Virus record (IMG/VR): IMGVR_UViG_3300002460_000067
Coordinates: 1-42,214 of that record
Length of the DNA stretch: 42,214 bases
Strand: one strand, 5' to 3'
Source of the DNA: a virus
In this document: positions 1-42,214 of the stretch, in pieces
Layout of the letters: every line of letters begins with the position of its first letter
How positions within the stretch are numbered: the first letter of the stretch is position 1
Translations under genes and position numbers: made by a program
The notes under the pieces: model-generated
The model's database searches: none
What the model saw: the letters and a program-made list of their open reading frames with translations, nothing else
What the model was told of the DNA's origin: nothing

Positions 1-75
1 CTCTCTCTCTCCTTCTTCTCTCTCTCCTCTCCTCCTCCCGGAGTATCCCCCCCCTGCCTGCGCCTGGCCCGCCCA
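1..75. repeat. 75-bp exact terminal direct repeat (identical to 42140..42214); closure of a circular or terminally redundant genome
   Basis: Base-by-base comparison: 1..75 (ctctctctctccttcttc...gcctggcccgccca) equals 42140..42214. Confidence 0.95.
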
Positions 76-166
76 CCCCCCACCCCCGCAATCACACCAT
101 GTCATTCTATACGGTATGTGATATTAATGGATTAATTAAATGGCCGTTATCTTGTGCTATTTTCTT

Positions 167-631
167 TTAAATGTCAGTGGCCTCTCCTCTCATCTGCTCC
201 TCTACCAGAGTAAACTCCTCCTCATCCATGCTGCCCAGCCGGTGCAGGATGCTCTCCAGCTTGGTGGTAGCCGTGACACTGCGCTGCACCGGCATCCCCA
301 CCATGTACGATAGGTACAGTTTCACCCCGGCCTCACGCGCCCGCCAGGAGGAACCATTGGTAATCAGCCCCAGCACCGTCGCTACTATCTGCTCCGGTGG
401 GATTGCGGAACGCATCAGGTTGAGTACAGCGTTTTCTCTGGTCTTGGGCGGCCTGCCCGCCGGGTTCCCCGATTGCCCTTTCGCCCAGAGGTGGCTGTTG
501 CGGGGGGTGATATCAGTCGCGAGTACACCTATCTCCACGCTTTTTTCCACAATATCACCATCATTCACCGGCTCTGTCGTTTCCTGATCGCCTGGCTCTG
601 TTTGCATATTCCCCATCACTTTCATCATCAT
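167..631 (-). CDS. GNPAGRP-motif DNA-binding protein (DUF5681-like; possible small-terminase-like protein)
   Basis: 154-codon ORF. The motif 'KGQSGNPAGRPPKT' resembles the GNPxGRP signature I recall from DUF5681-type phage proteins (not searched). Several in-frame ATGs (631, 628, 625, 616, 607) lie inside a 22-bp tandem duplication, so the true start is uncertain. Confidence 0.5.
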   Translation of the reverse strand: MMMKVMGNMQTEPGDQETTEPVNDGDIVEKSVEIGVLATDITPRNSHLWAKGQSGNPAGRPPKTRENAVLNLMRSAIPPEQIVATVLGLITNGSSWRAREAGVKLYLSYMVGMPVQRSVTATTKLESILHRLGSMDEEEFTLVEEQMRGEATDI

Positions 632-953
632 TCCCCATCACTTTCATCATCATTCACCATCATTCCCCATCGCCATCATCGTTTTCACCATCCTTTTTGG
701 CTTGATGGTGAACGCTCTACCACCTGTAAAACCCCCACTTCACCATGATTGATGGTGATTTTCACCTTCCAGGGTTTGTGGTTATCCATGTTGTTGTTGT
801 TGTTGGCCGTTGTTGCTGCATCTTTATTGATTATCCCTATTAATATATATTGATTTTCACCATCAATCATGGTGAATACTGGTACTACCACTGGGAACTC
901 GTTCACCATCAAGCACTTTTCTGTTGGTGATGTCACCATCATGATGATGGTGA
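555..953. repeat. Iteron-like cluster of TCACCAT/ATGGTGA boxes (candidate origin or operator region)
   Basis: There are 11 exact copies: forward at 555, 654, 685, 740, 857, 903, 933 and reverse at 705, 752, 869, 947. Variants lie at 762 and 924. Three inverted pairs occur at 740-758, 857-875 and a perfect 21-bp palindrome at 933-953. (TTG)5 lies at 790-804 and an AT-only patch at about 838-856. The region sits between divergent genes. Confidence 0.8.
609..652. repeat. 22-bp perfect tandem duplication (ttccccatcactttcatcatca x2)
   Basis: 609-630 equals 631-652. On the minus strand each unit carries GGGGAA plus ATG codons at the 5' end of the 167..631 ORF. Confidence 0.9.
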
Positions 954-1013
954 AGGTTGCCACTTCCGCCTGTCGCGACAAGCAGGCCTAAACCGACCAC
1001 TCGTGTAAATCAG

Positions 1014-1051
1014 GGTTAACGATGGTTAACCAACTCCATTCTATGGTTAAT
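1014..1051 (+). promoter_or_regulatory. Three direct GGTTAAY boxes (candidate regulator binding sites)
   Basis: GGTTAAC at 1014 and 1024, GGTTAAT at 1045 (spacings 10 and 21 bp). The same core recurs at 41483-41499 and inside the 41521-41565 inverted repeat. Confidence 0.45.
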
Positions 1052-1143
1052 CACCGCGATTTACCGTAAGCTTGGCCGTAAGGCGTGACGTTGTTTTGCG
1101 GTTCATTTTGAGTAAACTCGTGTATCATTTTGCATTTTGCCTA

Positions 1144-1172
1144 TTGACAACCGTGTATCATTATGATATAAT
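1144..1172 (+). promoter_or_regulatory. Consensus sigma70-type early promoter
   Basis: TTGACA (1144-1149), a 17-nt spacer, then TATAAT (1167-1172). A direct repeat CGTGTATCATT lies at about 1110 and inside the spacer (about 1152). Confidence 0.8.
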
Positions 1173-1221
1173 AGGTTCAGGCAAGGCAATCGGGACCGAG
1201 CCAACAGAAAGGAGCATAATC

Positions 1222-1434
1222 ATGAACACGATTACGAAAGAGAAACTTTCCCAGGCAGCCCAAGCTGCACTGGATAACTGGGACCATCAATTGATGGTCC
1301 CAGGGCAATCGACTGTCCTCCAGTCGATTGTAGATTGTCCGCACAATTTTGCGGACAATGACGGCAAAGTCAATATCCCAGTCGGATGGGATATCTGGAA
1401 ATATCTCGAAGAGGTCAGCAGCAGCCTGGCCTAG
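1222..1434 (+). CDS. hypothetical early protein (70 aa)
   Basis: ATG at 1222 is preceded by GAAAGGAG. It is the internal Met of track ORF 1072..1434, whose upstream part overlaps the promoter. Confidence 0.7.
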   Translation: MNTITKEKLSQAAQAALDNWDHQLMVPGQSTVLQSIVDCPHNFADNDGKVNIPVGWDIWKYLEEVSSSLA

Positions 1435-1436
1435 AC

Positions 1437-1514
1437 AATCCAGTCGTGCGGAGGTCACCCCCGACCTCACTACCGATAGTCGGTGGCGCCCCGTTGGGGT
1501 GGGCGTGGATAAAT
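1437..1514 (+). repeat. Structured intercistronic module, copy A (three hairpins)
   Basis: It starts AATCCAGTCGTGC and ends GGGGTGGGCGTGGATAAAT, like copies B and C. Hairpins lie at 1451-1468 (GAGGTC/GACCTC), 1470-1486 (CTACCG/CGGTGG) and 1489-1499 (CCCC/GGGG). Confidence 0.8.
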
Positions 1515-1537
1515 CACAGAATGAAAGGGACAGACAC

Positions 1538-1741
1538 ATGAGACACCGCGGTTTTGATAGTGATGACCGAGTAGAGCAAGTTGATTGGCTGCGCCAAGAG
1601 GCGCGAGACATTCTCAACTATGGCGATGGCACAGAAATCGAGCTAGTCGATTTCTGGAAAAGCCAACCGGTTGAGATCCCGGAATGGTTTGATCAGAATG
1701 ACGAAAAATTGTTACAGCAATTCGTTGCCGAATTGCTGTAA
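1538..1741 (+). CDS. hypothetical early protein (67 aa)
   Basis: ATG at 1538 follows GAAAGGGACAGACAC, in frame with track ORF 1349..1741. It begins ATGAGACA like the neighbouring genes. Confidence 0.7.
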   Translation: MRHRGFDSDDRVEQVDWLRQEARDILNYGDGTEIELVDFWKSQPVEIPEWFDQNDEKLLQQFVAELL

Positions 1742-1774
1742 CCACCACGCCCCACCCGCCCCCAGTGGCGCCTT

Positions 1775-1858
1775 AATCCAGTCGTGCAGCGCCACCCCCA
1801 GGCGCTCTACCGTCAAGTCGGTAGCCCCTCACATAGGTGGGGGTGGGCGTGGATAAAT
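1775..1858 (+). repeat. Structured intercistronic module, copy B
   Basis: Hairpins lie at 1788-1806 (AGCGCC/GGCGCT), 1807-1824 (CTACCG/CGGTAG) and 1826-1843. It is identical to copy C except for one A/G difference. Confidence 0.85.
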
Positions 1859-1871
1859 GAAAGGAAGAAAT

Positions 1872-2099
1872 ATGAGACGCATGGACAAAATTACATGCCT
1901 GGAGGACGCTAAAAATTATCTTCTGGCTACCGCGCCAGAACTAGACTCTCTTATCAAAAAAGCCGCCACGGGAGACGATGCAGCATATATGGCTCTCGTG
2001 GCGAGAATCGAACTTGACGAATCCCCGCCAACCCTGGCGGCCCTATGCTTCTTACCCTCGTATGGCCGCCACGGGAAGGATATAGAAAGGAACACATGA
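1872..2099 (+). CDS. hypothetical early protein (75 aa)
   Basis: ATG at 1872 follows GAAAGGAAGAAAT, in frame with track ORF 1857..2099. Confidence 0.65.
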   Translation: MRRMDKITCLEDAKNYLLATAPELDSLIKKAATGDDAAYMALVARIELDESPPTLAALCFLPSYGRHGKDIERNT

Positions 2100-2111
2100 G
2101 CAGCATCCAGT

Positions 2112-2195
2112 AATCCAGTCGTGCAGCGCCACCCCCAGGCGCTCTACCGTCAAGTCGGTGGCCCCTCACATAGGTGGGGGTGGGCGTGGATAAAT
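2112..2195 (+). repeat. Structured intercistronic module, copy C
   Basis: Same 84-nt sequence as copy B. The second hairpin closes with a G.U wobble (CGGTGG), which only works in the plus-strand RNA. Confidence 0.85.
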
Positions 2196-2210
2196 GAAAG
2201 GAACAGAATC

Positions 2211-2408
2211 ATGTTTGACGCAAAATCGCTCAGTCCTGAGGCCAAAGCAGCGTGTCGCGCGCTGAACTTTACCCCCCGGCACTGGGAGCCGGTGGACGAA
2301 TCACTTCCGGATGAAGTGGAGCACATTGTAGTCCGAATTTGGAATTCCAAGCGATTGGTCACATTGACCAATCGTCAATTGGAATTTGCAGCGACATATT
2401 TGCGTTGA
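2211..2408 (+). CDS. hypothetical early protein (65 aa)
   Basis: ATG at 2211 follows GAAAGGAACAGAATC, in frame with track ORF 2121..2408. Confidence 0.7.
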   Translation: MFDAKSLSPEAKAACRALNFTPRHWEPVDESLPDEVEHIVVRIWNSKRLVTLTNRQLEFAATYLR

Positions 2409-2484
2409 CGCGTCAGGAACCCCATAGCTAAAGCCAGGGGTATCTCGCATACAAACCAAATGAAAGGAACAGACACATGAGACA

Positions 2485-2625
2485 ATGGAATCGGTATTCG
2501 CAGGTGAGAGCCTGCCCCCCTGGACGTACTTCTACGTGAGCGACGATGCGAAAATCGTGGCCGCTGACGTGCCCAGTGATGGCTATCCGATGGATGAAGT
2601 AGAGTTCATTGGCCGCAAGTTCTAG
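2485..2625 (+). CDS. hypothetical early protein (46 aa, below the ORF-track cutoff)
   Basis: Hand translation gives MESVFAGESLPPWTYFYVSDDAKIVAADVPSDGYPMDEVEFIGRKF. A second ATG at 2477, in the position conserved in the other early genes, opens only a 20-codon frame. Confidence 0.45.
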   Translation: MESVFAGESLPPWTYFYVSDDAKIVAADVPSDGYPMDEVEFIGRKF

Positions 2626-2630
2626 CTTAG

Positions 2631-2666
2631 TAATTGCCGCCCGCACCCGGCCATAGGTGCGGAGAG
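2631..2666 (+). repeat. Second hairpin element family, copy 1
   Basis: taattgccgcccgcacccggccataggtgcggaga; stem CCGCACC (2641-2647) pairs with GGTGCGG (2656-2662). It matches 34 of 36 nt of 3051-3086. Confidence 0.8.
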
Positions 2667-2717
2667 CGCAATGCCCACCATCCCCCGTGGCCGTGGATAT
2701 AGAAAGGAAAGGCCGCC

Positions 2718-3053
2718 ATAAACATATCGCAGAAAATCAGGGAGTACTTCTCCCTACGACAGGAGGGAGAAGACCACGAATCCTCCCTATATGCAGTCGG
2801 TCTCCCCCCCGACTACATAATCACACCGAGTCCCACACCAAGTGGAGCGGAGATCCAAAAATATTTCCCCGACTACCAATGTAGTCAGGCAGACGCCAAG
2901 GGAATATTGAAGGATATTCGCAGGGATTTCAACGCCTACACAGCGCAGTGTGTAGGTGCGAGCCTGAACTGGCACAATGGCTCATGGTCCTGCCAGTTCA
3001 AAATTAAAGCGTATGAAGCGGTGGTCTCTCTTGGAGACCACCAGGATTTGTAA
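2718..3053 (+). CDS. hypothetical early protein with probable non-canonical ATA start (~111 aa)
   Basis: Hand translation shows an open frame from 2703 to TAA at 3051-3053 (117 codons), with protein-like sequence (..ISQKIREYFSLRQEGEDHESSLYAVGLPPDYII..). The first canonical in-frame start is TTG at 2907. ATA at 2718 lies 9 nt after GAAAGGA, matching the SD-start spacing of neighbouring genes. Confidence 0.5.
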   Translation: MNISQKIREYFSLRQEGEDHESSLYAVGLPPDYIITPSPTPSGAEIQKYFPDYQCSQADAKGILKDIRRDFNAYTAQCVGASLNWHNGSWSCQFKIKAYEAVVSLGDHQDL

Positions 3054-3086
3054 TTGCCGCCCGCACCCGGTTATAGGTGCGGAGAA
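3051..3086 (+). repeat. Second hairpin element family, copy 2
   Basis: taattgccgcccgcacccggttataggtgcggaga. It begins at the stop codon of the preceding ORF and precedes the SD of the next gene. Confidence 0.8.
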
Positions 3087-3093
3087 GGAAGTG

Positions 3094-3285
3094 ATGGGAG
3101 ACGCCGATTGGATTACGCGGCGTAGGCTCGAGGAGCTTCGCCGGCGCTACGATACGCCGGCGAAGCAAAACATCCGCAAAGCCGCCGAACGCCGTCGCCT
3201 CAAACAGGCGGCCGAACTGGCCGGCTTCGCCAGCATCGTCCAGCTAGCCAACGCCTTGTTGGCTGGCCAACAAGGCGTTCGCTAG
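3094..3285 (+). CDS. hypothetical basic protein (63 aa)
   Basis: ATG at 3094 follows GAAGGAAGTG. It is the internal Met of track ORF 2977..3285. The protein is Arg/Lys-rich and looks helical. Confidence 0.65.
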   Translation: MGDADWITRRRLEELRRRYDTPAKQNIRKAAERRRLKQAAELAGFASIVQLANALLAGQQGVR

Positions 3286-3286
3286 C
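3243..3286 (+). other. Long near-perfect hairpin at the 3' end of the 3094..3285 gene
   Basis: gctagccaacgccttgttggc / gccaacaaggcgttcgctagc gives 14 bp, one mismatch, then 6 bp. There is no adjacent U-tract. Confidence 0.6.
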
Positions 3287-3304
3287 GTTGGTGTCGCAGA
3301 GCTT

Positions 3305-3487
3305 TTGGCGCACACGGAAACCCTGGAAATTCTGGAAGTTCTGCCCCAGAAAAGCATGTTCCAAATTGCGGATATTCCGCAGACGTATCGTGTATCGCGC
3401 CACTTCACCGATGGCGCCAGGGTCAATACCACAAATGAGGTGGTACTGACAGAGCGCGCCATCGACAACATTATCAGTCTGGCCTAA
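3305..3487 (+). CDS. hypothetical protein (start uncertain: TTG 3305 or ATG 3356)
   Basis: Track ORF of 60 aa with a weak ribosome-binding site for either start. Confidence 0.3.
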   Translation: MAHTETLEILEVLPQKSMFQIADIPQTYRVSRHFTDGARVNTTNEVVLTERAIDNIISLA

Positions 3488-3491
3488 GCGC

Positions 3492-3522
3492 CCCACCCCC
3501 CCCGGTGGGCTATTCTGTTTTT
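3492..3522 (+). terminator. Weak candidate intrinsic terminator
   Basis: CCCACC (3492-3497) pairs with GGTGGG (3504-3509). A T-run at 3518-3522 lies 8 nt downstream, which is non-canonical spacing. Confidence 0.3.
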
Positions 3523-3557
3523 AAGGTACACATTAAGGTACACATTAAGGTACACAT
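3522..3557 (+). repeat. 12-bp perfect tandem repeat x3 (TAAGGTACACAT), candidate operator
   Basis: Units at 3522-3533, 3534-3545 and 3546-3557. The last unit supplies the A and T of the ATG at 3556. Confidence 0.9.
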
Positions 3558-3750
3558 GAAAAAATCAGACACTACACCCAAACCTTACCGCCTTCCATCG
3601 CGCACCGTCGCGCAGTTGCGTGAACTGCGCGACGGCGGATATTACACTACCGAGACCGCCGCCGTGGTCGAAGCCATCAACCTCCTGTGGCAGACACGGC
3701 TAGCGGAATCAACACAGCACCTGTCGCCCAGCCCCGACGACATGAGCTAG
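3556..3750 (+). CDS. ribbon-helix-helix (Arc/CopG-like) DNA-binding protein
   Basis: MKKSDTTPKPYRLPSRTVAQLRELRDGGYYTTETAAVVEAINLLW shows the beta-strand then helix-helix pattern typical of RHH proteins. It is the internal Met of track ORF 3505..3750. Confidence 0.65.
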   Translation: MKKSDTTPKPYRLPSRTVAQLRELRDGGYYTTETAAVVEAINLLWQTRLAESTQHLSPSPDDMS

Positions 3751-3752
3751 CA

Positions 3753-3780
3753 GAGAGCCACCTGGTCAGGGTGGCTCTCT
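3753..3780. terminator. Hairpin between convergent transcription units
   Basis: An 11-bp stem, agagagccacc (3753-3763) pairing with ggtggctctct (3770-3780), with a 6-nt loop. U-tracts are poor on both strands. Confidence 0.5.
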
Positions 3781-3956
3781 TACTTTGCCGCGCAGATAGA
3801 CACCTGCTGCTGCAACACACCTACCACATCAGTCATGCGCAGGTAGAGCAAGACAAAGAGCAACGCCTGGCCAACCATCATCATCACTACCATTGACATT
3901 CCTATTTGTATGCCGCTCCATTCTACATAGTTTGTTTGCTGTGTTGGCTCGTCCAT
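3780..3956 (-). CDS. small membrane protein (58 aa, below the ORF-track cutoff)
   Basis: Hand translation gives MDEPTQQTNYVEWSGIQIGMSMVVMMMVGQALLFVLLYLRMTDVVGVLQQQVSICAAK. GGAG lies 5 nt upstream of ATG 3956. There is one hydrophobic helix. Confidence 0.55.
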   Translation of the reverse strand: MDEPTQQTNYVEWSGIQIGMSMVVMMMVGQALLFVLLYLRMTDVVGVLQQQVSICAAK

Positions 3957-3966
3957 GATTACTCCG

Positions 3967-4353
3967 TCAATTTTGAGCGCGGCGCTCTAGCCATTCAGTG
4001 AACTGCTCTTCCACCCACTCCGGATCGTGGCGCTCTTTCCAGTATTCCCCGTAAACCTTTGTTGCCCAGCCGTCTAGCTGTGCTGCGTGCAATGCCCGCT
4101 GGCTCTTGACTGCTCCCCGTTCGGCGCGCTTCTTATCTTCTTTGATGTGACATTGGGTACAGACAACCACCAGATCCTCTGGCAATTCGTGGCGGAATCT
4201 TTCATAGGTTACATGATGAACTTCTAGTGTCCGCGACCACTTAGAGAATCCGCATATTGCACACCGATGCTGAGCGCGTTCCAGTGCGGCGGCTCTCTTC
4301 TGTTTCCACGTTGGGCTATTAATGTATTGCTGGTATTCTTCTTTTGAAAGCAT
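3967..4353 (-). CDS. HNH endonuclease
   Basis: CAICG...LEVHHVTY...VVVCTQCH matches the classic HNH/zinc-hook pattern. Confidence 0.85.
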   Translation of the reverse strand: MLSKEEYQQYINSPTWKQKRAAALERAQHRCAICGFSKWSRTLEVHHVTYERFRHELPEDLVVVCTQCHIKEDKKRAERGAVKSQRALHAAQLDGWATKVYGEYWKERHDPEWVEEQFTEWLERRAQN

Positions 4354-4366
4354 GGCGTTGCCTCCC

Positions 4367-6766
4367 CTATCTCTCAGTCTGTTTCATGTTGGGGCTGATG
4401 CCTACCCACACCCGCCCCTTGACGCCGCCGATACTGGTCTGCGCCCGCTCCAATCCGAACGTGCTCAATGCTTCGGCAATTTGTTTACCTGCCACCTTCA
4501 CATCGGGACTGAGCGCCACATTAAACGCGCGCAAGCGCGCGACGATCTCCGCTGTGAAGCATCGCAGATCCTCATTGCCGGGAATAATATCAAAGTACAT
4601 TTGCAGATACTGTTGCAAGGGATTCTCTATCTCGTGCCTTGCGTGCTCTCCCTTGAGCGCGTCCTTCTCTTCGGGTGACAGGTTGGGACTCACCCCACTG
4701 CGATACATGTGGACAATCTGCGCCCATAGTTGATCGACGGCTACCCTTTGTGCGTAACTGTGATCGATGGCGGTAATCTTCACCGGCAGAAAGCGTCGGT
4801 TGCCGGTCTGGTCGTCGAGGAATCCATACTCCGGGTTGACTGTACCCACCAGGTTACACAACGTTGGCTTGGTGATGTTCCCTTTACCCCACGGTTTGCG
4901 GTAGGTGTGCCACTCTTGCGTGATGAAACCCTTGAGCGCGTCTCTATCGGATCGACGTAGGCTGCTGCCTAATTCGCTAACTTCCCATATCCATTTCGTT
5001 ATCATGCTCCGCTTGTCCTCCACCTTATGCGGGTCAAGCGGACCCTCTTGGTGGTATTGGATTGACAAGCTACTGACTAGCCAGCGCGGGATGCTGCTCT
5101 TCCCTATCTCCTGGCCGCCCACGAACACGAGCACCGGCGTCTGATGCTTGAATGGATTCTCTTTGTCACCATCAAGCGCACGCGCTGCACACCCAATGAG
5201 CCATCGACTGATCAGCAGACGGTGCAATGAGTGCTGCGTACCATCGGCCATCGTAACCAATGGGCTATCACCGGTCAGATGATCCATGAAGGCGGTCAGG
5301 TGATCGCCCCCGTCCCACGTCAACCCGTTCAGATACTGTTGCACCGGGTGGTATGCGTTCGCCTTGGCGACCACATTAATTACATCATCGACATAGGATT
5401 TGCTGACGCCGCGGCTAATCATTTCCAGATATAGATCGCTGCGGTCCACATCATTGAGCGGTACGCCGTCCATCTCTGGTACATCCTCCAGTTGGTTCAG
5501 CCGGAAGGTATGCCCCAAGCTATTGAGCGCGGCCAACCATTCATCACGTTTAGTCAATACAGGTTTAGCGGATGGTTCCGGCGCCCAAGGTGGCATCATC
5601 GGCGCCGGCTTTACTGTCACGGTCGATGACATAGGTTTTCCCCTCGAGGGATTTTTCGGCTTGTCGATTGACGCCTTCGGCTGGCGGCGCTTGCTCTTCG
5701 GCTCATCTTCCCACAGCCCGACTGCTTTTTTCGCGTCCATATACGCCGCTTTCCAATCGCTGTTATGCACCAATATCTCAGCGCATTCATAGGCATCCCG
5801 CGCCTTGCCAAACAGCGCGTCACCCGTGTTGTGAGCAAAGGCAACCTCCGGTTTGTCGCCCTCGGGAGGTAGCACCGAGACGCTAGGCGTCTCCCCGCCT
5901 GGGCGCACCATCCGCACCAGGGATTTAGTTTTGTATTTAATTTTGTAGCCATGCTTCATCAACACATCGACAATACTATGTGCTGCGTTAAACAGACTGC
6001 GCACTTCACCGTTACCACCGCCGCCATTGCCGGGGGTCGGCGTGGGTTGATACTCGTGTTGTTCATCTGCTGCCATCGCTGCCCGGTAATCGTTGGCCAC
6101 CTCCGCGAGCATGTCATAGGAGTAGAGGCGATGAGGGTCGAACTCAATGGCGGTGACGAGGGGGTTGTTGCCCTTCCAACCGGGTTTGCAGTTGCGCGTA
6201 CCCAACACGCGATACACGCGGGTAATGTCAGACACCCCCTCGTCACCGCCATTGAGCTGCACCCAACTGTGCTGCACATCGATGACCTGTTGCCGGGTGC
6301 GGTCGTCAATGTATACCGTCTCGCGTAGATACCAATAGCAATGATAGCCGCCGCCGCTATCGACAATCAGCGTAGGCGCATAAGGCAGGTCACGGATATG
6401 CGCCATGGCCATGGCTTTATAGCTGGCCGGGTCCGCGTAAAAATTTTCACCGTTCTTACACCAATCTTTCCCGTCAAACTCGCAGTGCAGGACATTGATG
6501 CACTGGATGTATTCAATTTGTTTGGATATGTACCGTGGGTCGGTGTTCCCTGATTTGTTGTGTGGTGGTATCTGCGTGGAGGGATTGATTGATACATACT
6601 GTTCGGAGTTGATGTCGCGCGCCTGGCGGTAGGCGGTGATGCGCGCACTCTGATTGTTGTCAAACCAGGTGGACGTGGGTTGTGGCGTGGCGCACCAGAA
6701 ATGCGCGACGTTGCCGCCGCGGTGCAGGAACTCCAGCCAGGCTCCCGCCGATAGGAGTTGCGTCAT
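4367..6766 (-). CDS. bifunctional primase-polymerase / VirE(D5)-type helicase
   Basis: The N-terminal 'IVDSGGGYHCYWYL' is prim-pol-like. The C-terminal Walker A 'VGGQEIGKSS' and 'DDQTGNRRFLPV' are typical of VirE/D5-like P-loop domains. Confidence 0.85.
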   Translation of the reverse strand: MTQLLSAGAWLEFLHRGGNVAHFWCATPQPTSTWFDNNQSARITAYRQARDINSEQYVSINPSTQIPPHNKSGNTDPRYISKQIEYIQCINVLHCEFDGKDWCKNGENFYADPASYKAMAMAHIRDLPYAPTLIVDSGGGYHCYWYLRETVYIDDRTRQQVIDVQHSWVQLNGGDEGVSDITRVYRVLGTRNCKPGWKGNNPLVTAIEFDPHRLYSYDMLAEVANDYRAAMAADEQHEYQPTPTPGNGGGGNGEVRSLFNAAHSIVDVLMKHGYKIKYKTKSLVRMVRPGGETPSVSVLPPEGDKPEVAFAHNTGDALFGKARDAYECAEILVHNSDWKAAYMDAKKAVGLWEDEPKSKRRQPKASIDKPKNPSRGKPMSSTVTVKPAPMMPPWAPEPSAKPVLTKRDEWLAALNSLGHTFRLNQLEDVPEMDGVPLNDVDRSDLYLEMISRGVSKSYVDDVINVVAKANAYHPVQQYLNGLTWDGGDHLTAFMDHLTGDSPLVTMADGTQHSLHRLLISRWLIGCAARALDGDKENPFKHQTPVLVFVGGQEIGKSSIPRWLVSSLSIQYHQEGPLDPHKVEDKRSMITKWIWEVSELGSSLRRSDRDALKGFITQEWHTYRKPWGKGNITKPTLCNLVGTVNPEYGFLDDQTGNRRFLPVKITAIDHSYAQRVAVDQLWAQIVHMYRSGVSPNLSPEEKDALKGEHARHEIENPLQQYLQMYFDIIPGNEDLRCFTAEIVARLRAFNVALSPDVKVAGKQIAEALSTFGLERAQTSIGGVKGRVWVGISPNMKQTER

Positions 6767-7500
6767 GCTAACACCTCACTTATCGGAATGTCGCACAACA
6801 ACCCACATTGAATAGCAATCTCCTCATCCGCGCGGCCTGCGTCTGGGTCTAGCTCGTCAAGAAAAACTGGCCGCTTGTTCTGCCTAACCAGGGCGAAATT
6901 GCACTTTCGCTCTTGCTCGGCGCGCTTGGCAAAAACGTCTGGAAACTCACGGCGTACTCTATTCCAGTAGGTTGCACTCTCGGCCTTGACACAGCCGATA
7001 CAGTTATTGTTGTTAAAACCTAGCTGATACATCTTTGGTATCTCTATGCCTGCGTGCATGATGATTGTCATACAGTCAGCGTGAGTTAGGTCCTGGTCAA
7101 TCAGTGGATACTCTAGGTCTATCCACTGATTGGCCTGCGTAAACCTGGCCGCACGGTTTTTTTCGTCCCTATGATATCCGAATATCTGTAGGTCCTCGGG
7201 CAACTGAAAGGCATAGCGAACCTTCTTTTTTAGTTCTGCCGTACACCTGGCTCCGCGCGGGCCGCGCATAAACCACGAGCGCTCGATTACCGCGTCAACA
7301 TCCTTGTACTTATCACTGCGCAGGATGGTAATGCCTTTCCCAATCCACTGCTCGCTGTCACGCAGAAAACGTTTGTTGTCCACGTGCTCGCTGCCAGTGT
7401 CGATATAGGCAGCGACAACGGCATCCCCGTACTTTTGCACGGCAAGTTTTGTCGCGACCGCGCTTGTCACCCCGCAAGAAAACCAAGAAATTACTCTCAT
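6763..7500 (-). CDS. PAPS-reductase-like PP-loop (adenine nucleotide alpha-hydrolase) protein
   Basis: 'ISWFSCGVTSAVA...AAYIDTGSEHVDNKRF...GARCTAELKKK' matches the phage PAPS-reductase-like pattern as I recall it. ATG at 7500 follows AAGGAG and overlaps the upstream stop (ATGA). Confidence 0.7.
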   Translation of the reverse strand: MRVISWFSCGVTSAVATKLAVQKYGDAVVAAYIDTGSEHVDNKRFLRDSEQWIGKGITILRSDKYKDVDAVIERSWFMRGPRGARCTAELKKKVRYAFQLPEDLQIFGYHRDEKNRAARFTQANQWIDLEYPLIDQDLTHADCMTIIMHAGIEIPKMYQLGFNNNNCIGCVKAESATYWNRVRREFPDVFAKRAEQERKCNFALVRQNKRPVFLDELDPDAGRADEEIAIQCGLLCDIPISEVLA

Positions 7501-7865
7501 GCCCACCACTCCTTATAGTTTAGCGTTAGAGCGGTCTTATTGGGTAGCTCTGTCTTTTGGTAGATGTTGGTGAGATGCGTCCGCACCGTGCGTTCACTGA
7601 TGCCCAGCGCCGCGGCGATATCGTCGCCGCGGATGACGCCATTGATGAGGCAGCGTATGATCATGCGCTCCCGGTCCGTCAGTCCGAAGTCGGGTTCAAT
7701 CGCGCTGTGCTGCATATGCAGCCGTGCGATCTGCCGGTCGATATCGGCAACGTGCGCCGCTACCTGCTGCCGGTAGGCGGTGAGGGCTGCGGCCTGCTCG
7801 GCGCGCAGGTCCGCTATCTGCTGATTTAATTTTTCGAGTTGGAGAGTAGCCATAGAGAAGCCCAT
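7497..7865 (-). CDS. LuxR/GerE-type HTH transcriptional regulator
   Basis: The C-terminal 'LTDRERMIIRCLINGVIRGDDIAAALGISERTVRTHLTNIYQK' follows an N-terminal coiled-coil-like segment. The start is ATG 7865 or 7853. Confidence 0.85.
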   Translation of the reverse strand: MGFSMATLQLEKLNQQIADLRAEQAAALTAYRQQVAAHVADIDRQIARLHMQHSAIEPDFGLTDRERMIIRCLINGVIRGDDIAAALGISERTVRTHLTNIYQKTELPNKTALTLNYKEWWA

Positions 7866-7869
7866 TTCG

Positions 7870-7896
7870 CAAAATAAAACCCGCTACATGAGCGGG
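7870..7896 (-). terminator. Intrinsic terminator (minus strand)
   Basis: CCCGCT (7880-7885) pairs with AGCGGG (7891-7896). On the minus strand it is followed by TTTTATTTT (7871-7879). Confidence 0.65.
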
Positions 7897-7912
7897 CTGT
7901 CAGGAAACAGAC

Positions 7913-7941
7913 TTGCATCTATCATATATTTGTCGTATGAT
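7913..7941 (+). promoter_or_regulatory. sigma70-type promoter in an intergenic region
   Basis: TTGCAT (7913-7918), a 17-nt spacer, then TATGAT (7936-7941). An inverted repeat TATCATA/TATGATA spans the spacer and the -10. Confidence 0.6.
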
Positions 7942-7947
7942 AAATAC

Positions 7948-8011
7948 GTAGCCGCCCGCTACGGTGCTCACTCCTACCCGGCCAAGAGTTGGGGAGTGAG
8001 CATTCTTTTTT
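7948..8011 (+). ncRNA. Candidate ~64-nt small RNA
   Basis: It lies between the 7913 promoter and a plus-strand intrinsic terminator. The terminator has a 9-bp stem (GCTCACTCC 7966-7974 / GGAGTGAGC 7993-8001) followed by ATTCTTTTTT. A 5' hairpin GTAGC/GCTAC lies at 7948-7962. There is no plausible ORF. Confidence 0.5.
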
Positions 8012-8135
8012 GGTATAACCTTACGATTCAATGGGATAGTAAGGGACACTGTAAAAAAATGGGGCGTCGATGTAAGTCATTCAGCGGACTATCATCATAA
8101 TATTAATCGTCCCCATTCGCAAAATCCTTCGCGCT

Positions 8136-8342
8136 CTACGTAAATGTAGCGATATCCGCTGCCGCCGCGTCAATGGCGCCGGCGATCTTCATGATACTTC
8201 CAATCCGCACAGGCAAGCCACGCATGGCCCTGCTCACCGTATGATTGCTCATGCCGAGACCGTGAGCAATCTCATTGATCGTGAGCCACCGCTTCTCCTT
8301 CATCAACCGCTCGCGTACTGCGGTTGGTTGTTTAATTCTCAT
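8136..8342 (-). CDS. Cro/Xre-like HTH regulator (68 aa)
   Basis: 'WLTINEIAHGLGMSNHTVSRAMRG' is a helix-turn-helix. It is the internal Met (ATG 8342) of track ORF 8136..8486, whose upstream part covers the promoters. Confidence 0.7.
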   Translation of the reverse strand: MRIKQPTAVRERLMKEKRWLTINEIAHGLGMSNHTVSRAMRGLPVRIGSIMKIAGAIDAAAADIATFT

Positions 8343-8390
8343 ATTCAATTTTCCCTCTCCTCTTTTTACGCACGAATGACGCATAGAATA

Positions 8391-8419
8391 ATCATAGCAT
8401 ACAAGCACATGCTCGTCAA
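8391..8419 (-). promoter_or_regulatory. sigma70-type promoter for the Cro-like gene
   Basis: Minus strand: TTGACG (8419-8414), a 17-nt spacer, then TATGAT (8396-8391). It overlaps the 8-bp inverted repeat ACAAGCAC (8401-8408) / GTGCTTGT (8420-8427). Confidence 0.65.
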
Positions 8420-8479
8420 GTGCTTGTATAATAAATACCGAACAGCATTCGGGAAACAAAATATCTACATGCGAACTGC

Positions 8480-8508
8480 TTGACAATGTGCGTAACTTGT
8501 GCTATGCT
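8480..8508 (+). promoter_or_regulatory. sigma70-type promoter for the 8620-13496 operon
   Basis: TTGACA (8480-8485), a 17-nt spacer, then TATGCT (8503-8508). Confidence 0.65.
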
Positions 8509-8566
8509 GGGTGTACAGAAGACGACATCGCACCCACCACCCAGCCGCCGCGCATACGCCGGTGTC

Positions 8567-8603
8567 ATGCTCTACCGGGTAGCTGGAACCAACGGTAGAG
8601 CAT
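8567..8603 (+). other. 11-bp-stem hairpin in the 5' leader
   Basis: atgctctaccg (8567-8577) pairs with cggtagagcat (8593-8603). There is no U-tract. It ends 8 nt before the SD AAAGGAA of the 8620 gene. Confidence 0.6.
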
Positions 8604-8619
8604 TCAAGAAAGGAACGCG

Positions 8620-8904
8620 ATGAGCAATCTATTTTATGTGGCCGTGGATGGGCCGGTGTTCGTTTGGAAGCGCCAAACTCCTGGCCTTACTACCGTTGGT
8701 CGTGAGCGATTCCTAACGTTGCCCTTGGCCGCGGCTGCCTGTGAGGTGGTGGCCCGCTGTTACTGCGGGCTGTATCGCTGTTCGCAGTGTGGCACAATCT
8801 ACGACCCGACGTTTGGCCGAGCGTGTCCCCAGTGCGGCGCGGGTGGGGGGAACTATTGTGACGCGCTGCCTGAGTACCAGAGGGAGGATTACATTGGTAC
8901 GTGA
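8620..8904 (+). CDS. zinc-ribbon protein (hypothetical)
   Basis: CSQCG...CPQCG forms a CxxC pair. AAAGGAA lies upstream of the ATG. Confidence 0.65.
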   Translation: MSNLFYVAVDGPVFVWKRQTPGLTTVGRERFLTLPLAAAACEVVARCYCGLYRCSQCGTIYDPTFGRACPQCGAGGGNYCDALPEYQREDYIGT

Positions 8905-9082
8905 AATTATTTGCGCTGCCTGCGGGTTGCCTATCGAAGGCGCCGATTTCGACGACCGGCATTGGGCACATGATCCGGACTGCCCACGGTGCGCTGATCC
9001 CGATGCCGAGGAGAGTTGCGATTGCGACGTGGAGTATCACGCCGCGTGTTGCCCCGAATGCGATGGAGGAGAACGTTGGTGA
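8894..9082 (+). CDS. Cys-rich acidic small protein (62 aa, TTG start)
   Basis: In the frame of track ORF 8741..9082. GGGAGGA lies 5 nt upstream of TTG 8894. It contains 'CAACG..CPRC..CDCD..CCPEC'. The alternative frame (8901..9086) looks non-protein-like. Confidence 0.55.
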   Translation: MVREIICAACGLPIEGADFDDRHWAHDPDCPRCADPDAEESCDCDVEYHAACCPECDGGERW

Positions 9083-10062
9083 GTGAGATAATTCAGAGTA
9101 AAGCGATTGCGGGTAAGGTAGCCCGCGTGATGACTACCGTTCGTAAGCTGCGCAAAGATGGCAGCAACGAGTATGATCACTACAAATACATCAGTGCCGA
9201 CAGCGCGTTCGAGATTGTCGGCGGCGCAATGGCCGAGGTCGGCCTGGTCGCTCTGCCAAGCATCGTCGAACTCACCACCGAGGCGATGAGTAGCGCCACA
9301 GGCAAGAGCCAGTTTCGCACCGTGGTGCATGGCCTCATTACGCTGGCCGACGCCGACACGGGCGACACCTGGTCAGGGGACTGGTACGGCGAGGGAGTAG
9401 ACCGCGCGGACAAATCCATAAATAAGGCCATGACGGCCATGATGAAATACTATCTGCTGCGGCTATTCCAAATCGGCAGCGGTGAAGATGCCGACGCAGA
9501 TAGCCCAGAGATTGAAGAGCGTCAGACCCAGTCCGCCAAGTTCCAGGCGCAGCATCGGCAGCCAAGCCCCCGGGCTGTCACACCCCCACAGCCCACAGCC
9601 AAGCCCGTCTCCGACGATGTTGATTTCGGGATGGGCGGTGAAGAGTGGGACAACCTGCCCAACCGTGCAGCAAGCGACGACGCTTTCTGCGACCGCGCCG
9701 CCGCCCTCATGCACAGCGAGACGCAGATCTCCGACCTCGCCGTGAAACTCATCACGAAAGTTACGCAGCTTGACCAGGGATCCGGCGATAAGACCCTGTC
9801 CATTGTCAAAAAGGATGGGACGGGCAGCGGCCAGTACGGCCTGCTCACCGGAAAGATTGACGCCCTGGTCGGCAAAAATAATCATCGATTTGTTCTGTCC
9901 GCCCTGTGTGGCCGTGTCATCCGCCAGGAGAATCCGCCAGGCTGGAAGACAAAGGACCTGATTGACTGGCTGAACGGCGAGGAGAAGGCCAAGAGCGCCA
10001 CAGAGCAGGCGATCAGGGATGTGTGGTCTGCGGTGCAACAGGTTGAGCAGGCGCCCGCGTGA
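9079..10062 (+). CDS. erf: ERF-family single-strand annealing protein
   Basis: 'YKYISADSAFEIVGGAMAEVGLV...' and 'DKSINKAMTAMMKYYLLRLFQI' match the ERF pattern as I recall it. GTG 9079 lies 7 nt after GGAGGAG and overlaps the upstream stop. Confidence 0.7.
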   Translation: MSEIIQSKAIAGKVARVMTTVRKLRKDGSNEYDHYKYISADSAFEIVGGAMAEVGLVALPSIVELTTEAMSSATGKSQFRTVVHGLITLADADTGDTWSGDWYGEGVDRADKSINKAMTAMMKYYLLRLFQIGSGEDADADSPEIEERQTQSAKFQAQHRQPSPRAVTPPQPTAKPVSDDVDFGMGGEEWDNLPNRAASDDAFCDRAAALMHSETQISDLAVKLITKVTQLDQGSGDKTLSIVKKDGTGSGQYGLLTGKIDALVGKNNHRFVLSALCGRVIRQENPPGWKTKDLIDWLNGEEKAKSATEQAIRDVWSAVQQVEQAPA

Positions 10063-10346
10063 GACGCGCGGCCAAAGTGGACGCCAACCAAGACCCCATC
10101 GTCAAGGCGCTGAAGGGAATCTTTGGCGACTGCGTGCTTGACCTGAGTAGGGTGGGGGGTGGCTGTCCTGACATTATGGTATCCGTGCGCGGAGTCAATT
10201 TGCTGTTGGAAATCAAAACCGACAGCGGCAGGCTCACCCCCGCGCAAATCAGGTTCCATCGAAACTGGTCACGCACCGGGCAAGTGGCGGTCGTGCGCTC
10301 GCTTGAGGATGCGTTGGCCATCATAGAAAAGGAGACATGCAGATGA
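10059..10346 (+). CDS. VRR-NUC / PD-(D/E)xK nuclease (resolvase-like)
   Basis: 'DANQDPIVKAL...GCPDIMVS...LLLEIKTDSGRLTPAQIRF' is the VRR-NUC motif arrangement. The GTGA start overlaps the ERF stop. Confidence 0.7.
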   Translation: MRRAAKVDANQDPIVKALKGIFGDCVLDLSRVGGGCPDIMVSVRGVNLLLEIKTDSGRLTPAQIRFHRNWSRTGQVAVVRSLEDALAIIEKETCR

Positions 10347-10585
10347 CGGACACTCAACTGCGTACGTTCTACGAAACGGTGAATAGGATGATCCAGGCCG
10401 AGAAGACCATGCGCAGCATTGTTTTCCCGGTGGGAAACAGCAAGCGTGTTAAGAAACTTGCCGAATGCGATCAGGCGGCTGAGGCCTTAAGTAGAATGGC
10501 CGTCGAGTTACAGAAACACGTAAGCCCCACAGGTATCCAGGAGGTTTTGGTCGACGCGGATGAACCACGCCGCGGGGGGTACTGA
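10343..10585 (+). CDS. hypothetical protein
   Basis: ATG 10343 lies 8 nt after GGAG and forms an ATGA overlap with the upstream stop. The track ORF starts two codons earlier, at 10337. Confidence 0.6.
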   Translation: MTDTQLRTFYETVNRMIQAEKTMRSIVFPVGNSKRVKKLAECDQAAEALSRMAVELQKHVSPTGIQEVLVDADEPRRGGY

Positions 10586-10773
10586 TGGCAACCAAGCGCC
10601 CACCTTCGCGTAAGCCGCCTGTCTGCGTCGCGGACGCGACAGGCAGGTTGCGGGGGGGTGCGGGCGGTAGGGCAATCGCCCGCCTTACCGAGACTGATCG
10701 CAAGCGCGTGCTGGAACTCGTGCAAAATTTTATGGTGTATGTAAAATGGAAGAAAGGAAAAGCTGATGATTAA
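10585..10773 (+). CDS. hypothetical basic protein
   Basis: Track ORF with a TGATG overlap with the upstream gene. Confidence 0.5.
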   Translation: MATKRPPSRKPPVCVADATGRLRGGAGGRAIARLTETDRKRVLELVQNFMVYVKWKKGKADD

Positions 10774-10908
10774 GTTGATGAAAATGACTACGAGTTTTAT
10801 TTCGTGCGCTACAATGGCATGTTTCGCAATTCGGTTCGCACTGGATACGGTGGCGTCGTTGGATCTGCCGGTGATTTGGCCGCAGTGGCTGAAGAAGGTG
10901 GTGATATC

Positions 10909-11463
10909 GTGACGAAAACTGAAATTGCGGAAATTCTGCGCAGCCATGACGAATGGCTGGGCGGCGCAGACGCCGGGCGGCGCGCCGACCTGAGCAGCGC
11001 CGACCTGCGCGGCGCCAACCTGCGCGGCGCCAACCTGCCATTCGCCGACCTGCACAACGCCGACCTGCGCGGCGCCAACCTGCGCAGCGCCGACCTGAGC
11101 AGCGCCGACCTGCACAACGCCGACCTGCACAACGCCGACCTGCGCGGCGCCAACCTGCGCGACGCCGACCTGCGCGGCGCCAACCTGCGCGGCGCCAACC
11201 TGATTCTGGCGGGGCAGGATATTCGCGGTTTTTCGTTTTATGCATACGCCGATGACAATCATGTTGTCGTCATCCGCGCCGGCTGCCGGCAATTCCGCGG
11301 AATTGCCGCGGCTATGGCGTACTGGGAAGCGCGCCATACTGATGATGCAATCCTCATGGAGGATTGTCTGTCGCTCGTTAATCGCATAGCGCGGATGGCC
11401 GCCATCCGCGGCTGGAAACTCGAACCAGTTGGCGGACTGGACAAAACCGCCAAATCCATGTGA
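10909..11463 (+). CDS. pentapeptide-repeat protein
   Basis: About 18 consecutive A(D/N)LxG/S pentapeptides ([25 protein letters not shown] ...). GTG 10909 follows GAAGGTGGTGA and gives the N-terminus [19 protein letters not shown]. The track ORF starts at 10804. Confidence 0.85.
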
Positions 11464-11481
11464 AATGGGTTAGGAGTAGCC

Positions 11482-11865
11482 ATGTCGAAGAATTTCGGAC
11501 ACAATGACCTGCCTGCGCCGAGCGCAGCGCGGCAGGCAGGCGAGGATGAAGCGCCGGCGCCAGACGCGACACCGGCCACCGACGATGTGCGCGGCAAGGC
11601 GGTAGTCCTTGCGATACTCGGCGTGCCGTTGCTCTTCGTGACGCCGGTGAGCGTCTTCGGCGCGCTATTCATTTTCGTGGCGTTGCTGATGTTGCTCTTC
11701 TCGCCGGTACTCGGTGCTGCGGAGCGAAACGGCAACGAGCAGGCGCGGACGGGCAGCGCCACGCGCGCTGGGTGCGGGCTGTTGCTCGGTATCCTGGTGG
11801 CGACGACAGTCTTCGGACTGATCGCCGTATTGGGCGCGGGTGCGCTGACACTGGGGGGACTATGA
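11482..11865 (+). CDS. membrane protein (about 3 TM segments)
   Basis: Hydrophobic segments VVLAILGVPLLFV, FGALFIFVALLMLLF and LLLGILVATTVFGLIAVLGAG. TAGGAG lies upstream. Confidence 0.7.
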   Translation: MSKNFGHNDLPAPSAARQAGEDEAPAPDATPATDDVRGKAVVLAILGVPLLFVTPVSVFGALFIFVALLMLLFSPVLGAAERNGNEQARTGSATRAGCGLLLGILVATTVFGLIAVLGAGALTLGGL

Positions 11866-12395
11866 ATCCAGTGCGGAAGCGTTACTTTGACGACGGGCGC
11901 GAACCCGAAACCGTGTACGATAGTCACGCAAACTTTGTGCCTGCCCTACCGCCCCAGGCCAGCCCTCTCGCGGGCGCGTTAGGCCAACTCATGCAGACTG
12001 CGCCGTCCACAGCCGAACGTGACGCGCTGGCCATCCAACACATGCAGGCGATGAGTGAGAAGAGTACGCCGGTTGATCGCAATGTGGCGCGGCTCATCCA
12101 TTACGCGGGCTGGGCGATGATTGCCGGCGCGGTGGCCATCGCTCTCTATGCTGCGGGTGTAAAGTCCCCTGTCGCCTGGTGCATATTTGTGGTAGTGCTC
12201 GTGGTTGGCGTGGTCAAAGCCAACCACGATGAGAACACCCACTCCCCGGCAGGCGTGGAGCGCCACAAAACAGACGGGTATGTGACGGTGAGACTCGCGG
12301 AGATTGACGCGGGCGACCGCGCCAACGAACGCAACCACGAGACGTTTGAGAAGGTGCTAGATAAGGTGTATCATGCTCCGAATCGAGACCTATAA
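11862..12395 (+). CDS. membrane protein (about 2 TM segments)
   Basis: ATG 11862 forms an ATGA overlap with the upstream stop. It is the internal Met of track ORF 11772..12395. Confidence 0.65.
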   Translation: MNPVRKRYFDDGREPETVYDSHANFVPALPPQASPLAGALGQLMQTAPSTAERDALAIQHMQAMSEKSTPVDRNVARLIHYAGWAMIAGAVAIALYAAGVKSPVAWCIFVVVLVVGVVKANHDENTHSPAGVERHKTDGYVTVRLAEIDAGDRANERNHETFEKVLDKVYHAPNRDL

Positions 12396-12807
12396 CGGCA
12401 GGGTGAGCGCGATTGACACCCTGCTGCATGAACTCGCCACCCTGCGCGCGGAGAATAAGCACTTGCGTTCTAAACTCAACCGTCACCTGCGCGGCAGCGC
12501 CATCGTACGCGCCGCCATTGCTGATGCACATGCGATCATCCTGGCCGCGTTCAGCGACCAGTCTACCGGGGTGCGCGCCATGGCCACCAACTACGGCATG
12601 ACGCGGCGCCGCTGGGAGTGGGGCGTAGCCTTCCTGCGCTATGCCGGCATTGTGCCACTCCGCAATCGGAGTTGGCGCAACGGATTACAGTTCCTGATCA
12701 CGGATCTGAGTGAGGCGATAGGGCTGCTCGAAACATCCGCCAAGGAACTGGATACCCCCGATGGATATCGCCGTTTGCGTGCAACTTTGTATGCGCGTAA
12801 AATGTAA
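12373..12807 (+). CDS. hypothetical protein
   Basis: Track ORF of 144 aa with an N-terminal coiled-coil-like segment. Confidence 0.6.
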   Translation: MLRIETYNGRVSAIDTLLHELATLRAENKHLRSKLNRHLRGSAIVRAAIADAHAIILAAFSDQSTGVRAMATNYGMTRRRWEWGVAFLRYAGIVPLRNRSWRNGLQFLITDLSEAIGLLETSAKELDTPDGYRRLRATLYARKM

Positions 12808-12857
12808 CGAGCGTGTCACCGCTGCGCAACGTACAGCGTAACCGCAGTGTACGCCTG

Positions 12858-12890
12858 CGTGTAACGATCGTGTAATGCGTGTGTAACAAT
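12858..12890 (+). repeat. 11-bp tandem repeat x3 (CGTGTAAYnnn)
   Basis: GTGTAA at 12859, 12870 and 12881. Related TGTAAC/TGTCAC/TGTACG boxes lie at 12803, 12814 and 12847. Confidence 0.75.
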
Positions 12891-12940
12891 CGCCCTCAGA
12901 CGTACACACCCACCTGTAAGATTTTAAAAAGGAGAATCTG

Positions 12941-13171
12941 ATGAAAGAGATTCCGTGGCAATTTCATTCTATGTACCGCGGGTGCCGCATCGAGCACCGC
13001 CCCGGCATGGTCCGCCGCGGCTGGTGCAGCACCTACCACAATTGGTACAGACCGGATGGCGAAGTGGGGACGTTCATCCATCATAGTTTGGAGAACGCCC
13101 GTTCGCACATCGACAAATCGCATAAAGATTTGGGCGATAAAATAGCATTGAAGGAAAATTCCAATGATTAA
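12941..13171 (+). CDS. hypothetical protein
   Basis: AAAAGGAG lies 6 nt upstream of the ATG. Confidence 0.65.
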   Translation: MKEIPWQFHSMYRGCRIEHRPGMVRRGWCSTYHNWYRPDGEVGTFIHHSLENARSHIDKSHKDLGDKIALKENSND

Positions 13172-13496
13172 ATTAATGAACAGCGCCATGATGCCGCAGC
13201 CTGGCAAATACGAGCTGGAACGATTGACACGTAACCAGTTTATTAGCATTTTGCGCGATAATGGAGAGGTGGATAGCTACGTCGGCTATCCACAAACAGC
13301 GGAGTTCGTGGAACGAATCAGCGGCGTGTCGGTGGCTGTCTCGCGCCGGCAAACGGTTCTGATGGACGGTGACCGCGTACTGGTGGTCAAACTGGCCTAT
13401 CGTCCGCAAGACGCGGGCGGCAAAGGCGCACCGGTCGATGAAAATGACTACGAATTTTTCTTGATACGCTTCGTACAACCGGCAGCCCCGCGGTGA
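13164..13496 (+). CDS. DUF1874 / STIV B116-like protein
   Basis: 'LMNSAMMP..G.Y....L...F...L......SYVGYPQTAEFV..ISGV.V...R..V.M..GD..LVV.L..R......YEFFLI' matches my recollection of the DUF1874 pattern. Confidence 0.55.
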   Translation: MIKLMNSAMMPQPGKYELERLTRNQFISILRDNGEVDSYVGYPQTAEFVERISGVSVAVSRRQTVLMDGDRVLVVKLAYRPQDAGGKGAPVDENDYEFFLIRFVQPAAPR

Positions 13497-13546
13497 CGGC
13501 TGCCTGTCCTGGCGAAGTGAAAGTAATCGCCGGTAGCGCGGAATAG

Positions 13547-13602
13547 GCAGTAACAGCAGCGCCCAATGTTTCACGTGAAACATTGGGCGCTGCTGTTACT
13601 GC
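13547..13602. terminator. Perfect 56-bp palindrome between convergent operons
   Basis: 28-bp arms with no spacer (gcagtaacagcagcgcccaatgtttcac|gtgaaacattgggcgctgctgttactgc), checked pair by pair. There is no flanking U-tract on either strand. Confidence 0.6.
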
Positions 13603-13680
13603 TCACTTGCACTTACACTTGCTCATCGGCATACCGCATTTTTTGCACTTTTTCTCTGGCTTTGTTTTTCCCTTTGCCAT
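13603..13680 (-). CDS. 25-aa Lys/Cys-rich micro-protein
   Basis: AGGAGG lies 4 nt upstream of ATG 13680. Hand translation gives MAKGKTKPEKKCKKCGMPMSKCKCK. The stop abuts the palindrome. Confidence 0.5.
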   Translation of the reverse strand: MAKGKTKPEKKCKKCGMPMSKCKCK

Positions 13681-13688
13681 AACTCCTC

Positions 13689-14015
13689 CTATCTAAAAAA
13701 CATTTGAACCACGTGCATGAGAATGACGACGATCAGCAGGTAGCTATTTAACTGGCTCTGCCATTTCTGCATACGCTGTGTGCGGAGTAATCCCGGCTCA
13801 CCGCTGCGCTCATCCTCATACATATATCGTTCCAAGGTTGCTACCCTCTCTTCCAATGTTCGATTGCGCGGTGGATTGTACTCGTCGTTGAAACTGATGT
13901 TGACATCCGCCCGGCTGCTGCCTCGTCCGTCTACCCCGGTGACCTTGCCGCTATTATCTCCAATGTCCTGTGACACGTCAATCATCGAAAGTAATGCCCA
14001 AGGGCCATCAACCAC
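13689..14015 (-). CDS. C-tail-anchored membrane protein (possible lysis or spanin-like function)
   Basis: The only hydrophobic segment is at the extreme C-terminus (YLLIVVILMHVVQMFF). Confidence 0.6.
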   Translation of the reverse strand: MVDGPWALLSMIDVSQDIGDNSGKVTGVDGRGSSRADVNISFNDEYNPPRNRTLEERVATLERYMYEDERSGEPGLLRTQRMQKWQSQLNSYLLIVVILMHVVQMFFR

Positions 14016-14564
14016 CTAATCACGCAATCCTATCCCGGCGAGCGCCATCTGGAAAATGCGCGGCCGCATTCTATATATGTCGCGCTCCCAAAGTTCTACT
14101 ACCGCACTAATGCGCACGCCATGATACATCGTGCCTACCAACCGCAATGTTACGGTAGCATCTTTCTGCCCGTGCGCTGCTGTGCGCGCGTGCCAATATT
14201 CGCCCTGCACCTGCCAGGCTAACCCCATGCCGCCATACTGGACAACGAAGTCAGGGACTAGCCCGCCCTTGGCCCGCCGCCCGCCGAAGAGCATAGCCTG
14301 GTACGTGAACGGAATTTTCCTATCCGTCAGCCAACACCAGACAATCAGTTCAGGGATAGAGGCGGCAGGGTATTCCGGCTTCATGGCGAGCACGCGCTTG
14401 GCGAGTTTCACATCCGCCGACCGCCCACCCAAATCGCGTATCAGTTCCTGGAGTGCGTCCGGTTCGCGTTCGGCGACCTTCGGCGCGGCCCCCGTCATGT
14501 CTGGCAGCTTGCGCCGCTTGCCGCCCGGCATACGCGGCATCCGTTTAAGTTTAGTTACAGCCAT
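14016..14564 (-). CDS. PD-(D/E)xK endonuclease (DUF559/Vsr-like)
   Basis: 'VPDFVV...GLAWQVQGEYWH...QKDATVTLRL...VVELWERDIY' follows the D...E.D/QG..H...D...W order I recall for the DUF559/Vsr fold. Confidence 0.5.
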   Translation of the reverse strand: MAVTKLKRMPRMPGGKRRKLPDMTGAAPKVAEREPDALQELIRDLGGRSADVKLAKRVLAMKPEYPAASIPELIVWCWLTDRKIPFTYQAMLFGGRRAKGGLVPDFVVQYGGMGLAWQVQGEYWHARTAAHGQKDATVTLRLVGTMYHGVRISAVVELWERDIYRMRPRIFQMALAGIGLRD

Positions 14565-14621
14565 ACACCCCTATGCACCCCTCCATACACCCCTATGCAC
14601 CCCTCCATACACCCCTATGCA
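14562..14621. repeat. 22-bp perfect tandem repeat x2.7
   Basis: catacacccctatgcacccctc at 14562-14583 and 14584-14605, plus a partial copy at 14606-14621. On the minus strand each unit reads GAGGGGTGCATAGGGGTGTATG, that is SD-like plus ATG. Confidence 0.9.
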
Positions 14622-16888
14622 GTATACGCGCCATTGCGTATCTGCTCAATCGTCATGTTGTAGATGGAATTGAACGCTATCTCGCCGTTGTACCACTCCA
14701 CATCATCATTTTGAATCGCGCATCCCATGACCTTGCACTCATACTGCACCCCATCCATGTCGCGGAAAATAAACGGCGGAACCTGCGTAATCAGAGTGTC
14801 CAGGTGGCTGCGCTTTTGGTTGGCGTTGTAGGTGGAGATCATGCCGCCCAACTCCTGCTGATTGTTGGAGCACAGAATGGGGAAGCTCCACCGGAACCAG
14901 TCGCTAACCATCGGGTGGTATTTCACCCTCACCGCCCGGATGAGCGGTGAGACGCCGGGGGTATCGGTGTGAATCTCCAAGCCTATTTTGAGTTGCCTAC
15001 TCTGCGGGCGCGTGTCGTAGTCGCTCCATCGCAGCTCCTGCCGGTCACTGGTTACAGTCCCCAACAATTCCCACGCGGTGGACGCATCATCCTTCCAGTA
15101 TACATTGACATACTGGTCGGCGTTGAAGTCCTCTCCTGAAACGTATACCGACTCGAAATCTTTCTCAACCTCTTTGAGTCCGCCAAAAAACCAGTCGGTT
15201 TCCATCCAGCCCACGGGCGCAAACTCCGGGTCGTTGACATCCACCACCTGCGCTACGTCCGGCAAGTACAGGCTAAACACATGGCCGGTGCTAGCTCCGA
15301 TATACAGCCGTTGATTGCTTCTACGGTAGTACAGGCTGGCGATGCTCATCGTAGGCGGTAGGTGCGCGATGTGGTGCCAGCCCTGCGTCGTCCATGCCCA
15401 AACGGTAGCGCCCTCGGTCGTGCCGTCGCGGGGGTTGACGGCCATGAGTAGCCAATTGTTAGTGCTGGTGAGCGCGGCCACATTGCCTTGTAGGTCAGCG
15501 GGCAACCCTTCGCCCAGGTCAATGCCCACCGGCAACATGGCGCTTCCGTCGTATCTGATCAGGCTTTCTTGGAGCGGAATAAATATCTGCCCCTGGTAGT
15601 GGAGCATGCGCAGCCCATTGCGCGCAGACGGACTGCCCCACACGGTGACGCCCTGCACCTCGTCGCCGAACCCGACATAGACGAGTTCTTTTTCTGTGGA
15701 GACATAGACATAATCGCCCAGCCCCGCAATGCCGGTGACAAGTTCGCCGTCAAAGCCGATGACAATCGGACCCGTCCATTGAGCGCCGGTAGCCGCGGGC
15801 GTGCTCGTGTAGAAAACGTTCTGCCCATAGCCGGCCCAGAGGAATCCGCCCCACTGCGCGAGGTGCGCAACCTCCCCGGCGCCGCCGTCTGGAACCGTAA
15901 ACCCGGTCACTGTTTCGCTGACGTTCATGTTGGACGCAGACGCCGCGGCCGTGTCTAGCGCAATATAAAGATAGTCGCCTAGCGCCAGGATTTGCGTTCC
16001 CTTGGCGCTGCCCACCGCGGCGGTCCAGCCGGGGGGGGCGGGTGGTCCGGCCTCATCGCGATAGTAAATCGCGGTGGCAGTGTTGTTCACCGCGTACAAT
16101 CTGCCGTTGAACTCGGCCAACTGGACGTTGCCGCGTGGCAGCGCGTTGCTGTCTCCGTAGGCTTCCACATTGAGAAGCAGTCCAAAAACACTGGTGCTCG
16201 ATTGCCAAGCCGATCCGTTGTAGTAGGCCGCCTCTGGCCCCCCGGCACTGTCATCCTGCGCTGGCAGTGTCCCCGTACTCGCCACTTCCAGGCTGAGCCA
16301 GTAATTAGCGGATGTAATGCTCTGACTAATCGTTGATGCCTTGTACCAGGCATAGCCGGGCGTTTCGCTGCTACTGGTTACGGTGCAGGTAGTAATACTG
16401 GTTCCCGGCGCGCCTGCTGTATCCCCCGACAGGCGAATGGTAAAGGTCTGGCCGTTGTTTTTGAGGTACACCCAGATGGCGGATAGGGTGCGGCCGGCGC
16501 CGCCGCCAATTTTCATTGCCCATTTTTGGTAAGTCTGGCCGGTACCGATAGTGAGTTCGTCTGCGATCCAGCTCGCATCAGCGTCATGCACAGTAGCACT
16601 ATCACTCATTTCAAAGCGCAGGTGGCGCGGGAGTAACACCTGTCCCGGGTAGCGCGTCTCGCACTCGCCATAGAGAAATCCGCCCGCCTCCGCGTCTTTC
16701 TGCCCGACGCCCATTTGCCAGTTATCCATCACCCAGTACGACCAATTTTGCAGGTCGTCATAGTCGCCTGCGCCCGTGGCGAGCTTGGCCGCGAACTGGT
16801 TGGCAGGAGCCTTACTGTATAGGTCTGTGTTGGCGATCATGTAGTCGCGTAACGCGCCTACGTTGCCGAGTGCTATATGTCCAGCCAC
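14615..16888 (-). CDS. large tail structural protein (possibly tail tubular B / nozzle-like)
   Basis: 757 aa with a GTG start 7 nt after AGGAG. It lies immediately after the tail-fibre gene. The family assignment is a guess from size and position. Confidence 0.45.
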   Translation of the reverse strand: MAGHIALGNVGALRDYMIANTDLYSKAPANQFAAKLATGAGDYDDLQNWSYWVMDNWQMGVGQKDAEAGGFLYGECETRYPGQVLLPRHLRFEMSDSATVHDADASWIADELTIGTGQTYQKWAMKIGGGAGRTLSAIWVYLKNNGQTFTIRLSGDTAGAPGTSITTCTVTSSSETPGYAWYKASTISQSITSANYWLSLEVASTGTLPAQDDSAGGPEAAYYNGSAWQSSTSVFGLLLNVEAYGDSNALPRGNVQLAEFNGRLYAVNNTATAIYYRDEAGPPAPPGWTAAVGSAKGTQILALGDYLYIALDTAAASASNMNVSETVTGFTVPDGGAGEVAHLAQWGGFLWAGYGQNVFYTSTPAATGAQWTGPIVIGFDGELVTGIAGLGDYVYVSTEKELVYVGFGDEVQGVTVWGSPSARNGLRMLHYQGQIFIPLQESLIRYDGSAMLPVGIDLGEGLPADLQGNVAALTSTNNWLLMAVNPRDGTTEGATVWAWTTQGWHHIAHLPPTMSIASLYYRRSNQRLYIGASTGHVFSLYLPDVAQVVDVNDPEFAPVGWMETDWFFGGLKEVEKDFESVYVSGEDFNADQYVNVYWKDDASTAWELLGTVTSDRQELRWSDYDTRPQSRQLKIGLEIHTDTPGVSPLIRAVRVKYHPMVSDWFRWSFPILCSNNQQELGGMISTYNANQKRSHLDTLITQVPPFIFRDMDGVQYECKVMGCAIQNDDVEWYNGEIAFNSIYNMTIEQIRNGAYTA

Positions 16889-16897
16889 TCTCTACTC

Positions 16898-17593
16898 CTA
16901 CACTGTGCTGAAACAAATGTTATTCAATTGAAAGAAACTGGCCGCAGCTCCTGAAGATATAGTAATACCACCTGCTGTACCAATGTCTATTCTGGCATAT
17001 GCGTCATCCCCTACTACTACTGATGTGAATGTAGCAGACGGTCTGTATCCCGACGGGAGCGTTCCTATTGTATTGTCAGCGCCACTAGACCTGACAACTA
17101 ACCCACGTATAAAAACTAAATCCCCAATTTTTTTATATTCAGCATTAAAGTGCCCACCTCCGTAGTTTGCCCAGTTTCCGGCTGTATTTAATGTGAGCGC
17201 TGTCCACGCCCCCGTACTACCCGTAATGGTCGGGTCAGAAATGGTCGGGGCGGTCAGGGTTTTGTTGGTCAGTGTCTGCGTGTTAGTGGTGCCGACAACC
17301 GCCCCTGTCGCCCCGTGCGCCGCAGTGGCGGCAACGTGCGTGTCAATCTGCGCATGAGTATTTGTGCCGATATTCGTAATCGCCGTATGGTCAATGTCGC
17401 CATCCGCAATCATGGTAGCATCTACCTGCCCGCCGGCGTCCAGTTTGACAGGTTTCCCCGCGTCACCCGCCCCGGCGCTTACGTTGATGTGCTCGGCTTC
17501 TGTGAAATAGCGACTATCGAGCGCGCCTTGGTCCACCAATTCCTTCTTGGTGAAAAAGTTACTGCGGATCCATGCCTTAATATTTTCAATCAC
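16898..17593 (-). CDS. tail fibre protein
   Basis: '[41 protein letters not shown]' is a motif I recall from phage tail-fibre N-terminal regions. GTG start. Confidence 0.65.
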
Positions 17594-17599
17594 TGGCGT

Positions 17600-17632
17600 G
17601 TTTACTCCAAGTTTACTCCAAGTTTACTCCAA
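17600..17632. repeat. 11-bp perfect tandem repeat x3 (minus strand TTGGAGTAAAC)
   Basis: Units at 17600-17610, 17611-17621 and 17622-17632. Each carries GGAG. The repeat lies just upstream of the tail-fibre start. Confidence 0.9.
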
Positions 17633-17646
17633 GATGACTCTAACTT

Positions 17647-18570
17647 CTACTGTCCCCCCCACTGGCGCGCGTAGTATTGATAGTGGCTCTCGTCCAACGT
17701 GCCCGCCGCCTCGCGGCCTAACCGCATCTTGGGTTTGCGGTTGGGCACATAGCCGCGCCAGAAGGCGCGCGCCATGTCGTTATAATACATGGCCTGGCGC
17801 TCGTGGTGCGTGCGCTCTGACTCGGCGGCATCGGTCAGGAAAAGCGCGTGCAGAAAGCCGCGCACATAGTTGTACATCTGGCCGAACAGGTCAGCCCGAT
17901 GCCCCCCCACCCCCCAGGTCACGGTATCCGCGCTGTCATGCGTGGCCGCGGTTGTCTCATTTAGTCCTCTGAGTAGATTGCTCAGAGTGGTAGTGCTGAC
18001 GCCATACGTAACGCCCGCATAATGCAACCACTCCGAATCAATCTTGATATAGCCCGCGTCACTGATATCAGTGACCGCGGTAGAAAGGACTAATGAAGTA
18101 TCGGTGGCTGTAATCCCCGCGTTCAGCGCGGGGATGGTGAGCGGAACCTGTCCGTTGTACGACCACCAGATAACGCGCGCGTCGTCGGTAGCCGGGGAGA
18201 ACTCCAGTCGCAGTTTCTGCCCGCCGCTACCGTCCGGCTCCACCGTAAACGCCTGTACGTCTACCCAAGTTTCGGCTTCCAGACTGATTCCGCTCACGTT
18301 TGGGAAATAGGATGAGTAGCGCTTTTGCTGCGGGTCGATGCTGCCGCGGATGTAGGCCGGCAATGCGTAGTCTACGGCGCCAGACACATAGCCGCCGCTG
18401 ATGGTGTACAGGTGTGGCACGGTGACGCGATTGTGCCAGGTCAGCAGGCAGTCATTGATGCCGGTGTAGACCTCGTGGTCAGGCCAACGCGCGCCTTCGG
18501 GGTCGCGCATTCGCCGCCGCATGTCCGCTAACAAGTCGCTCTGTGAGCGTAAAAATGGAATGGTGATCAT
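17647..18570 (-). CDS. virion structural protein (adaptor or tail)
   Basis: ATG 18570 forms an ATGA overlap with the upstream stop. It contains 'IKIDSEWLHYAGV...LRGLNETTAATH', a motif also present in the capsid protein. Confidence 0.55.
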   Translation of the reverse strand: MITIPFLRSQSDLLADMRRRMRDPEGARWPDHEVYTGINDCLLTWHNRVTVPHLYTISGGYVSGAVDYALPAYIRGSIDPQQKRYSSYFPNVSGISLEAETWVDVQAFTVEPDGSGGQKLRLEFSPATDDARVIWWSYNGQVPLTIPALNAGITATDTSLVLSTAVTDISDAGYIKIDSEWLHYAGVTYGVSTTTLSNLLRGLNETTAATHDSADTVTWGVGGHRADLFGQMYNYVRGFLHALFLTDAAESERTHHERQAMYYNDMARAFWRGYVPNRKPKMRLGREAAGTLDESHYQYYARQWGGQ

Positions 18571-18878
18571 GCTACCCTGCACAGTATTTTGAAATTAGCC
18601 TCGTGTACGTTGCTGTTGCTATCCGTGAACAACACATCGGCGCGGTAGTCATGGCCAACGGTTAGCGACCCAATGCGCTTGGTCGTGATGACATCCGCAG
18701 CCGCGCTGTTACTGCCCGCGGTGGTTGTGCTCGTGACATCCGTCTCCGTTCCCGGCGTGGTCACATCATACACAATCAGCGTAATGCTGGTCGGCGTGCT
18801 ACCCCAAGGCGTGGTCGTGATGGAGTAGCTGATGCTCTCTTGTGGCGTTTGGCGTTGGGGCGATTCGTTGACGTACAT
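18567..18878 (-). CDS. hypothetical virion-module protein (Thr/Ser-rich, 103 aa)
   Basis: Track ORF with a TAATG overlap with the upstream gene. Confidence 0.55.
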   Translation of the reverse strand: MYVNESPQRQTPQESISYSITTTPWGSTPTSITLIVYDVTTPGTETDVTSTTTAGSNSAAADVITTKRIGSLTVGHDYRADVLFTDSNSNVHEANFKILCRVA

Positions 18879-19483
18879 TAGCCACCGGAGGATAGAGTTA
18901 GAGTGTACGTAAATTCCACGGCATCCCCATTTACCACGTTGACCGCACTAAAAACCGTCCGATCCATGAGCGTACCTGTCGTGGCGTCGTTGAATAATCC
19001 GTGCTCCGTGACAGCCTTGGTGGTGGTGTAGGAGACAGTGCCAACGCTGCGGTAGGCGTTGGCTGCGCTTTCGGTTTGGGTGCCGGTCGCGCGTGCTTCG
19101 CCGTCCGTGGTTTCAATGGTGGTGTCGGCCGCATTTTCCGCGGTTACACCAACGCCCCCGTCGTGATACTTGAAGTCCCCAAACACCGACGTTTCGGTTT
19201 GGAGTTGGTCAGTCACGAAATTGACGAACGCGGTCGTTACCACGCGATAGCCGACGACGCCGTAGTCAATCGTCCAGCCGTCAGGGCGGCGTAGTTTTAA
19301 CGATAACTGCCCGGTCAGGGTCGGAATGCCCGTGAGCCAAGAAAATGCAATGGCGGCCTTTGTGTACAGCCAGCCGCGCCAATACGCTGTGCGCAGTGCG
19401 TTGCGCACGCGCCACGCCACAGGCGCACTTTTGTAGAGTTTGCGAACGGTCACCCCGCCCGCCATATGGAGATTGCCGATCAT
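18878..19483 (-). CDS. hypothetical virion-module protein
   Basis: ATG 19483 follows GTGAGGAA. The track start (19555) would overlap the preceding gene. Confidence 0.55.
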   Translation of the reverse strand: MIGNLHMAGGVTVRKLYKSAPVAWRVRNALRTAYWRGWLYTKAAIAFSWLTGIPTLTGQLSLKLRRPDGWTIDYGVVGYRVVTTAFVNFVTDQLQTETSVFGDFKYHDGGVGVTAENAADTTIETTDGEARATGTQTESAANAYRSVGTVSYTTTKAVTEHGLFNDATTGTLMDRTVFSAVNVVNGDAVEFTYTLTLSSGG

Positions 19484-19509
19484 TTGTTCCTCACTGTCTG
19501 CCTGTCGCG

Positions 19510-20796
19510 TCAGCGACGCAGACAGGTCAATGAATTGCGAATGGCCACCGTCCACGCGCGGAGGCGGGGCGGTAGGGTTAGCGTGCGTCTGGCCGCCAGT
19601 GTCAGCGCAACCGCGGCCTGGGCGAACGCTCTGGTGAGCGCGCCCGCGCTCGTGAGCGTGCCCCCAAGCGTAAGCTTCGCCTTTCGGGCGAGCGCGCCGG
19701 CACTGGTTAGGGTGCCGACAAAACTCTTTTTGGCCTTGCGAATCAGCGCGCCACTGCTGGTCAGCGTGCCGCCTACCGCCTGCTGGAAAATGTGCAGGAT
19801 TTGACTGGCCAGTCCGCCCGCGGTCGTAAGCACACCCGCCAATATCTTGGATGTTTCACGTGAAACATTGCCCGCGCTGGTCAGTGCGCCCGTAAAGCTC
19901 TTCGATGTCTCGCGTGTGAGCGTGCCTGCACTCGTGAGCGTCCCCGTCAGCGCCACATACACGGTACGTATGGCGGCCAATGCGCCACTGCTCGTCAATG
20001 TCCCCGTGAGAGCTTTGGATGTTTCACGTGAAACATTGCCAGCACTGGTCAGTGCTCCTGTCAGCGCCTTGGCGCATTTACGGACAAGTGTGCCGGCGCT
20101 CGTGAGTGTCCCGGCCGCGCTCTGGGTGTAGGTTGTGCCGCCCGCCGGTTTGATGCTGACGGCGACACAGCACCAGTCGTTGACAGCGCTCAGGTCGTTA
20201 GCTGCGCCCAACTGTGTGGCCGCGGGACTGACTACACTTTCGTACCAGACTGAACAGGAGGTCAGCGCGCCACCGCTACCCGCTGTGTTGTTGATGCTAA
20301 TCTGCGTTTCGCCGCCAGGAACCGTAAATGTACTGTTGCGATGCGTCCCCACGGCGACCGCCCAGGCGTTGGCGGTGACGGTCGTGACACTGACGAGCAT
20401 ATCATCGTCGTCGGTCACTGGCGGCCCCGCGGCGCTGCCGGTGGCCTCAATCGCGCCGCTGCCGTTTGTGCCGCTGGTGTCCATACCAGTAAAACGACAA
20501 GCGACAGCGAGTGCGGGTAGCGTGTTGCTGGTAACGGTGACGGTGATTTGCCCGGCGCTCGGACTCGCACCCATCGCACGGAAAATGTGGACGCCGTTCT
20601 GCGCTTGCGCATTGTCTACCGCAATGGACTCGACAAAGGTCAGGCCGTTGCCGCTAACGCTAACAGTGCGCGTTTCATCGCGCACCGCCACGAATACCAG
20701 CACCAGTTCGTTTGCGCCTGGTGTCCAACTGGTGAGTGTGAAACTCGCCTGATCCGGCGTCGAGCCGGTGACGGTTTCAGCGACAGCAATCGCCAT
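19510..20796 (-). CDS. virion protein with C-terminal array of ~18-aa repeats
   Basis: About 9 repeats of xxxGxLTSAGxLxRxxxK (for example ALTGALTSAGNVSRETSK). Confidence 0.65.
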   Translation of the reverse strand: MAIAVAETVTGSTPDQASFTLTSWTPGANELVLVFVAVRDETRTVSVSGNGLTFVESIAVDNAQAQNGVHIFRAMGASPSAGQITVTVTSNTLPALAVACRFTGMDTSGTNGSGAIEATGSAAGPPVTDDDDMLVSVTTVTANAWAVAVGTHRNSTFTVPGGETQISINNTAGSGGALTSCSVWYESVVSPAATQLGAANDLSAVNDWCCVAVSIKPAGGTTYTQSAAGTLTSAGTLVRKCAKALTGALTSAGNVSRETSKALTGTLTSSGALAAIRTVYVALTGTLTSAGTLTRETSKSFTGALTSAGNVSRETSKILAGVLTTAGGLASQILHIFQQAVGGTLTSSGALIRKAKKSFVGTLTSAGALARKAKLTLGGTLTSAGALTRAFAQAAVALTLAARRTLTLPPRLRAWTVAIRNSLTCLRR

Positions 20797-21147
20797 TTAG
20801 ACCGCCGCCAGAATGCCGGTGACGGTAATCGCGCCGCTTGTCCACGCTGAGATACGCGCCCGAAACTGCGCCAATCCCGTCACGTCCACGCGAAAGATGC
20901 CGTCCGCGGTGGCGGTAAGGGCTGCCGTCCCTGTGTCCAGCGGCGTGACAAGCAATCCTTTCCAGTTCGTACTGTCAATCGTGGCCTCCCAGGTGATTGT
21001 AGCCGTGGTAATGCCCTGCACCTGGAGCGCTAGCTGTTTACACGCGCCGCCCGCCACCTCTGTACATTCAATGGCTGTGCCGTTGCCGGTCGCGACCGCG
21101 GCGGGTTGCATGACGACAGTTTTGTACTGGCCGCCCGAAACTTGCAT
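20797..21147 (-). CDS. small beta-rich virion-module protein (116 aa)
   Basis: ATG 21147 follows GGAGGGGGA. It is the internal Met of track ORF 20797..21216. Confidence 0.55.
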   Translation of the reverse strand: MQVSGGQYKTVVMQPAAVATGNGTAIECTEVAGGACKQLALQVQGITTATITWEATIDSTNWKGLLVTPLDTGTAALTATADGIFRVDVTGLAQFRARISAWTSGAITVTGILAAV

Positions 21148-21148
21148 G

Positions 21149-22060
21149 TTAGTTATCCCCCTCCGGTGCGATTTGCAGCCAGTTCGTACCGTCGCCAAGA
21201 AGCTGGAGAACGTCATACTGACTCAATGCCGCATTGCCAGACAGTTTCAGCGTGCCGGTGTCGGTGAAGGTGATGGTTGTGGCCGCCACGTTCGTGATGA
21301 TGAGCAGCCGTCCGGCTGTCGGGTTGGCAATATCACTCGTGCCGGTGTTTGCCGTCGAGCTAATCGGAACATAGGTGCCGAGTGGGGTCACGGTGCTCCC
21401 ATCGCTGACGACAATCGTCGTCTGGGCAGTAATGGTTTCCCAGCCGCCGACGCCCAGATCATCACCGACCGTCACATCATCCACAGACGTTACGTCGTCG
21501 GCCGTCAGCAGACCGGTGTTACTGACGGTCACCAGGTCAGTCCCGCTACTATTTTCAACAACGAACGACGCACTGGTCTGTGTGGTGTAACCTTGCACCG
21601 TGAGTTGTACAGCGTCTGCCGCTCCATCAATGATTGCATTGTCAGCAACCGTGAGCACGCCACCGCTGTCGGATACATTGCCTTGCAAATCGCTGGTACT
21701 GGCGATCACCAATGCGCCCGCATTGCTGATGGTAGCTACGTCTGTCCCTCCACTGTTTTCGACGACAAATGATAGGGTGGTTTGCGTGGTGTAACCCTGG
21801 ACAGTAAGCTGAACGGCGTCCGCCTGGCCGTCAATGATTGCATTATCGGCAACCGTGAACACACCTTCAGTGTCACTCACATTGCCTTTCAGGTCACTGG
21901 TTGAATCCACCTGGAGCGTAGACAGCAGCCACACCTGCCCATGTGCGCGCAGGTCGGTAACGAAATCGAACCAACCAATACCGCTGCCTTGTCCCAGCGC
22001 GGTTCCTCCTGCCGCCAGGAGGAATACACACACAAATAGCGAAATGAGCATCTTTCTCAT
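21149..22060 (-). CDS. signal-peptide protein with two 68-aa tandem domains
   Basis: ATG 22060 follows AGGAGGAACT. The N-terminus MRKMLISLFVCVFLLAAGGTALGQ looks like a signal peptide. Repeats begin at DLKGNVSD.. and DLQGNVSD... Confidence 0.65.
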   Translation of the reverse strand: MRKMLISLFVCVFLLAAGGTALGQGSGIGWFDFVTDLRAHGQVWLLSTLQVDSTSDLKGNVSDTEGVFTVADNAIIDGQADAVQLTVQGYTTQTTLSFVVENSGGTDVATISNAGALVIASTSDLQGNVSDSGGVLTVADNAIIDGAADAVQLTVQGYTTQTSASFVVENSSGTDLVTVSNTGLLTADDVTSVDDVTVGDDLGVGGWETITAQTTIVVSDGSTVTPLGTYVPISSTANTGTSDIANPTAGRLLIITNVAATTITFTDTGTLKLSGNAALSQYDVLQLLGDGTNWLQIAPEGDN

Positions 22061-22068
22061 AGTTCCTC

Positions 22069-22650
22069 CTAGCGTAGGTAGAAAATCTTGATAGTCAGCG
22101 CGCCCGCTGTCACCAGGCCCCAATCGGAGCCGGCGGTAATGGTGAGCGTGACTGTTTTGGCGGTCGTGTGAATCTTTGTACCACTCACCGCGCCGCCGTC
22201 AATGGCCGCGATGGTCGTGAATACGTCGAGCGTGCTGGTGTTGTAGCGGTCTGTATCCGTGCCATCGCCGACGATCAGCGCTGCCGAGGTGTCCCCTGCA
22301 AAGCCCGTTACATCCTGGATGATGGTTTGCAGCACCCAGGCGCCGGCGGGGATTTGCGTCTTGAGCGCGTAGGTGCCGGCCGCCCCGCCGCCATCGGTGA
22401 AGTCCGCCAGCGCCACGGTTTCAGCCAGGCATTGCAGCCCCGCCCAATCGTTATCCGCGCTGTCGTTTTTGAGCTTGACAAGCGGCAGATTCACCAAGTC
22501 GTTGGTCAAGTCGCGCTGCATATACATGCTGCCCGCGCCGACTTGAATCCAGTCGCCACCGTCACCGTCCACCGGGTCAACGCCGTACCATTCGGTTGGG
22601 TTTTGCCCGGCAACGCCGCTTTCCAAATACTCAGGGTAGTTGTACCACAT
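22069..22650 (-). CDS. hypothetical head-associated protein (possible decoration protein)
   Basis: It lies directly downstream of the capsid gene. GGAGG lies upstream of the ATG. Confidence 0.5.
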   Translation of the reverse strand: MWYNYPEYLESGVAGQNPTEWYGVDPVDGDGGDWIQVGAGSMYMQRDLTNDLVNLPLVKLKNDSADNDWAGLQCLAETVALADFTDGGGAAGTYALKTQIPAGAWVLQTIIQDVTGFAGDTSAALIVGDGTDTDRYNTSTLDVFTTIAAIDGGAVSGTKIHTTAKTVTLTITAGSDWGLVTAGALTIKIFYLR

Positions 22651-22662
22651 GGTTTCCTCCCC

Positions 22663-23817
22663 TTATTTGCTCGTGCTGAACGTGTGAATGCGCGCGTGTG
22701 CCGTCTCGTTGGCCAACACAAACGAAAATTCTCCAAGAACTTCCTTGACATCATAGTCACCGGTGCTGGCGCGGTCGTACAGGTCGAAATTGCGGAAGGT
22801 AATCCATCCCATCCGGTCCGGTTCAATGATGTACAGGTGGTCGGTCGGACACCATTTGTCATACATCACTTCCAGTTCCCCGAAGTCAGTGACTATGGTG
22901 GTGATGATTGCGCCGCCGCGGTCTTCTGACCGGTCGGTGCGAATCGCGCCCTTGAAGAAATTAGAAATTTTGCGCCGTCCCCAAGCGCCGCACACGATGG
23001 TGTCAGGCGACCCGCCCGCCTCATAACACAATTGCATGTTGTCTTCGATCATCTTCAGGGTGAGCGAAGCGCTTGCCGCGTTCGTGACGTTGGTGGTCAC
23101 GAACTGATTAAAACCGCCCATGCTGCGCGCGGTGCTGGCACTGCCGGCCGCGCGCATACCGTGATAGAAAGACTTGCACAGGAGGATAGCCAGTTTCCCG
23201 GCTTTGCCCCGCGACCCAATGCCATCGCCGCCGCCGATAAGCTTCGACAGGTTGTAGGCCATCGTGTCACTAATTCCGTATTTGGGATTGACTTTCTCTG
23301 ACCCGGTAATCACGACTGCTTCCGCCAAAATTTGCGTGTAGTTGTAAGGTACGCTGATCGTAGTGGTATGGCCGGTGTCGTAGTCTGCACCTTCCAGCCG
23401 CGCGCTGGTCACGATCTCCCAGGCGGTGTCGTCGTCGTGCGTTGCCGCCGTAGTGCCGGCAAAGCCGCGTACGACGGTCGCGGTGTTAGTCGCGACTGCC
23501 GAGACGTACATCAGCTCGCTGCCGACTTTGAGAATATCGCCCTCTTTGAGAATATCGCCCTCGCCGGTCTGCACGTCTACGCCGGTTTCGCTGTCGTCGA
23601 GCGCCTCGTTCAGCGTGCCGGTTCTCGGGCTCATGGTATCCTCTATCCACTCTGCTTTGGTGTTTGGCCAATTGAGCAGGCGGAACTTTTTGGCATTGTC
23701 CAGTCCTAGACGGTTCAGAAGCGGCGCTTCCGTCCAGTCAATCAAATGTACTAAATCACCGATGCCACGCTTGATATTGTTGGTATCGGTGTAGGTTGTT
23801 CGTGTACCCGTTGCCAC
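22663..23817 (-). CDS. major capsid protein (HK97 fold, DUF5309/SU10-like)
   Basis: 384 aa following the scaffold gene. The sequence pattern (..VRGFAGTTAATH.., ..YNYTQILAEAV.., C-terminal ..YIIEPDR..) matches my recollection of the family. Confidence 0.8.
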   Translation of the reverse strand: MATGTRTTYTDTNNIKRGIGDLVHLIDWTEAPLLNRLGLDNAKKFRLLNWPNTKAEWIEDTMSPRTGTLNEALDDSETGVDVQTGEGDILKEGDILKVGSELMYVSAVATNTATVVRGFAGTTAATHDDDTAWEIVTSARLEGADYDTGHTTTISVPYNYTQILAEAVVITGSEKVNPKYGISDTMAYNLSKLIGGGDGIGSRGKAGKLAILLCKSFYHGMRAAGSASTARSMGGFNQFVTTNVTNAASASLTLKMIEDNMQLCYEAGGSPDTIVCGAWGRRKISNFFKGAIRTDRSEDRGGAIITTIVTDFGELEVMYDKWCPTDHLYIIEPDRMGWITFRNFDLYDRASTGDYDVKEVLGEFSFVLANETAHARIHTFSTSK

Positions 23818-23820
23818 TGT

Positions 23821-24534
23821 CTACTCCTTGAAGCGTTGCTTCAATATATGGCGTGCGTACCCTATCGAATCCTTGCGTTTCAGTAACCGTGCGGCTTCGG
23901 CCTCCCATTCGTCGTCAGGCGTGATAGAAGCCCCACCGCCCAGATCGACATCGTTGGCCGCGCGTTTCTCTGCTCTAGCCGCTGCGGTGGCTGCGCTGCG
24001 TTGTGGTAGGTTTTTCAGCGCGTAGTCCGCTGCTAAATCCCATGCCTCATCTGCGTCTTGTGCGTTGGCGTATGCCTCGTACGGCACCCCCACCTCCGCG
24101 AAACGGTTCGTAATTCGCTGAAAGATTTTCGCCCGCCCCTCTTCGATTTGCTTCTGCTGCTGTAGCGCAGATAGCATTCGTTTCAGTTTGTTGTTCTCGA
24201 ACGCGAGCTTTGACGGCTCATCGAGTCCTTGCGTTTGCAGTTGTTCAAGCTGCTGCTCGTACCAAGCCTGGCGCTGCGCGTCTCCCTGGCGCTGGCGTTC
24301 GGCGCGGTCAAGCGCGCTCTGCAATGCCGCGTGCTTTTTGTCCTGCTCACTCTTCCATTTGCGGAAGTTGGGATCATCGTCCAAGGATGGTTTCTTGGTC
24401 GGCTTCCCCTGCTCTGCCTCTCTCGGCTGTCGTCCGGCTTCGTCGTCGCCTGTCGATAGGTCTGTCACCTCTGGGGTAACTACCTCTTCAACTGCGCCGT
24501 CATCCCCGGCCAACTCTTCTATCAGCTTGGCCAC
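23821..24534 (-). CDS. scaffolding protein
   Basis: Highly charged and coiled-coil-like, immediately upstream of the capsid gene. GTG 24534 lies 8 nt after GGAG. The upstream part of the track ORF covers a terminator. Confidence 0.7.
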   Translation of the reverse strand: MAKLIEELAGDDGAVEEVVTPEVTDLSTGDDEAGRQPREAEQGKPTKKPSLDDDPNFRKWKSEQDKKHAALQSALDRAERQRQGDAQRQAWYEQQLEQLQTQGLDEPSKLAFENNKLKRMLSALQQQKQIEEGRAKIFQRITNRFAEVGVPYEAYANAQDADEAWDLAADYALKNLPQRSAATAAARAEKRAANDVDLGGGASITPDDEWEAEAARLLKRKDSIGYARHILKQRFKE

Positions 24535-24564
24535 TGGTTTAACTCCTGTCGTAAGGTTTGGGAA

Positions 24565-24600
24565 ATAAAAAAGGCCACGTCTCAATTTGAGACGTGGCCT
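24565..24600 (-). terminator. Intrinsic terminator (minus strand)
   Basis: 12-bp stem spanning 24572-24600 with a 5-nt loop. On the minus strand it is followed by TTTTTTATTT (24571-24562). Confidence 0.8.
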
Positions 24601-24741
24601 TTCGGTTTCCCGCTAAGCGTATTTAGTTGTGCCCCGTAGGGCTAGGCGTCCAGGTAGGAATTGCACCCCAAGCGGTAGCTTATGAGACTACCGCCGCACT
24701 GCGCCCTGTCCGCAAACTTCCCGTGCCGCCACTTTGCTGGC
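24565..24741 (-). ncRNA. Non-coding leader / candidate ~175-nt RNA between promoter and terminator
   Basis: Bounded by the promoter at 24748-24776 and the terminator at 24565-24600. It has no credible ORF or SD and contains several hairpins, for example GCGGTAG/CTACCGC at 24672-24694. Confidence 0.55.
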
Positions 24742-24747
24742 ATCCTT

Positions 24748-24776
24748 AGTATATGCAATCTGGGGCTGATTGTCAA
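24748..24776 (-). promoter_or_regulatory. Near-consensus sigma70-type promoter upstream of the capsid genes
   Basis: Minus strand: TTGACA (24776-24771), a 17-nt spacer, then TATACT (24753-24748). Confidence 0.7.
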
Positions 24777-24792
24777 TAGTTGAGAATGATTC

Positions 24793-25164
24793 TCAGCTAC
24801 CATTCAAGGCTTTTTCATGCGTGGCGCGTTCCATTGCAATTTTTGCAGCGTGCTTCGGCGTGTTGGCGCGAACCCAGATCCTCCAGCAATCGGGATGGCT
24901 TTTATCTATATCGTCTCTCCACTCATCCGGGAACAGTACCGCAAAACACCCGCCCCGGTCAGTTGAATAATGGACTCGGTAGGGCAACCTTCCTCCGTGC
25001 TCTGGCATAGGGCCTTCGTTCAGTGTCCACTCTTCAGCGAATGCCTTCTGCTCCCCAATCGCTTGAACATGCGCAAGAGCAACCGATTTATGAGCCTCAT
25101 CGTAAACCGCAACAATATGATAATCGGAATAGGAACCCTCGGTAACGACATAAATTTTTTCCAT
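24793..25164 (-). CDS. hypothetical protein
   Basis: Track ORF of 123 aa. Confidence 0.6.
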   Translation of the reverse strand: MEKIYVVTEGSYSDYHIVAVYDEAHKSVALAHVQAIGEQKAFAEEWTLNEGPMPEHGGRLPYRVHYSTDRGGCFAVLFPDEWRDDIDKSHPDCWRIWVRANTPKHAAKIAMERATHEKALNGS

Positions 25165-25172
25165 AATTTATT

Positions 25173-25418
25173 CTACCATCCTGGCCGCCACCCGCGCAAG
25201 CCTGGTCGCCACGGCGCTTGTGCGCCCGGCTGCGGCATCAGGTCCATGGTCATGCGCTGCGCGTTCACCTGCGGCATTAGACCCGCCGTCTGTTGTACGG
25301 TCAAGGGTTTGGGTGGGGCAGGGTCCTTGGCTCCATAGTGCCAGTTGATATTGCCTACGCCGTCGATCCAGGCGGGGCGTTTAATGCCCGTCTGCTCTTC
25401 GTATTCGTCCCAATTCAT
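25173..25418 (-). CDS. hypothetical protein
   Basis: ATG 25418 lies 8 nt after GAGG. The track start is GTG 25427. Confidence 0.55.
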   Translation of the reverse strand: MNWDEYEEQTGIKRPAWIDGVGNINWHYGAKDPAPPKPLTVQQTAGLMPQVNAQRMTMDLMPQPGAQAPWRPGLRGWRPGW

Positions 25419-25527
25419 GGTTGACACCTCACTATATTTCGTGCTATGGTATGCGTATCCGGTTGGACAGTGGCGGGTCAGTGTAGACGACTAACCGCTT
25501 TTCGGGGGAACTGTTCAGCCGGATTTT

Positions 25528-28500
25528 CTATTGCGTTTTTATTCCACGTATCCACGACGGCGACCACTTGCGCGGCTCGCCTGGTCGCAGTTGTTTCCCG
25601 GCATTCAGCCAATCCAAATCAATCTGCGGGTTCTGGTAACTGGCCATGCGTGGCGGCTCTGCTAATCCGCTGGCCATGCTCTGGCCGTACACATTCGGCA
25701 TATTGACGATTGTTTTGCGCTCAGTCGGTTGGTAGCCGCCGTATCCACCATGAGCACCCCCGCCGCCTCCACTGCGCGGCGTGTATTCTTTCTTCTCTCT
25801 GCCATACCACCAATCCGCCCACGCGTTATACTGCGGGTTCTTCTCGTACCATAACCGGCGCTGGGTAGCGTCCCACCCGCGCTTGAACTGAGAAACAACA
25901 TCCCAAATGTTGTCGCCGAACATTTCTTTGGCCGTCGCATAGTCCGCGCCGAAGTTATATTTAAAATCGTCGCTGCCTTCCTTAGATTCGTCGTAGTTGG
26001 CGGGTCGGCCATTCAACCATGCGCCGAAGAGAAAGGCTTTGGGATTCTTGTCGTAGTATTGCGCTCTGGCCGCCTTGGCCTCTGGCGTGTCGGCATAGGC
26101 GGGTGTGAGCGCCCAGCGTCCCAGCGCGTCATCGCCAAACTCTTTGAGCGCTGGAGCCAATTCCTTGCTGTTGTAGGCGTACAGGTTGATCGCACGCATG
26201 ACGGGATTTTTAGTAAGGTACTCCTTACGGGCATCTCCCTTGGGAAGCGAGTAATACTCGTCCCACATGGCCGCCCCACCCGTATCAAAGAACTTTAGCA
26301 CGGCGCTGCGCCTGGCCGCCCACTCTGCGCGGGTCATCTCGCCCTTGACCCATTTGTCATTCATCGAAGCATAGTCGCGCGCTGTCTTTAGGTCTGCGCT
26401 GCCGGTTGTAGCTGCGGTGGGCTGCTCACCAGGCAAGGGCGAAAAGGTTGGCTGTACTGGCGCCCCCTTGCGCGTGCTGCCGGTCGCGCTCATCTGTGAC
26501 GGTATAGCCTCACCGCCCAGAATGCTCGCATTCAGTTCGTTAGCGCGCTGTGTCCAGGGATTAGATGCAGGCTGGTTCAGCACATTATCCCAATTGCGAT
26601 TGACCCACGGGCTGGGCTGTTGTTCCTCAGCCGGCGCATAGGGGTCGAAGGTTCCCAATGCCTGCCGTTCGCTACCCACGGGGCGCGGCCCGGTGTAGCC
26701 TTCCCCCGCGCCTGCGTTGGGGATAATCGCTTCATCCTCTGGCGTGGTCGTCGCGTTGGGATCATAACTCGCCTGGTCAACGTCTTGGAATTCTTTTTTC
26801 CACTCCTTGTAGCCGGTGTAGAGCATGTGCTCTTCCGGGTTGGCCTTCAGCCACGCTACAAAAGCGGCCTTGCCTTCGTTCGGTACGCTGTTGAGAATGT
26901 CGAAAATGTTGGGACCAAATATCTTGACTGCCTCGTCATAGGCGGCCCCGTAACTGTCTGTACCTCTGGCGTCACCAAAGCGCCGCCCTTTTAGCCAGAG
27001 TTTGGCCGCTTCTGCATTCGGATACTGATCGTTAAATGCCGCGGCCTCAGCGTAATAGGCGTTTAGTTGCGCCTCTGTTGCCCCATCGCCGGGATGCTTG
27101 GGCCCATTCTGCACCATCGCGAACGCGTCCGCCCCAAAGCGTTTGACAAATTCGTCATACTCCTGCGGATGGAAGCTGGCAAGCATTGCCTGATCGACAA
27201 GCGGGTTGGCTTGCTTGTATGCCTTGCGTTCTTCCCCAGTTTTGGGCAGGGCGTAATACTGAGATAACAACTCATTCCCTGCCGCCCCCATGCGCTCGTC
27301 TACGTTCTTCTCGTTCAGCTTATATTGCGCGTCCTCTACCTCTTCAACAAAACTTTGCCGGTCGCTCCAGGCTTTTTCCACATCCCCGGCATATCTGTTC
27401 TCATACCCGCGCAATAGCTCACTGGCGTACATATCCTTGACCATCTTACGCGCGGCATCCTTCCAGGGATCAGGGTACGTGTCATCCTGATTCAGCAACT
27501 GCGTGAACTGGCGGTCGTAGTAGTCGAGTCTGGCGGTGTCCCATTTGGCTTTGTCCAGGTAATAGGCTTTCTTGTCCTCTGGACTGGCATCCTTCCCGGG
27601 GTAGACAGGCTTCCCCGCCGGCTTGTGACTGAGAACCGACTGCACAAATCCCGCGGCATGTTCAACGGGATTCATGTAGGTAGTGTTGAGATGTTTGGTT
27701 TCCTTCTCCGGCAATGATGGATACTTCGCCTTGAGTTCCTCTACCCTATCCCAGAAAGGTGATTTGAAATCATTTACCTCTTTGCTCGTGGCGTCCGGAT
27801 TGTCAATTAAATATTTAGCAACCGCCTGCGTCATCTCATTCATAATGACGCCGTGCGCGTTATAGTATTCGTTCTGTACGGCCTTCTCCCCTGGGCGCAA
27901 CCGTTTGCGATCATCACCCTGCGGATAGAGAACGCTGTAATTGAAGGTGGCGTCAAAGGCTTCGGGCTGCATTCCGGTGTAAGCGTTGACGGCTTCTCTG
28001 CTGCCGTAGGGGTTGGTTACCTCATTGTAACCTAACTTTGGGCGCGTCTCTTTCATCTCGCGCATCTGCTGTTCTTCGGGCGACAGGTTATAGCCCGGTA
28101 TGCCGGTGAGAAATGCCATTGCGCGGTTCTGAAATCTATCCCACCCTGCCGCCGATGCGCCCTGTTGCCAGGCCCCGGCTGCCCCGGCTGATTGCTCCGG
28201 TAGCGGTTGACTGCCCGTCTGCTGCTGATAGCCTACGTCACTGGCCCACATTGCATCCTGCGGGTTGACCTCCCCGCGCAGTCCGGCAAGCGCCACCTGT
28301 TTCCCGGCGCGCCCATAGTCGTATTCGTCGCCATAGGATAGCGCGCCCTGCGGTCCCATCTGACCGGTCATGCCCTGCCGCGCGTAGCCCGCAAGCTTGT
28401 ACAGGGGCAGGACATCCCCCAGTTGGAATTCGTCAGTTCTCCTCTTGCCGCCCGGTAATGGGTTGCTCTGGTCGAGCGCGTAGTTCATCGCATAGCTGGC

Positions 28501-31500
28501 GAGCGGATACATGGCGGGGGTGTATTTCTGGACGGTCATCTTCCAGCGCTCAAACTCACTGCGCGCGTCATCGGGATTGACGAAATCGCTGCCCAGATAC
28601 ATCGCGATGGGTAGCGCAAATGTTAATGGGTTGAGTAGGCGATCCGGTCCGAAGGGTAGCGGATTCTGCACCGTGCCGCGCAGATGTTCCGGTACGTTGT
28701 TTTGCTGATTCTCCATCTCAATCGCCCGTTGCGACTCATACCACATATTGACGATACCGGGTTTCTGTACGGCGCGCGCCAGCCAGTTTTTAGCGCTGTG
28801 ACTCCAAAAATAATGAAACGGAAAAAGTATAGCCAGCCACACATCCAGATTGCGCTTGTCGTGATAGTTGAGCATGGCGAAGTTGCCCATCTGCTCGCCG
28901 GTGCGCACAGCCCCCGCCAAGATGTTATCGTACTGCGGGAGCATCTCTTGTAGCGCATCGAGCACGCGCAGTTGCTGCGCCGGCGTCATCGTGTTCGGCT
29001 TGCCCGCCAACAGTTCCGGCAAGCGTTGGATGATTCGTTTTTCCGCGTCGCCCAAGGTTCTGATCGTGTGCTGCGCGACCTCGCCCATTTCGGGCGCTTT
29101 CTTGCCTAGTAGCTCGGTGAGGTTGCTATTGACGCCGCTCACTAGTTTGTATAGGTCGGTTTGTTTGGCGCTCTCGGTCAGGCCATAGGGATTCCAGCCA
29201 CTGGCGTTACTCGCCAGTTTATAGGGCGTTTCGTGTAAAACTTGCAATTGGTCAATCAATTTTCCGAACGCCTGCCCCAGCCCTACACCCATCTCTGTTT
29301 CCATCGGCGTAGAAACAAAGGGCGTTTTTAGCCTAACATAATCCTGGACTAGCGCCTTCACGCTGGCCTGGTCAGTAATCTTTACTCCGGCAATGGTTAG
29401 CCCGCTGAATTTGTTTAGCTGCGCCGCGGTCAGCGGATTTTTCCCCGCCGCCACTTTCGCCGCAAGTTCATCAATCGGAGGCAACTGGTATTCATAGGCA
29501 TAATCTTGCCAAGCCCTACGAATGTCGCCGGAGGTAAACCCCTGTGTACTCTTGGCCAGGGGTGGCTTCGTGGGTGTAGCCGCGGGCAAAGTTTTTACTT
29601 CCACGTCTGGTCCTGTGGCTGTATATTTTGCGTAATCGGTCGGCTGGTCGCCTGCGGCCTGTGTGAGTTTATAGGCGTCCTGTTGCGCCAGCGCTTCCGC
29701 CTCTTGTGCCGCCCACTTCGCCGCACTGTCGGCGTCAAGCTCCTTGATCAGCGTATCGACAATGTTCGTGTTCTCCCCGATGACCCGGTAAAAGTCCTGC
29801 AATACTTTCAGCGGCACTTCGGGCAGCGCGGCGGCGAGGGTTCCCGCCTTGCGCTGCTTGGCCAGTTCCACCGGGTCGGCGAATCGTTCAAGCGCGCCGG
29901 TCGCCACATTGCGCGCTTGCCAGTAGCCATCCTGTAATTTCCCGACGAGTTGAAACTCGCCGCCCGCAAAATCATCGGTCCACTTGAGCGCGCCCTTCGC
30001 CATATCCGCCACGCCACTAGCCACAATTAACCGCTTGACGACATTGTTGTGGACAACGGCATTGTCAAAGAACTCAGCCCACACTTGATTACGCAGTTTG
30101 TAATAGGCGTCCGTTTGCTTGGGTAGCATACTGGCGCGTTTGTCGGCCAGGAATGCCGCGGCCTTTGCGCCTAGCTCCTCCATCTTGCGTAGTCCATCGG
30201 CCATCAGGTCAAGACTGTTTTGTGACGGATAGCGTCTGAACGCACTGAAAAGCTCTACAGCGCTCTTATCGACATACTTGCGGTTAGCATCCAGTGCCTT
30301 AGCAAACACGTCGCCTGCGGCTTGTGGTGAGCCTACGCCGAGTCCTGCGGTGCGCGCCGCCTGAATCTCTGCCTCATCGTAGGATGCATAGCGCTTGATG
30401 ACATCGAACCAGTCATACGCGCCCTCTACAGGTTGACCCTGCTCGAGTTTAATCAGATTCTGCCGCGCTGAGTCTACGGCCCGCTGGAAGAAGTCAGTGA
30501 ATCCGCTATAGATTTGCTTGGTTCCTTCAAACTTGCGCGCCCAGGCGTCACCCGTGTTGGCTGCAATGGCCGCCTTGCTCAACTGGTCTATCTGCGCCCT
30601 GGCTGTAGTGCGCCAGTCGTACCATTTGGCGAGCAGGTCCATGGCCACGTTCAATGACTGCGGGTCGGTCGCTCCGACGAGATCGCCGCGCAGGGTTGTC
30701 CACAATGCCGACTCTGTATCGGCGATTTGCTTCATGAGCGTCTGCGCTTCCTGGCGCGCCACGTCACCCGGCATCCCCCCGCGCTTGGCGGCTTCGGTCA
30801 TGCTGTCTACTACGTCCGCGCCGTCCTGCATCGACTCGAACTCGGTCCACACGCCACGCCCGGGTTGCGGTGGCGCTCTGTTGAGTAGCTCGCCGGCCTG
30901 CTTAAACTCTTCGCCAAATATCTGGCGCACTTTGGCCGCCGCTTCATCTAACTGATTCGGTAGACTCTCGCTCAACAGCGTGTTGAGTTTGGCCCACCCT
31001 TCCGCCGATACCAGTTCATCAGGTACGCCCAACTCTTTGAGTGAGAACGGTATCACCTGCCCGCTCGTCAACTTGCGCAGGGTGGCCGCCATCTGCTGTT
31101 TGTTGCCGTTAATGCCCACATCCGCCACGGTGGCGCTCAAACTCTTGGCCAAGTTGGGATCAATGCCCAGGCCAGTCAAGGTCTGCTCAAAGCCCTTCGC
31201 CGCGTCTGTCCAGTTGGAGGTCAGGTAGCGCTTGAAGGGTACATAAGTAGCGCGTAATGCAAAGTTTTGCTCGCCGAATGAGATGACGCCGAGGATGTCA
31301 GTATTCCCAAAGGGAATCTTGTACAGCCGCTTCATCAGATTGCTATAGCCCTGGGCTATAGGGTTGCCGTTAAATAGGCGCTCGGCCCAGTGCAGTCCGC
31401 CCATCACTTCCTCTGCTGATTGCCCAAGGGCTGACCCTGCCGCCTCTGCTGTACGCGTGGTCGGCGCCATACCTCCAAATTTGGTCATCAAATCGTTCAT

Positions 31501-33897
31501 GATTGCCTTGGTCGGGAGCAAGGTCATGGTGTTGTCGGCGATCAGCGTAGCCGCCGCGTTGGTAGCATTTTTTATCCAGTAGCCTGGACTCATGCCCAGG
31601 TACATATCAGACAAAATTGCTTTCTGTATACCCCATGTGGCAGCCAGTGGATTCTGTCCCCCTGGCCCCGCCGCGGCAATAGCCTTCTTCAATTGTTTGG
31701 CTTGAAGTTGTGCGTCATAGGGCAACATCTCCGCGGACTGTTTTAATACTTTGCCCGCTTTGTCTACATATTCAATGACCGACGTTCCCGTCGCGGTGCG
31801 CGTCACGCGGAAGTTGACCGCGCCCGCGGGTAGATTGTCCAGCGTCTTGAGTCCGAACAATTCGCGGCTGGCCTTATAGAGTACGTCGTTGAACTCGGCA
31901 AAAAATTCCTGCGGGGCAAATGTAGCCGGGTCGCCGGTCAAGCTGCGCATATTCAGCAATGCCTCACGCGCCTTGACGATCACCGGATATTGTTTTAGTA
32001 GTTCGGAGTTGGCGACAACGCCCGGCCCCCACTTGGTAATCTCGGTTGAGCCAGGCAGTACAACCCCCTCCACCAACTGGCGCGGGTCATTCGTCCACAG
32101 GTCGAGCACGGCGCGGGCGCTCGTCTTGTCGGTGACATCTGACATAATGTTGGCCGCGGCGCGCCAGAGGATGTCCGTCGCCATGTGCGCGTTCGTGTCC
32201 GCAGTCCTGGCGAACGGGTTGACCGCGCTCCACCACCCGCCCACGTTGCCGCCCAGGGCGGTCTTGGTCGCGTCGTCGATTACACCGTCCAGCGCGTTCA
32301 ATGCCTGTGCTGGCGTCATGTTCATAAGCGCCGCCGCCTTTGCCGCCTGTAATGCCTCACGCGACGGCGCCAATGAGATGTTCAGCGGGTCTAAGATCAC
32401 CCCGCCCAAAAATTCCGCCCAAGCGTTGCCGTGTTCGTCAATGATTTCCGTCTTGGTTTTATTTTTAAGTTCGTTGGCCTGCGCGCCGTACTGCGCGGCT
32501 TCTAAATATTTGTTGTTTACTGCGTCAAAAGTTTCTTTGGTCATCGGACGATTAAGGTAAAATTTATAAGCGTCCTCGGTCAAAGGCCTCGTCGAATCGG
32601 TAAGCCCTTGCGCGGCCGCCAATGCCTGCTGCGCTTTCTGCTCAAGTTCGGCAACCATATCATCTTGGTTGAGAATGGCGTCAATCGCGCTGCGTGTTTC
32701 CTCTGGCCCGGCGATCAGTTTGACCATCGCCGCGTTCGCTTCAGTACGCAGTTCAGGCGGTAGGGAATCAAAGGCCATGCGCACGGCTTGACTATTGCGC
32801 AGATTGTCCCAGAAGAGTTTTGCCGCAGTATCGCCTAACGCGTTGGGCGCGTTGGGCGTATCGTCAAATAAATCCTTCACGCGGTTGGGATTGCGCGGGT
32901 TCAGCGTGCGATTAATGGCCTCGCCCGCGGCGCTCGCCAACTGCCCCACGCTCACATCCTCACCACCCAGAAACGCACCTGTGCCGGGAATCTGCGTGGT
33001 TTCAATCGCCTTGCCGCCCAGGGAAAGCGCGGTCAATACGTTCCGCGCGTTGTCCCCCAAGGCGTCTATTCCCCGATTGCTGCCTTCGGCCAAACTATCC
33101 TTGGCTTGCTGTTCCAGGTAATCATACCCAGGCGTCGCGCCAAACGCGGCCTTCAGCGCCCAGTCTACTGGCCCCACTTCCTTGGCATAATCAGCGCTGA
33201 GTCCGGCGATCTTCTGGGCGCCTTGCCAGCCGCCCAACTGCTGCCACGCATATTTGGCCGCATCGATAACGGTGGGCGCATAGCGCGTCACGCCCCAGGC
33301 GTCTTCCCGCGGCGGCGCGTATGGGTCATAGGGGGCGGTAGGGCTGCCCATCGTGGGCGCTTGCTGTTGCTGCCCGGTCATCGGGTTGACCCCGGTGTCT
33401 GGCCGCGTCAACGCATAATCAACGGTCGCCGGTTTTACATCGTACAGGTTGGGTCTCACCTGTGGTTGTCCAGTGTTAGCGGAGGAGAGCGGGTTATACT
33501 CCGGTTGTTGCGGTGGACCATTACGCCAAGCGTCCATAGCATTGAGCCACTTGTCTTCTGGTGGAGCGGATGGAGCAATGGGCGGACCCACTGACGGGAC
33601 CATGGGGCGCGTCTCGCCGGGGCGTAGTGGACCCTGCACGGGCACATTGATAGGGCGCAAAACATCAGAGACGGAAACACGCTGCGCGGGGGCAGTCGCA
33701 TGTTCGGCCTGCCGCCATTGCGCCATTGCCGTCTCTAGCGGATCGGCGCGCTGAACGGAAGCCTGCGGCGCGGTCGTCGGCGCCACGGCCTGCCGCCACT
33801 TCGCCGCCTGGCGGGCGCGCTCCGCTTCAAATTCGGCCTGCGCCGCGGCTTCATCTTCGCCGTTCCACCAATCGGTAATCCCATTCCACCAAGACAT
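25528..33897 (-). CDS. giant virion-module protein, 2,789 aa (function unknown; possible internal or ejection protein)
   Basis: A single uninterrupted ORF with GAGGGA 7 nt upstream of the ATG. It lies between the portal and scaffold genes. I recognise no catalytic motif. Confidence 0.85.
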   Translation of the reverse strand: MSWWNGITDWWNGEDEAAAQAEFEAERARQAAKWRQAVAPTTAPQASVQRADPLETAMAQWRQAEHATAPAQRVSVSDVLRPINVPVQGPLRPGETRPMVPSVGPPIAPSAPPEDKWLNAMDAWRNGPPQQPEYNPLSSANTGQPQVRPNLYDVKPATVDYALTRPDTGVNPMTGQQQQAPTMGSPTAPYDPYAPPREDAWGVTRYAPTVIDAAKYAWQQLGGWQGAQKIAGLSADYAKEVGPVDWALKAAFGATPGYDYLEQQAKDSLAEGSNRGIDALGDNARNVLTALSLGGKAIETTQIPGTGAFLGGEDVSVGQLASAAGEAINRTLNPRNPNRVKDLFDDTPNAPNALGDTAAKLFWDNLRNSQAVRMAFDSLPPELRTEANAAMVKLIAGPEETRSAIDAILNQDDMVAELEQKAQQALAAAQGLTDSTRPLTEDAYKFYLNRPMTKETFDAVNNKYLEAAQYGAQANELKNKTKTEIIDEHGNAWAEFLGGVILDPLNISLAPSREALQAAKAAALMNMTPAQALNALDGVIDDATKTALGGNVGGWWSAVNPFARTADTNAHMATDILWRAAANIMSDVTDKTSARAVLDLWTNDPRQLVEGVVLPGSTEITKWGPGVVANSELLKQYPVIVKAREALLNMRSLTGDPATFAPQEFFAEFNDVLYKASRELFGLKTLDNLPAGAVNFRVTRTATGTSVIEYVDKAGKVLKQSAEMLPYDAQLQAKQLKKAIAAAGPGGQNPLAATWGIQKAILSDMYLGMSPGYWIKNATNAAATLIADNTMTLLPTKAIMNDLMTKFGGMAPTTRTAEAAGSALGQSAEEVMGGLHWAERLFNGNPIAQGYSNLMKRLYKIPFGNTDILGVISFGEQNFALRATYVPFKRYLTSNWTDAAKGFEQTLTGLGIDPNLAKSLSATVADVGINGNKQQMAATLRKLTSGQVIPFSLKELGVPDELVSAEGWAKLNTLLSESLPNQLDEAAAKVRQIFGEEFKQAGELLNRAPPQPGRGVWTEFESMQDGADVVDSMTEAAKRGGMPGDVARQEAQTLMKQIADTESALWTTLRGDLVGATDPQSLNVAMDLLAKWYDWRTTARAQIDQLSKAAIAANTGDAWARKFEGTKQIYSGFTDFFQRAVDSARQNLIKLEQGQPVEGAYDWFDVIKRYASYDEAEIQAARTAGLGVGSPQAAGDVFAKALDANRKYVDKSAVELFSAFRRYPSQNSLDLMADGLRKMEELGAKAAAFLADKRASMLPKQTDAYYKLRNQVWAEFFDNAVVHNNVVKRLIVASGVADMAKGALKWTDDFAGGEFQLVGKLQDGYWQARNVATGALERFADPVELAKQRKAGTLAAALPEVPLKVLQDFYRVIGENTNIVDTLIKELDADSAAKWAAQEAEALAQQDAYKLTQAAGDQPTDYAKYTATGPDVEVKTLPAATPTKPPLAKSTQGFTSGDIRRAWQDYAYEYQLPPIDELAAKVAAGKNPLTAAQLNKFSGLTIAGVKITDQASVKALVQDYVRLKTPFVSTPMETEMGVGLGQAFGKLIDQLQVLHETPYKLASNASGWNPYGLTESAKQTDLYKLVSGVNSNLTELLGKKAPEMGEVAQHTIRTLGDAEKRIIQRLPELLAGKPNTMTPAQQLRVLDALQEMLPQYDNILAGAVRTGEQMGNFAMLNYHDKRNLDVWLAILFPFHYFWSHSAKNWLARAVQKPGIVNMWYESQRAIEMENQQNNVPEHLRGTVQNPLPFGPDRLLNPLTFALPIAMYLGSDFVNPDDARSEFERWKMTVQKYTPAMYPLASYAMNYALDQSNPLPGGKRRTDEFQLGDVLPLYKLAGYARQGMTGQMGPQGALSYGDEYDYGRAGKQVALAGLRGEVNPQDAMWASDVGYQQQTGSQPLPEQSAGAAGAWQQGASAAGWDRFQNRAMAFLTGIPGYNLSPEEQQMREMKETRPKLGYNEVTNPYGSREAVNAYTGMQPEAFDATFNYSVLYPQGDDRKRLRPGEKAVQNEYYNAHGVIMNEMTQAVAKYLIDNPDATSKEVNDFKSPFWDRVEELKAKYPSLPEKETKHLNTTYMNPVEHAAGFVQSVLSHKPAGKPVYPGKDASPEDKKAYYLDKAKWDTARLDYYDRQFTQLLNQDDTYPDPWKDAARKMVKDMYASELLRGYENRYAGDVEKAWSDRQSFVEEVEDAQYKLNEKNVDERMGAAGNELLSQYYALPKTGEERKAYKQANPLVDQAMLASFHPQEYDEFVKRFGADAFAMVQNGPKHPGDGATEAQLNAYYAEAAAFNDQYPNAEAAKLWLKGRRFGDARGTDSYGAAYDEAVKIFGPNIFDILNSVPNEGKAAFVAWLKANPEEHMLYTGYKEWKKEFQDVDQASYDPNATTTPEDEAIIPNAGAGEGYTGPRPVGSERQALGTFDPYAPAEEQQPSPWVNRNWDNVLNQPASNPWTQRANELNASILGGEAIPSQMSATGSTRKGAPVQPTFSPLPGEQPTAATTGSADLKTARDYASMNDKWVKGEMTRAEWAARRSAVLKFFDTGGAAMWDEYYSLPKGDARKEYLTKNPVMRAINLYAYNSKELAPALKEFGDDALGRWALTPAYADTPEAKAARAQYYDKNPKAFLFGAWLNGRPANYDESKEGSDDFKYNFGADYATAKEMFGDNIWDVVSQFKRGWDATQRRLWYEKNPQYNAWADWWYGREKKEYTPRSGGGGGAHGGYGGYQPTERKTIVNMPNVYGQSMASGLAEPPRMASYQNPQIDLDWLNAGKQLRPGEPRKWSPSWIRGIKTQ

Positions 33898-33978
33898 CAG
33901 CTATCCCTCAGTATTTCTATGTTATCCCCAATTACCCGTGGCGTCTGGCCCTCCCAACCGCCATTCGTCTAGCGGATC

Positions 33979-35517
33979 TTAGGTCGCCCTCATCCAACGC
34001 GTGTTTGCTCTTTGATTGCGACCGGTCGCCGCCAACAACGCCTGCTGCTGTTGCGCCTGCATCTGCGCGAATGCTAATTCGCGCTGCTGGCCTAGCTCCT
34101 GCTGTCGATATTGCTCAAGCGCTCGCTGCGTATCAAAATCGAGACTGAAGCGCCGCGCCTGCTCCTGCTGCGCCTGGCTCAACTGCGCCGCCTGCAAGCC
34201 ATAGGTCTGCTGCTGTGTCAGTTCAGCAAGCGCCGCGTTACGCTGGCCCAGGTCAAGCTGACCAGATTTATACATCTGGTCAATCTGGTTTGCTTGCTGC
34301 GCTACCCCCAGTTGCCCCTGTTGCACGCCTAGCTGTCCCTGCTGTACGCCCAGTTGCCCGCGCGCTATATCCTGTTGACTGTTCTGGATATGGAACGTCT
34401 GCTGTTGCGTCACTTCGGCCAAGGCCAACTGGCGCTGCTCGTTGCTGAGACGGCCTTGATTGTAGGCTTCATTGATCGCATTCTGTTGGCGCTGTACGTC
34501 CAGATTGCCCAAGCCCAACTGCTGTTGGATGTCAGACTGCCGGTTGCCTAACGCTAACTGGCCGCGATTGTTGGCATCTGTAATGTCCAACTGCCGGTTG
34601 CCCTGGTCGAGCTGGCCCATCTGGTACTGGTTACGAATATCCAGTTCCCGGTTGCCGATGCCAAGTTGGCCCTGCTGATACTGGTCGCGTATATCCAGTT
34701 CCCGGTTGCCGATGCCCAACTGCCCTGTCTGGTAGGCGGCTTGCTGCGCGTTCTGCGCGGCGCTCTGGCGCAACTGCTCGCGCTGTGCGTAGTCCTGTAA
34801 ACCAAACTGTTGTTGGCTAAATCGCTGATTCCAGGCGTCAAGTCCGCTCTGTCGATTGTAATCCTGCGCCCACTGGCTTGCCGCCTGCTCCGCTTGCCAC
34901 TCGGCCATTGTCTGCTGTCGCCCCGACAGTTGCATATTGTACTGGTCGAGTCCCTGCTGATAGCCAAATTGCTCGTTCCAACGGCGCTGCGCCTCGTTGA
35001 AATCTTGGCTGTACTGGTAGGCATTCTGGCCTAATTGCCAAATCGGAACGTTGGCCTGCACCGCCTGTAATGCCGCCTCGCGCTCGTCGTTGGATTGTAG
35101 CGTAGTCGGGTCAAGACCTTGGTAATAACTGAATTGATTCGCCTGTGCGGGCTGCCCCTGACCGGACGGCGTATACTGCGGGTAGGTCGGGTTATAGTAT
35201 GGCTGCTGTGTACTGCCATCCTTGCTCGGGTTGTATGTCCCCGGCAAGGGGTCGGGTCGGTAGGTGCTGCCGGGTCGCGTCTGCGATCCCCCGCCCCCCC
35301 GCGAGTTATTGAGCATTTGCTGATTCCACTGGCGCGTATTGCCCATCCCCTGGCTGGTGCTGTACTGGTTCGGATTGTAGGTCATGCCCTGGCCAAAGGT
35401 CTGCCCCTGTGGCGTGCCGCCGTAGGGATTCGTGCGCGTAGTAGGCTGTTGCTGCTGCATGAATGTCTGATTTGTCGGTTGCTGCGCGTAGGTGCGCAGA
35501 TTGTTGCTAATGGCCAT
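33979..35517 (-). CDS. glutamine-rich repeat protein (512 aa)
   Basis: Visibly Q/N/G-rich, with 18-aa repeats (GQLGIGNRELDIRDQYQQ and variants). Its start overlaps the portal stop (TAATG). Confidence 0.7.
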   Translation of the reverse strand: MAISNNLRTYAQQPTNQTFMQQQQPTTRTNPYGGTPQGQTFGQGMTYNPNQYSTSQGMGNTRQWNQQMLNNSRGGGGSQTRPGSTYRPDPLPGTYNPSKDGSTQQPYYNPTYPQYTPSGQGQPAQANQFSYYQGLDPTTLQSNDEREAALQAVQANVPIWQLGQNAYQYSQDFNEAQRRWNEQFGYQQGLDQYNMQLSGRQQTMAEWQAEQAASQWAQDYNRQSGLDAWNQRFSQQQFGLQDYAQREQLRQSAAQNAQQAAYQTGQLGIGNRELDIRDQYQQGQLGIGNRELDIRNQYQMGQLDQGNRQLDITDANNRGQLALGNRQSDIQQQLGLGNLDVQRQQNAINEAYNQGRLSNEQRQLALAEVTQQQTFHIQNSQQDIARGQLGVQQGQLGVQQGQLGVAQQANQIDQMYKSGQLDLGQRNAALAELTQQQTYGLQAAQLSQAQQEQARRFSLDFDTQRALEQYRQQELGQQRELAFAQMQAQQQQALLAATGRNQRANTRWMRAT

Positions 35518-37457
35518 TAGGGTCTAATTCCTTCCTGCGGTAAGCCCGCCAGTAAATTCAATTCTTCGCCAGGCGGTAGGGGATTCCCCATCATCTGTGC
35601 GAATAGCGCGGGGTCGCCCGCCGGCGGCAGGCCCATCATCTCCGGTTCGATTTGTCCGGCCATCGCGGGCGGAATCCCGCCGCCTTGCGGCATGGGAATC
35701 GCGGGCGGTTGGAGGGGTAACGGTCCCGGTGGCGGCAGTCCCATCCCAGGTGGCATCATACCCGGTGGCGGTGGCATCATACCAGGAGGTGGCCCACCTG
35801 GTCCCATCGCTGGCGGTGGCGGTTCCTTTGGTCCGAACATCCGTTCCGCCACCTGTTCCAACGGCGTTCCTTTGATGATCATTTCCCAGCTTTTCGGACG
35901 CACTTCGATGAGTTTCACCAACTGGATGTTCTGCGCCAGTTCCGGCGACTCTAATAACTTTTCTGCCCATATTCTGTCCTGTTCATCGTTCGGCATATCC
36001 ACCGATACCCATTTGTCCCAGAACGTTTGTTTCGACAGATTGCCGCTATTGACCATCTGCAAGCCAAACGCCATGCGTTGGGCGTCATCCTGTGGAAGAT
36101 TCGGACGCAACGTCACCATATTCTCGTAATAGCCGTCAATGTCCTTCCCGTAGAGACATAATTTATAGATTTTGTCGTCTTTGGCACTCTTGCCCCAAAT
36201 CTCAATGCCCTCCTCGTCGTCGTCGAAGGCTTCAGCGAGCGCCATTACCGCCTCATTCACCTGCATGACGGCCATTTCCAGGTACTCCAGGGGCGATTTA
36301 ATGCGCCCGCGCGCCGCGTCGGAGAGCAAAGACACCCCATAGCCCGCCTGCATAGAGCCGGATTCTCCATACAGCACACTCGGGAAGGCGCTTTGCTGTA
36401 ACGTCTCATCGAGTTTGGCCAGCATCGACTCCATGACCGTAAGATTGACCTGCGGCATGACCTGATTTATCTTCGTGCCAGCCGGAACATGCTCCGTGGC
36501 GCCCGGCCTGACTTTGAAATCGGGAACTTCCACCCCCTCTTCGTTCTCTACCGTAAAAAACGGCCAGGTCGCCCATAGTACGCCGGTGCCCAAGTTGCTC
36601 TGGAGACGGCATTTGTACTGCCAGGGTCCGTCCAGCGGATACAAAATCGATAATCCGCGGTGTGACTCGTCTTTGGTCGGCGCAGAATCGCCGTACACCT
36701 CGATGATCGGGATAAATGTATAGTCCGTCTTGCGCGACGGACGCGCAAACTCGTCTTCCACCAGCACCGCGTTCCAAATGTCGCCAGTGGTCGGGCTTGT
36801 CCACCAGAAATCAATCACACATAGCTCGTCGTTCTCGTCAGAGCGACGCCGCCCCGGCGTACGCGTGTCATCATCGGTGAACAACCTCAGTTTCGGGTAA
36901 CGCTGCCGGATATTTAGGCGTGATTCGCGGTATTTGTGGTAGGCGTACTCGGTATAAAGCGGCCCGCGATGCACGCCTACCGCCAACGGGTCGAGCGTGC
37001 GAATGAGAATGGGGAAACGGCGCTCTTGCATCGCCTTGGGCAGTGCATCCTTAATCCACTTGACCTCAAAACAGCAGCGACCGCGCACGAGAGAGAGCCA
37101 CGCCGCATCATACAGGATGTTGCGGCCTTGCAGGTGGCCAATGCGCTGCCACATGGCCGTTAAAAAGCGCTCTTTGGCCTGCGCGGCCTTGGCTGCATCC
37201 TCAGTGTTTTCCTTGGCCGGAACGTCAATGCGCGGCTGCGTGGAAATCAGCCGCTGCGCCAAATTTACGACGTTGTACGGGTCGGCGGTGACGACCATTT
37301 CCCGGCCATCTTTGTTGATGGAATCAGAAAGCGTCTTGGAAAATCCTGGGTCGAGCAGCCACATTTTCTCCCACTGCTCAGCCATCTCCACGTATTTGGC
37401 GCGTTTGCTCTCTGTGTTGCTGACGCGCTGTAATATCTGTTCTACATCCAGTTTCAT
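35517..37457 (-). CDS. portal protein
   Basis: 646 aa downstream of terL, separated from it only by two small ORFs. ATG 37457 is chosen because the track start (37493) lies inside the terminator hairpin. The assignment rests on size, position and general sequence character. Confidence 0.65.
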   Translation of the reverse strand: MKLDVEQILQRVSNTESKRAKYVEMAEQWEKMWLLDPGFSKTLSDSINKDGREMVVTADPYNVVNLAQRLISTQPRIDVPAKENTEDAAKAAQAKERFLTAMWQRIGHLQGRNILYDAAWLSLVRGRCCFEVKWIKDALPKAMQERRFPILIRTLDPLAVGVHRGPLYTEYAYHKYRESRLNIRQRYPKLRLFTDDDTRTPGRRRSDENDELCVIDFWWTSPTTGDIWNAVLVEDEFARPSRKTDYTFIPIIEVYGDSAPTKDESHRGLSILYPLDGPWQYKCRLQSNLGTGVLWATWPFFTVENEEGVEVPDFKVRPGATEHVPAGTKINQVMPQVNLTVMESMLAKLDETLQQSAFPSVLYGESGSMQAGYGVSLLSDAARGRIKSPLEYLEMAVMQVNEAVMALAEAFDDDEEGIEIWGKSAKDDKIYKLCLYGKDIDGYYENMVTLRPNLPQDDAQRMAFGLQMVNSGNLSKQTFWDKWVSVDMPNDEQDRIWAEKLLESPELAQNIQLVKLIEVRPKSWEMIIKGTPLEQVAERMFGPKEPPPPAMGPGGPPPGMMPPPPGMMPPGMGLPPPGPLPLQPPAIPMPQGGGIPPAMAGQIEPEMMGLPPAGDPALFAQMMGNPLPPGEELNLLAGLPQEGIRP

Positions 37458-37473
37458 AGGTTTGTCCACAAAA

Positions 37474-37508
37474 TAAAAAAGGCCACATGACACAATGTCA
37501 TGTGGCCT
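37474..37508 (-). terminator. Intrinsic terminator (minus strand), second copy of the conserved cassette
   Basis: 13-bp stem spanning 37480-37508 with a 3-nt loop. On the minus strand it is followed by TTTTTTATTTT. Confidence 0.8.
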
Positions 37509-37534
37509 TTCGGTTTCCCGCTAAGCGTATTAAA

Positions 37535-37750
37535 TTATCCAAAGCGTTCTAATCGCTTCACCGCCTTGGATTTACGGATGACCGGCAAATGAAAATGATT
37601 TTCGGTCGCACGAATGAATTGACAAAGCGCGCCGCGCACTTCATTCATCTGCCGGCGCTCTTCCACGCCCTCTATTGTATCAGGAGGGGGGAGCGTAGTC
37701 AACATGTAATATGCCAGCCGATACAGTCCAAGCCATAGATGGTCGTTCAA
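37535..37750 (-). CDS. hypothetical protein
   Basis: Track ORF with an ATGA overlap with the upstream gene. Confidence 0.55.
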   Translation of the reverse strand: MNDHLWLGLYRLAYYMLTTLPPPDTIEGVEERRQMNEVRGALCQFIRATENHFHLPVIRKSKAVKRLERFG

Positions 37751-37935
37751 TCGTCCACCTCTCGCCCTTCCAGGAAGGCGGCAAGGAGAGCGGCCCCCTG
37801 GGCCATATCACGCCATAAATGTCTGAGCAAAGAACGCGCCAACTCCTCCATAGACCGTTTTGCTACCCGTTGGCGCTCTTTCTCATCGGATGCTGACACA
37901 AGATAAACGATTCGTTTTTCATGAGTAGTTATCAC
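37747..37935 (-). CDS. hypothetical protein
   Basis: Track ORF with an ATGA overlap with the terL stop. Confidence 0.55.
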   Translation of the reverse strand: MITTHEKRIVYLVSASDEKERQRVAKRSMEELARSLLRHLWRDMAQGAALLAAFLEGREVDD

Positions 37936-39377
37936 AGATACCCCCGTATCTCGCTCTTGCGCTCACTCTTGCGGCGCTCGATTGCGCTGCCAAACTTGTC
38001 GAACAACCAATATCCTAGCGCCTTGAACGCATCGTTGTTGGCGTCGATGGGGCGCTGCGCCTGGCTCATGCCCTCCGTCCAGTCCGGCCATTTGTACAGA
38101 CCCGCCTCGGCAATAATCCCGTGCGCCCGGCCTTGGACATCACGATCACTGCGCATGTGATGGGCAAAATATAGGAGCGGTTGGCCCGCTATCGGATGCA
38201 CGCGCAGGCGGTGGCGCACCACCTCTATCCCCTCCGGGATAGAGATCTTCCTGCTGCGCAGATTCAACCCTGTCTCTTCGCGCCAGATTTGCACCTGGCT
38301 CTTGTTGGCGTGATGCTGCTTGCCTGCTACGTCAATCACGCCCGCCGCAACATGCTTCCACCACGGCTTGGCCACGACCAGCGGAATCACATCGTAGACG
38401 CTCGTGTCGTGTTCGTATATCTCATCTATCACCCTGACCTCATGTAACTGCACCTGCCGCCCCGAGGCTACGGTCGTGAAGTGCGGCAACGGTCGCCACT
38501 GCATCGCCAACACCGCATAGGTGTGCTGCGCCGGGTCAATCGCCAATTCAATCGGCAAGGTCTTGTCGAAGGGCAACGGCTTTACATGCAGGCGCCGGTC
38601 GAATATCTTGAATACCAATCCGCTACTCTTATAGGGAACGGCGGCCACACGCTGTAGAAATAATTCCGGTGTAATGCCATTCTCCAGGTCTTTAATTTTT
38701 GAGTCCAGCCTACCCAGGGGGAACTTGGCCGTGTTGCTCCAACTGGGCAGGCTGAAACTCCTGCCGCCCTCTGGATTGCTGCCTTGCCACTTCTCCCACA
38801 AGTCAGCGTACCAGGGCTGGGCGTCCTCCAGGGTGCCGGTCATGAAAATGCGCGAGCCATGTTCTAACGCCCGCTCCTGCAATTTCTCATAACTGGCGTG
38901 CGTCTGTTGCCCCATCTCCACGCCCGCCAACGCATGGGGCGCAAAGCTGGCAACCGTCGCCAGGTCTTTGGCGCTCTTCGTCTGCACCCGACATCCCCAT
39001 ATCGTGGTAAGGCTGCGGCTCCCCTTCTCCGGGATAGACTCGCTCTCTATGAGCGCCATTGCCTTGAGTGGGGCGTACATATAATCAAACTCGCCCTTCG
39101 CCTGTTCGTAGTCGGGGCCCACCAACCAGATCAACCCGCGGTCGCGGAAAATGTGTTTAAGTAACTCCATCGCCAGGAACTGAGACTTGCCAGCGCGAAT
39201 TCCACCCGTCACCATCACCAGGCGATTCGTGCATTCGTGGATTTCCCGCTGCCCACGACTTACCGTCCGCTCATTCCCTTCCAGGTCGAACACCGGAAAA
39301 TACCCTTCCGTGGGCTTATAGCCTGCTTCAGCCCAGAGTAGGCGCAATATCCGCGCCTGTTCAGCTTCTGAAAACAT
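37932..39377 (-). CDS. terL: terminase large subunit
   Basis: Walker A 'VMVTGGIRAGKS', suitable size, and the portal gene 0.4 kb downstream. ATG 39377 lies 5 nt after AAGGA. The track ORF's 54-codon N-terminal extension runs into the repeat array and is probably not translated. Confidence 0.9.
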   Translation of the reverse strand: MFSEAEQARILRLLWAEAGYKPTEGYFPVFDLEGNERTVSRGQREIHECTNRLVMVTGGIRAGKSQFLAMELLKHIFRDRGLIWLVGPDYEQAKGEFDYMYAPLKAMALIESESIPEKGSRSLTTIWGCRVQTKSAKDLATVASFAPHALAGVEMGQQTHASYEKLQERALEHGSRIFMTGTLEDAQPWYADLWEKWQGSNPEGGRSFSLPSWSNTAKFPLGRLDSKIKDLENGITPELFLQRVAAVPYKSSGLVFKIFDRRLHVKPLPFDKTLPIELAIDPAQHTYAVLAMQWRPLPHFTTVASGRQVQLHEVRVIDEIYEHDTSVYDVIPLVVAKPWWKHVAAGVIDVAGKQHHANKSQVQIWREETGLNLRSRKISIPEGIEVVRHRLRVHPIAGQPLLYFAHHMRSDRDVQGRAHGIIAEAGLYKWPDWTEGMSQAQRPIDANNDAFKALGYWLFDKFGSAIERRKSERKSEIRGYL

Positions 39378-39383
39378 TACTAT

Positions 39384-39904
39384 CCTTTGCTGCGCCGCGC
39401 TGCGCCTGGCCTTGCCTTTGCTGGGCGTGGCCGTGCGTTGCCTTTGCTGCGCCTTTGCTATGCCTTTGCTATGCGTCGCATTGCTGTGCCTTTGCCTTGC
39501 TGTGCTGCGCGGTGTCATGCGCTGCCTTTGCTGTGCCATGCGTGGCCACGCCTTTGCTGCGCCTTGCTAAACGTTGCCTCGCATCGCCCTTGCATGGCCA
39601 AGCGACGCCATGCCTTTGCTGTGCATTGCTCTGCGGGACCATGCCTTTGCTGTGCAGCGCATTGCTGCGCGGTGTCATGCCTTGCCTTTGCTGCGCCGGG
39701 CGTCGCGGTGCGATGCCTTGGCTGTGCCCTGCGGCGCCTTGCCTTTGCTGCGCCGGGCGTCGCGGTGCCTTGCCTTTGCTGCGCCTTGCTAAACGTTGCC
39801 TCGCATCGCCCTGGCGTGGCCAAGCGACGCCCTGCCTTTGCTGCGCCGGGCGTGGCGATGCTGTGCTACGCCTTTGCTGTGCGGGGCATAGCATCGCCTT
39901 TGCT
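39384..39904. repeat. Array of 16 GCCTTTGCTGYGC boxes (non-coding)
   Basis: CCTTTGCT starts at 39384, 39415, 39441, 39452, 39463, 39489 (variant), 39525, 39551, 39613, 39644, 39685, 39742, 39773, 39835, 39871 and 39897, all in the same orientation. Nested longer duplications occur at 39551-39612 / 39773-39834 and 39504-39520 / 39664-39680. Confidence 0.9.
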
Positions 39905-40483
39905 GTGCATATAGGAAAATCTGCCGTAACTGGCGTTGCGCCATTGACCTAAACCACGATACTTCCCGTAGTCTAGCCATTCTTCCAACAGTTCCGGCGT
40001 AACGACCTTGCTGTCCAACACGTCCAACGTGAAAGCAATGCTGCTCCCCGCTGCGATCATCTCGCTGCACGCTAACGCTACCCGTTCGCCCTGCGCGGTC
40101 TGTGCCCGCAGTGGTCGTTCTAATGCGCCAATCTCCCCGCACACCGTTATAGGAATCTGGCGCGGGAAGACGAACACCAGCCCGTCGATTATCTTCTTGT
40201 AGGCTCTCAGCTTCTTGCTGCCCGTTCCATCCACCCGCGCCAACATCCCGCAGGTATCTTTAAAGAAGCCCTTAATCACATAGTCATAAAGAATAGGATT
40301 GCCCGCCGCGTCCCGGTGGAATCCCGTCTTGCCCTTGTCCTCACCGATGGTGTCAACCTCATCGTGAGGAAACTCACCTACCCCGTTCGTCACGCGATTC
40401 TCCGCGATGTACGTCGAATAAATTTCCTTATCCATCGGAGCCGTACCCAATAAAGGTTCCGTAAACGTCAGTACAATTTTCAT
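39866..40483 (-). CDS. hypothetical protein with RAMP-like sequence hallmarks (205 aa)
   Basis: ATG 40483 follows GGGGGGA. The protein begins MKIVLTFTEPLLGTAP, has 'GNPILYDYVIKGFFKDTCGML' in the middle, and has a glycine-rich 'GLGQWRNASYGRF' near the C-terminus. Confidence 0.6.
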   Translation of the reverse strand: MKIVLTFTEPLLGTAPMDKEIYSTYIAENRVTNGVGEFPHDEVDTIGEDKGKTGFHRDAAGNPILYDYVIKGFFKDTCGMLARVDGTGSKKLRAYKKIIDGLVFVFPRQIPITVCGEIGALERPLRAQTAQGERVALACSEMIAAGSSIAFTLDVLDSKVVTPELLEEWLDYGKYRGLGQWRNASYGRFSYMHSKGDAMPRTAKA

Positions 40484-40497
40484 GCTATATCCCCCCA

Positions 40498-40632
40498 CTA
40501 TGGAAAATGTAATACCCCGTACTTCGTAAGCGTATCCAACACCCACAACAGCGCACGCCCTACCTGTTCCAGGTCTACGCCCAGCCATAAGCCCAGGATA
40601 ATCAAGAGCGCCGCCACACTAAAAAAAATCAT
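40498..40632 (-). CDS. possible small membrane protein (44 aa, below the ORF-track cutoff)
   Basis: Hand translation gives MIFFSVAALLIILGLWLGVDLEQVGRALLWVLDTLTKYGVLHFP. It fills an otherwise empty 135-nt gap. The SD is weak. Confidence 0.35.
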   Translation of the reverse strand: MIFFSVAALLIILGLWLGVDLEQVGRALLWVLDTLTKYGVLHFP

Positions 40633-40957
40633 CTGCTGTCCAGTCATGCTCTACCCGCTTTCCAGAATTGCCGCCTGGCTCCGTTGGCGTGGCTTCAAAA
40701 TGCATTCCGCAGAATCGCACGCCGCCCGGCGCAAACGCCATAATCGCCAACGCGTAAGCGAAGCGATTGAACATAATCGCGGCTTCGCCCCTTTTGCCGC
40801 CGCCGAACTGGAGGATGTCACCGCGCTCGCCCAGTTCGTCGGTAAAGTTTCGCGCCCATTCCCATTCAAGATCATCAGGCCCTCCCCTGTGTTCAATATC
40901 TATGATATTCAGCGGAACAGCAGCAGAGACGGCAATCGCCAGTAAGCCGATGGTCAT
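40619..40957 (-). CDS. hypothetical protein
   Basis: Track ORF with an ATGA overlap with the upstream gene. Confidence 0.55.
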   Translation of the reverse strand: MTIGLLAIAVSAAVPLNIIDIEHRGGPDDLEWEWARNFTDELGERGDILQFGGGKRGEAAIMFNRFAYALAIMAFAPGGVRFCGMHFEATPTEPGGNSGKRVEHDWTADDFF

Positions 40958-41232
40958 ACGCTCACCTTCTTCGGTCTACCCCGCCCACGTTTCACCGTCA
41001 CCGCATCCGCATTCTCCTTCACACGCTTCGCCACACCACGCCCGCCATTGCATACCTCGTAAATCGAAAAGGTCAACGGCTCCGCAACGCTATACACAAT
41101 ATTCCCCTCGACAACTACATTGACGTAAACCAGCCCGAACAGCCGAGATGACAATGCAGGTCTCAATGTAGGCGATTGGGCTATTTCGTTTAATCTGGCC
41201 CGTCCTGGCAGGCTACGGATGATTCTGTGCAT
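40954..41232 (-). CDS. hypothetical protein with C-terminal AT-hook-like tail
   Basis: It ends ..KRGRGRPKKVSV. ATG 41232 lies 6 nt after GAGG. The track start is TTG 41238. Confidence 0.5.
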   Translation of the reverse strand: MHRIIRSLPGRARLNEIAQSPTLRPALSSRLFGLVYVNVVVEGNIVYSVAEPLTFSIYEVCNGGRGVAKRVKENADAVTVKRGRGRPKKVSV

Positions 41233-41443
41233 CGGCAACCTCTACCCCTTCTGGCGTATACACACTGATGCACGTACCATCCACCGCCACATAGAACCCC
41301 AAGTGCGCTGCCATCTTTGCAATGATGATCAGCATGTTATGTCCCACCGTCCCATGATTGCACTCATGCATGTAGAAAAGCGCGTGCTTTATCTCTGTCA
41401 ATTCCCGTGTGGTCAACTGCAATACCTTCGGCTCGTTATTCAT
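41213..41443 (-). CDS. hypothetical protein (76 aa)
   Basis: ATG 41443 follows AAGGGGGAG. It is the internal Met of track ORF 41213..41509. Confidence 0.55.
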   Translation of the reverse strand: MNNEPKVLQLTTRELTEIKHALFYMHECNHGTVGHNMLIIIAKMAAHLGFYVAVDGTCISVYTPEGVEVADAQNHP

Positions 41444-41482
41444 TGACTCCCCCTTCTCTAATCGTTGGTTATACGGTACTTT

Positions 41483-41499
41483 GATTAACCTGATTAACC
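41483..41499 (-). promoter_or_regulatory. Two GGTTAATC boxes (minus strand)
   Basis: GATTAACC at 41483-41490 and 41492-41499 on the plus strand. The core matches the 1014-1051 boxes. Confidence 0.4.
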
Positions 41500-41520
41500 C
41501 TGTCCGCATTTTACAGGTGG

Positions 41521-41565
41521 TAGGGTAGGGTTAATTATCGTAACCGGATAATTAACCCTACCCTA
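41521..41565. repeat. Perfect inverted repeat, 18-bp arms and 9-bp spacer
   Basis: tagggtagggttaattat (41521-41538) pairs with ataattaaccctacccta (41548-41565). It lies in a divergent intergenic region. Confidence 0.9.
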
Positions 41566-41570
41566 TATTA

Positions 41571-41759
41571 TACCTTGTTTTACCTTATAATACATTATTT
41601 TACCTTATAATACCTTATAATACATTATTTTACCTTATTATACCTTATTTACACAATGTATTCTAATGTATTATAATGTATTTTACCTTATTATTATAAT
41701 GTATAATACATTATTTTACCTTATAATACATTATTATACATTATTTTACCTTACCTTGA
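41571..41759. repeat. AT-rich array of TAC(C/A)TTAT boxes
   Basis: TACCTTAT at 41581, 41601, 41611, 41631, 41641, 41684 and 41717. TACATTAT at 41591, 41621, 41707, 41727 and 41737. Inverted ATAATGTA at 41673 and 41696. Variants lie at 41571, 41747 and 41752. Confidence 0.85.
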
Positions 41760-41771
41760 AAGGAACCATTT

Positions 41772-41963
41772 ATGTCCACCAGACAAGTGACTGTTTACCT
41801 GCCCGAAGACCTGCACGAAATCCTGAAAGAGATTGCCAATCAACGCTGCTATTCACTCAATAAACTGATCATCTACCTCCTGCGCAATCAGAAGGAGTTC
41901 ACGAGACAAGACCCCGAAACACAGGAGGAGATTGACGACGAAGCGACCCGCCTGTTCGGCTAA
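41772..41963 (+). CDS. ribbon-helix-helix (CopG/Arc-like) protein
   Basis: 'RQVTVYLPEDLHEILKEIANQRCYSLNKLIIYLL' is a typical RHH N-terminus. The SD is GAAAGGAAC, as in the early genes. Confidence 0.7.
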   Translation: MSTRQVTVYLPEDLHEILKEIANQRCYSLNKLIIYLLRNQKEFTRQDPETQEEIDDEATRLFG

Positions 41964-42000
41964 TACCCTTTATCCCCCGATTCTTACCACCAAAACTACG

Positions 42001-42139
42001 GGAGTGTAGGTATAATATGATGTGGTTTAGTTTGGTCTGATGTAGTGGTATTGTGTTCTCTTGTAATGTGTTGTCTTGTGATGTCTTCTGTTCTGTTGCT
42101 CTCTGTTCCTCTGCGTTGCTCTCCCCCCCCTTATATACA
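42001..42139 (+). other. Strongly strand-skewed non-coding tract (G+T-rich, then pyrimidine-rich)
   Basis: 42001-42057 contains a single C. From about 42085 the plus strand is C/T-rich and runs into the 39-nt pure pyrimidine tract at 42140-42178 (equal to 1-39). Confidence 0.8.
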
Positions 42140-42214
42140 CTCTCTCTCTCCTTCTTCTCTCTCTCCTCTCCTCCTCCCGGAGTATCCCCCCCCTGCCTGC
42201 GCCTGGCCCGCCCA
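42140..42214. repeat. Second copy of the 75-bp terminal repeat
   Basis: Identical to 1..75. Confidence 0.95.

Follow-up and report, generated by a model that had tools for sequence, protein, structure and literature searches.

The window analysed here, the 42,214 nucleotides of IMG/VR record IMGVR_UViG_3300002460_000067, looks like the near-complete genome of an uncultured tailed phage, with genes coding for a SU10-type major capsid protein, a large terminase and a VapE-type primase-helicase. Its early region (Table 1) opens with a strong sigma-70 promoter followed by nine small ORFs on the plus strand, each with a GAAAGGAA-type SD. This promoter presumably drives the early operon, in which three copies of a structured module are lodged between genes. 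The small proteins coded by the operon belong to no Pfam or PHROG family.

The promoter is also kept in two sibling phages of IMG/VR, L001 and L122, which share with the window the primase and the last gene of the operon, coding a protein of 64 amino acids. In the interval from the promoter to this 64-aa gene the two siblings carry other cassettes, without the module; a homologue of ORF 1 is present in L122. The terminator-like hairpin that precedes the 64-aa gene in the window is the boundary of this variable cassette region and has a counterpart in both module-free siblings.

Table 1. Features of the early region of the window
Feature	Position	Strand	Remarks
Sigma-70 promoter	1144-1172	+	TTGACA-17-TATAAT with TG; 12/12 consensus matches
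Early ORF 1	1222-1434	+	70 aa; 5 nt from start of UAG stop to start of module A
Module A	1437-1514	+	78 nt; MFE fold; covariance models R1 and R2 give 91 and 89 bits
P1 of module A	1438-1445/1502-1510		G1505 bulged
P2 of module A	1451-1456/1463-1468		loop ACCCCC
P3 of module A	1470-1475/1481-1486		hairpin
P4 of module A	1487-1492/1496-1501		hairpin
SD and ORF 2	1523-1741	+	SD GAAAGGGAC; start 1538; 67 aa; 3' of module A
Module B	1775-1858	+	84 nt; A-type ends, P2 swapped with full compensation, longer P4; 78 bits
SD and ORF 3	1859-2099	+	SD GAAAGGAAG; start 1872; 75 aa; 3' of module B
Module C	2112-2195	+	84 nt; one base off module B (U.G for U-A in P3); 79 bits
SD and ORF 4	2196-2408	+	SD GAAAGGAAC; start 2211; 65 aa; 3' of module C
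Terminator-like hairpin	3492-3509	+	T-rich tail; first one 3' of the modules, before the conserved 64-aa gene

Several other features were recorded in the window. In the regions 1-100 and 550-960, a long polypyrimidine (CT) run that forms the left end is followed by many TTCACCATCA-like repeats, which flank a divergent region 5' of the early promoter. A mini-ORF of five codons (MSSIQ, 2096-2113) with its own SD copy GGATATAGAAAGGAA, repeated at 2695-2709, is contained in the segment 2085-2113; it shares sequence with the end of ORF 3, and its UAA runs into the first bases of module C. The segment 2700-3053 holds an ORF of ~111 codons that is open from position 2703 and has an SD at 2702-2711, with no ATG, GTG or TTG until 2907; its start would be an ATA at 2718 or 2724, or else the sequence carries an error. 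Right after the terminator-like hairpin, TTAAGGTACACA is repeated three times in tandem (3521-3560) across the SD and the start of the 64-aa gene. An ORF of 2789 aa on the minus strand (25528-33897) has no Pfam or PHROG match, and a gene coding a 2776-aa protein occupies the matching position in the related phage L157.

Sequence and fold of the three modules

Modules B and C differ in one of 93 aligned bases. Module A has AATCCAGTCGTGC and GGGGTGGGCGTGGATAAAT in common with them and shares otherwise only parts of hairpin 2. Each of the two end motifs is found exactly three times in the 42 kb window, and a covariance model run over the whole window with filters off detects only the same three copies, with 78-89 bits on the plus strand and at most 14 bits on the minus strand. 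Number and positions of the modules thus agree with the preliminary description of this DNA.

The conserved ends of each module pair mutually, AUCCA with UGGAU, and 3-4 further pairs extend this helix. The MFE structure is therefore a four-way junction formed by the closing helix P1 and the hairpins P2, P3 and P4. The preliminary description had drawn three consecutive hairpins: all three are present, but they are not loose, since the paired ends close the junction around them. The base-pair exchanges it had reported hold for hairpin 1, with the compensated swap of GAGGUC/GACCUC for AGCGCC/GGCGCU, and for hairpin 2, which tolerates a U.G pair in place of U-A between modules B and C. Hairpin 3 varies in length, as had been noted, and in the homologues it also covaries.

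The fold has an energy of -36 to -38 kcal/mol. On the plus strand its z score ranges from -2.0 to -2.9, while the minus strand gives +0.08 for module A, -2.0 for module B and -1.7 for module C. Individual helices have 5-8 pairs and none exceeds 8; coaxial stacks (P1 on P4, P2 on P3) could reach 12-17 pairs. No promoter-like or terminator-like site lies within any module, and the only strong promoter is the upstream one at 1144-1172, so that the repeats are not duplicated promoters.

Two additional pairings were considered and rejected. With the raw MAFFT alignment as input, RNAalifold aligned hairpins 1 and 3 wrongly and suggested a pairing of loop 1 with the 3' strand; this was set aside because P4, which covaries, requires the bases concerned. 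For a pseudoknot of the CCCC loop with the GGG of the 3' strand there is no covariation, the loop is missing from the copy in L168, and unrelated hairpins of these phages often have C-rich loops. Loops of CCCC or longer recur in this phage group, being found in the hairpin 3492-3509, in hammerhead stem III and in module P2, with L122 5391-5410 and 5659-5664 among the sites.

A sequence located 5' of module B (1742-1773), CCACGCCCCACCC, is complementary to the module 3' strand GGGUGGGCGUGG and displaces P1 as the closing helix in a longer fold. A similar C-rich element precedes other spacers of L122 and L128. An 8-nt complementarity of the module 3' core to helix 24 of 16S rRNA was also seen, which we take to be due to chance.

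Homologues, covariation and the conserved core

Twenty-two distinct variants of the module were found in metagenomic and viral contigs. Their carriers belong to at least four phage groups whose captured regions have little gene content in common. Of the matches to a pattern built on the two ends, 12 metagenome loci, 8 IMG/VR loci and one MAG contig are real, and the others are due to chance; L139, L141, L161 and L163-L167 are such chance matches (13-21 bits). A copy with an altered outer P1 (L170 4460-4534) was recovered by the model and one with a U8->G substitution (L308) by a later scan. A third sibling group, reached through homologues of the 64-aa protein, has one module (L128 4242-4319) whose ends are identical to those of the window copies and whose hairpins 2 and 3 differ from theirs through compensated changes. 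Found by this protein route, the L128 copy is independent of any DNA pattern.

Other searches gave no further members. The first two-part pattern, ending in GTGGATAAAT, was too strict and had zero matches, and the 14-mer GGGCGTGGATAAAT had only chance matches in IMG/VR. Neither the early region nor single modules had a match among GenBank phages. The relatives reached through the primase (L153-L160) have no module, and a full-text search of the literature for the core sequences returned unrelated primers only. The element at 2626-2706 of the window shares ...CGTGGATATAGAAAGGAA with the module 3' end, though the covariance model shows that it is not a diverged copy. Contigs starting exactly at a module are explained by assembly breaks at repeats and were not counted as evidence for RNA ends.

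The covariation figures rest on 21 of the 22 variants, aligned to the model. Standard pairs occupy 95.9% of the 518 cells, and changes on both sides are present in 11 of the 25 pairs (44 cells). The observed covariation was attained by none of 500 shuffles, and when partners were slid by 1-3 columns 33-49% of the cells were paired. The first 14 sequences alone give the same picture. Selection on RNA structure rather than mere duplication, proposed initially from the three window copies, is thus borne out in a larger alignment. All six pairs of P2 have double changes, as do three of the six of P3, and P4 covaries with a length of ~4 to 8 pairs and unrelated loops. At several positions of P2 and P3 U.G alternates with C-G and U-A; this alternation and the strand asymmetry of the model scores show that the fold belongs to the sense strand, i.e. 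to the mRNA.

In contrast to the freely varying stems of P2-P4, the closing helix and junction contain ~23 nt that hardly vary (AAUCCAGUCGUGC ... GGGCGUGGAU). The strands concerned are P1 with the adjoining A-AUCCAGUCGUGC and GGGCGUGGAU. Most homologues were gathered with a pattern that fixes the ends, so that end invariance is only partly independent evidence. The L128 copy and the three window copies agree exactly at the core bases despite their diverged hairpins. A scan in which AUCCA/UGGAU (P1a) was left free gave only chance matches beyond the known members, and a scan with the six junction bases and GGGC left free gave one new member, the one with the single U8->G substitution. These scans and the copy found by the protein route indicate that the core is constrained in sequence, not by pairing alone. 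No adenine occurs in the invariant core, which can be drawn as a nearly continuous, G/C-rich prolongation of P1 interrupted by small bulges; of the possible registers, the one that leaves G7 and U8 unpaired is favoured by the U8->G variant. The CCCC run of the P2 loop, absent only in L168, is conserved as well, as is an ..AG on the 3' side of the P3 loop.

The position of the module relative to genes is equally constant. Wherever the flanks of a copy can be read, a co-directional ORF terminates just 5' of the module. The upstream stop begins 1-36 nt before it, and in 7 of the 13 scored copies a UAA overlaps AAUCC. The next start codon lies ~17-27 nt past GGAU behind an exposed purine-rich SD of the type found throughout the window operon, except in L174 where no SD follows. 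SD and start codon are never within the folded structure. The order stop codon, module, SD and start that had been reported for the window thus holds for its three copies. Early operons have 1-3 copies each; in the window three of about nine early genes carry one. The flanking proteins are mostly mutually unrelated ORFans, and the few conserved neighbours are joined to different module subtypes and different partners. A protein 79% identical to the ORF 2 product is coded 3' of a module in L170. With neighbours mostly unrelated and partners reshuffled, the element belongs to the spacer and not to a gene family.

Known RNA elements and the hammerhead slot

Rfam 15 (4227 models, among them hammerhead I/II/III, twister, twister-sister, pistol, hatchet, HDV and hairpin ribozymes) was searched with the whole window and with its segments 1000-4000 and 1400-2230, at the gathering threshold or E<=10, and none of its models matches the module. 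The absence of a recognisable family in the preliminary description is consistent with this result. On the related loci Rfam gave nothing useful apart from a HEARO RNA in the module-bearing contig L150 (5132-5353, 146 bits); it is followed by a 444-aa ORF (5307-6641), and both lie ~2 kb upstream of the L150 early promoter.

The module-free sibling L122 has in the spacer before its third early gene, right after a UAA, every core nucleotide of a type II hammerhead (5646-5700, plus strand; GGAC GAA ACCGGA-ACCCCC-UCCGGU C AGGUGG-UAAGUG-CCACCU CUGAUGA GUCC). This is the MFE fold, with a z score of -3.0, and 3000 shuffles of the locus produced no chance match. Rfam is silent on it at both the gathering and the E<=10 thresholds, and Rfam negatives consequently carry limited weight here. 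A hammerhead pattern scanner finds the L122 copy and detects nothing in the window or in any module. At least 150 type II hammerheads with a GGAC/GUCC stem II were found in 121 IMG/VR loci (L176-L295), with up to four in one locus. In 134 of 150 cases they lie between co-directional ORFs, with median distances of 1 nt from the stop and 23 nt to the next start. This syntax of stop, element and SD is that of the module. The 934 kb of hammerhead-bearing loci contain no module, and the association between module and hammerhead is one of equivalent position, not of neighbourhood.

Tandem hammerheads cleave the polycistronic RNAs of prophages (PMC3088659). Like the module, the hammerheads described by Perreault et al. 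2011 (PMC3088659) combine variable stems with an invariant core and lie between small unrelated genes. They have one to four copies per operon, each beginning 0-1 nt past the stop and ending ~20 nt short of the next start, and the module syntax is identical. The two motifs differ in structure: the hammerhead is a three-helix RNA with CUGANGA, GAAA and a UH cleavage site, while the module has neither core string and a four-helix junction. In our view tandem intercistronic phage hammerheads, which the preliminary description did not name, are its closest precedent. Unrelated ribozyme classes share genomic niches, and twister and later classes were discovered that way (PMC6765202). A motif that occupies the slot used by hammerheads in other phages is therefore a good candidate signal for the cutting or processing of RNA.

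Among other self-cleaving RNAs, the four-way junction form of twister-sister (PMC5660989) also has a closing helix with an internal loop and a junction with three hairpins. In both RNAs conservation concentrates on two loops, the internal one and that of the middle hairpin, and the middle loop of the module, G-U-N-R-A-G-W-C, resembles the SL4 sequence G-U-G-C-A-A-G-U-C. Twister-sister has the order P1-L1-P2, with an L1 of GCAAG / GCUCAU that is cleaved at C-A and into which the SL4 loop docks (PMC5660989). The module L1 is GUCGUGC / GGGCG, without a C-A step in its 3' strand, and matches no Rfam model at E<=10, so that identity with twister-sister was rejected. The hatchet ribozyme has a P1 hairpin, a 3-nt linker and P2-L2-P3-L3-P4 in a single arm, with cleavage at its 5' end (PMC6561176); the module is not of this kind, being a four-way junction with hairpins that lack internal loops.

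A four-way junction raises also the question of a tRNA or tRNA-like substrate of RNase P. The tRNA cloverleaf has an acceptor/T stack of 7+5 bp with fixed length, a T-loop and a D-loop. In the module the would-be T-arm is P4, with 4-8 pairs and a variable loop without T-loop; the P3 loop has 3-6 nt. ARAGORN is silent, and such an identity is unlikely.

The T7 RNase III sites are double-stranded hairpins of about two turns, usually with an internal loop, and are cleaved by RNase III. Like the module, those of the T7 early region are repeated, sequence-related intercistronic RNAs with compensatory changes; they lie in an early polycistronic transcript made by the host RNA polymerase and define mRNA ends. 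T7 sites are single long irregular hairpins, whereas the helices of the module have at most 8 pairs (coaxial stacks could give 12-17). Unlike T7 sites, the module has a P4 of variable length and a core conserved across unrelated phages. We class it as a new RNA family that would function most like the intercistronic phage hammerheads or the T7 RNase III sites.

Another suggested precedent, the put antitermination RNAs of HK022, fits poorly. These are likewise cis-acting structured RNAs of early transcripts whose copies are related by compensatory changes, but put consists of two stem-loops in one copy per operon near the promoter, while the module has a closing helix with three hairpins in up to three copies, always between stop and SD. 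It is not counted as a put RNA, from which it differs in architecture, copy number and placement. It is very unlikely that the nascent module binds RNA polymerase and causes readthrough of downstream terminators as HK022 putL/putR do: the setting would suit such a role, with an early transcript, a strong promoter upstream, the terminator-like hairpin 3492-3509 downstream and a multi-hairpin RNA with conserved unpaired bases, but each of the 1-3 copies per operon is locked to the slot between stop and SD, the fold is a four-way junction, and L001 and L122 keep both promoter and terminator-like hairpin with no module.

The PeSL cassettes of T4-type phages (PMC2839356) are, like the module, repeated intergenic elements of hypervariable early regions rich in ORFans, and both probably favour modular shuffling. 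A PeSL consists of a sigma-70 promoter and a terminator stem-loop; the module has neither and shows covariation at the RNA level. A DNA-level role as a recombination boundary, in which the repeats would shuffle small gene cassettes as PeSL elements do, could account for the hypervariability of the region between promoter and 64-aa gene among siblings, for the differing module subtypes and downstream genes found behind related upstream genes, and for the presence of the module in mosaic, otherwise dissimilar phages. It is nevertheless highly improbable, as compensatory changes and strand-specific G.U pairs reveal selection on a folded single strand and the modules are devoid of promoter or terminator. 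Cassette shuffling is more likely a by-product of the repeats.

Proposed function

The sense-strand fold, the free stems around a fixed core, the placement, the 1-3 copies per operon, the spread among mosaic phages and the ribozyme-equivalent position together require that a fold in the mRNA be specifically recognised at the borders of cistrons. The module is best explained as a structured RNA of the sense strand that acts in cis within the early polycistronic mRNA. The transcript would be cut at or beside the module, by the RNA itself or by an RNase recognising the invariant P1/junction, and the cut would separate the small early cistrons. What remains would be a compact nuclease-resistant fold, either at the 5' end so created, immediately ahead of the exposed A-rich SD, or at the new 3' end of the upstream message. 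We give an even chance to the module being such an intercistronic processing and insulating element. Its structure, strand, conservation pattern, placement and distribution are shown by the data, while cleavage, its site and its agent are inferred. Within this reading RNase-dependent cleavage is a tentative possibility, and self-cleavage is doubtful.

Self-cleavage would make the module a new class of small ribozyme with a four-way junction and a core of G, U and C only, which would cut early mRNAs between cistrons and be functionally interchangeable with the type II hammerheads found in this slot in related phages; this we consider rather unlikely. The adenine-free G/C-rich helix of the core counts against the processing reading, as it looks more like a protein-recognition helix than a typical ribozyme core. 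Also counted against processing were the lack of co-occurrence of module and hammerhead, the L168 copy without CCCC loop and the L174 copy without SD.

In a rival reading the module is the operator of an RNA-binding protein. A phage or host protein would sit on the invariant P1/junction upstream of the SD, without obligatory cleavage, and co-regulate the translation or decay of a subset of early cistrons. The T4 RegA and coat-protein operators are models for such a role. An adenine-free G/C-rich helix with small bulges that adjoins the ribosome-binding site would suit a protein, strict sequence conservation within a helix is typical of protein sites, and only some early genes carry the module (3 of about 9 in the window). 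Yet the module-bearing phage groups have no protein in common in the parts captured, the structure never includes the SD or the start codon, and the equivalence with the hammerhead slot is left unexplained; an operator is, on balance, an unlikely solution.

The stability of the fold (-36 to -38 kcal/mol) and its location directly 5' of an unstructured A-rich SD region might suggest a passive structural element instead, which would be a barrier to exonucleases or Rho and would keep the next ribosome-binding site free of pairing with adjacent coding sequence, with no specific recognition. Simpler hairpins do fill this slot at other places in the operon (2627-2665 and 3047-3085). This reading leaves unexplained the ~23 near-invariant nt found across phage groups in which the hairpin stems are fully replaced, and we regard it as improbable.

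The module bears on why self-cleaving ribozymes sit between phage genes, as a structurally unrelated motif holds the same slot in close relatives. If self-cleaving, the module would add a ribozyme class and show that the slot selects cleavage itself and not a particular fold. If recognised by an RNase or another protein, it would provide a natural comparison for the benefits of the hammerheads, namely cistron separation, protection of RNA ends and insulation of ribosome-binding sites. Either way it would be a compact natural intercistronic insulator with clear design rules, akin to the ribozyme-built parts of synthetic biology.

A second intercistronic repeat family, GUAAUUGCCGCCCGCACC-N8-GGUGCGGAGA, for which Rfam has no match, is found in the window at 2627-2665 and 3047-3085 and in L128 at ~4655-4690. 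Its members form a single hairpin of 7-8 bp that extends from the stop codon into the next SD.

Follow-up and report, generated by a model that had tools for sequence, protein, structure and literature searches.

The late genes of lambda are preceded by a strong promoter for the host RNA polymerase (PR'), a non-coding leader of about 180 nt (6S RNA) and a terminator (tR') that has to be read through; lambda has one such cassette, and the antiterminator is Q. Further systems for comparison are the nutL and nutR sites of lambda (N antitermination) and the RAT/ANTAR-type antiterminator RNAs, which overlap terminators. Stx phages such as 933W carry tRNA genes downstream of PR'. A similar case is phage L, in which tRNA genes are located 46 bp past the start of the late mRNA; only some of the P22-like phages have such genes (PMC8022706). 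In Pseudomonas phages mapped by ONT-cappable-seq, promoter-proximal terminators in 5'-UTRs, which yield short RNAs, are common: a start is followed by a terminator within 250 nt, upstream of a gene, and transcripts are mostly short, with a minority reading through (PMC10914365).

We compared with these systems a locus of an uncultured phage that is represented by a window of 42,214 nucleotides (the whole stretch of DNA analysed here). The phage is not lambdoid and shows no DNA similarity to cultured phages; the best match of its capsid protein in a cultured phage is 28% identical, and no relatives of this protein were detected among 185,579 representative genomes of bacteria and archaea. Searches of about 50 ORFs against Pfam and PHROGs recognized no genes for Q, N, sigma factors or RNA polymerase, in agreement with the first-pass annotation, which had noted the absence of a recognizable Q homologue. 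The only regulators recognized among these ORFs are a LuxR/GerE HTH protein, encoded at 7865–7497, and an HTH protein of the Cro/CI type, and the phage, with a genome of about 42 kb, appears to depend on the host RNA polymerase. Promoters for a T7-type single-subunit RNA polymerase were considered and rejected: TAATACGCTTAGCGGGAAAC is slightly similar to TAATACGACTCACTATAGGGAGA, no RNA polymerase is recognizable in the genome, and the 799-aa protein is a primase/helicase. Related phages (designated by L numbers) were gathered by protein look-ups; a metagenome scan with the capsid protein gave only two loci. The locus, here denoted unit 1, consists of the following elements, in the order of transcription:

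24781–24795, minus strand: dyad TGAGA-N5-TCTCA (TGAGAATCATTCTCA), with its centre near −47 relative to the predicted start; it overlaps the stop codon with which the upstream gene ends
24748–24776, minus strand: sigma-70-type promoter TTGACA-17-TATACT, matching 11 of 12 positions of the E. coli-type consensus, which may not be that of the host
24714–24747, minus strand: 5' leader before the tRNA-like element, poorly conserved (56% identity of the window with L001 or L126)
24645–24713, minus strand: degenerate tRNA-like element of 69 nt, recognized by ARAGORN in D-armless mode, covariation and conservation
24604–24644, minus strand: trailer and pre-terminator module, with AACTAAATA at 24628–24620 and ACGCTTAGCGGGAAACCGAAAGGCC at 24620–24596
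24562–24603, minus strand: intrinsic terminator, with a 16-bp stem (8 G-C pairs, 24603–24569), a 3-nt loop and the tail TTTTTTATTT extending to 24562
23821–24547, minus strand: Shine–Dalgarno sequence AGGAG (24547–24543) and putative scaffold gene starting with GTG (24534–24532), the first gene past the terminator
22663–23817, minus strand: major capsid protein gene, SU10-type (PF17236 SU10_MCP, E = 2.6e-56; phrog_1328, E = 1e-47)

The minus-strand promoter TTGACA-17-TATACT at 24776–24748 had been proposed in the first-pass annotation and is confirmed here. About 0.56 matches at 11 of 12 positions are expected per genome, so that a single match is not rare, and a scan of the local sequence gave 3 promoter-like sites where 4.3 were expected. 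We judge this promoter to be real not from the score of a single match but because it is conserved across the 11 related loci, in all of which the −35 TTGACA is invariant and a positionally matched −10 gives at least 10 of 12 positions overall. Transcription would start near 24741. The upstream gene ends with TGA at 24795–24793, and the gap between this stop and the −35 hexamer is short, as claimed previously, amounting to 16 nt rather than 17. This 123-aa gene is not conserved; a different gene takes its place in the relatives. The dyad, of which the window holds a single perfect occurrence, recurs with the same TGAGA-N5-TCTCA geometry at the equivalent position in L001, L126, L002 and L122, is degenerate in L124, L128 and L139, and in L141 is found downstream of the promoter instead; a dimeric DNA-binding protein probably binds there.

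The foot of the terminator stem lies 138 nt from the predicted start, and the hairpin has a ΔG of −25.4 kcal/mol, with the changes in the stem compensated in L001, L126 and a second cassette of the same genome (unit 2, below). This terminator had been reported as a 12-bp GC-rich hairpin at 24600–24562; the assignment stands, with a stem that is slightly longer, at 16 bp. The Shine–Dalgarno sequence and the GTG at 24534 are also where the earlier annotation had placed them. The gene that begins there (24534–23821) has a start, V-A-K-L-I-E-E-L, conserved in the relatives and no family match in Pfam or PHROGs; it is called scaffold from its position only. In all 11 related loci, the gap between the T-run and the start codon is only 14–32 nt, leaving no space for an additional promoter between the terminator and the Shine–Dalgarno sequence, so that the downstream structural genes would be reachable solely by read-through. 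Thus, the arrangement claimed at the outset, with a promoter, a non-coding leader and a terminator directly before the (positionally assigned) scaffold gene and the capsid gene, is real, and it is clade-wide: 11 of 11 loci of unit 1 and 6 of 6 of unit 2 share this layout. Across the 11 loci, the terminator hairpins span −22 to −33 kcal/mol and are followed by runs of 6–8 T; the distance from start to terminator varies among the relatives from 21 to 141 nt.

The leader had been regarded as featureless and devoid of a credible ORF. The latter point is correct: L001 and L126 have stop codons within a 53-aa ORF (24803–24642), and no coding frame is open across the leader in all three phages. Also proposed was a stable phage ncRNA of about 175 nt, which came close, given that the leader contains a conserved 69-nt tRNA-like element, but this element (24713–24645) had itself been missed. 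Its constituents are:

24713–24707 paired with 24652–24646, minus strand: acceptor-type stem, with a G.A/A.G tandem mismatch
24695–24671, minus strand: anticodon-type hairpin of 9 bp, with the loop CUCAUAA at 24686–24680
24669–24654, minus strand: T-arm
24645, minus strand: discriminator C, followed by TAG, with no CCA

The D region is rudimentary (a 3-bp stem and a 3-nt loop, no GG), position 8 is G compared with U in tRNAs, and the T-loop, UGCAAUU, has UGC where tRNAs have UUC. ARAGORN in standard mode called no tRNA or tmRNA at the element, and the Rfam tRNA model RF00005 had no match in the window, L001 or L126, none being below E = 0.1; the sole match within the Rfam tRNA clan was a weak one (12.4 bits) to the plant-virus Tymo_tRNA-like family. 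At gathering thresholds, Rfam gave nothing for the whole window, and only noise was obtained at E up to 10 in 24450–24900. In its D-armless (mitochondrial) mode, ARAGORN reports a cloverleaf in the window (CAU anticodon), L001, L126 and L004. Covariation supports the fold: 84% of cells pair compared with 42–59% in slid controls, 9 of the 17 pairs changed on both sides, and none of 500 shuffles reached the observed score; RNAalifold recovered the acceptor, anticodon and T stems. The fold of the leader is stable (z-score −5.3). No other segment of the locus is conserved as well as the element, which is 87–90% identical between phages compared with 74–77% for the capsid DNA. These comparisons indicate that the 69-nt element is under purifying selection. 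A match to the RfaH ops site (GGCGGTAG) in the tRNA-like hairpin is coincidental, the key T being replaced by G in L001 and L126.

The origin of the element among tRNAs is suggested by the 15-mer GGTGCAATTCCTACC, which forms the T-arm in many genuine phage tRNAs, and by the loop CUCAUAA, which together with the T-arm is identical to phage tRNA-Met genes, for example in L095; the match in L006 and many other 15-mer matches are due to chance and lie in coding sequence. The relatives of the element in L004, L119 and L040 pass the Rfam tRNA model (33–35 bits against a cutoff of 29); the L004/L005 and L119-type elements score low as tRNAs and lie in ordinary intergenic DNA, outside promoter–terminator cassettes. 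In L001, the entire anticodon hairpin is exactly inverted, yielding AUG, with the remainder of the element differing at one position, and the loop is accordingly not under a decoding constraint; the role of the RNA is probably not in decoding. The element is carried by this phage and two related lineages (L001 and L126) and is absent from 8 of the 11 relatives (L002, L122, L124, L128, L139, L141, L142 and L130), in which the rest of the cassette is unchanged. It is therefore optional cargo and cannot be the antitermination device. The resemblance to the leaders of P22-like phages (phage L, Sf6) is considerable in that tRNA-type cargo lies tens of nucleotides past the late start, in some members only, and is presumably released by host tRNA-processing enzymes; in our case, in contrast, the cargo is a non-standard tRNA (failing ARAGORN and Rfam, without a proper D-arm or CCA, and with an invertible anticodon hairpin) and lies between promoter and terminator (PMC8022706). 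Plant-virus TLS, mascRNA and D-armless mitochondrial tRNAs share with the element an acceptor/T-arm mimic and a reduced or absent D-arm; in contrast to these, it is encoded by a DNA phage, resides within a leader RNA, has no 3' CCA and shows no homology past the general tRNA fold.

A second promoter–terminator cassette (unit 2) is located at 37702–37470, before the gene in the portal position:

37674–37702, minus strand: promoter TTGACT-17-TACAAT with an extended TG, inside a conserved 71-aa gene (37750–37535)
37470–37536, minus strand: pre-terminator module (AATTTAATA, then a 25-mer common to both units) and terminator, with the stem at 37511–37477 followed by a T-run

The unit 2 promoter reads TTGACG-17-TACACT or TACAAT in relatives and is a perfect TTGACA-17-TATAAT in distant ones, always within the small ORF; the terminator ends 17 nt before the ATG (37457) of a 646-aa gene. 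A single PR'-like switch had been claimed for about 11 kb of late genes, and this cassette at 37.7–37.47 kb raises the number of gates to at least two. The promoters of the two units share nothing, and the dyad is present in unit 1 only. Common to the units is the terminator-proximal sequence: the 25-mer occurs in exactly 2 copies in the genome, one in each unit, and the flank and the base of the stem are identical, whereas the centre of the stem has diverged with compensating changes. In each of the three phages in which the two cassettes were compared (the window, L001/L143 and L002/L137), both carry a phage-specific motif just 5' of the terminator, and these motifs differ from phage to phage. 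The second copy of the L001 module, found at the terminase–portal junction, has one mismatch and is missed by an exact-match search. In L141 and L142, which are more distant relatives, the GGGAAAC-type motif is absent. The pattern AAYTWAATA occurs 4 times compared with 0.38 expected. With respect to a T4-type late promoter (TATAAATA-like, AAnTAAATA), the sense-strand intergenic copies are confined to the two in the cassettes, which argues against a general late promoter. The 71-, 84- and 123-aa proteins encoded beside the cassettes, the last being the product of the gene upstream of unit 1, have no match in Pfam, PHROGs or PDB sequences.

Truncated folds contain a candidate alternative hairpin, GCUUAGCGG-GAAA-CCGAAAGGC, that overlaps the foot of the terminator stem by 4–6 nt; the full-length minimum-energy fold keeps the terminator, and the alternative is predicted to be much weaker. 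In nut and RAT systems, as here, a short RNA element that is phage-specific and near-identical at two genome sites lies between promoter and terminator, and the likeness extends to a small GNRA-type hairpin (CGG-GAAA-CCG) that can be extended into the foot of the terminator stem; the stem here, however, is only 3 bp, and the similarity to boxA (CGCUUAG compared with CGCUCUUA) is weak. No N, BglG/CAT or ANTAR domains were found among the approximately 50 ORFs, a search in which small N-like proteins are hard to detect. Gene conversion or a recent duplication could likewise explain why the two cassettes of a genome have the module in common, without any trans factor.

Taken together, the comparisons favour, at somewhat better than even confidence, a scheme in which two conserved sigma-70 promoter/leader/terminator cassettes gate the structural genes, the leader of one carries tRNA-derived cargo, and a terminator-proximal factor is more likely than one of the Q type. 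The promoter would fire with the host RNA polymerase, and most transcripts would end at the terminator, giving an abundant RNA of about 180 nt. A stable tRNA-like RNA, about 70 nt in length, would be released by the tRNA-processing enzymes of the host, with RNase P cutting its 5' end and RNase E/Z-type enzymes its 3' end; the acceptor-stem mismatches and the lack of CCA make efficient recognition by RNase P less than assured. After excision, the remaining leader would begin where the primary transcript begins in the insert-free phages, and in that sense the tRNA-like element may be self-excising cargo. Scaffold, capsid and downstream genes would be made only by polymerases that pass the terminator, with a phage-specific factor possibly acting on the RNA of the terminator-proximal ACGCTTAGCGGGAAACCG module, as happens at nut or RAT sites. 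The cassettes share terminator-proximal sequence and nothing at the promoters, and hence a factor acting on the module is likelier than one loaded at the promoter, as lambda Q is. Within this scheme, the gating of late genes by terminators is supported by the conserved layout, a factor acting beside the terminator is no more than plausible, and the alternative of passive leakiness is to be taken seriously. Further-reaching, and correspondingly tentative, is the proposal of an undescribed antitermination system, in which a phage factor, either protein or RNA, recognizes the module at two or more terminators, combined, in some lineages, with the use of the heavily transcribed leader for a new class of tRNA mimic (D-armless, CCA-less, tolerating inversion of the anticodon arm) that might be a decoy for tRNA-targeting host defences or a processing handle rather than a decoding tRNA; we consider this possible but doubtful.

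The first-pass annotation had read the locus as a switch of the lambda PR'/6S/tR' type, in which a promoter-bound Q-like protein modifies RNA polymerase during a sigma-dependent, promoter-proximal pause, so that the enzyme can pass this and all later terminators. The near-consensus promoter, the leader of about 175 nt and the terminator ahead of the late genes are shared with lambda, as is the need for read-through, and the conserved dyad beside the promoter could be a binding site; lambdoid late leaders contain tRNA genes, and there are at least five unrelated sequence types of Q, so that a missing Q homologue is weak evidence (PMC8022706). However, as opposed to the single cassette of lambda, there are two per genome, their promoters are alike in nothing, and in unit 2 the dyad is absent and the promoter lies within a coding gene. 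The element they do share adjoins the terminator, the opposite of what a promoter-loaded antiterminator predicts, and the dyad, upstream of the −35 at about −47, is a better fit to an activator or repressor site. Furthermore, the start-to-terminator distance ranges from 21 to 141 nt, the initially transcribed region has no conserved −10-like pause element, the gene directly upstream, in the place of lambda Q, is not conserved among the relatives, and none of the roughly 50 ORFs matches a Q family. With the shared sequence terminator-proximal and the promoters different, the lambda-style switch is not supported in the form in which it was put forward, and we consider it quite improbable. Passive attenuation dispenses with a factor altogether: leaky terminators combined with strong local promoters would insulate the block and fix its expression, the short RNAs being by-products except for the tRNA-like cargo. 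This explanation accords with the failure to find an antiterminator among the approximately 50 ORFs, with the persistence of the layout even where the leader is only 21–46 nt, and with intra-operon terminators of obscure role described for P22-like phages (PMC8022706); terminators that lie close to a promoter and are read through in part are widespread in phages (PMC10914365). Those Pseudomonas cases were mapped experimentally in unrelated phages, whereas ours come from comparative sequence only, and no common module or tRNA-like content is reported for them in the passages considered here (PMC10914365). Against passive attenuation, long G+C-rich hairpins of such predicted stability, followed by 6–8 T, are expected to be efficient, and an efficient terminator before the most highly expressed genes would be wasteful; nor does it explain why the module is near-identical within a genome and different between genomes. 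We therefore assign it a minor, although appreciable, likelihood.

The cassettes can also be viewed as small-RNA genes, unit 1 encoding a free-standing sRNA and unit 2 a 3'-UTR-type sRNA, with the module as a seed or chaperone site, a view that is compatible with read-through. A promoter, an RNA of 60–190 nt and a Rho-independent terminator with a long U tail would fit, as would the conservation of the module within the genome. The unit 2 promoter is internal to the upstream coding sequence and uses the terminator of that gene, which is the classic layout of 3'-UTR-derived sRNAs. Candidate ncRNAs derived from 5'-UTRs have been reported in phages (PMC10914365). No target is apparent, though, the reverse complement of the module occurring nowhere else in the genome at up to 3 mismatches, and the terminator is always 14–32 nt before a structural start codon, a constancy that ties its position to that gene; this view is unlikely. 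Still less probable is a working tRNA (Met, or Ile2 with the anticodon CAU) with its own promoter and terminator, which would aid late-gene translation. The identity of the loop and T-arm to tRNA-Met genes such as that of L095, the covariation backing the cloverleaf and the three relatives that pass the Rfam model speak for it, whereas the negative results of standard ARAGORN and the Rfam tRNA model, the G8, the 3-bp D stem without GG, the UGC in the T-loop, the tandem mismatches in the acceptor stem, the lack of an encoded CCA and the exact inversion of the anticodon hairpin in L001 speak against it. Finally, self-contained riboswitches or attenuators classically show this order of promoter, structured RNA, terminator and Shine–Dalgarno sequence, and the stable fold would also be expected of them; attP sites often include the 3' part of a tRNA gene (PMC8022706), so that a remnant attP could be envisaged. 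Either would be very surprising: there is no match to an Rfam family, the structured part is missing in 8 of 11 relatives that retain the terminator, and the alternative pairing is weak; for attP or a prophage origin, which we rejected, no integrase gene was found, the acceptor stem has retained its two halves, and neither the capsid protein nor the 19-mer of the T-arm has a match in the 185,579 representative genomes.

The general form of this arrangement is already known, and the finding is a sequence-based inference; for practical use, each cassette offers a strong promoter and a strong terminator in compact form. None of the members of the clade is in culture, and the majority of their proteins belong to no family, so that the conserved module, if the favoured scheme is right, would provide a handle for finding the factor that may act on it. 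tRNA-derived RNAs that are overlooked by standard tRNA finders can be conserved cargo of phage leaders, and screening of leaders annotated as empty with relaxed tRNA models is suggested. The tRNA-like element bears on the debate over phage tRNAs, that is, whether they supply codons or evade tRNA-targeting defences. If the favoured scheme is true, the timing or dosing of structural-gene expression in these phages would be unlike that by lambda Q, with several gates served by one phage-specific, terminator-proximal element.

The first and last 75 nt of the window (1-75 and 42140-42214) have the same C- and T-rich sequence; the window is therefore a complete genome (~42.1 kb), either assembled as a circle or bearing a terminal repeat. 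Recognised products include the large terminase, tail proteins, a VapE-type primase/helicase, Erf recombinase, a PAPS-reductase-like protein, an HNH endonuclease, and two HTH proteins, of the LuxR/GerE type (7865-7497) and the Cro/CI type (8486-8136). Genes for an RNA polymerase, a sigma factor, a Q or N antiterminator or an integrase were not found; the first-pass annotation, too, had recognised no Q homologue. Given that neither a polymerase nor a sigma factor was found, the phage most likely relies on host RNA polymerase throughout, and several consensus sigma-70 promoters fit this conclusion. There is no close cultured phage, and the capsid gene and the T-arm 19-mer of the element described below are absent from all representative bacterial genomes searched.

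Several other non-coding or repetitive features were seen. The early region contains a perfect 12/12 sigma-70 promoter (TTGACA-17-TATAAT, extended TG; 1144-1172, plus strand) and a 93-nt plus-strand repeat (1774-1866 and 2111-2203, 99% identical, and partly 1493-1526), which holds a G+C-rich hairpin (CCCCTCACATAGGTGGGG), ends in GAAAGGAA and has a small early ORF directly 3' of each copy; its role may be that of a repeated regulatory leader. The AT-rich segment 41545-41773, in which a 10-nt unit (TTATAATACA / TTATTTTACC) recurs periodically about 13 times, adjoins an 11/12 promoter (41648-41677, plus strand) and could be an origin or a divergent promoter array. A 15-nt tandem repeat (10962-11246, at least 13 copies) lies within an ORF, and CCTTTGCTG-type repeats with 26/31-nt spacing (39375-39909) lie just upstream of the terminase gene.

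Features of the promoter-leader-terminator cassette before the scaffold and capsid genes (unit 1)
24795-24793 (-), TGA stop codon of the upstream 123-aa ORF
24795-24781 (-), dyad TGAGAATCATTCTCA
24776-24771 (-), -35 element TTGACA, 17-nt spacer to the -10
24753-24748 (-), -10 element TATACT
between promoter and hairpin (-), leader of ~140 nt
24603-24569 (-), terminator hairpin, 16-bp stem, followed by TTTTTTATTT to 24562
24547-24543 (-), SD AGGAG
24534 (-), GTG start codon of the putative scaffold gene

The promoter, leader, terminator, SD and GTG match the first-pass description and its minus-strand coordinates, except that the terminator stem, although correctly placed, is at 16 bp somewhat longer than was reported. 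The first gene 3' of unit 1 encodes a 237-aa protein without a family match, named scaffold from its position; the next encodes an SU10-type major capsid protein (PF17236, E = 2.6e-56). An 11/12 promoter match is not improbable alone (~0.56 expected per genome), and the layout is real because it is conserved among relatives. The TGAGA-N5-TCTCA dyad, at about -47, occurs only at unit 1, not at unit 2, the second such cassette; it is a plausible, putative site for the LuxR/GerE-type protein, which would add initiation control at unit 1. Upstream of the cassette in two relatives, there are an additional promoter-like site, TTGATC-17-TATACC, followed by three tandem GGAAATAACC units (L002, 3040-3110), and two more dyads of the GTATGAG...CTCATAC type (L124, 1570-1650).

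The leader RNA folds much better than its shuffled versions (z-score -5.3), and in the related phage L001 (capsid 82% identical) a core of ~70 nt is nearly unchanged between diverged flanks, with compensating changes in the internal hairpin and in the terminator. Rfam yielded no match in the window at gathering thresholds, nor anything above noise when the locus was searched permissively, and standard ARAGORN reported neither tRNA nor tmRNA. The most conserved 15-17-mer, GGTGCAATTCCTACC, was found at more than 119 loci in viral contigs, of which 22 are standard tRNA genes by ARAGORN and several more belong to recurring tRNA-like genes of non-canonical form, the remainder being chance matches in coding sequence; the conserved block is thus a tRNA T-arm together with the first part of the 3' acceptor strand. 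The D-armless (mitochondrial) mode of ARAGORN, at default thresholds, yields a cloverleaf at 24713-24645 (minus strand), as well as in L001, L126/L127 and L004/L005, an unrelated AT-rich phage. The window cloverleaf comprises an acceptor stem, GCGGACA/TGGACGC, with a G.A/A.G tandem mismatch; a D stem of 3 bp with a 3-nt loop; a long anticodon-type hairpin with the loop CUCAUAA; a T-arm, GGGG-UGCAAUU-CCUA; and a discriminator C, CCA being absent.

In an alignment of seven elements, scored over the acceptor, anticodon and T stems, 84% of cells are paired vs 42-59% with slid partners, both sides have changed in 9 of 17 pairs, and the observed covariation score was reached in none of 500 shuffles; RNAalifold independently recovered the same three stems. 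Against the Rfam tRNA model, the more complete relatives L040, L119 and L004 score 33-35 bits and pass the gathering score of 29, while E = 0.1 is not attained by the copies in the window, L001 and L126. A standard phage tRNA-Met(CAU), L095, has exactly the loop region GTCTCATAAGC and the T-arm of the element; together with the failure of the standard models, this indicates that the element is tRNA-derived, not a standard tRNA. The earlier view of the leader as featureless does not hold. Among the GGTGCAATTCCTACC-bearing contigs L007-L121, the T-loop UGCAAUU, which puts G where tRNAs have the nearly universal U55, occurs in many phage tRNA or tRNA-like genes, among them a widespread UCC-anticodon group (L119 type) that is missed by standard ARAGORN but passes the Rfam tRNA model with 33-35 bits.

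Between the window, L001 and L126, the element is 87-90% identical, compared with 74-77% for capsid gene DNA, 71-79% for scaffold gene DNA, 56% for the 5' leader (window vs L001 or L126), 57-70% for the trailer and 64-68% for the terminator, and no reading frame runs through it uninterrupted in all three. Identity above that of the surrounding DNA implies that the element is under purifying selection. The 19-nt anticodon hairpin of L001 is the exact reverse complement of that of L126, and the other 50 nt differ at one position; hence the loop is not constrained as a decoding anticodon would be. The inversion (L001 3101-3119 vs L126 1631-1649) resembles the outcome of template switching inside the hairpin. 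The element is wholly absent from eight relatives with capsid proteins 70-87% identical to the window's (L002, L122, L124/L125, L128/L129, L139, L141, L142 and L130), all eight of which keep the TTGACA promoter, the strong terminator and the SD, with a leader of 21-46 nt or more. It is thus optional cargo in a conserved promoter-terminator slot and cannot be the device controlling the terminator.

Features of the second cassette (unit 2), its hairpin located by a terminator scan
37750-37535 (-), conserved 71-aa gene (LNDHLWLGLYRLA..., basic C-terminus), housing the promoter and 'leader'
37702-37674 (-), promoter TTGACT-17-TACAAT, extended TG
37511-37477 (-), hairpin near-identical to that of unit 1, 156 nt downstream of the predicted start site
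37457 (-), ATG of a 646-aa gene in portal position, 17 nt after the end of the T-run

The 71-aa protein matches nothing in the family libraries or among PDB sequences; relatives retain both the protein and its internal promoter, which in distant relatives is a perfect TTGACA-17-TATAAT. A giant ORF of 2,789 aa (25528-33897, minus strand) without a match in Pfam or PHROG separates the portal-region genes from the capsid cassette; its homologues at the same position in relatives span 2,252-3,236 aa, and the one in L124 has a weak DUF3626 match only.

The promoter regions of the two units have nothing in common. Next to the terminators, AATACGCTTAGCGGGAAACCGAAAGGCCAC, the stem foot and the T-run are exact in both units of the window, and the stem centre has diverged with compensating changes. 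Such a module is common to both units in each of the three phages in which the two were compared, and differs between phages; besides the window, these are the pair L001 and L143, with TTAATAGTATTTAGCCTTCAGGGGAAACTCGGCGGGTGATCTC vs TAAATAGTATTTTACCTTCCGGGGAAACTCAGCGGGTGATCTC, and the pair L002 and L137, with AGCCTAGCGGT...AGCGGG. Most terminators have the shorter motif AAYTWAATA 12-25 nt upstream; the window contains it 4 times vs 0.38 expected, only the two cassette copies being intergenic and on the sense strand. In folds of nascent RNA, the module hairpin CGG-GAAA-CCG can lengthen to GCUUAGCGG-GAAA-CCGAAAGGC, covering 4-6 nt at the start of the terminator stem.

The terminators of both cassettes lie 14-32 nt before the first gene of a structural block and 20-190 nt downstream of a strong promoter, leaving too little space for another promoter, so that expression of the structural genes, as read from this arrangement, requires read-through. 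A further terminator directly before a gene is the small terminator-like hairpin AGCCCGCTCATGTAGCGGGTT followed by TTATTTT (7878-7898, minus strand), 13 nt before the LuxR/GerE-type gene start and without the shared module. Most transcripts would stop at the cassette terminator, giving an abundant short RNA, from which, in this phage, a ~70-nt tRNA-like RNA would be cut; tRNA-type processing would leave a downstream leader starting approximately where the primary transcript starts in insert-free phages.

The amount of read-through could be fixed passively or by a factor. We favour a factor acting on the terminator-proximal module, because the module is near-identical at two sites 13 kb apart in each genome and diverged between genomes, the behaviour of lambda nutL/nutR and of promoters co-evolving with a phage polymerase. 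Gene conversion, however, could also keep the two copies alike, no RNA-binding protein was found in the genome, and the terminator persists in the full-length RNA fold, so that the proposed factor has limited support. Of the lambda-like reading put forward in the first-pass annotation, terminator gating and a stable ncRNA are retained, whereas the Q-type mechanism is not. The layout operates like lambda PR'-6S-tR' but lacks two features that define it, a Q gene and a promoter-proximal element common to the controlled promoters.

Promoter-proximal terminators in phage 5' UTRs are by now a common class, to which the cassettes belong; six Pseudomonas phages have 42 of these, some stopping >90% of transcripts, and 29 of the RNAs so produced were proposed as ncRNA candidates (PMC10914365). 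Phage L carries two tRNA genes, the first beginning 46 bp after the late mRNA start, and among P22-like phages only some relatives have tRNAs at this late-leader site, their excision from the late mRNA not being established (PMC8022706). The pattern here is the same, except that the cargo is no standard tRNA. What is new is the combination of a leader holding a conserved, degenerate tRNA mimic with a duplicated, phage-specific module adjacent to the terminators.

Follow-up and report, generated by a model that had tools for sequence, protein, structure and literature searches.

A 2,789-residue protein in the head-gene block of a 42-kb phage is probably the nearly cargo-free frame of an uncatalogued polyvalent protein family

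The window is the whole stretch of viral DNA that was analysed, 42,214 nucleotides of the IMG/VR record IMGVR_UViG_3300002460_000067. Its bases 1-75 are identical to bases 42140-42214. Because the ends repeat over these 75 bases, the window is regarded as a complete genome of 42,139 bp that is circularly assembled or terminally redundant. A single uninterrupted open reading frame (ORF) of 2,789 aa takes up 19.9% of this genome, which bears out the one fifth given in a first-pass annotation, and the next-longest ORF has 799 aa. The order terL, portal, Gln-rich protein, giant protein, scaffold and capsid that was described earlier also holds, but two small ORFs (84 and 123 aa) between the giant ORF and the putative scaffold had been omitted, the portal match is weak, and the scaffold is assigned by its position only. 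The genes of this block are as follows.

37932..39539, minus strand: terminase large subunit (TerL); phrog_2, E=3.8e-18
35517..37493, minus strand: portal protein, 658 aa; weak SPP1_portal match (E=0.0025), otherwise by position
33979..35517, minus strand: extremely Gln-rich protein, 512 aa, with 18-aa repeats; upstream neighbour of the giant ORF
25528..33897, minus strand: giant ORF, 2,789 aa, ATG start
23821..24585, minus strand: putative scaffold, 254 aa, by position, directly upstream of the capsid gene
22663..23817, minus strand: major capsid protein of the SU10_MCP type; PF17236, E=2.6e-56, and phrog_1328, E=1e-47

The organization of this block is conserved. The window and the related contigs L001-L004, L006, L007 and L010 share the order terL, portal, (small ORF), mid-sized protein, giant, scaffold and capsid, and L005 follows the same order as far as the contig end. 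The giant gene lies between the portal and scaffold genes in all nine comparable contigs, and it keeps this position across portals down to ~20% identity and across two capsid-protein families. The window portal is 42.5% identical to the protein in the same position in L002, and the Gln-rich protein is 31% identical to its 550-aa counterpart there. A mid-sized protein takes the place of the Gln-rich neighbour in all related contigs. Pfam and PHROG searches gave no match for the Gln-rich protein, which is a candidate for a partner of the giant protein or for a second internal protein. The putative scaffold likewise has no family match in Pfam or PHROGs, and the related contigs encode a protein of ~200-250 aa at its position. 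The ORFs scanned in the window included no recognisable tail tube, sheath or chaperone.

The giant protein has a mass of 306.5 kDa and a pI of 5.3, and it is free of cysteine. A Shine-Dalgarno-like GAGG site precedes the start of its ORF by ~9-12 nt. With ~3.6% stop codons expected at 57% GC, the probability of a 2,790-codon open frame arising by chance is ~e^-100. Against the 72%-identical orthologue of L007, dN is 0.187 and dS is 1.54 (dN/dS ~0.12 overall), and these values indicate that the gene is real and constrained. In the same comparison, omega is 0.06-0.11 at aa 401-1400 and, where dS is unsaturated, at aa 1601-2789; it is ~0.3 across the N-terminal 400 aa. The two conserved blocks of the protein are under strong purifying selection (omega ~0.06-0.10). 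No transmembrane segment is predicted, the maximum 19-residue Kyte-Doolittle average being 1.16. The protein can be divided into the following parts.

33148..33897, minus strand: aa 1-250, Pro/Gln/Trp-rich N-terminal region (P 12.8%, Q 8.4%, W 4.8%)
29722..33147, minus strand: aa 251-1392, N-core, the N-terminal conserved block (BLAST block boundaries against homologues)
29299..29721, minus strand: aa 1393-1533, variable cargo slot, deleted or replaced in homologues
29254..29310, minus strand: aa 1530-1548, junction motif TPMETEMGVGLGQAFGKLI, where the C-terminal block begins (pattern match)
28528..28965, minus strand: aa 1645-1790, signature module (alignment A4)
27508..28527, minus strand: aa 1791-2130, helical part of the C-terminal block and best-modelled region (AF2 pLDDT ~65-93)
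25531..27507, minus strand: aa 2131-2789, C-terminal helical-repeat region (self-BLAST duplication)

The N-terminal region, earlier described as rich in Pro and Gln, is also rich in Trp. It evolves faster than the remainder (omega ~0.3 for aa 1-250) and contains a conserved Trp motif, MSWWNG..DWWNG, with an invariant M1 and a nearly invariant W3 (alignment A1). The AF2 model of the N-core is alpha-helical almost throughout, with two small beta units (pLDDT 63). The N-core also carries the widely conserved motif QKAILSDMYLGMSPGYWIKNA at aa ~755-780, and the profile region 750-950 was detected in ~45% of 136 distant representatives. A single match to the junction pattern T[DE][FMLY]GxGxG[QE]x[FLM]G is present in close relatives, and proteins into which a DUF3626 cassette has been inserted have two. 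Omega falls to ~0.06-0.07 at aa 1791-2130. The C-terminal repeat region contains an internal duplication, in which aa 2186-2414 (nt 26656-27342) match aa 2520-2730 (nt 25708-26340) at 27% identity with E down to 2e-9, and it carries 'YYxLPKxxxRKxYxxxNP' motifs. The Gly/Tyr-rich patch that was noticed near the end of the protein is SGGGGGAHGGYGGYQ at aa 2709-2723 (nt 25729-25773). It is followed by a conserved C-terminal tail with nearly invariant W2778 and P2772 (alignment A1).

The first-pass annotation saw no recognisable domain in the giant protein, and this holds against Pfam, PHROGs, NCBIfam and the PDB. With the whole protein as query, Pfam and PHROGs returned only two sub-threshold chance matches at E<=1, and NCBIfam returned no match at E<=0.1. 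A 16-member family profile searched against all PDB sequences found only pancreatic-polypeptide-like mini-motifs at E>=0.03. Models were made for 63% of the protein (all but aa 1-239, 1401-1529 and 2131-2789) and were compared by Foldseek with the PDB, current to April 2026. There was no match at E<=0.001; the best E was 0.42 for aa 240-1400 (pLDDT 63, pTM 0.36) and 1.2 for aa 1530-2130 (pLDDT 65). No T7, N4 or P22 ejection protein was among the Foldseek matches returned. A motif check agreed with the earlier reading that Walker A and HExxH motifs are absent. The isolated GDD and DxxGR strings fall in repeats that are not conserved and were given no weight. The family alignments show no prominent conserved acidic catalytic motif. 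A cell-wall-degrading domain had been suspected to hide in the giant protein, as no endolysin was seen elsewhere. A Pfam scan of 30 ORFs indeed found no endolysin outside the giant gene, but the searches of the giant protein detected no peptidoglycan hydrolase in any part of it either, and the earlier failure to see a lysozyme or transglycosylase signature is matched by the lack of any SLT or lysozyme family match.

The architecture of the protein becomes apparent from its homologues. BLAST comparison with 23 of them showed that the blocks aa ~1-1392 and ~1530-2789 are conserved and collinear and flank a slot. The slot segment is missing in P0003 and P0008, is small in the window protein and in P0001, P0002 and P0010, and is filled by cassettes of 175-2,670 aa in the other homologues. 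In the window protein it holds a facultative cassette of ~135-140 aa, which is 43% identical to that of the 72%-identical orthologue and has no match in the PDB by phmmer. The slot of P0022 contains N6_Mtase, SNF2 and Helicase_C domains, a DarB-like methylase plus SNF2 helicase, and P0022 aligns with the giant protein over its full length (E=3e-106; profile E=5.5e-263). Precomputed Pfam annotation places DUF3626 (PF12294) in P0004, P0006 and P0009, and a direct Pfam scan of the P0004 insert found it at E=7e-11. DUF3626 is a domain of the Salmonella ADP-ribosyltransferase SopF (PMC6682159, PMC10333799). A phmmer search of the DUF3626 cassette against the PDB did not reach SopF, so it is the Pfam match that links the two. 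Among members with both elements mapped, the cargo is N-terminal to the signature module in P0022, P0027, P0031, P0033 and P0064, and in P0022 and P0031 it was also mapped after the match to the N-terminal block.

No part of the giant protein is conserved more widely than the ~140-aa signature module. Its consensus at aa 1645-1790 is (D/N)FAMLNY..RRN.D....PYHYFW(S/T)RS..NW..R...KP...Y......EN....P..L.G (alignment A4). It is present as a single copy per protein, as also in the window protein, where it marks membership of the chassis family, and it typically lies ~650-1,100 aa from the C-terminus. A profile of the module found 1,845 representative proteins of a clustering at 50% identity at E<=1e-3, and 1,275 at E<=1e-10. 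The giant protein does not stand alone but belongs to a family of at least 1,845 such clusters. The best module matches are mostly 2,000-5,560 aa long, and the 140 newly returned top matches have a median length of 2,774 aa and a maximum of 5,564 aa. Eleven module-bearing relatives were scanned for domains: ddrB-ParB is present in four, ART-PolyVal in three, GGDEF and SNF2/Helicase_C in two each, and Peptidase_M23, PBECR1, LPD3 and a Strawberry-notch-type helicase in one each. The module is common to the ART-PolyVal and ddrB-ParB proteins P0027-P0037, with domain E values of 1e-13 to 8e-28. The module profile had no match in the PDB, 20 module sequences had none in Pfam, and the AF2 model of the module is of low confidence (pLDDT 35-66). 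A tblastn search of 50,697 phage records with the giant protein and a divergent module as queries returned nothing beyond MW202608 and its duplicates. MW202608 is one uncultured genome that was deposited five times and is labelled Podoviridae, and it matches the giant protein solely in the signature module. No prophage copies were found in two scans of GTDB species genomes.

Phage polyvalent proteins are among the closest known counterparts. Their repertoire includes ART-PolyVal, DdrB-ParB, a methylase-SNF2 pair, GGDEF, PBECR1, LPD3 and M23 domains (Iyer et al. 2017, PMC5512222). DdrB-ParB is assigned specifically to the phage type, which is argued to be packaged and injected (PMC5512222). Like these proteins, the giant protein is a single large polypeptide encoded beside portal, terminase and head genes, and its homologues and module-bearing relatives carry several domains of the repertoire. 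It comes from a portal-terminase phage, has a virion or late gene context, and is homologous to proteins with hallmark domains (P0022; P0027-P0037). Polyvalent proteins combine 2-15 effector or anti-defence domains in one polypeptide. The window protein has no defining polyvalent domain, and its membership is therefore a matter of frame homology. Two features set it apart from the polyvalent proteins on record. The ~2,600-aa frame of N-terminal block, 140-aa module and C-terminal repeats matches no Pfam LPD, PHROG or NCBIfam model, and the cargo sits at one fixed internal slot, unlike the free string of domains in polyvalent proteins.

Individual phage proteins offer further comparisons. The protein gp47 of the Stx phage phi24B, a podovirus, is a 2,811-aa polyvalent protein. 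Mass spectrometry found it in abundance in purified virions, cryo-EM maps do not show it, and its proposed role is that of an ejection protein packaged in the capsid (bioRxiv 10.64898/2026.04.10.717836). The two proteins are alike in their ~2,800 aa and in coming from short-tailed phages, gp47 being known from virions and the window protein from its sequence. They differ in that gp47 has LPD5, LPD1, LPD38 and MuF-C metallopeptidase domains, and in gene position: the gp47 gene follows the tail genes and closes the late region, and the window gene is between portal and scaffold. An hhalign comparison of the family profile with gp47 detected no homology (probability 0.09%). The pairing of N6-adenine methylase and SNF2 helicase, discussed for the P1 protein DarB (PMC5512222), is present in the P0022 slot. 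DarB is a head-packaged anti-restriction methylase/helicase; both its N6-adenine methylase and its SNF2/DEAD helicase domains are absent from the window protein, and DarB is not known to have the frame that surrounds the slot.

Internal head proteins of podoviruses are expelled to bridge the cell envelope (PMC9509320). The giant protein resembles T7 gp14/gp15/gp16, P22 gp7/gp16/gp20, SU10 gp20-24 and N4 gp50-52 in its helical nature and, by analogy, in its proposed ejection role, and one copy of it is comparable in mass to a whole set of ejection proteins. The T7 and P22 ejection-protein genes come after the tail genes, whereas the giant gene comes after the portal. The sets also consist of three to five proteins as opposed to one polypeptide. 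The likeness to T7 gp16 or N4 gp50 that was proposed at first extends neither to sequence nor, in the modelled 63%, to fold; Pfam and the Foldseek matches returned gave neither the N-terminal lytic transglycosylase of gp16 nor a similarity to gp15/gp16. The alternative proposal of a MuF-type protein has in its favour a gene just downstream of the portal, as for MuF and SPP1 gp7 minor head proteins, and MuF domains are often fused to effector domains delivered into the host (PMC5512222). The giant protein is ~10 times larger and gave no match to Phage_Mu_F even at E<=1, and as no MuF domain was found, the proposal fails as family membership.

We propose that the giant protein is probably the conserved frame, or 'chassis', almost free of cargo, of an uncatalogued family of phage polyvalent proteins that are stored in the head and leave it together with the DNA. 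Capsid packaging and ejection into the host are favoured because other members of the family have, at a single set place inside the protein, anti-host enzymes that are known to be injected. Together with the position conserved in nine of nine contigs, this makes an encapsidated ejection or polyvalent head protein, as the first-pass annotation had suggested, the preferred reading; that the protein is encapsidated and ejected is inferred, as are its copy number and what the module does. The protein would be made late and built into the procapsid, at the portal or close to it, and a few copies would fit alongside 42 kb of DNA. At infection it would leave by way of the portal and tail channel, either ahead of the DNA or together with it, and might help to build or extend a conduit across the cell envelope, a role borrowed by analogy from other podoviruses and not derived from the present data. 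It would also bring the slot domain into the host cell. In relatives, the slot would supply anti-defence or host-takeover enzymes (methylase plus SNF2 helicase, ADP-ribosyltransferases, ParB-like nuclease, GGDEF, RNase and M23 peptidase). Since its own slot holds just a cassette of ~140 aa, the window protein may act mainly through the chassis itself. The module at aa ~1645-1790 could be a docking or translocation element, which is a guess given its low-confidence model.

A purely structural internal head protein, either an inner-body or DNA-organising core or a head-size scaffold, that is not delivered into the host would also explain a nearly all alpha-helical protein with long helices and repeats, encoded next to the scaffold in the head-assembly block and lacking an enzymatic domain. 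This is unlikely, as relatives house DNA-modifying, ADP-ribosylating and nuclease domains in the same frame. Such cargo enzymes are useful only in the host cytoplasm and so disfavour a role without delivery, and a separate scaffold-like gene already lies upstream of the capsid gene.

In principle, the enzymes carried by homologues could also do their work once made in the infected cell. The giant protein could instead be a non-virion early or late protein that acts only there, for example as a platform for replication, anti-defence or takeover of the host, with an accidental location in the head block. An accident is hard to reconcile with the strict portal-scaffold position in all nine comparable contigs despite portals at ~20% identity and two capsid families. 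Anti-restriction enzymes of the DarB type, if made late, would come too late unless packaged for the next infection (argument of PMC5512222). This explanation is quite improbable.

A tape-measure-like or other tail-internal protein is very unlikely. The protein is long and helical, and a Foldseek search of BFVD with the N-terminal model returned several tape measure proteins, but these matches were rejected as generic long-helix similarity because of their TM scores of ~0.06-0.09 and probabilities <=0.25. There is no tape-measure match in PHROGs or Pfam, and the gene lies between portal and scaffold, outside any tail block, in agreement with the initial view that this is not a tape-measure position. 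The capsid family is named after the short-tailed SU10, and the sole GenBank relative is labelled Podoviridae. A virion-associated RNA polymerase of the N4 gp50 or crAss-like type that has diverged past recognition has the least probability of all, for although the size (2,789 aa) and the podovirus context are similar and no phage polymerase was recognised among the 30 ORFs scanned outside the giant gene, no single-subunit catalytic core emerged from Pfam, PHROGs, NCBIfam, the family profile against PDB sequences or the Foldseek PDB matches returned for aa 240-1400 and 1530-2130, no conserved acidic catalytic motif is evident, and the remaining region is a duplicated helical repeat. No confident full-length homology to a well-characterised family, such as tape measures or virion RNA polymerases, was found.

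An extended version of the chassis proposal is conceivable but doubtful. The ~2,600-aa frame may be a self-contained, single-polypeptide ejection apparatus that replaces the multi-protein sets of T7, P22 and N4, with one plug-in site for bringing enzymes of up to ~2,700 aa into the host and with the module as a new portal-docking or translocation domain. The near-empty slot of the window protein would then represent the minimal functional frame, and the apparatus would characterise a very large uncultured lineage of short-tailed phages.

If the chassis proposal is true, the window phage carries a near-minimal form of a frame for protein delivery, one that is very widespread among uncultured phages; at least 1,845 clusters (50% identity) have the module, as opposed to one genome detected among 50,697 GenBank phage records. 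A frame that tolerates inserts of 0 to ~2,700 aa at one position would be a natural vehicle for the delivery of enzymes into bacteria alongside the phage genome. The frame family would amount to an existing inventory of the cargo with which phages counter defences, and would also serve as a test system for the question raised by phi24B gp47, of how a ~300 kDa protein is stored in a capsid and passes through a portal. The 140-aa module is a good annotation marker for giant proteins that are currently labelled 'hypothetical'.

The window holds a complete 42,139-bp genome that was assembled as a circle or is terminally redundant, since window bases 1-75 recur at 42140-42214 as 100% identical 75-bp direct repeats. 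A single ORF on the minus strand (25528-33897) opens with an ATG preceded by a GAGG ribosome-binding site, runs for 2,789 codons as the first-pass annotation had described, and takes up 19.9% of the genome; the second-longest ORF encodes 799 aa. The giant protein (306.5 kDa) is acidic (pI 5.3), has no cysteine in 2,789 residues, and is rich in Trp (2.4%) and Tyr (4.1%). Neither a Walker A nor an HExxH motif was found in it, nor any hydrophobic segment of transmembrane strength. The ORF is a real gene under constraint. In a codon alignment with a 72%-identical orthologue on a related 35.5-kb contig (L007), dN was 0.187 and dS was 1.54. With windows of 200 codons, omega was 0.06-0.11 throughout aa 401-1400 and also in those parts of aa 1601-2789 where dS is unsaturated; it was about 0.3 over the first 400 aa. 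Identity to the orthologue is only 43% at aa 1401-1600.

A search of 5.8 billion proteins returned 23 homologues of the giant protein, all 1,800-4,730 aa long. Pairwise BLAST resolved two collinear conserved blocks (aa ~1-1392 and ~1530-2789), which together form a frame around a variable slot (aa 1393-1533 in the giant protein). The slot content varies even between relatives with 60-75% identical flanks.

Slot content in the giant protein and its homologues (P numbers)
P0003, P0008: empty
Giant protein, P0001, P0002, P0010: ~135 aa
P0004-P0007, P0009, P0014, P0017, P0020: 175-714 aa
P0018 and P0019: 1,619 and 2,083 aa
P0022: 2,670 aa, with N6_Mtase, SNF2 and Helicase_C inside the insert

Precomputed Pfam annotation lists DUF3626 for P0004, P0006 and P0009, and a direct scan of the P0004 insert confirmed it above the Pfam cut-off (E=7e-11). 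DUF3626 is a domain of the Salmonella effector SopF (PMC6682159), an ADP-ribosyltransferase (PMC10333799). The C-terminal block begins with the motif T(D/E)FGxGxGQxFG (aa 1534-1545 in the giant protein). The motif occurs twice exactly where the extra DUF3626 cassette is present, once on each side. This points to an exchange of cassettes at the junction, or to a function of the motif as a delimiter. The motif may serve as a recombination joint or as a processing site.

More distant giants (P0024-P0037) came from a profile search; what most of these have in common is mainly a stretch of ~140 aa (aa ~1645-1790 of the giant protein). This module is present in one copy per protein, and conserved Asp, Arg, Pro and aromatic residues give it a distinctive pattern. 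It is the only part of the giant protein with a match in the GenBank phage collection, to one uncultured 'Podoviridae sp.' genome from Manatee Spring that was deposited five times. It is absent from Pfam (including the LPD families), PHROGs, NCBIfam and PDB, and 20 diverse copies gave no match in Pfam or PDB. When 1.84 billion representatives were searched exhaustively with HMMER, the module was detected in 1,845 proteins at E<=1e-3; 1,275 of these passed E<=1e-10 and 280 passed E<=1e-30. Among the 140 best newly returned matches, the median length is 2,774 aa and the longest protein has 5,564 aa; 108 of them reach at least 2,000 aa, and ~40-50% have detectable parts of the N-terminal block and of the sequence that follows the module. 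No prophage copies turned up in two scans of GTDB genomes. Two homologues carry MAG labels (Caldilineaceae and Hyphomicrobiaceae) that may reflect binning only.

The cargo was surveyed by Pfam scans of 11 larger module proteins, plus a handful of others. The 11 proteins contained ddrB-ParB (four), ART-PolyVal (three), GGDEF (two), SNF2 with Helicase_C (two), Peptidase_M23, PBECR1, LPD3 and a Strawberry-notch-type helicase (one each), and several methylases. Wherever both were mapped (P0022, P0027, P0031, P0033 and P0064), the cargo lies N-terminal to the module; in P0022 and P0031, where the N-terminal-block match was mapped, it also follows that match.

The giant gene lies in a head-gene block whose members share one strand and follow the order reported in the first-pass annotation.

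Genes of the head block, in order
(-) TerL, phrog_2 match
(-) portal, 658 aa, weak SPP1_portal match
33979-35517 (-) Gln-rich protein, 512 aa, between portal and giant ORF
25528-33897 (-) giant ORF
(-) two small ORFs, 84 and 123 aa, between giant ORF and putative scaffold
(-) putative scaffold, 254 aa, before the capsid gene
(-) major capsid protein, SU10-type, after the putative scaffold

In the window and in nine comparable contigs, a terminase (~450-535 aa) is followed by a portal (580-660 aa), in some cases by a small ORF, then by a mid-sized protein (~200-550 aa), the giant, a protein of scaffold size and lastly the capsid protein. These contigs come from four data sources and are mostly 35-43 kb; one has an integrase, and one (L005) ends before the capsid gene. 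The order is kept despite portals that have diverged to ~20% identity, and across two capsid Pfam families (SU10_MCP and GP7). Upstream of its packaging genes (1-1475), L005 carries genes for a ubiquitin-like conjugation set of three members: prokaryotic E2-like, JAB and ThiF (E1-like).

The 512-aa protein is extremely rich in Gln and contains tandem 18-aa repeats, GQLGIGNRELDIRDQYQQ, visible as 54-nt repeats at 34582-34743. In all related contigs, a mid-sized protein is encoded at this place, ahead of the giant gene, and the Gln-rich neighbour may be a partner of the giant or a second internal protein. A dense array of repeats spaced by 26/31 nt (39375-39909, core GCCTTTGCTGCGCC) runs across the annotated 5' end of terL into the sequence upstream of it. 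TerL homology starts no earlier than aa ~94-97, so the true terL start may be downstream; the array may be a packaging site (pac or terS-binding). A 66-nt element occurs just before the scaffold gene (24563-24628) and, 83% identical, just before the portal gene (37471-37536). Read on the minus strand, it consists of a GC-rich hairpin, a T-run and then ~30 conserved nt, and resembles a terminator or attenuator combined with a restart signal.

Genes recognised elsewhere in the genome
3967-4353 (-) HNH endonuclease
4367-6766 (-) primase with VapE-like domain
6763-7509 (-) PAPS-reductase-like protein
7497-7865 (-) LuxR/GerE-type HTH regulator
9016-10062 (+) ERF recombinase

Of the 30 ORFs scanned, none was recognisable as a holin or an integrase. 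Several repeats are also present. Close to the genome end, a low-GC region contains an AT-rich array with a 10-nt period (41545-41773, at least 13 registers of units such as TTATAATACATTATTTTACCTTA); it looks like an origin/iteron array or regulatory binding sites. In the early region, a 93-nt repeat (1774-1866 and 2111-2203, 99% identical; partly 1493-1526; spacing 337-344 nt) includes the hairpin-like pair GGGGGTGGGCG / CGCCACCCCC. Thirteen overlapping registers of a 15-nt period (10962-11246) lie inside an ORF (10804-11463, +) for a predicted pentapeptide-repeat protein. The perfect palindrome TGTTTCACGTGAAACA is part of a conserved 47-nt unit (13562-13608, 19847-19893, 20015-20061), and several copies lie within the coding region of a 428-aa tail-like gene (19510-20796).

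Searches of Pfam and PHROGs (E<=1) and of NCBIfam (E<=0.1) returned nothing usable for the giant protein, and a 16-member family profile found nothing among PDB sequences beyond short pancreatic-polypeptide-like motifs. The pancreatic-polypeptide fold is a polyproline helix packed on an alpha helix. Two segments resembling it, of the form KPxxPGDxAxxExxxxYY (aa 2093-2117 and 2262-2289; ~27547-27621 and ~27031-27114), are the sole weak Pfam and PDB sequence matches. AlphaFold2 with family alignments gave two medium-quality models, which together cover ~63% of the protein: aa 240-1400 (pLDDT 63, pTM 0.36) and aa 1530-2130 (mean pLDDT 65, good only for ~aa 1800-2130, with the module itself poorly modelled). 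Both are nearly all helical with two small beta units, and Foldseek found no PDB match for either at E<=0.001. Against BFVD, the N-terminal model matched long helical proteins only, tape measures among them, and the TM of ~0.07 is not meaningful.

Phage polyvalent or ejected head proteins are a known kind of protein; the frame of the giant protein, its 140-aa module and the single fixed slot are uncatalogued. Polyvalent proteins are giant proteins of phages and plasmids in which anti-restriction domains and domains that modify the host are strung together (Iyer et al. 2017, PMC5512222). For those encoded by phages, which adjoin virion genes, the authors argue that the capsid carries them and that they are injected (PMC5512222). 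The cargo domains of the relatives match this repertoire. The giant protein falls outside the literal definition because it carries no known effector domain, but it is clearly homologous to members within it. For one unrelated polyvalent protein, gp47 of podovirus phi24B (2,811 aa), there is experimental support: purified virions contain it in abundance, it was not seen in cryo-EM maps, and its proposed role is that of an ejection protein (preprint bioRxiv 10.64898/2026.04.10.717836). This gp47 has no detectable homology to the giant protein (hhalign probability 0.09%), and its gene lies elsewhere in its genome than the head-block position of the giant gene. Short-tailed phages in general store in the head ejection proteins that lengthen the tail so that it spans the envelope (PMC9509320), and no other candidate is recognisable in the 42,139-bp genome. 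Given the polyvalent-type cargo, the gp47 precedent and the ejection proteins of podoviruses, the giant ORF most likely encodes the conserved delivery frame of its family.

A non-ejected structural core of the head or a role confined to the cytoplasm is less likely: either fits poorly with the host-directed enzymes in the same frame and with the fixed position of the gene in the head block. A diverged virion RNA polymerase, a tape measure, and the MuF-type and T7 gp16-like proteins suggested in the first-pass annotation each failed the tests run on the giant protein. The first-pass proposal of a hidden cell-wall hydrolase found no support in this protein, and the observation that no endolysin is recognisable elsewhere held among the 30 other ORFs scanned.

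As a delivery frame, the giant protein would be packaged in the head close to the portal and would be expelled ahead of the DNA or together with it. It may form a conduit, with the module in a docking role. T7 and P22 accommodate roughly 1.5-2.7 MDa of internal protein beside ~40-43 kb of DNA; by analogy, a handful of 306-kDa copies would fit in the head. In relatives, the frame would carry the slot enzymes into the host. The slot of the giant protein holds a small cassette only and nearly the whole protein is frame; the frame is under strong constraint, which implies an essential role for the frame itself.
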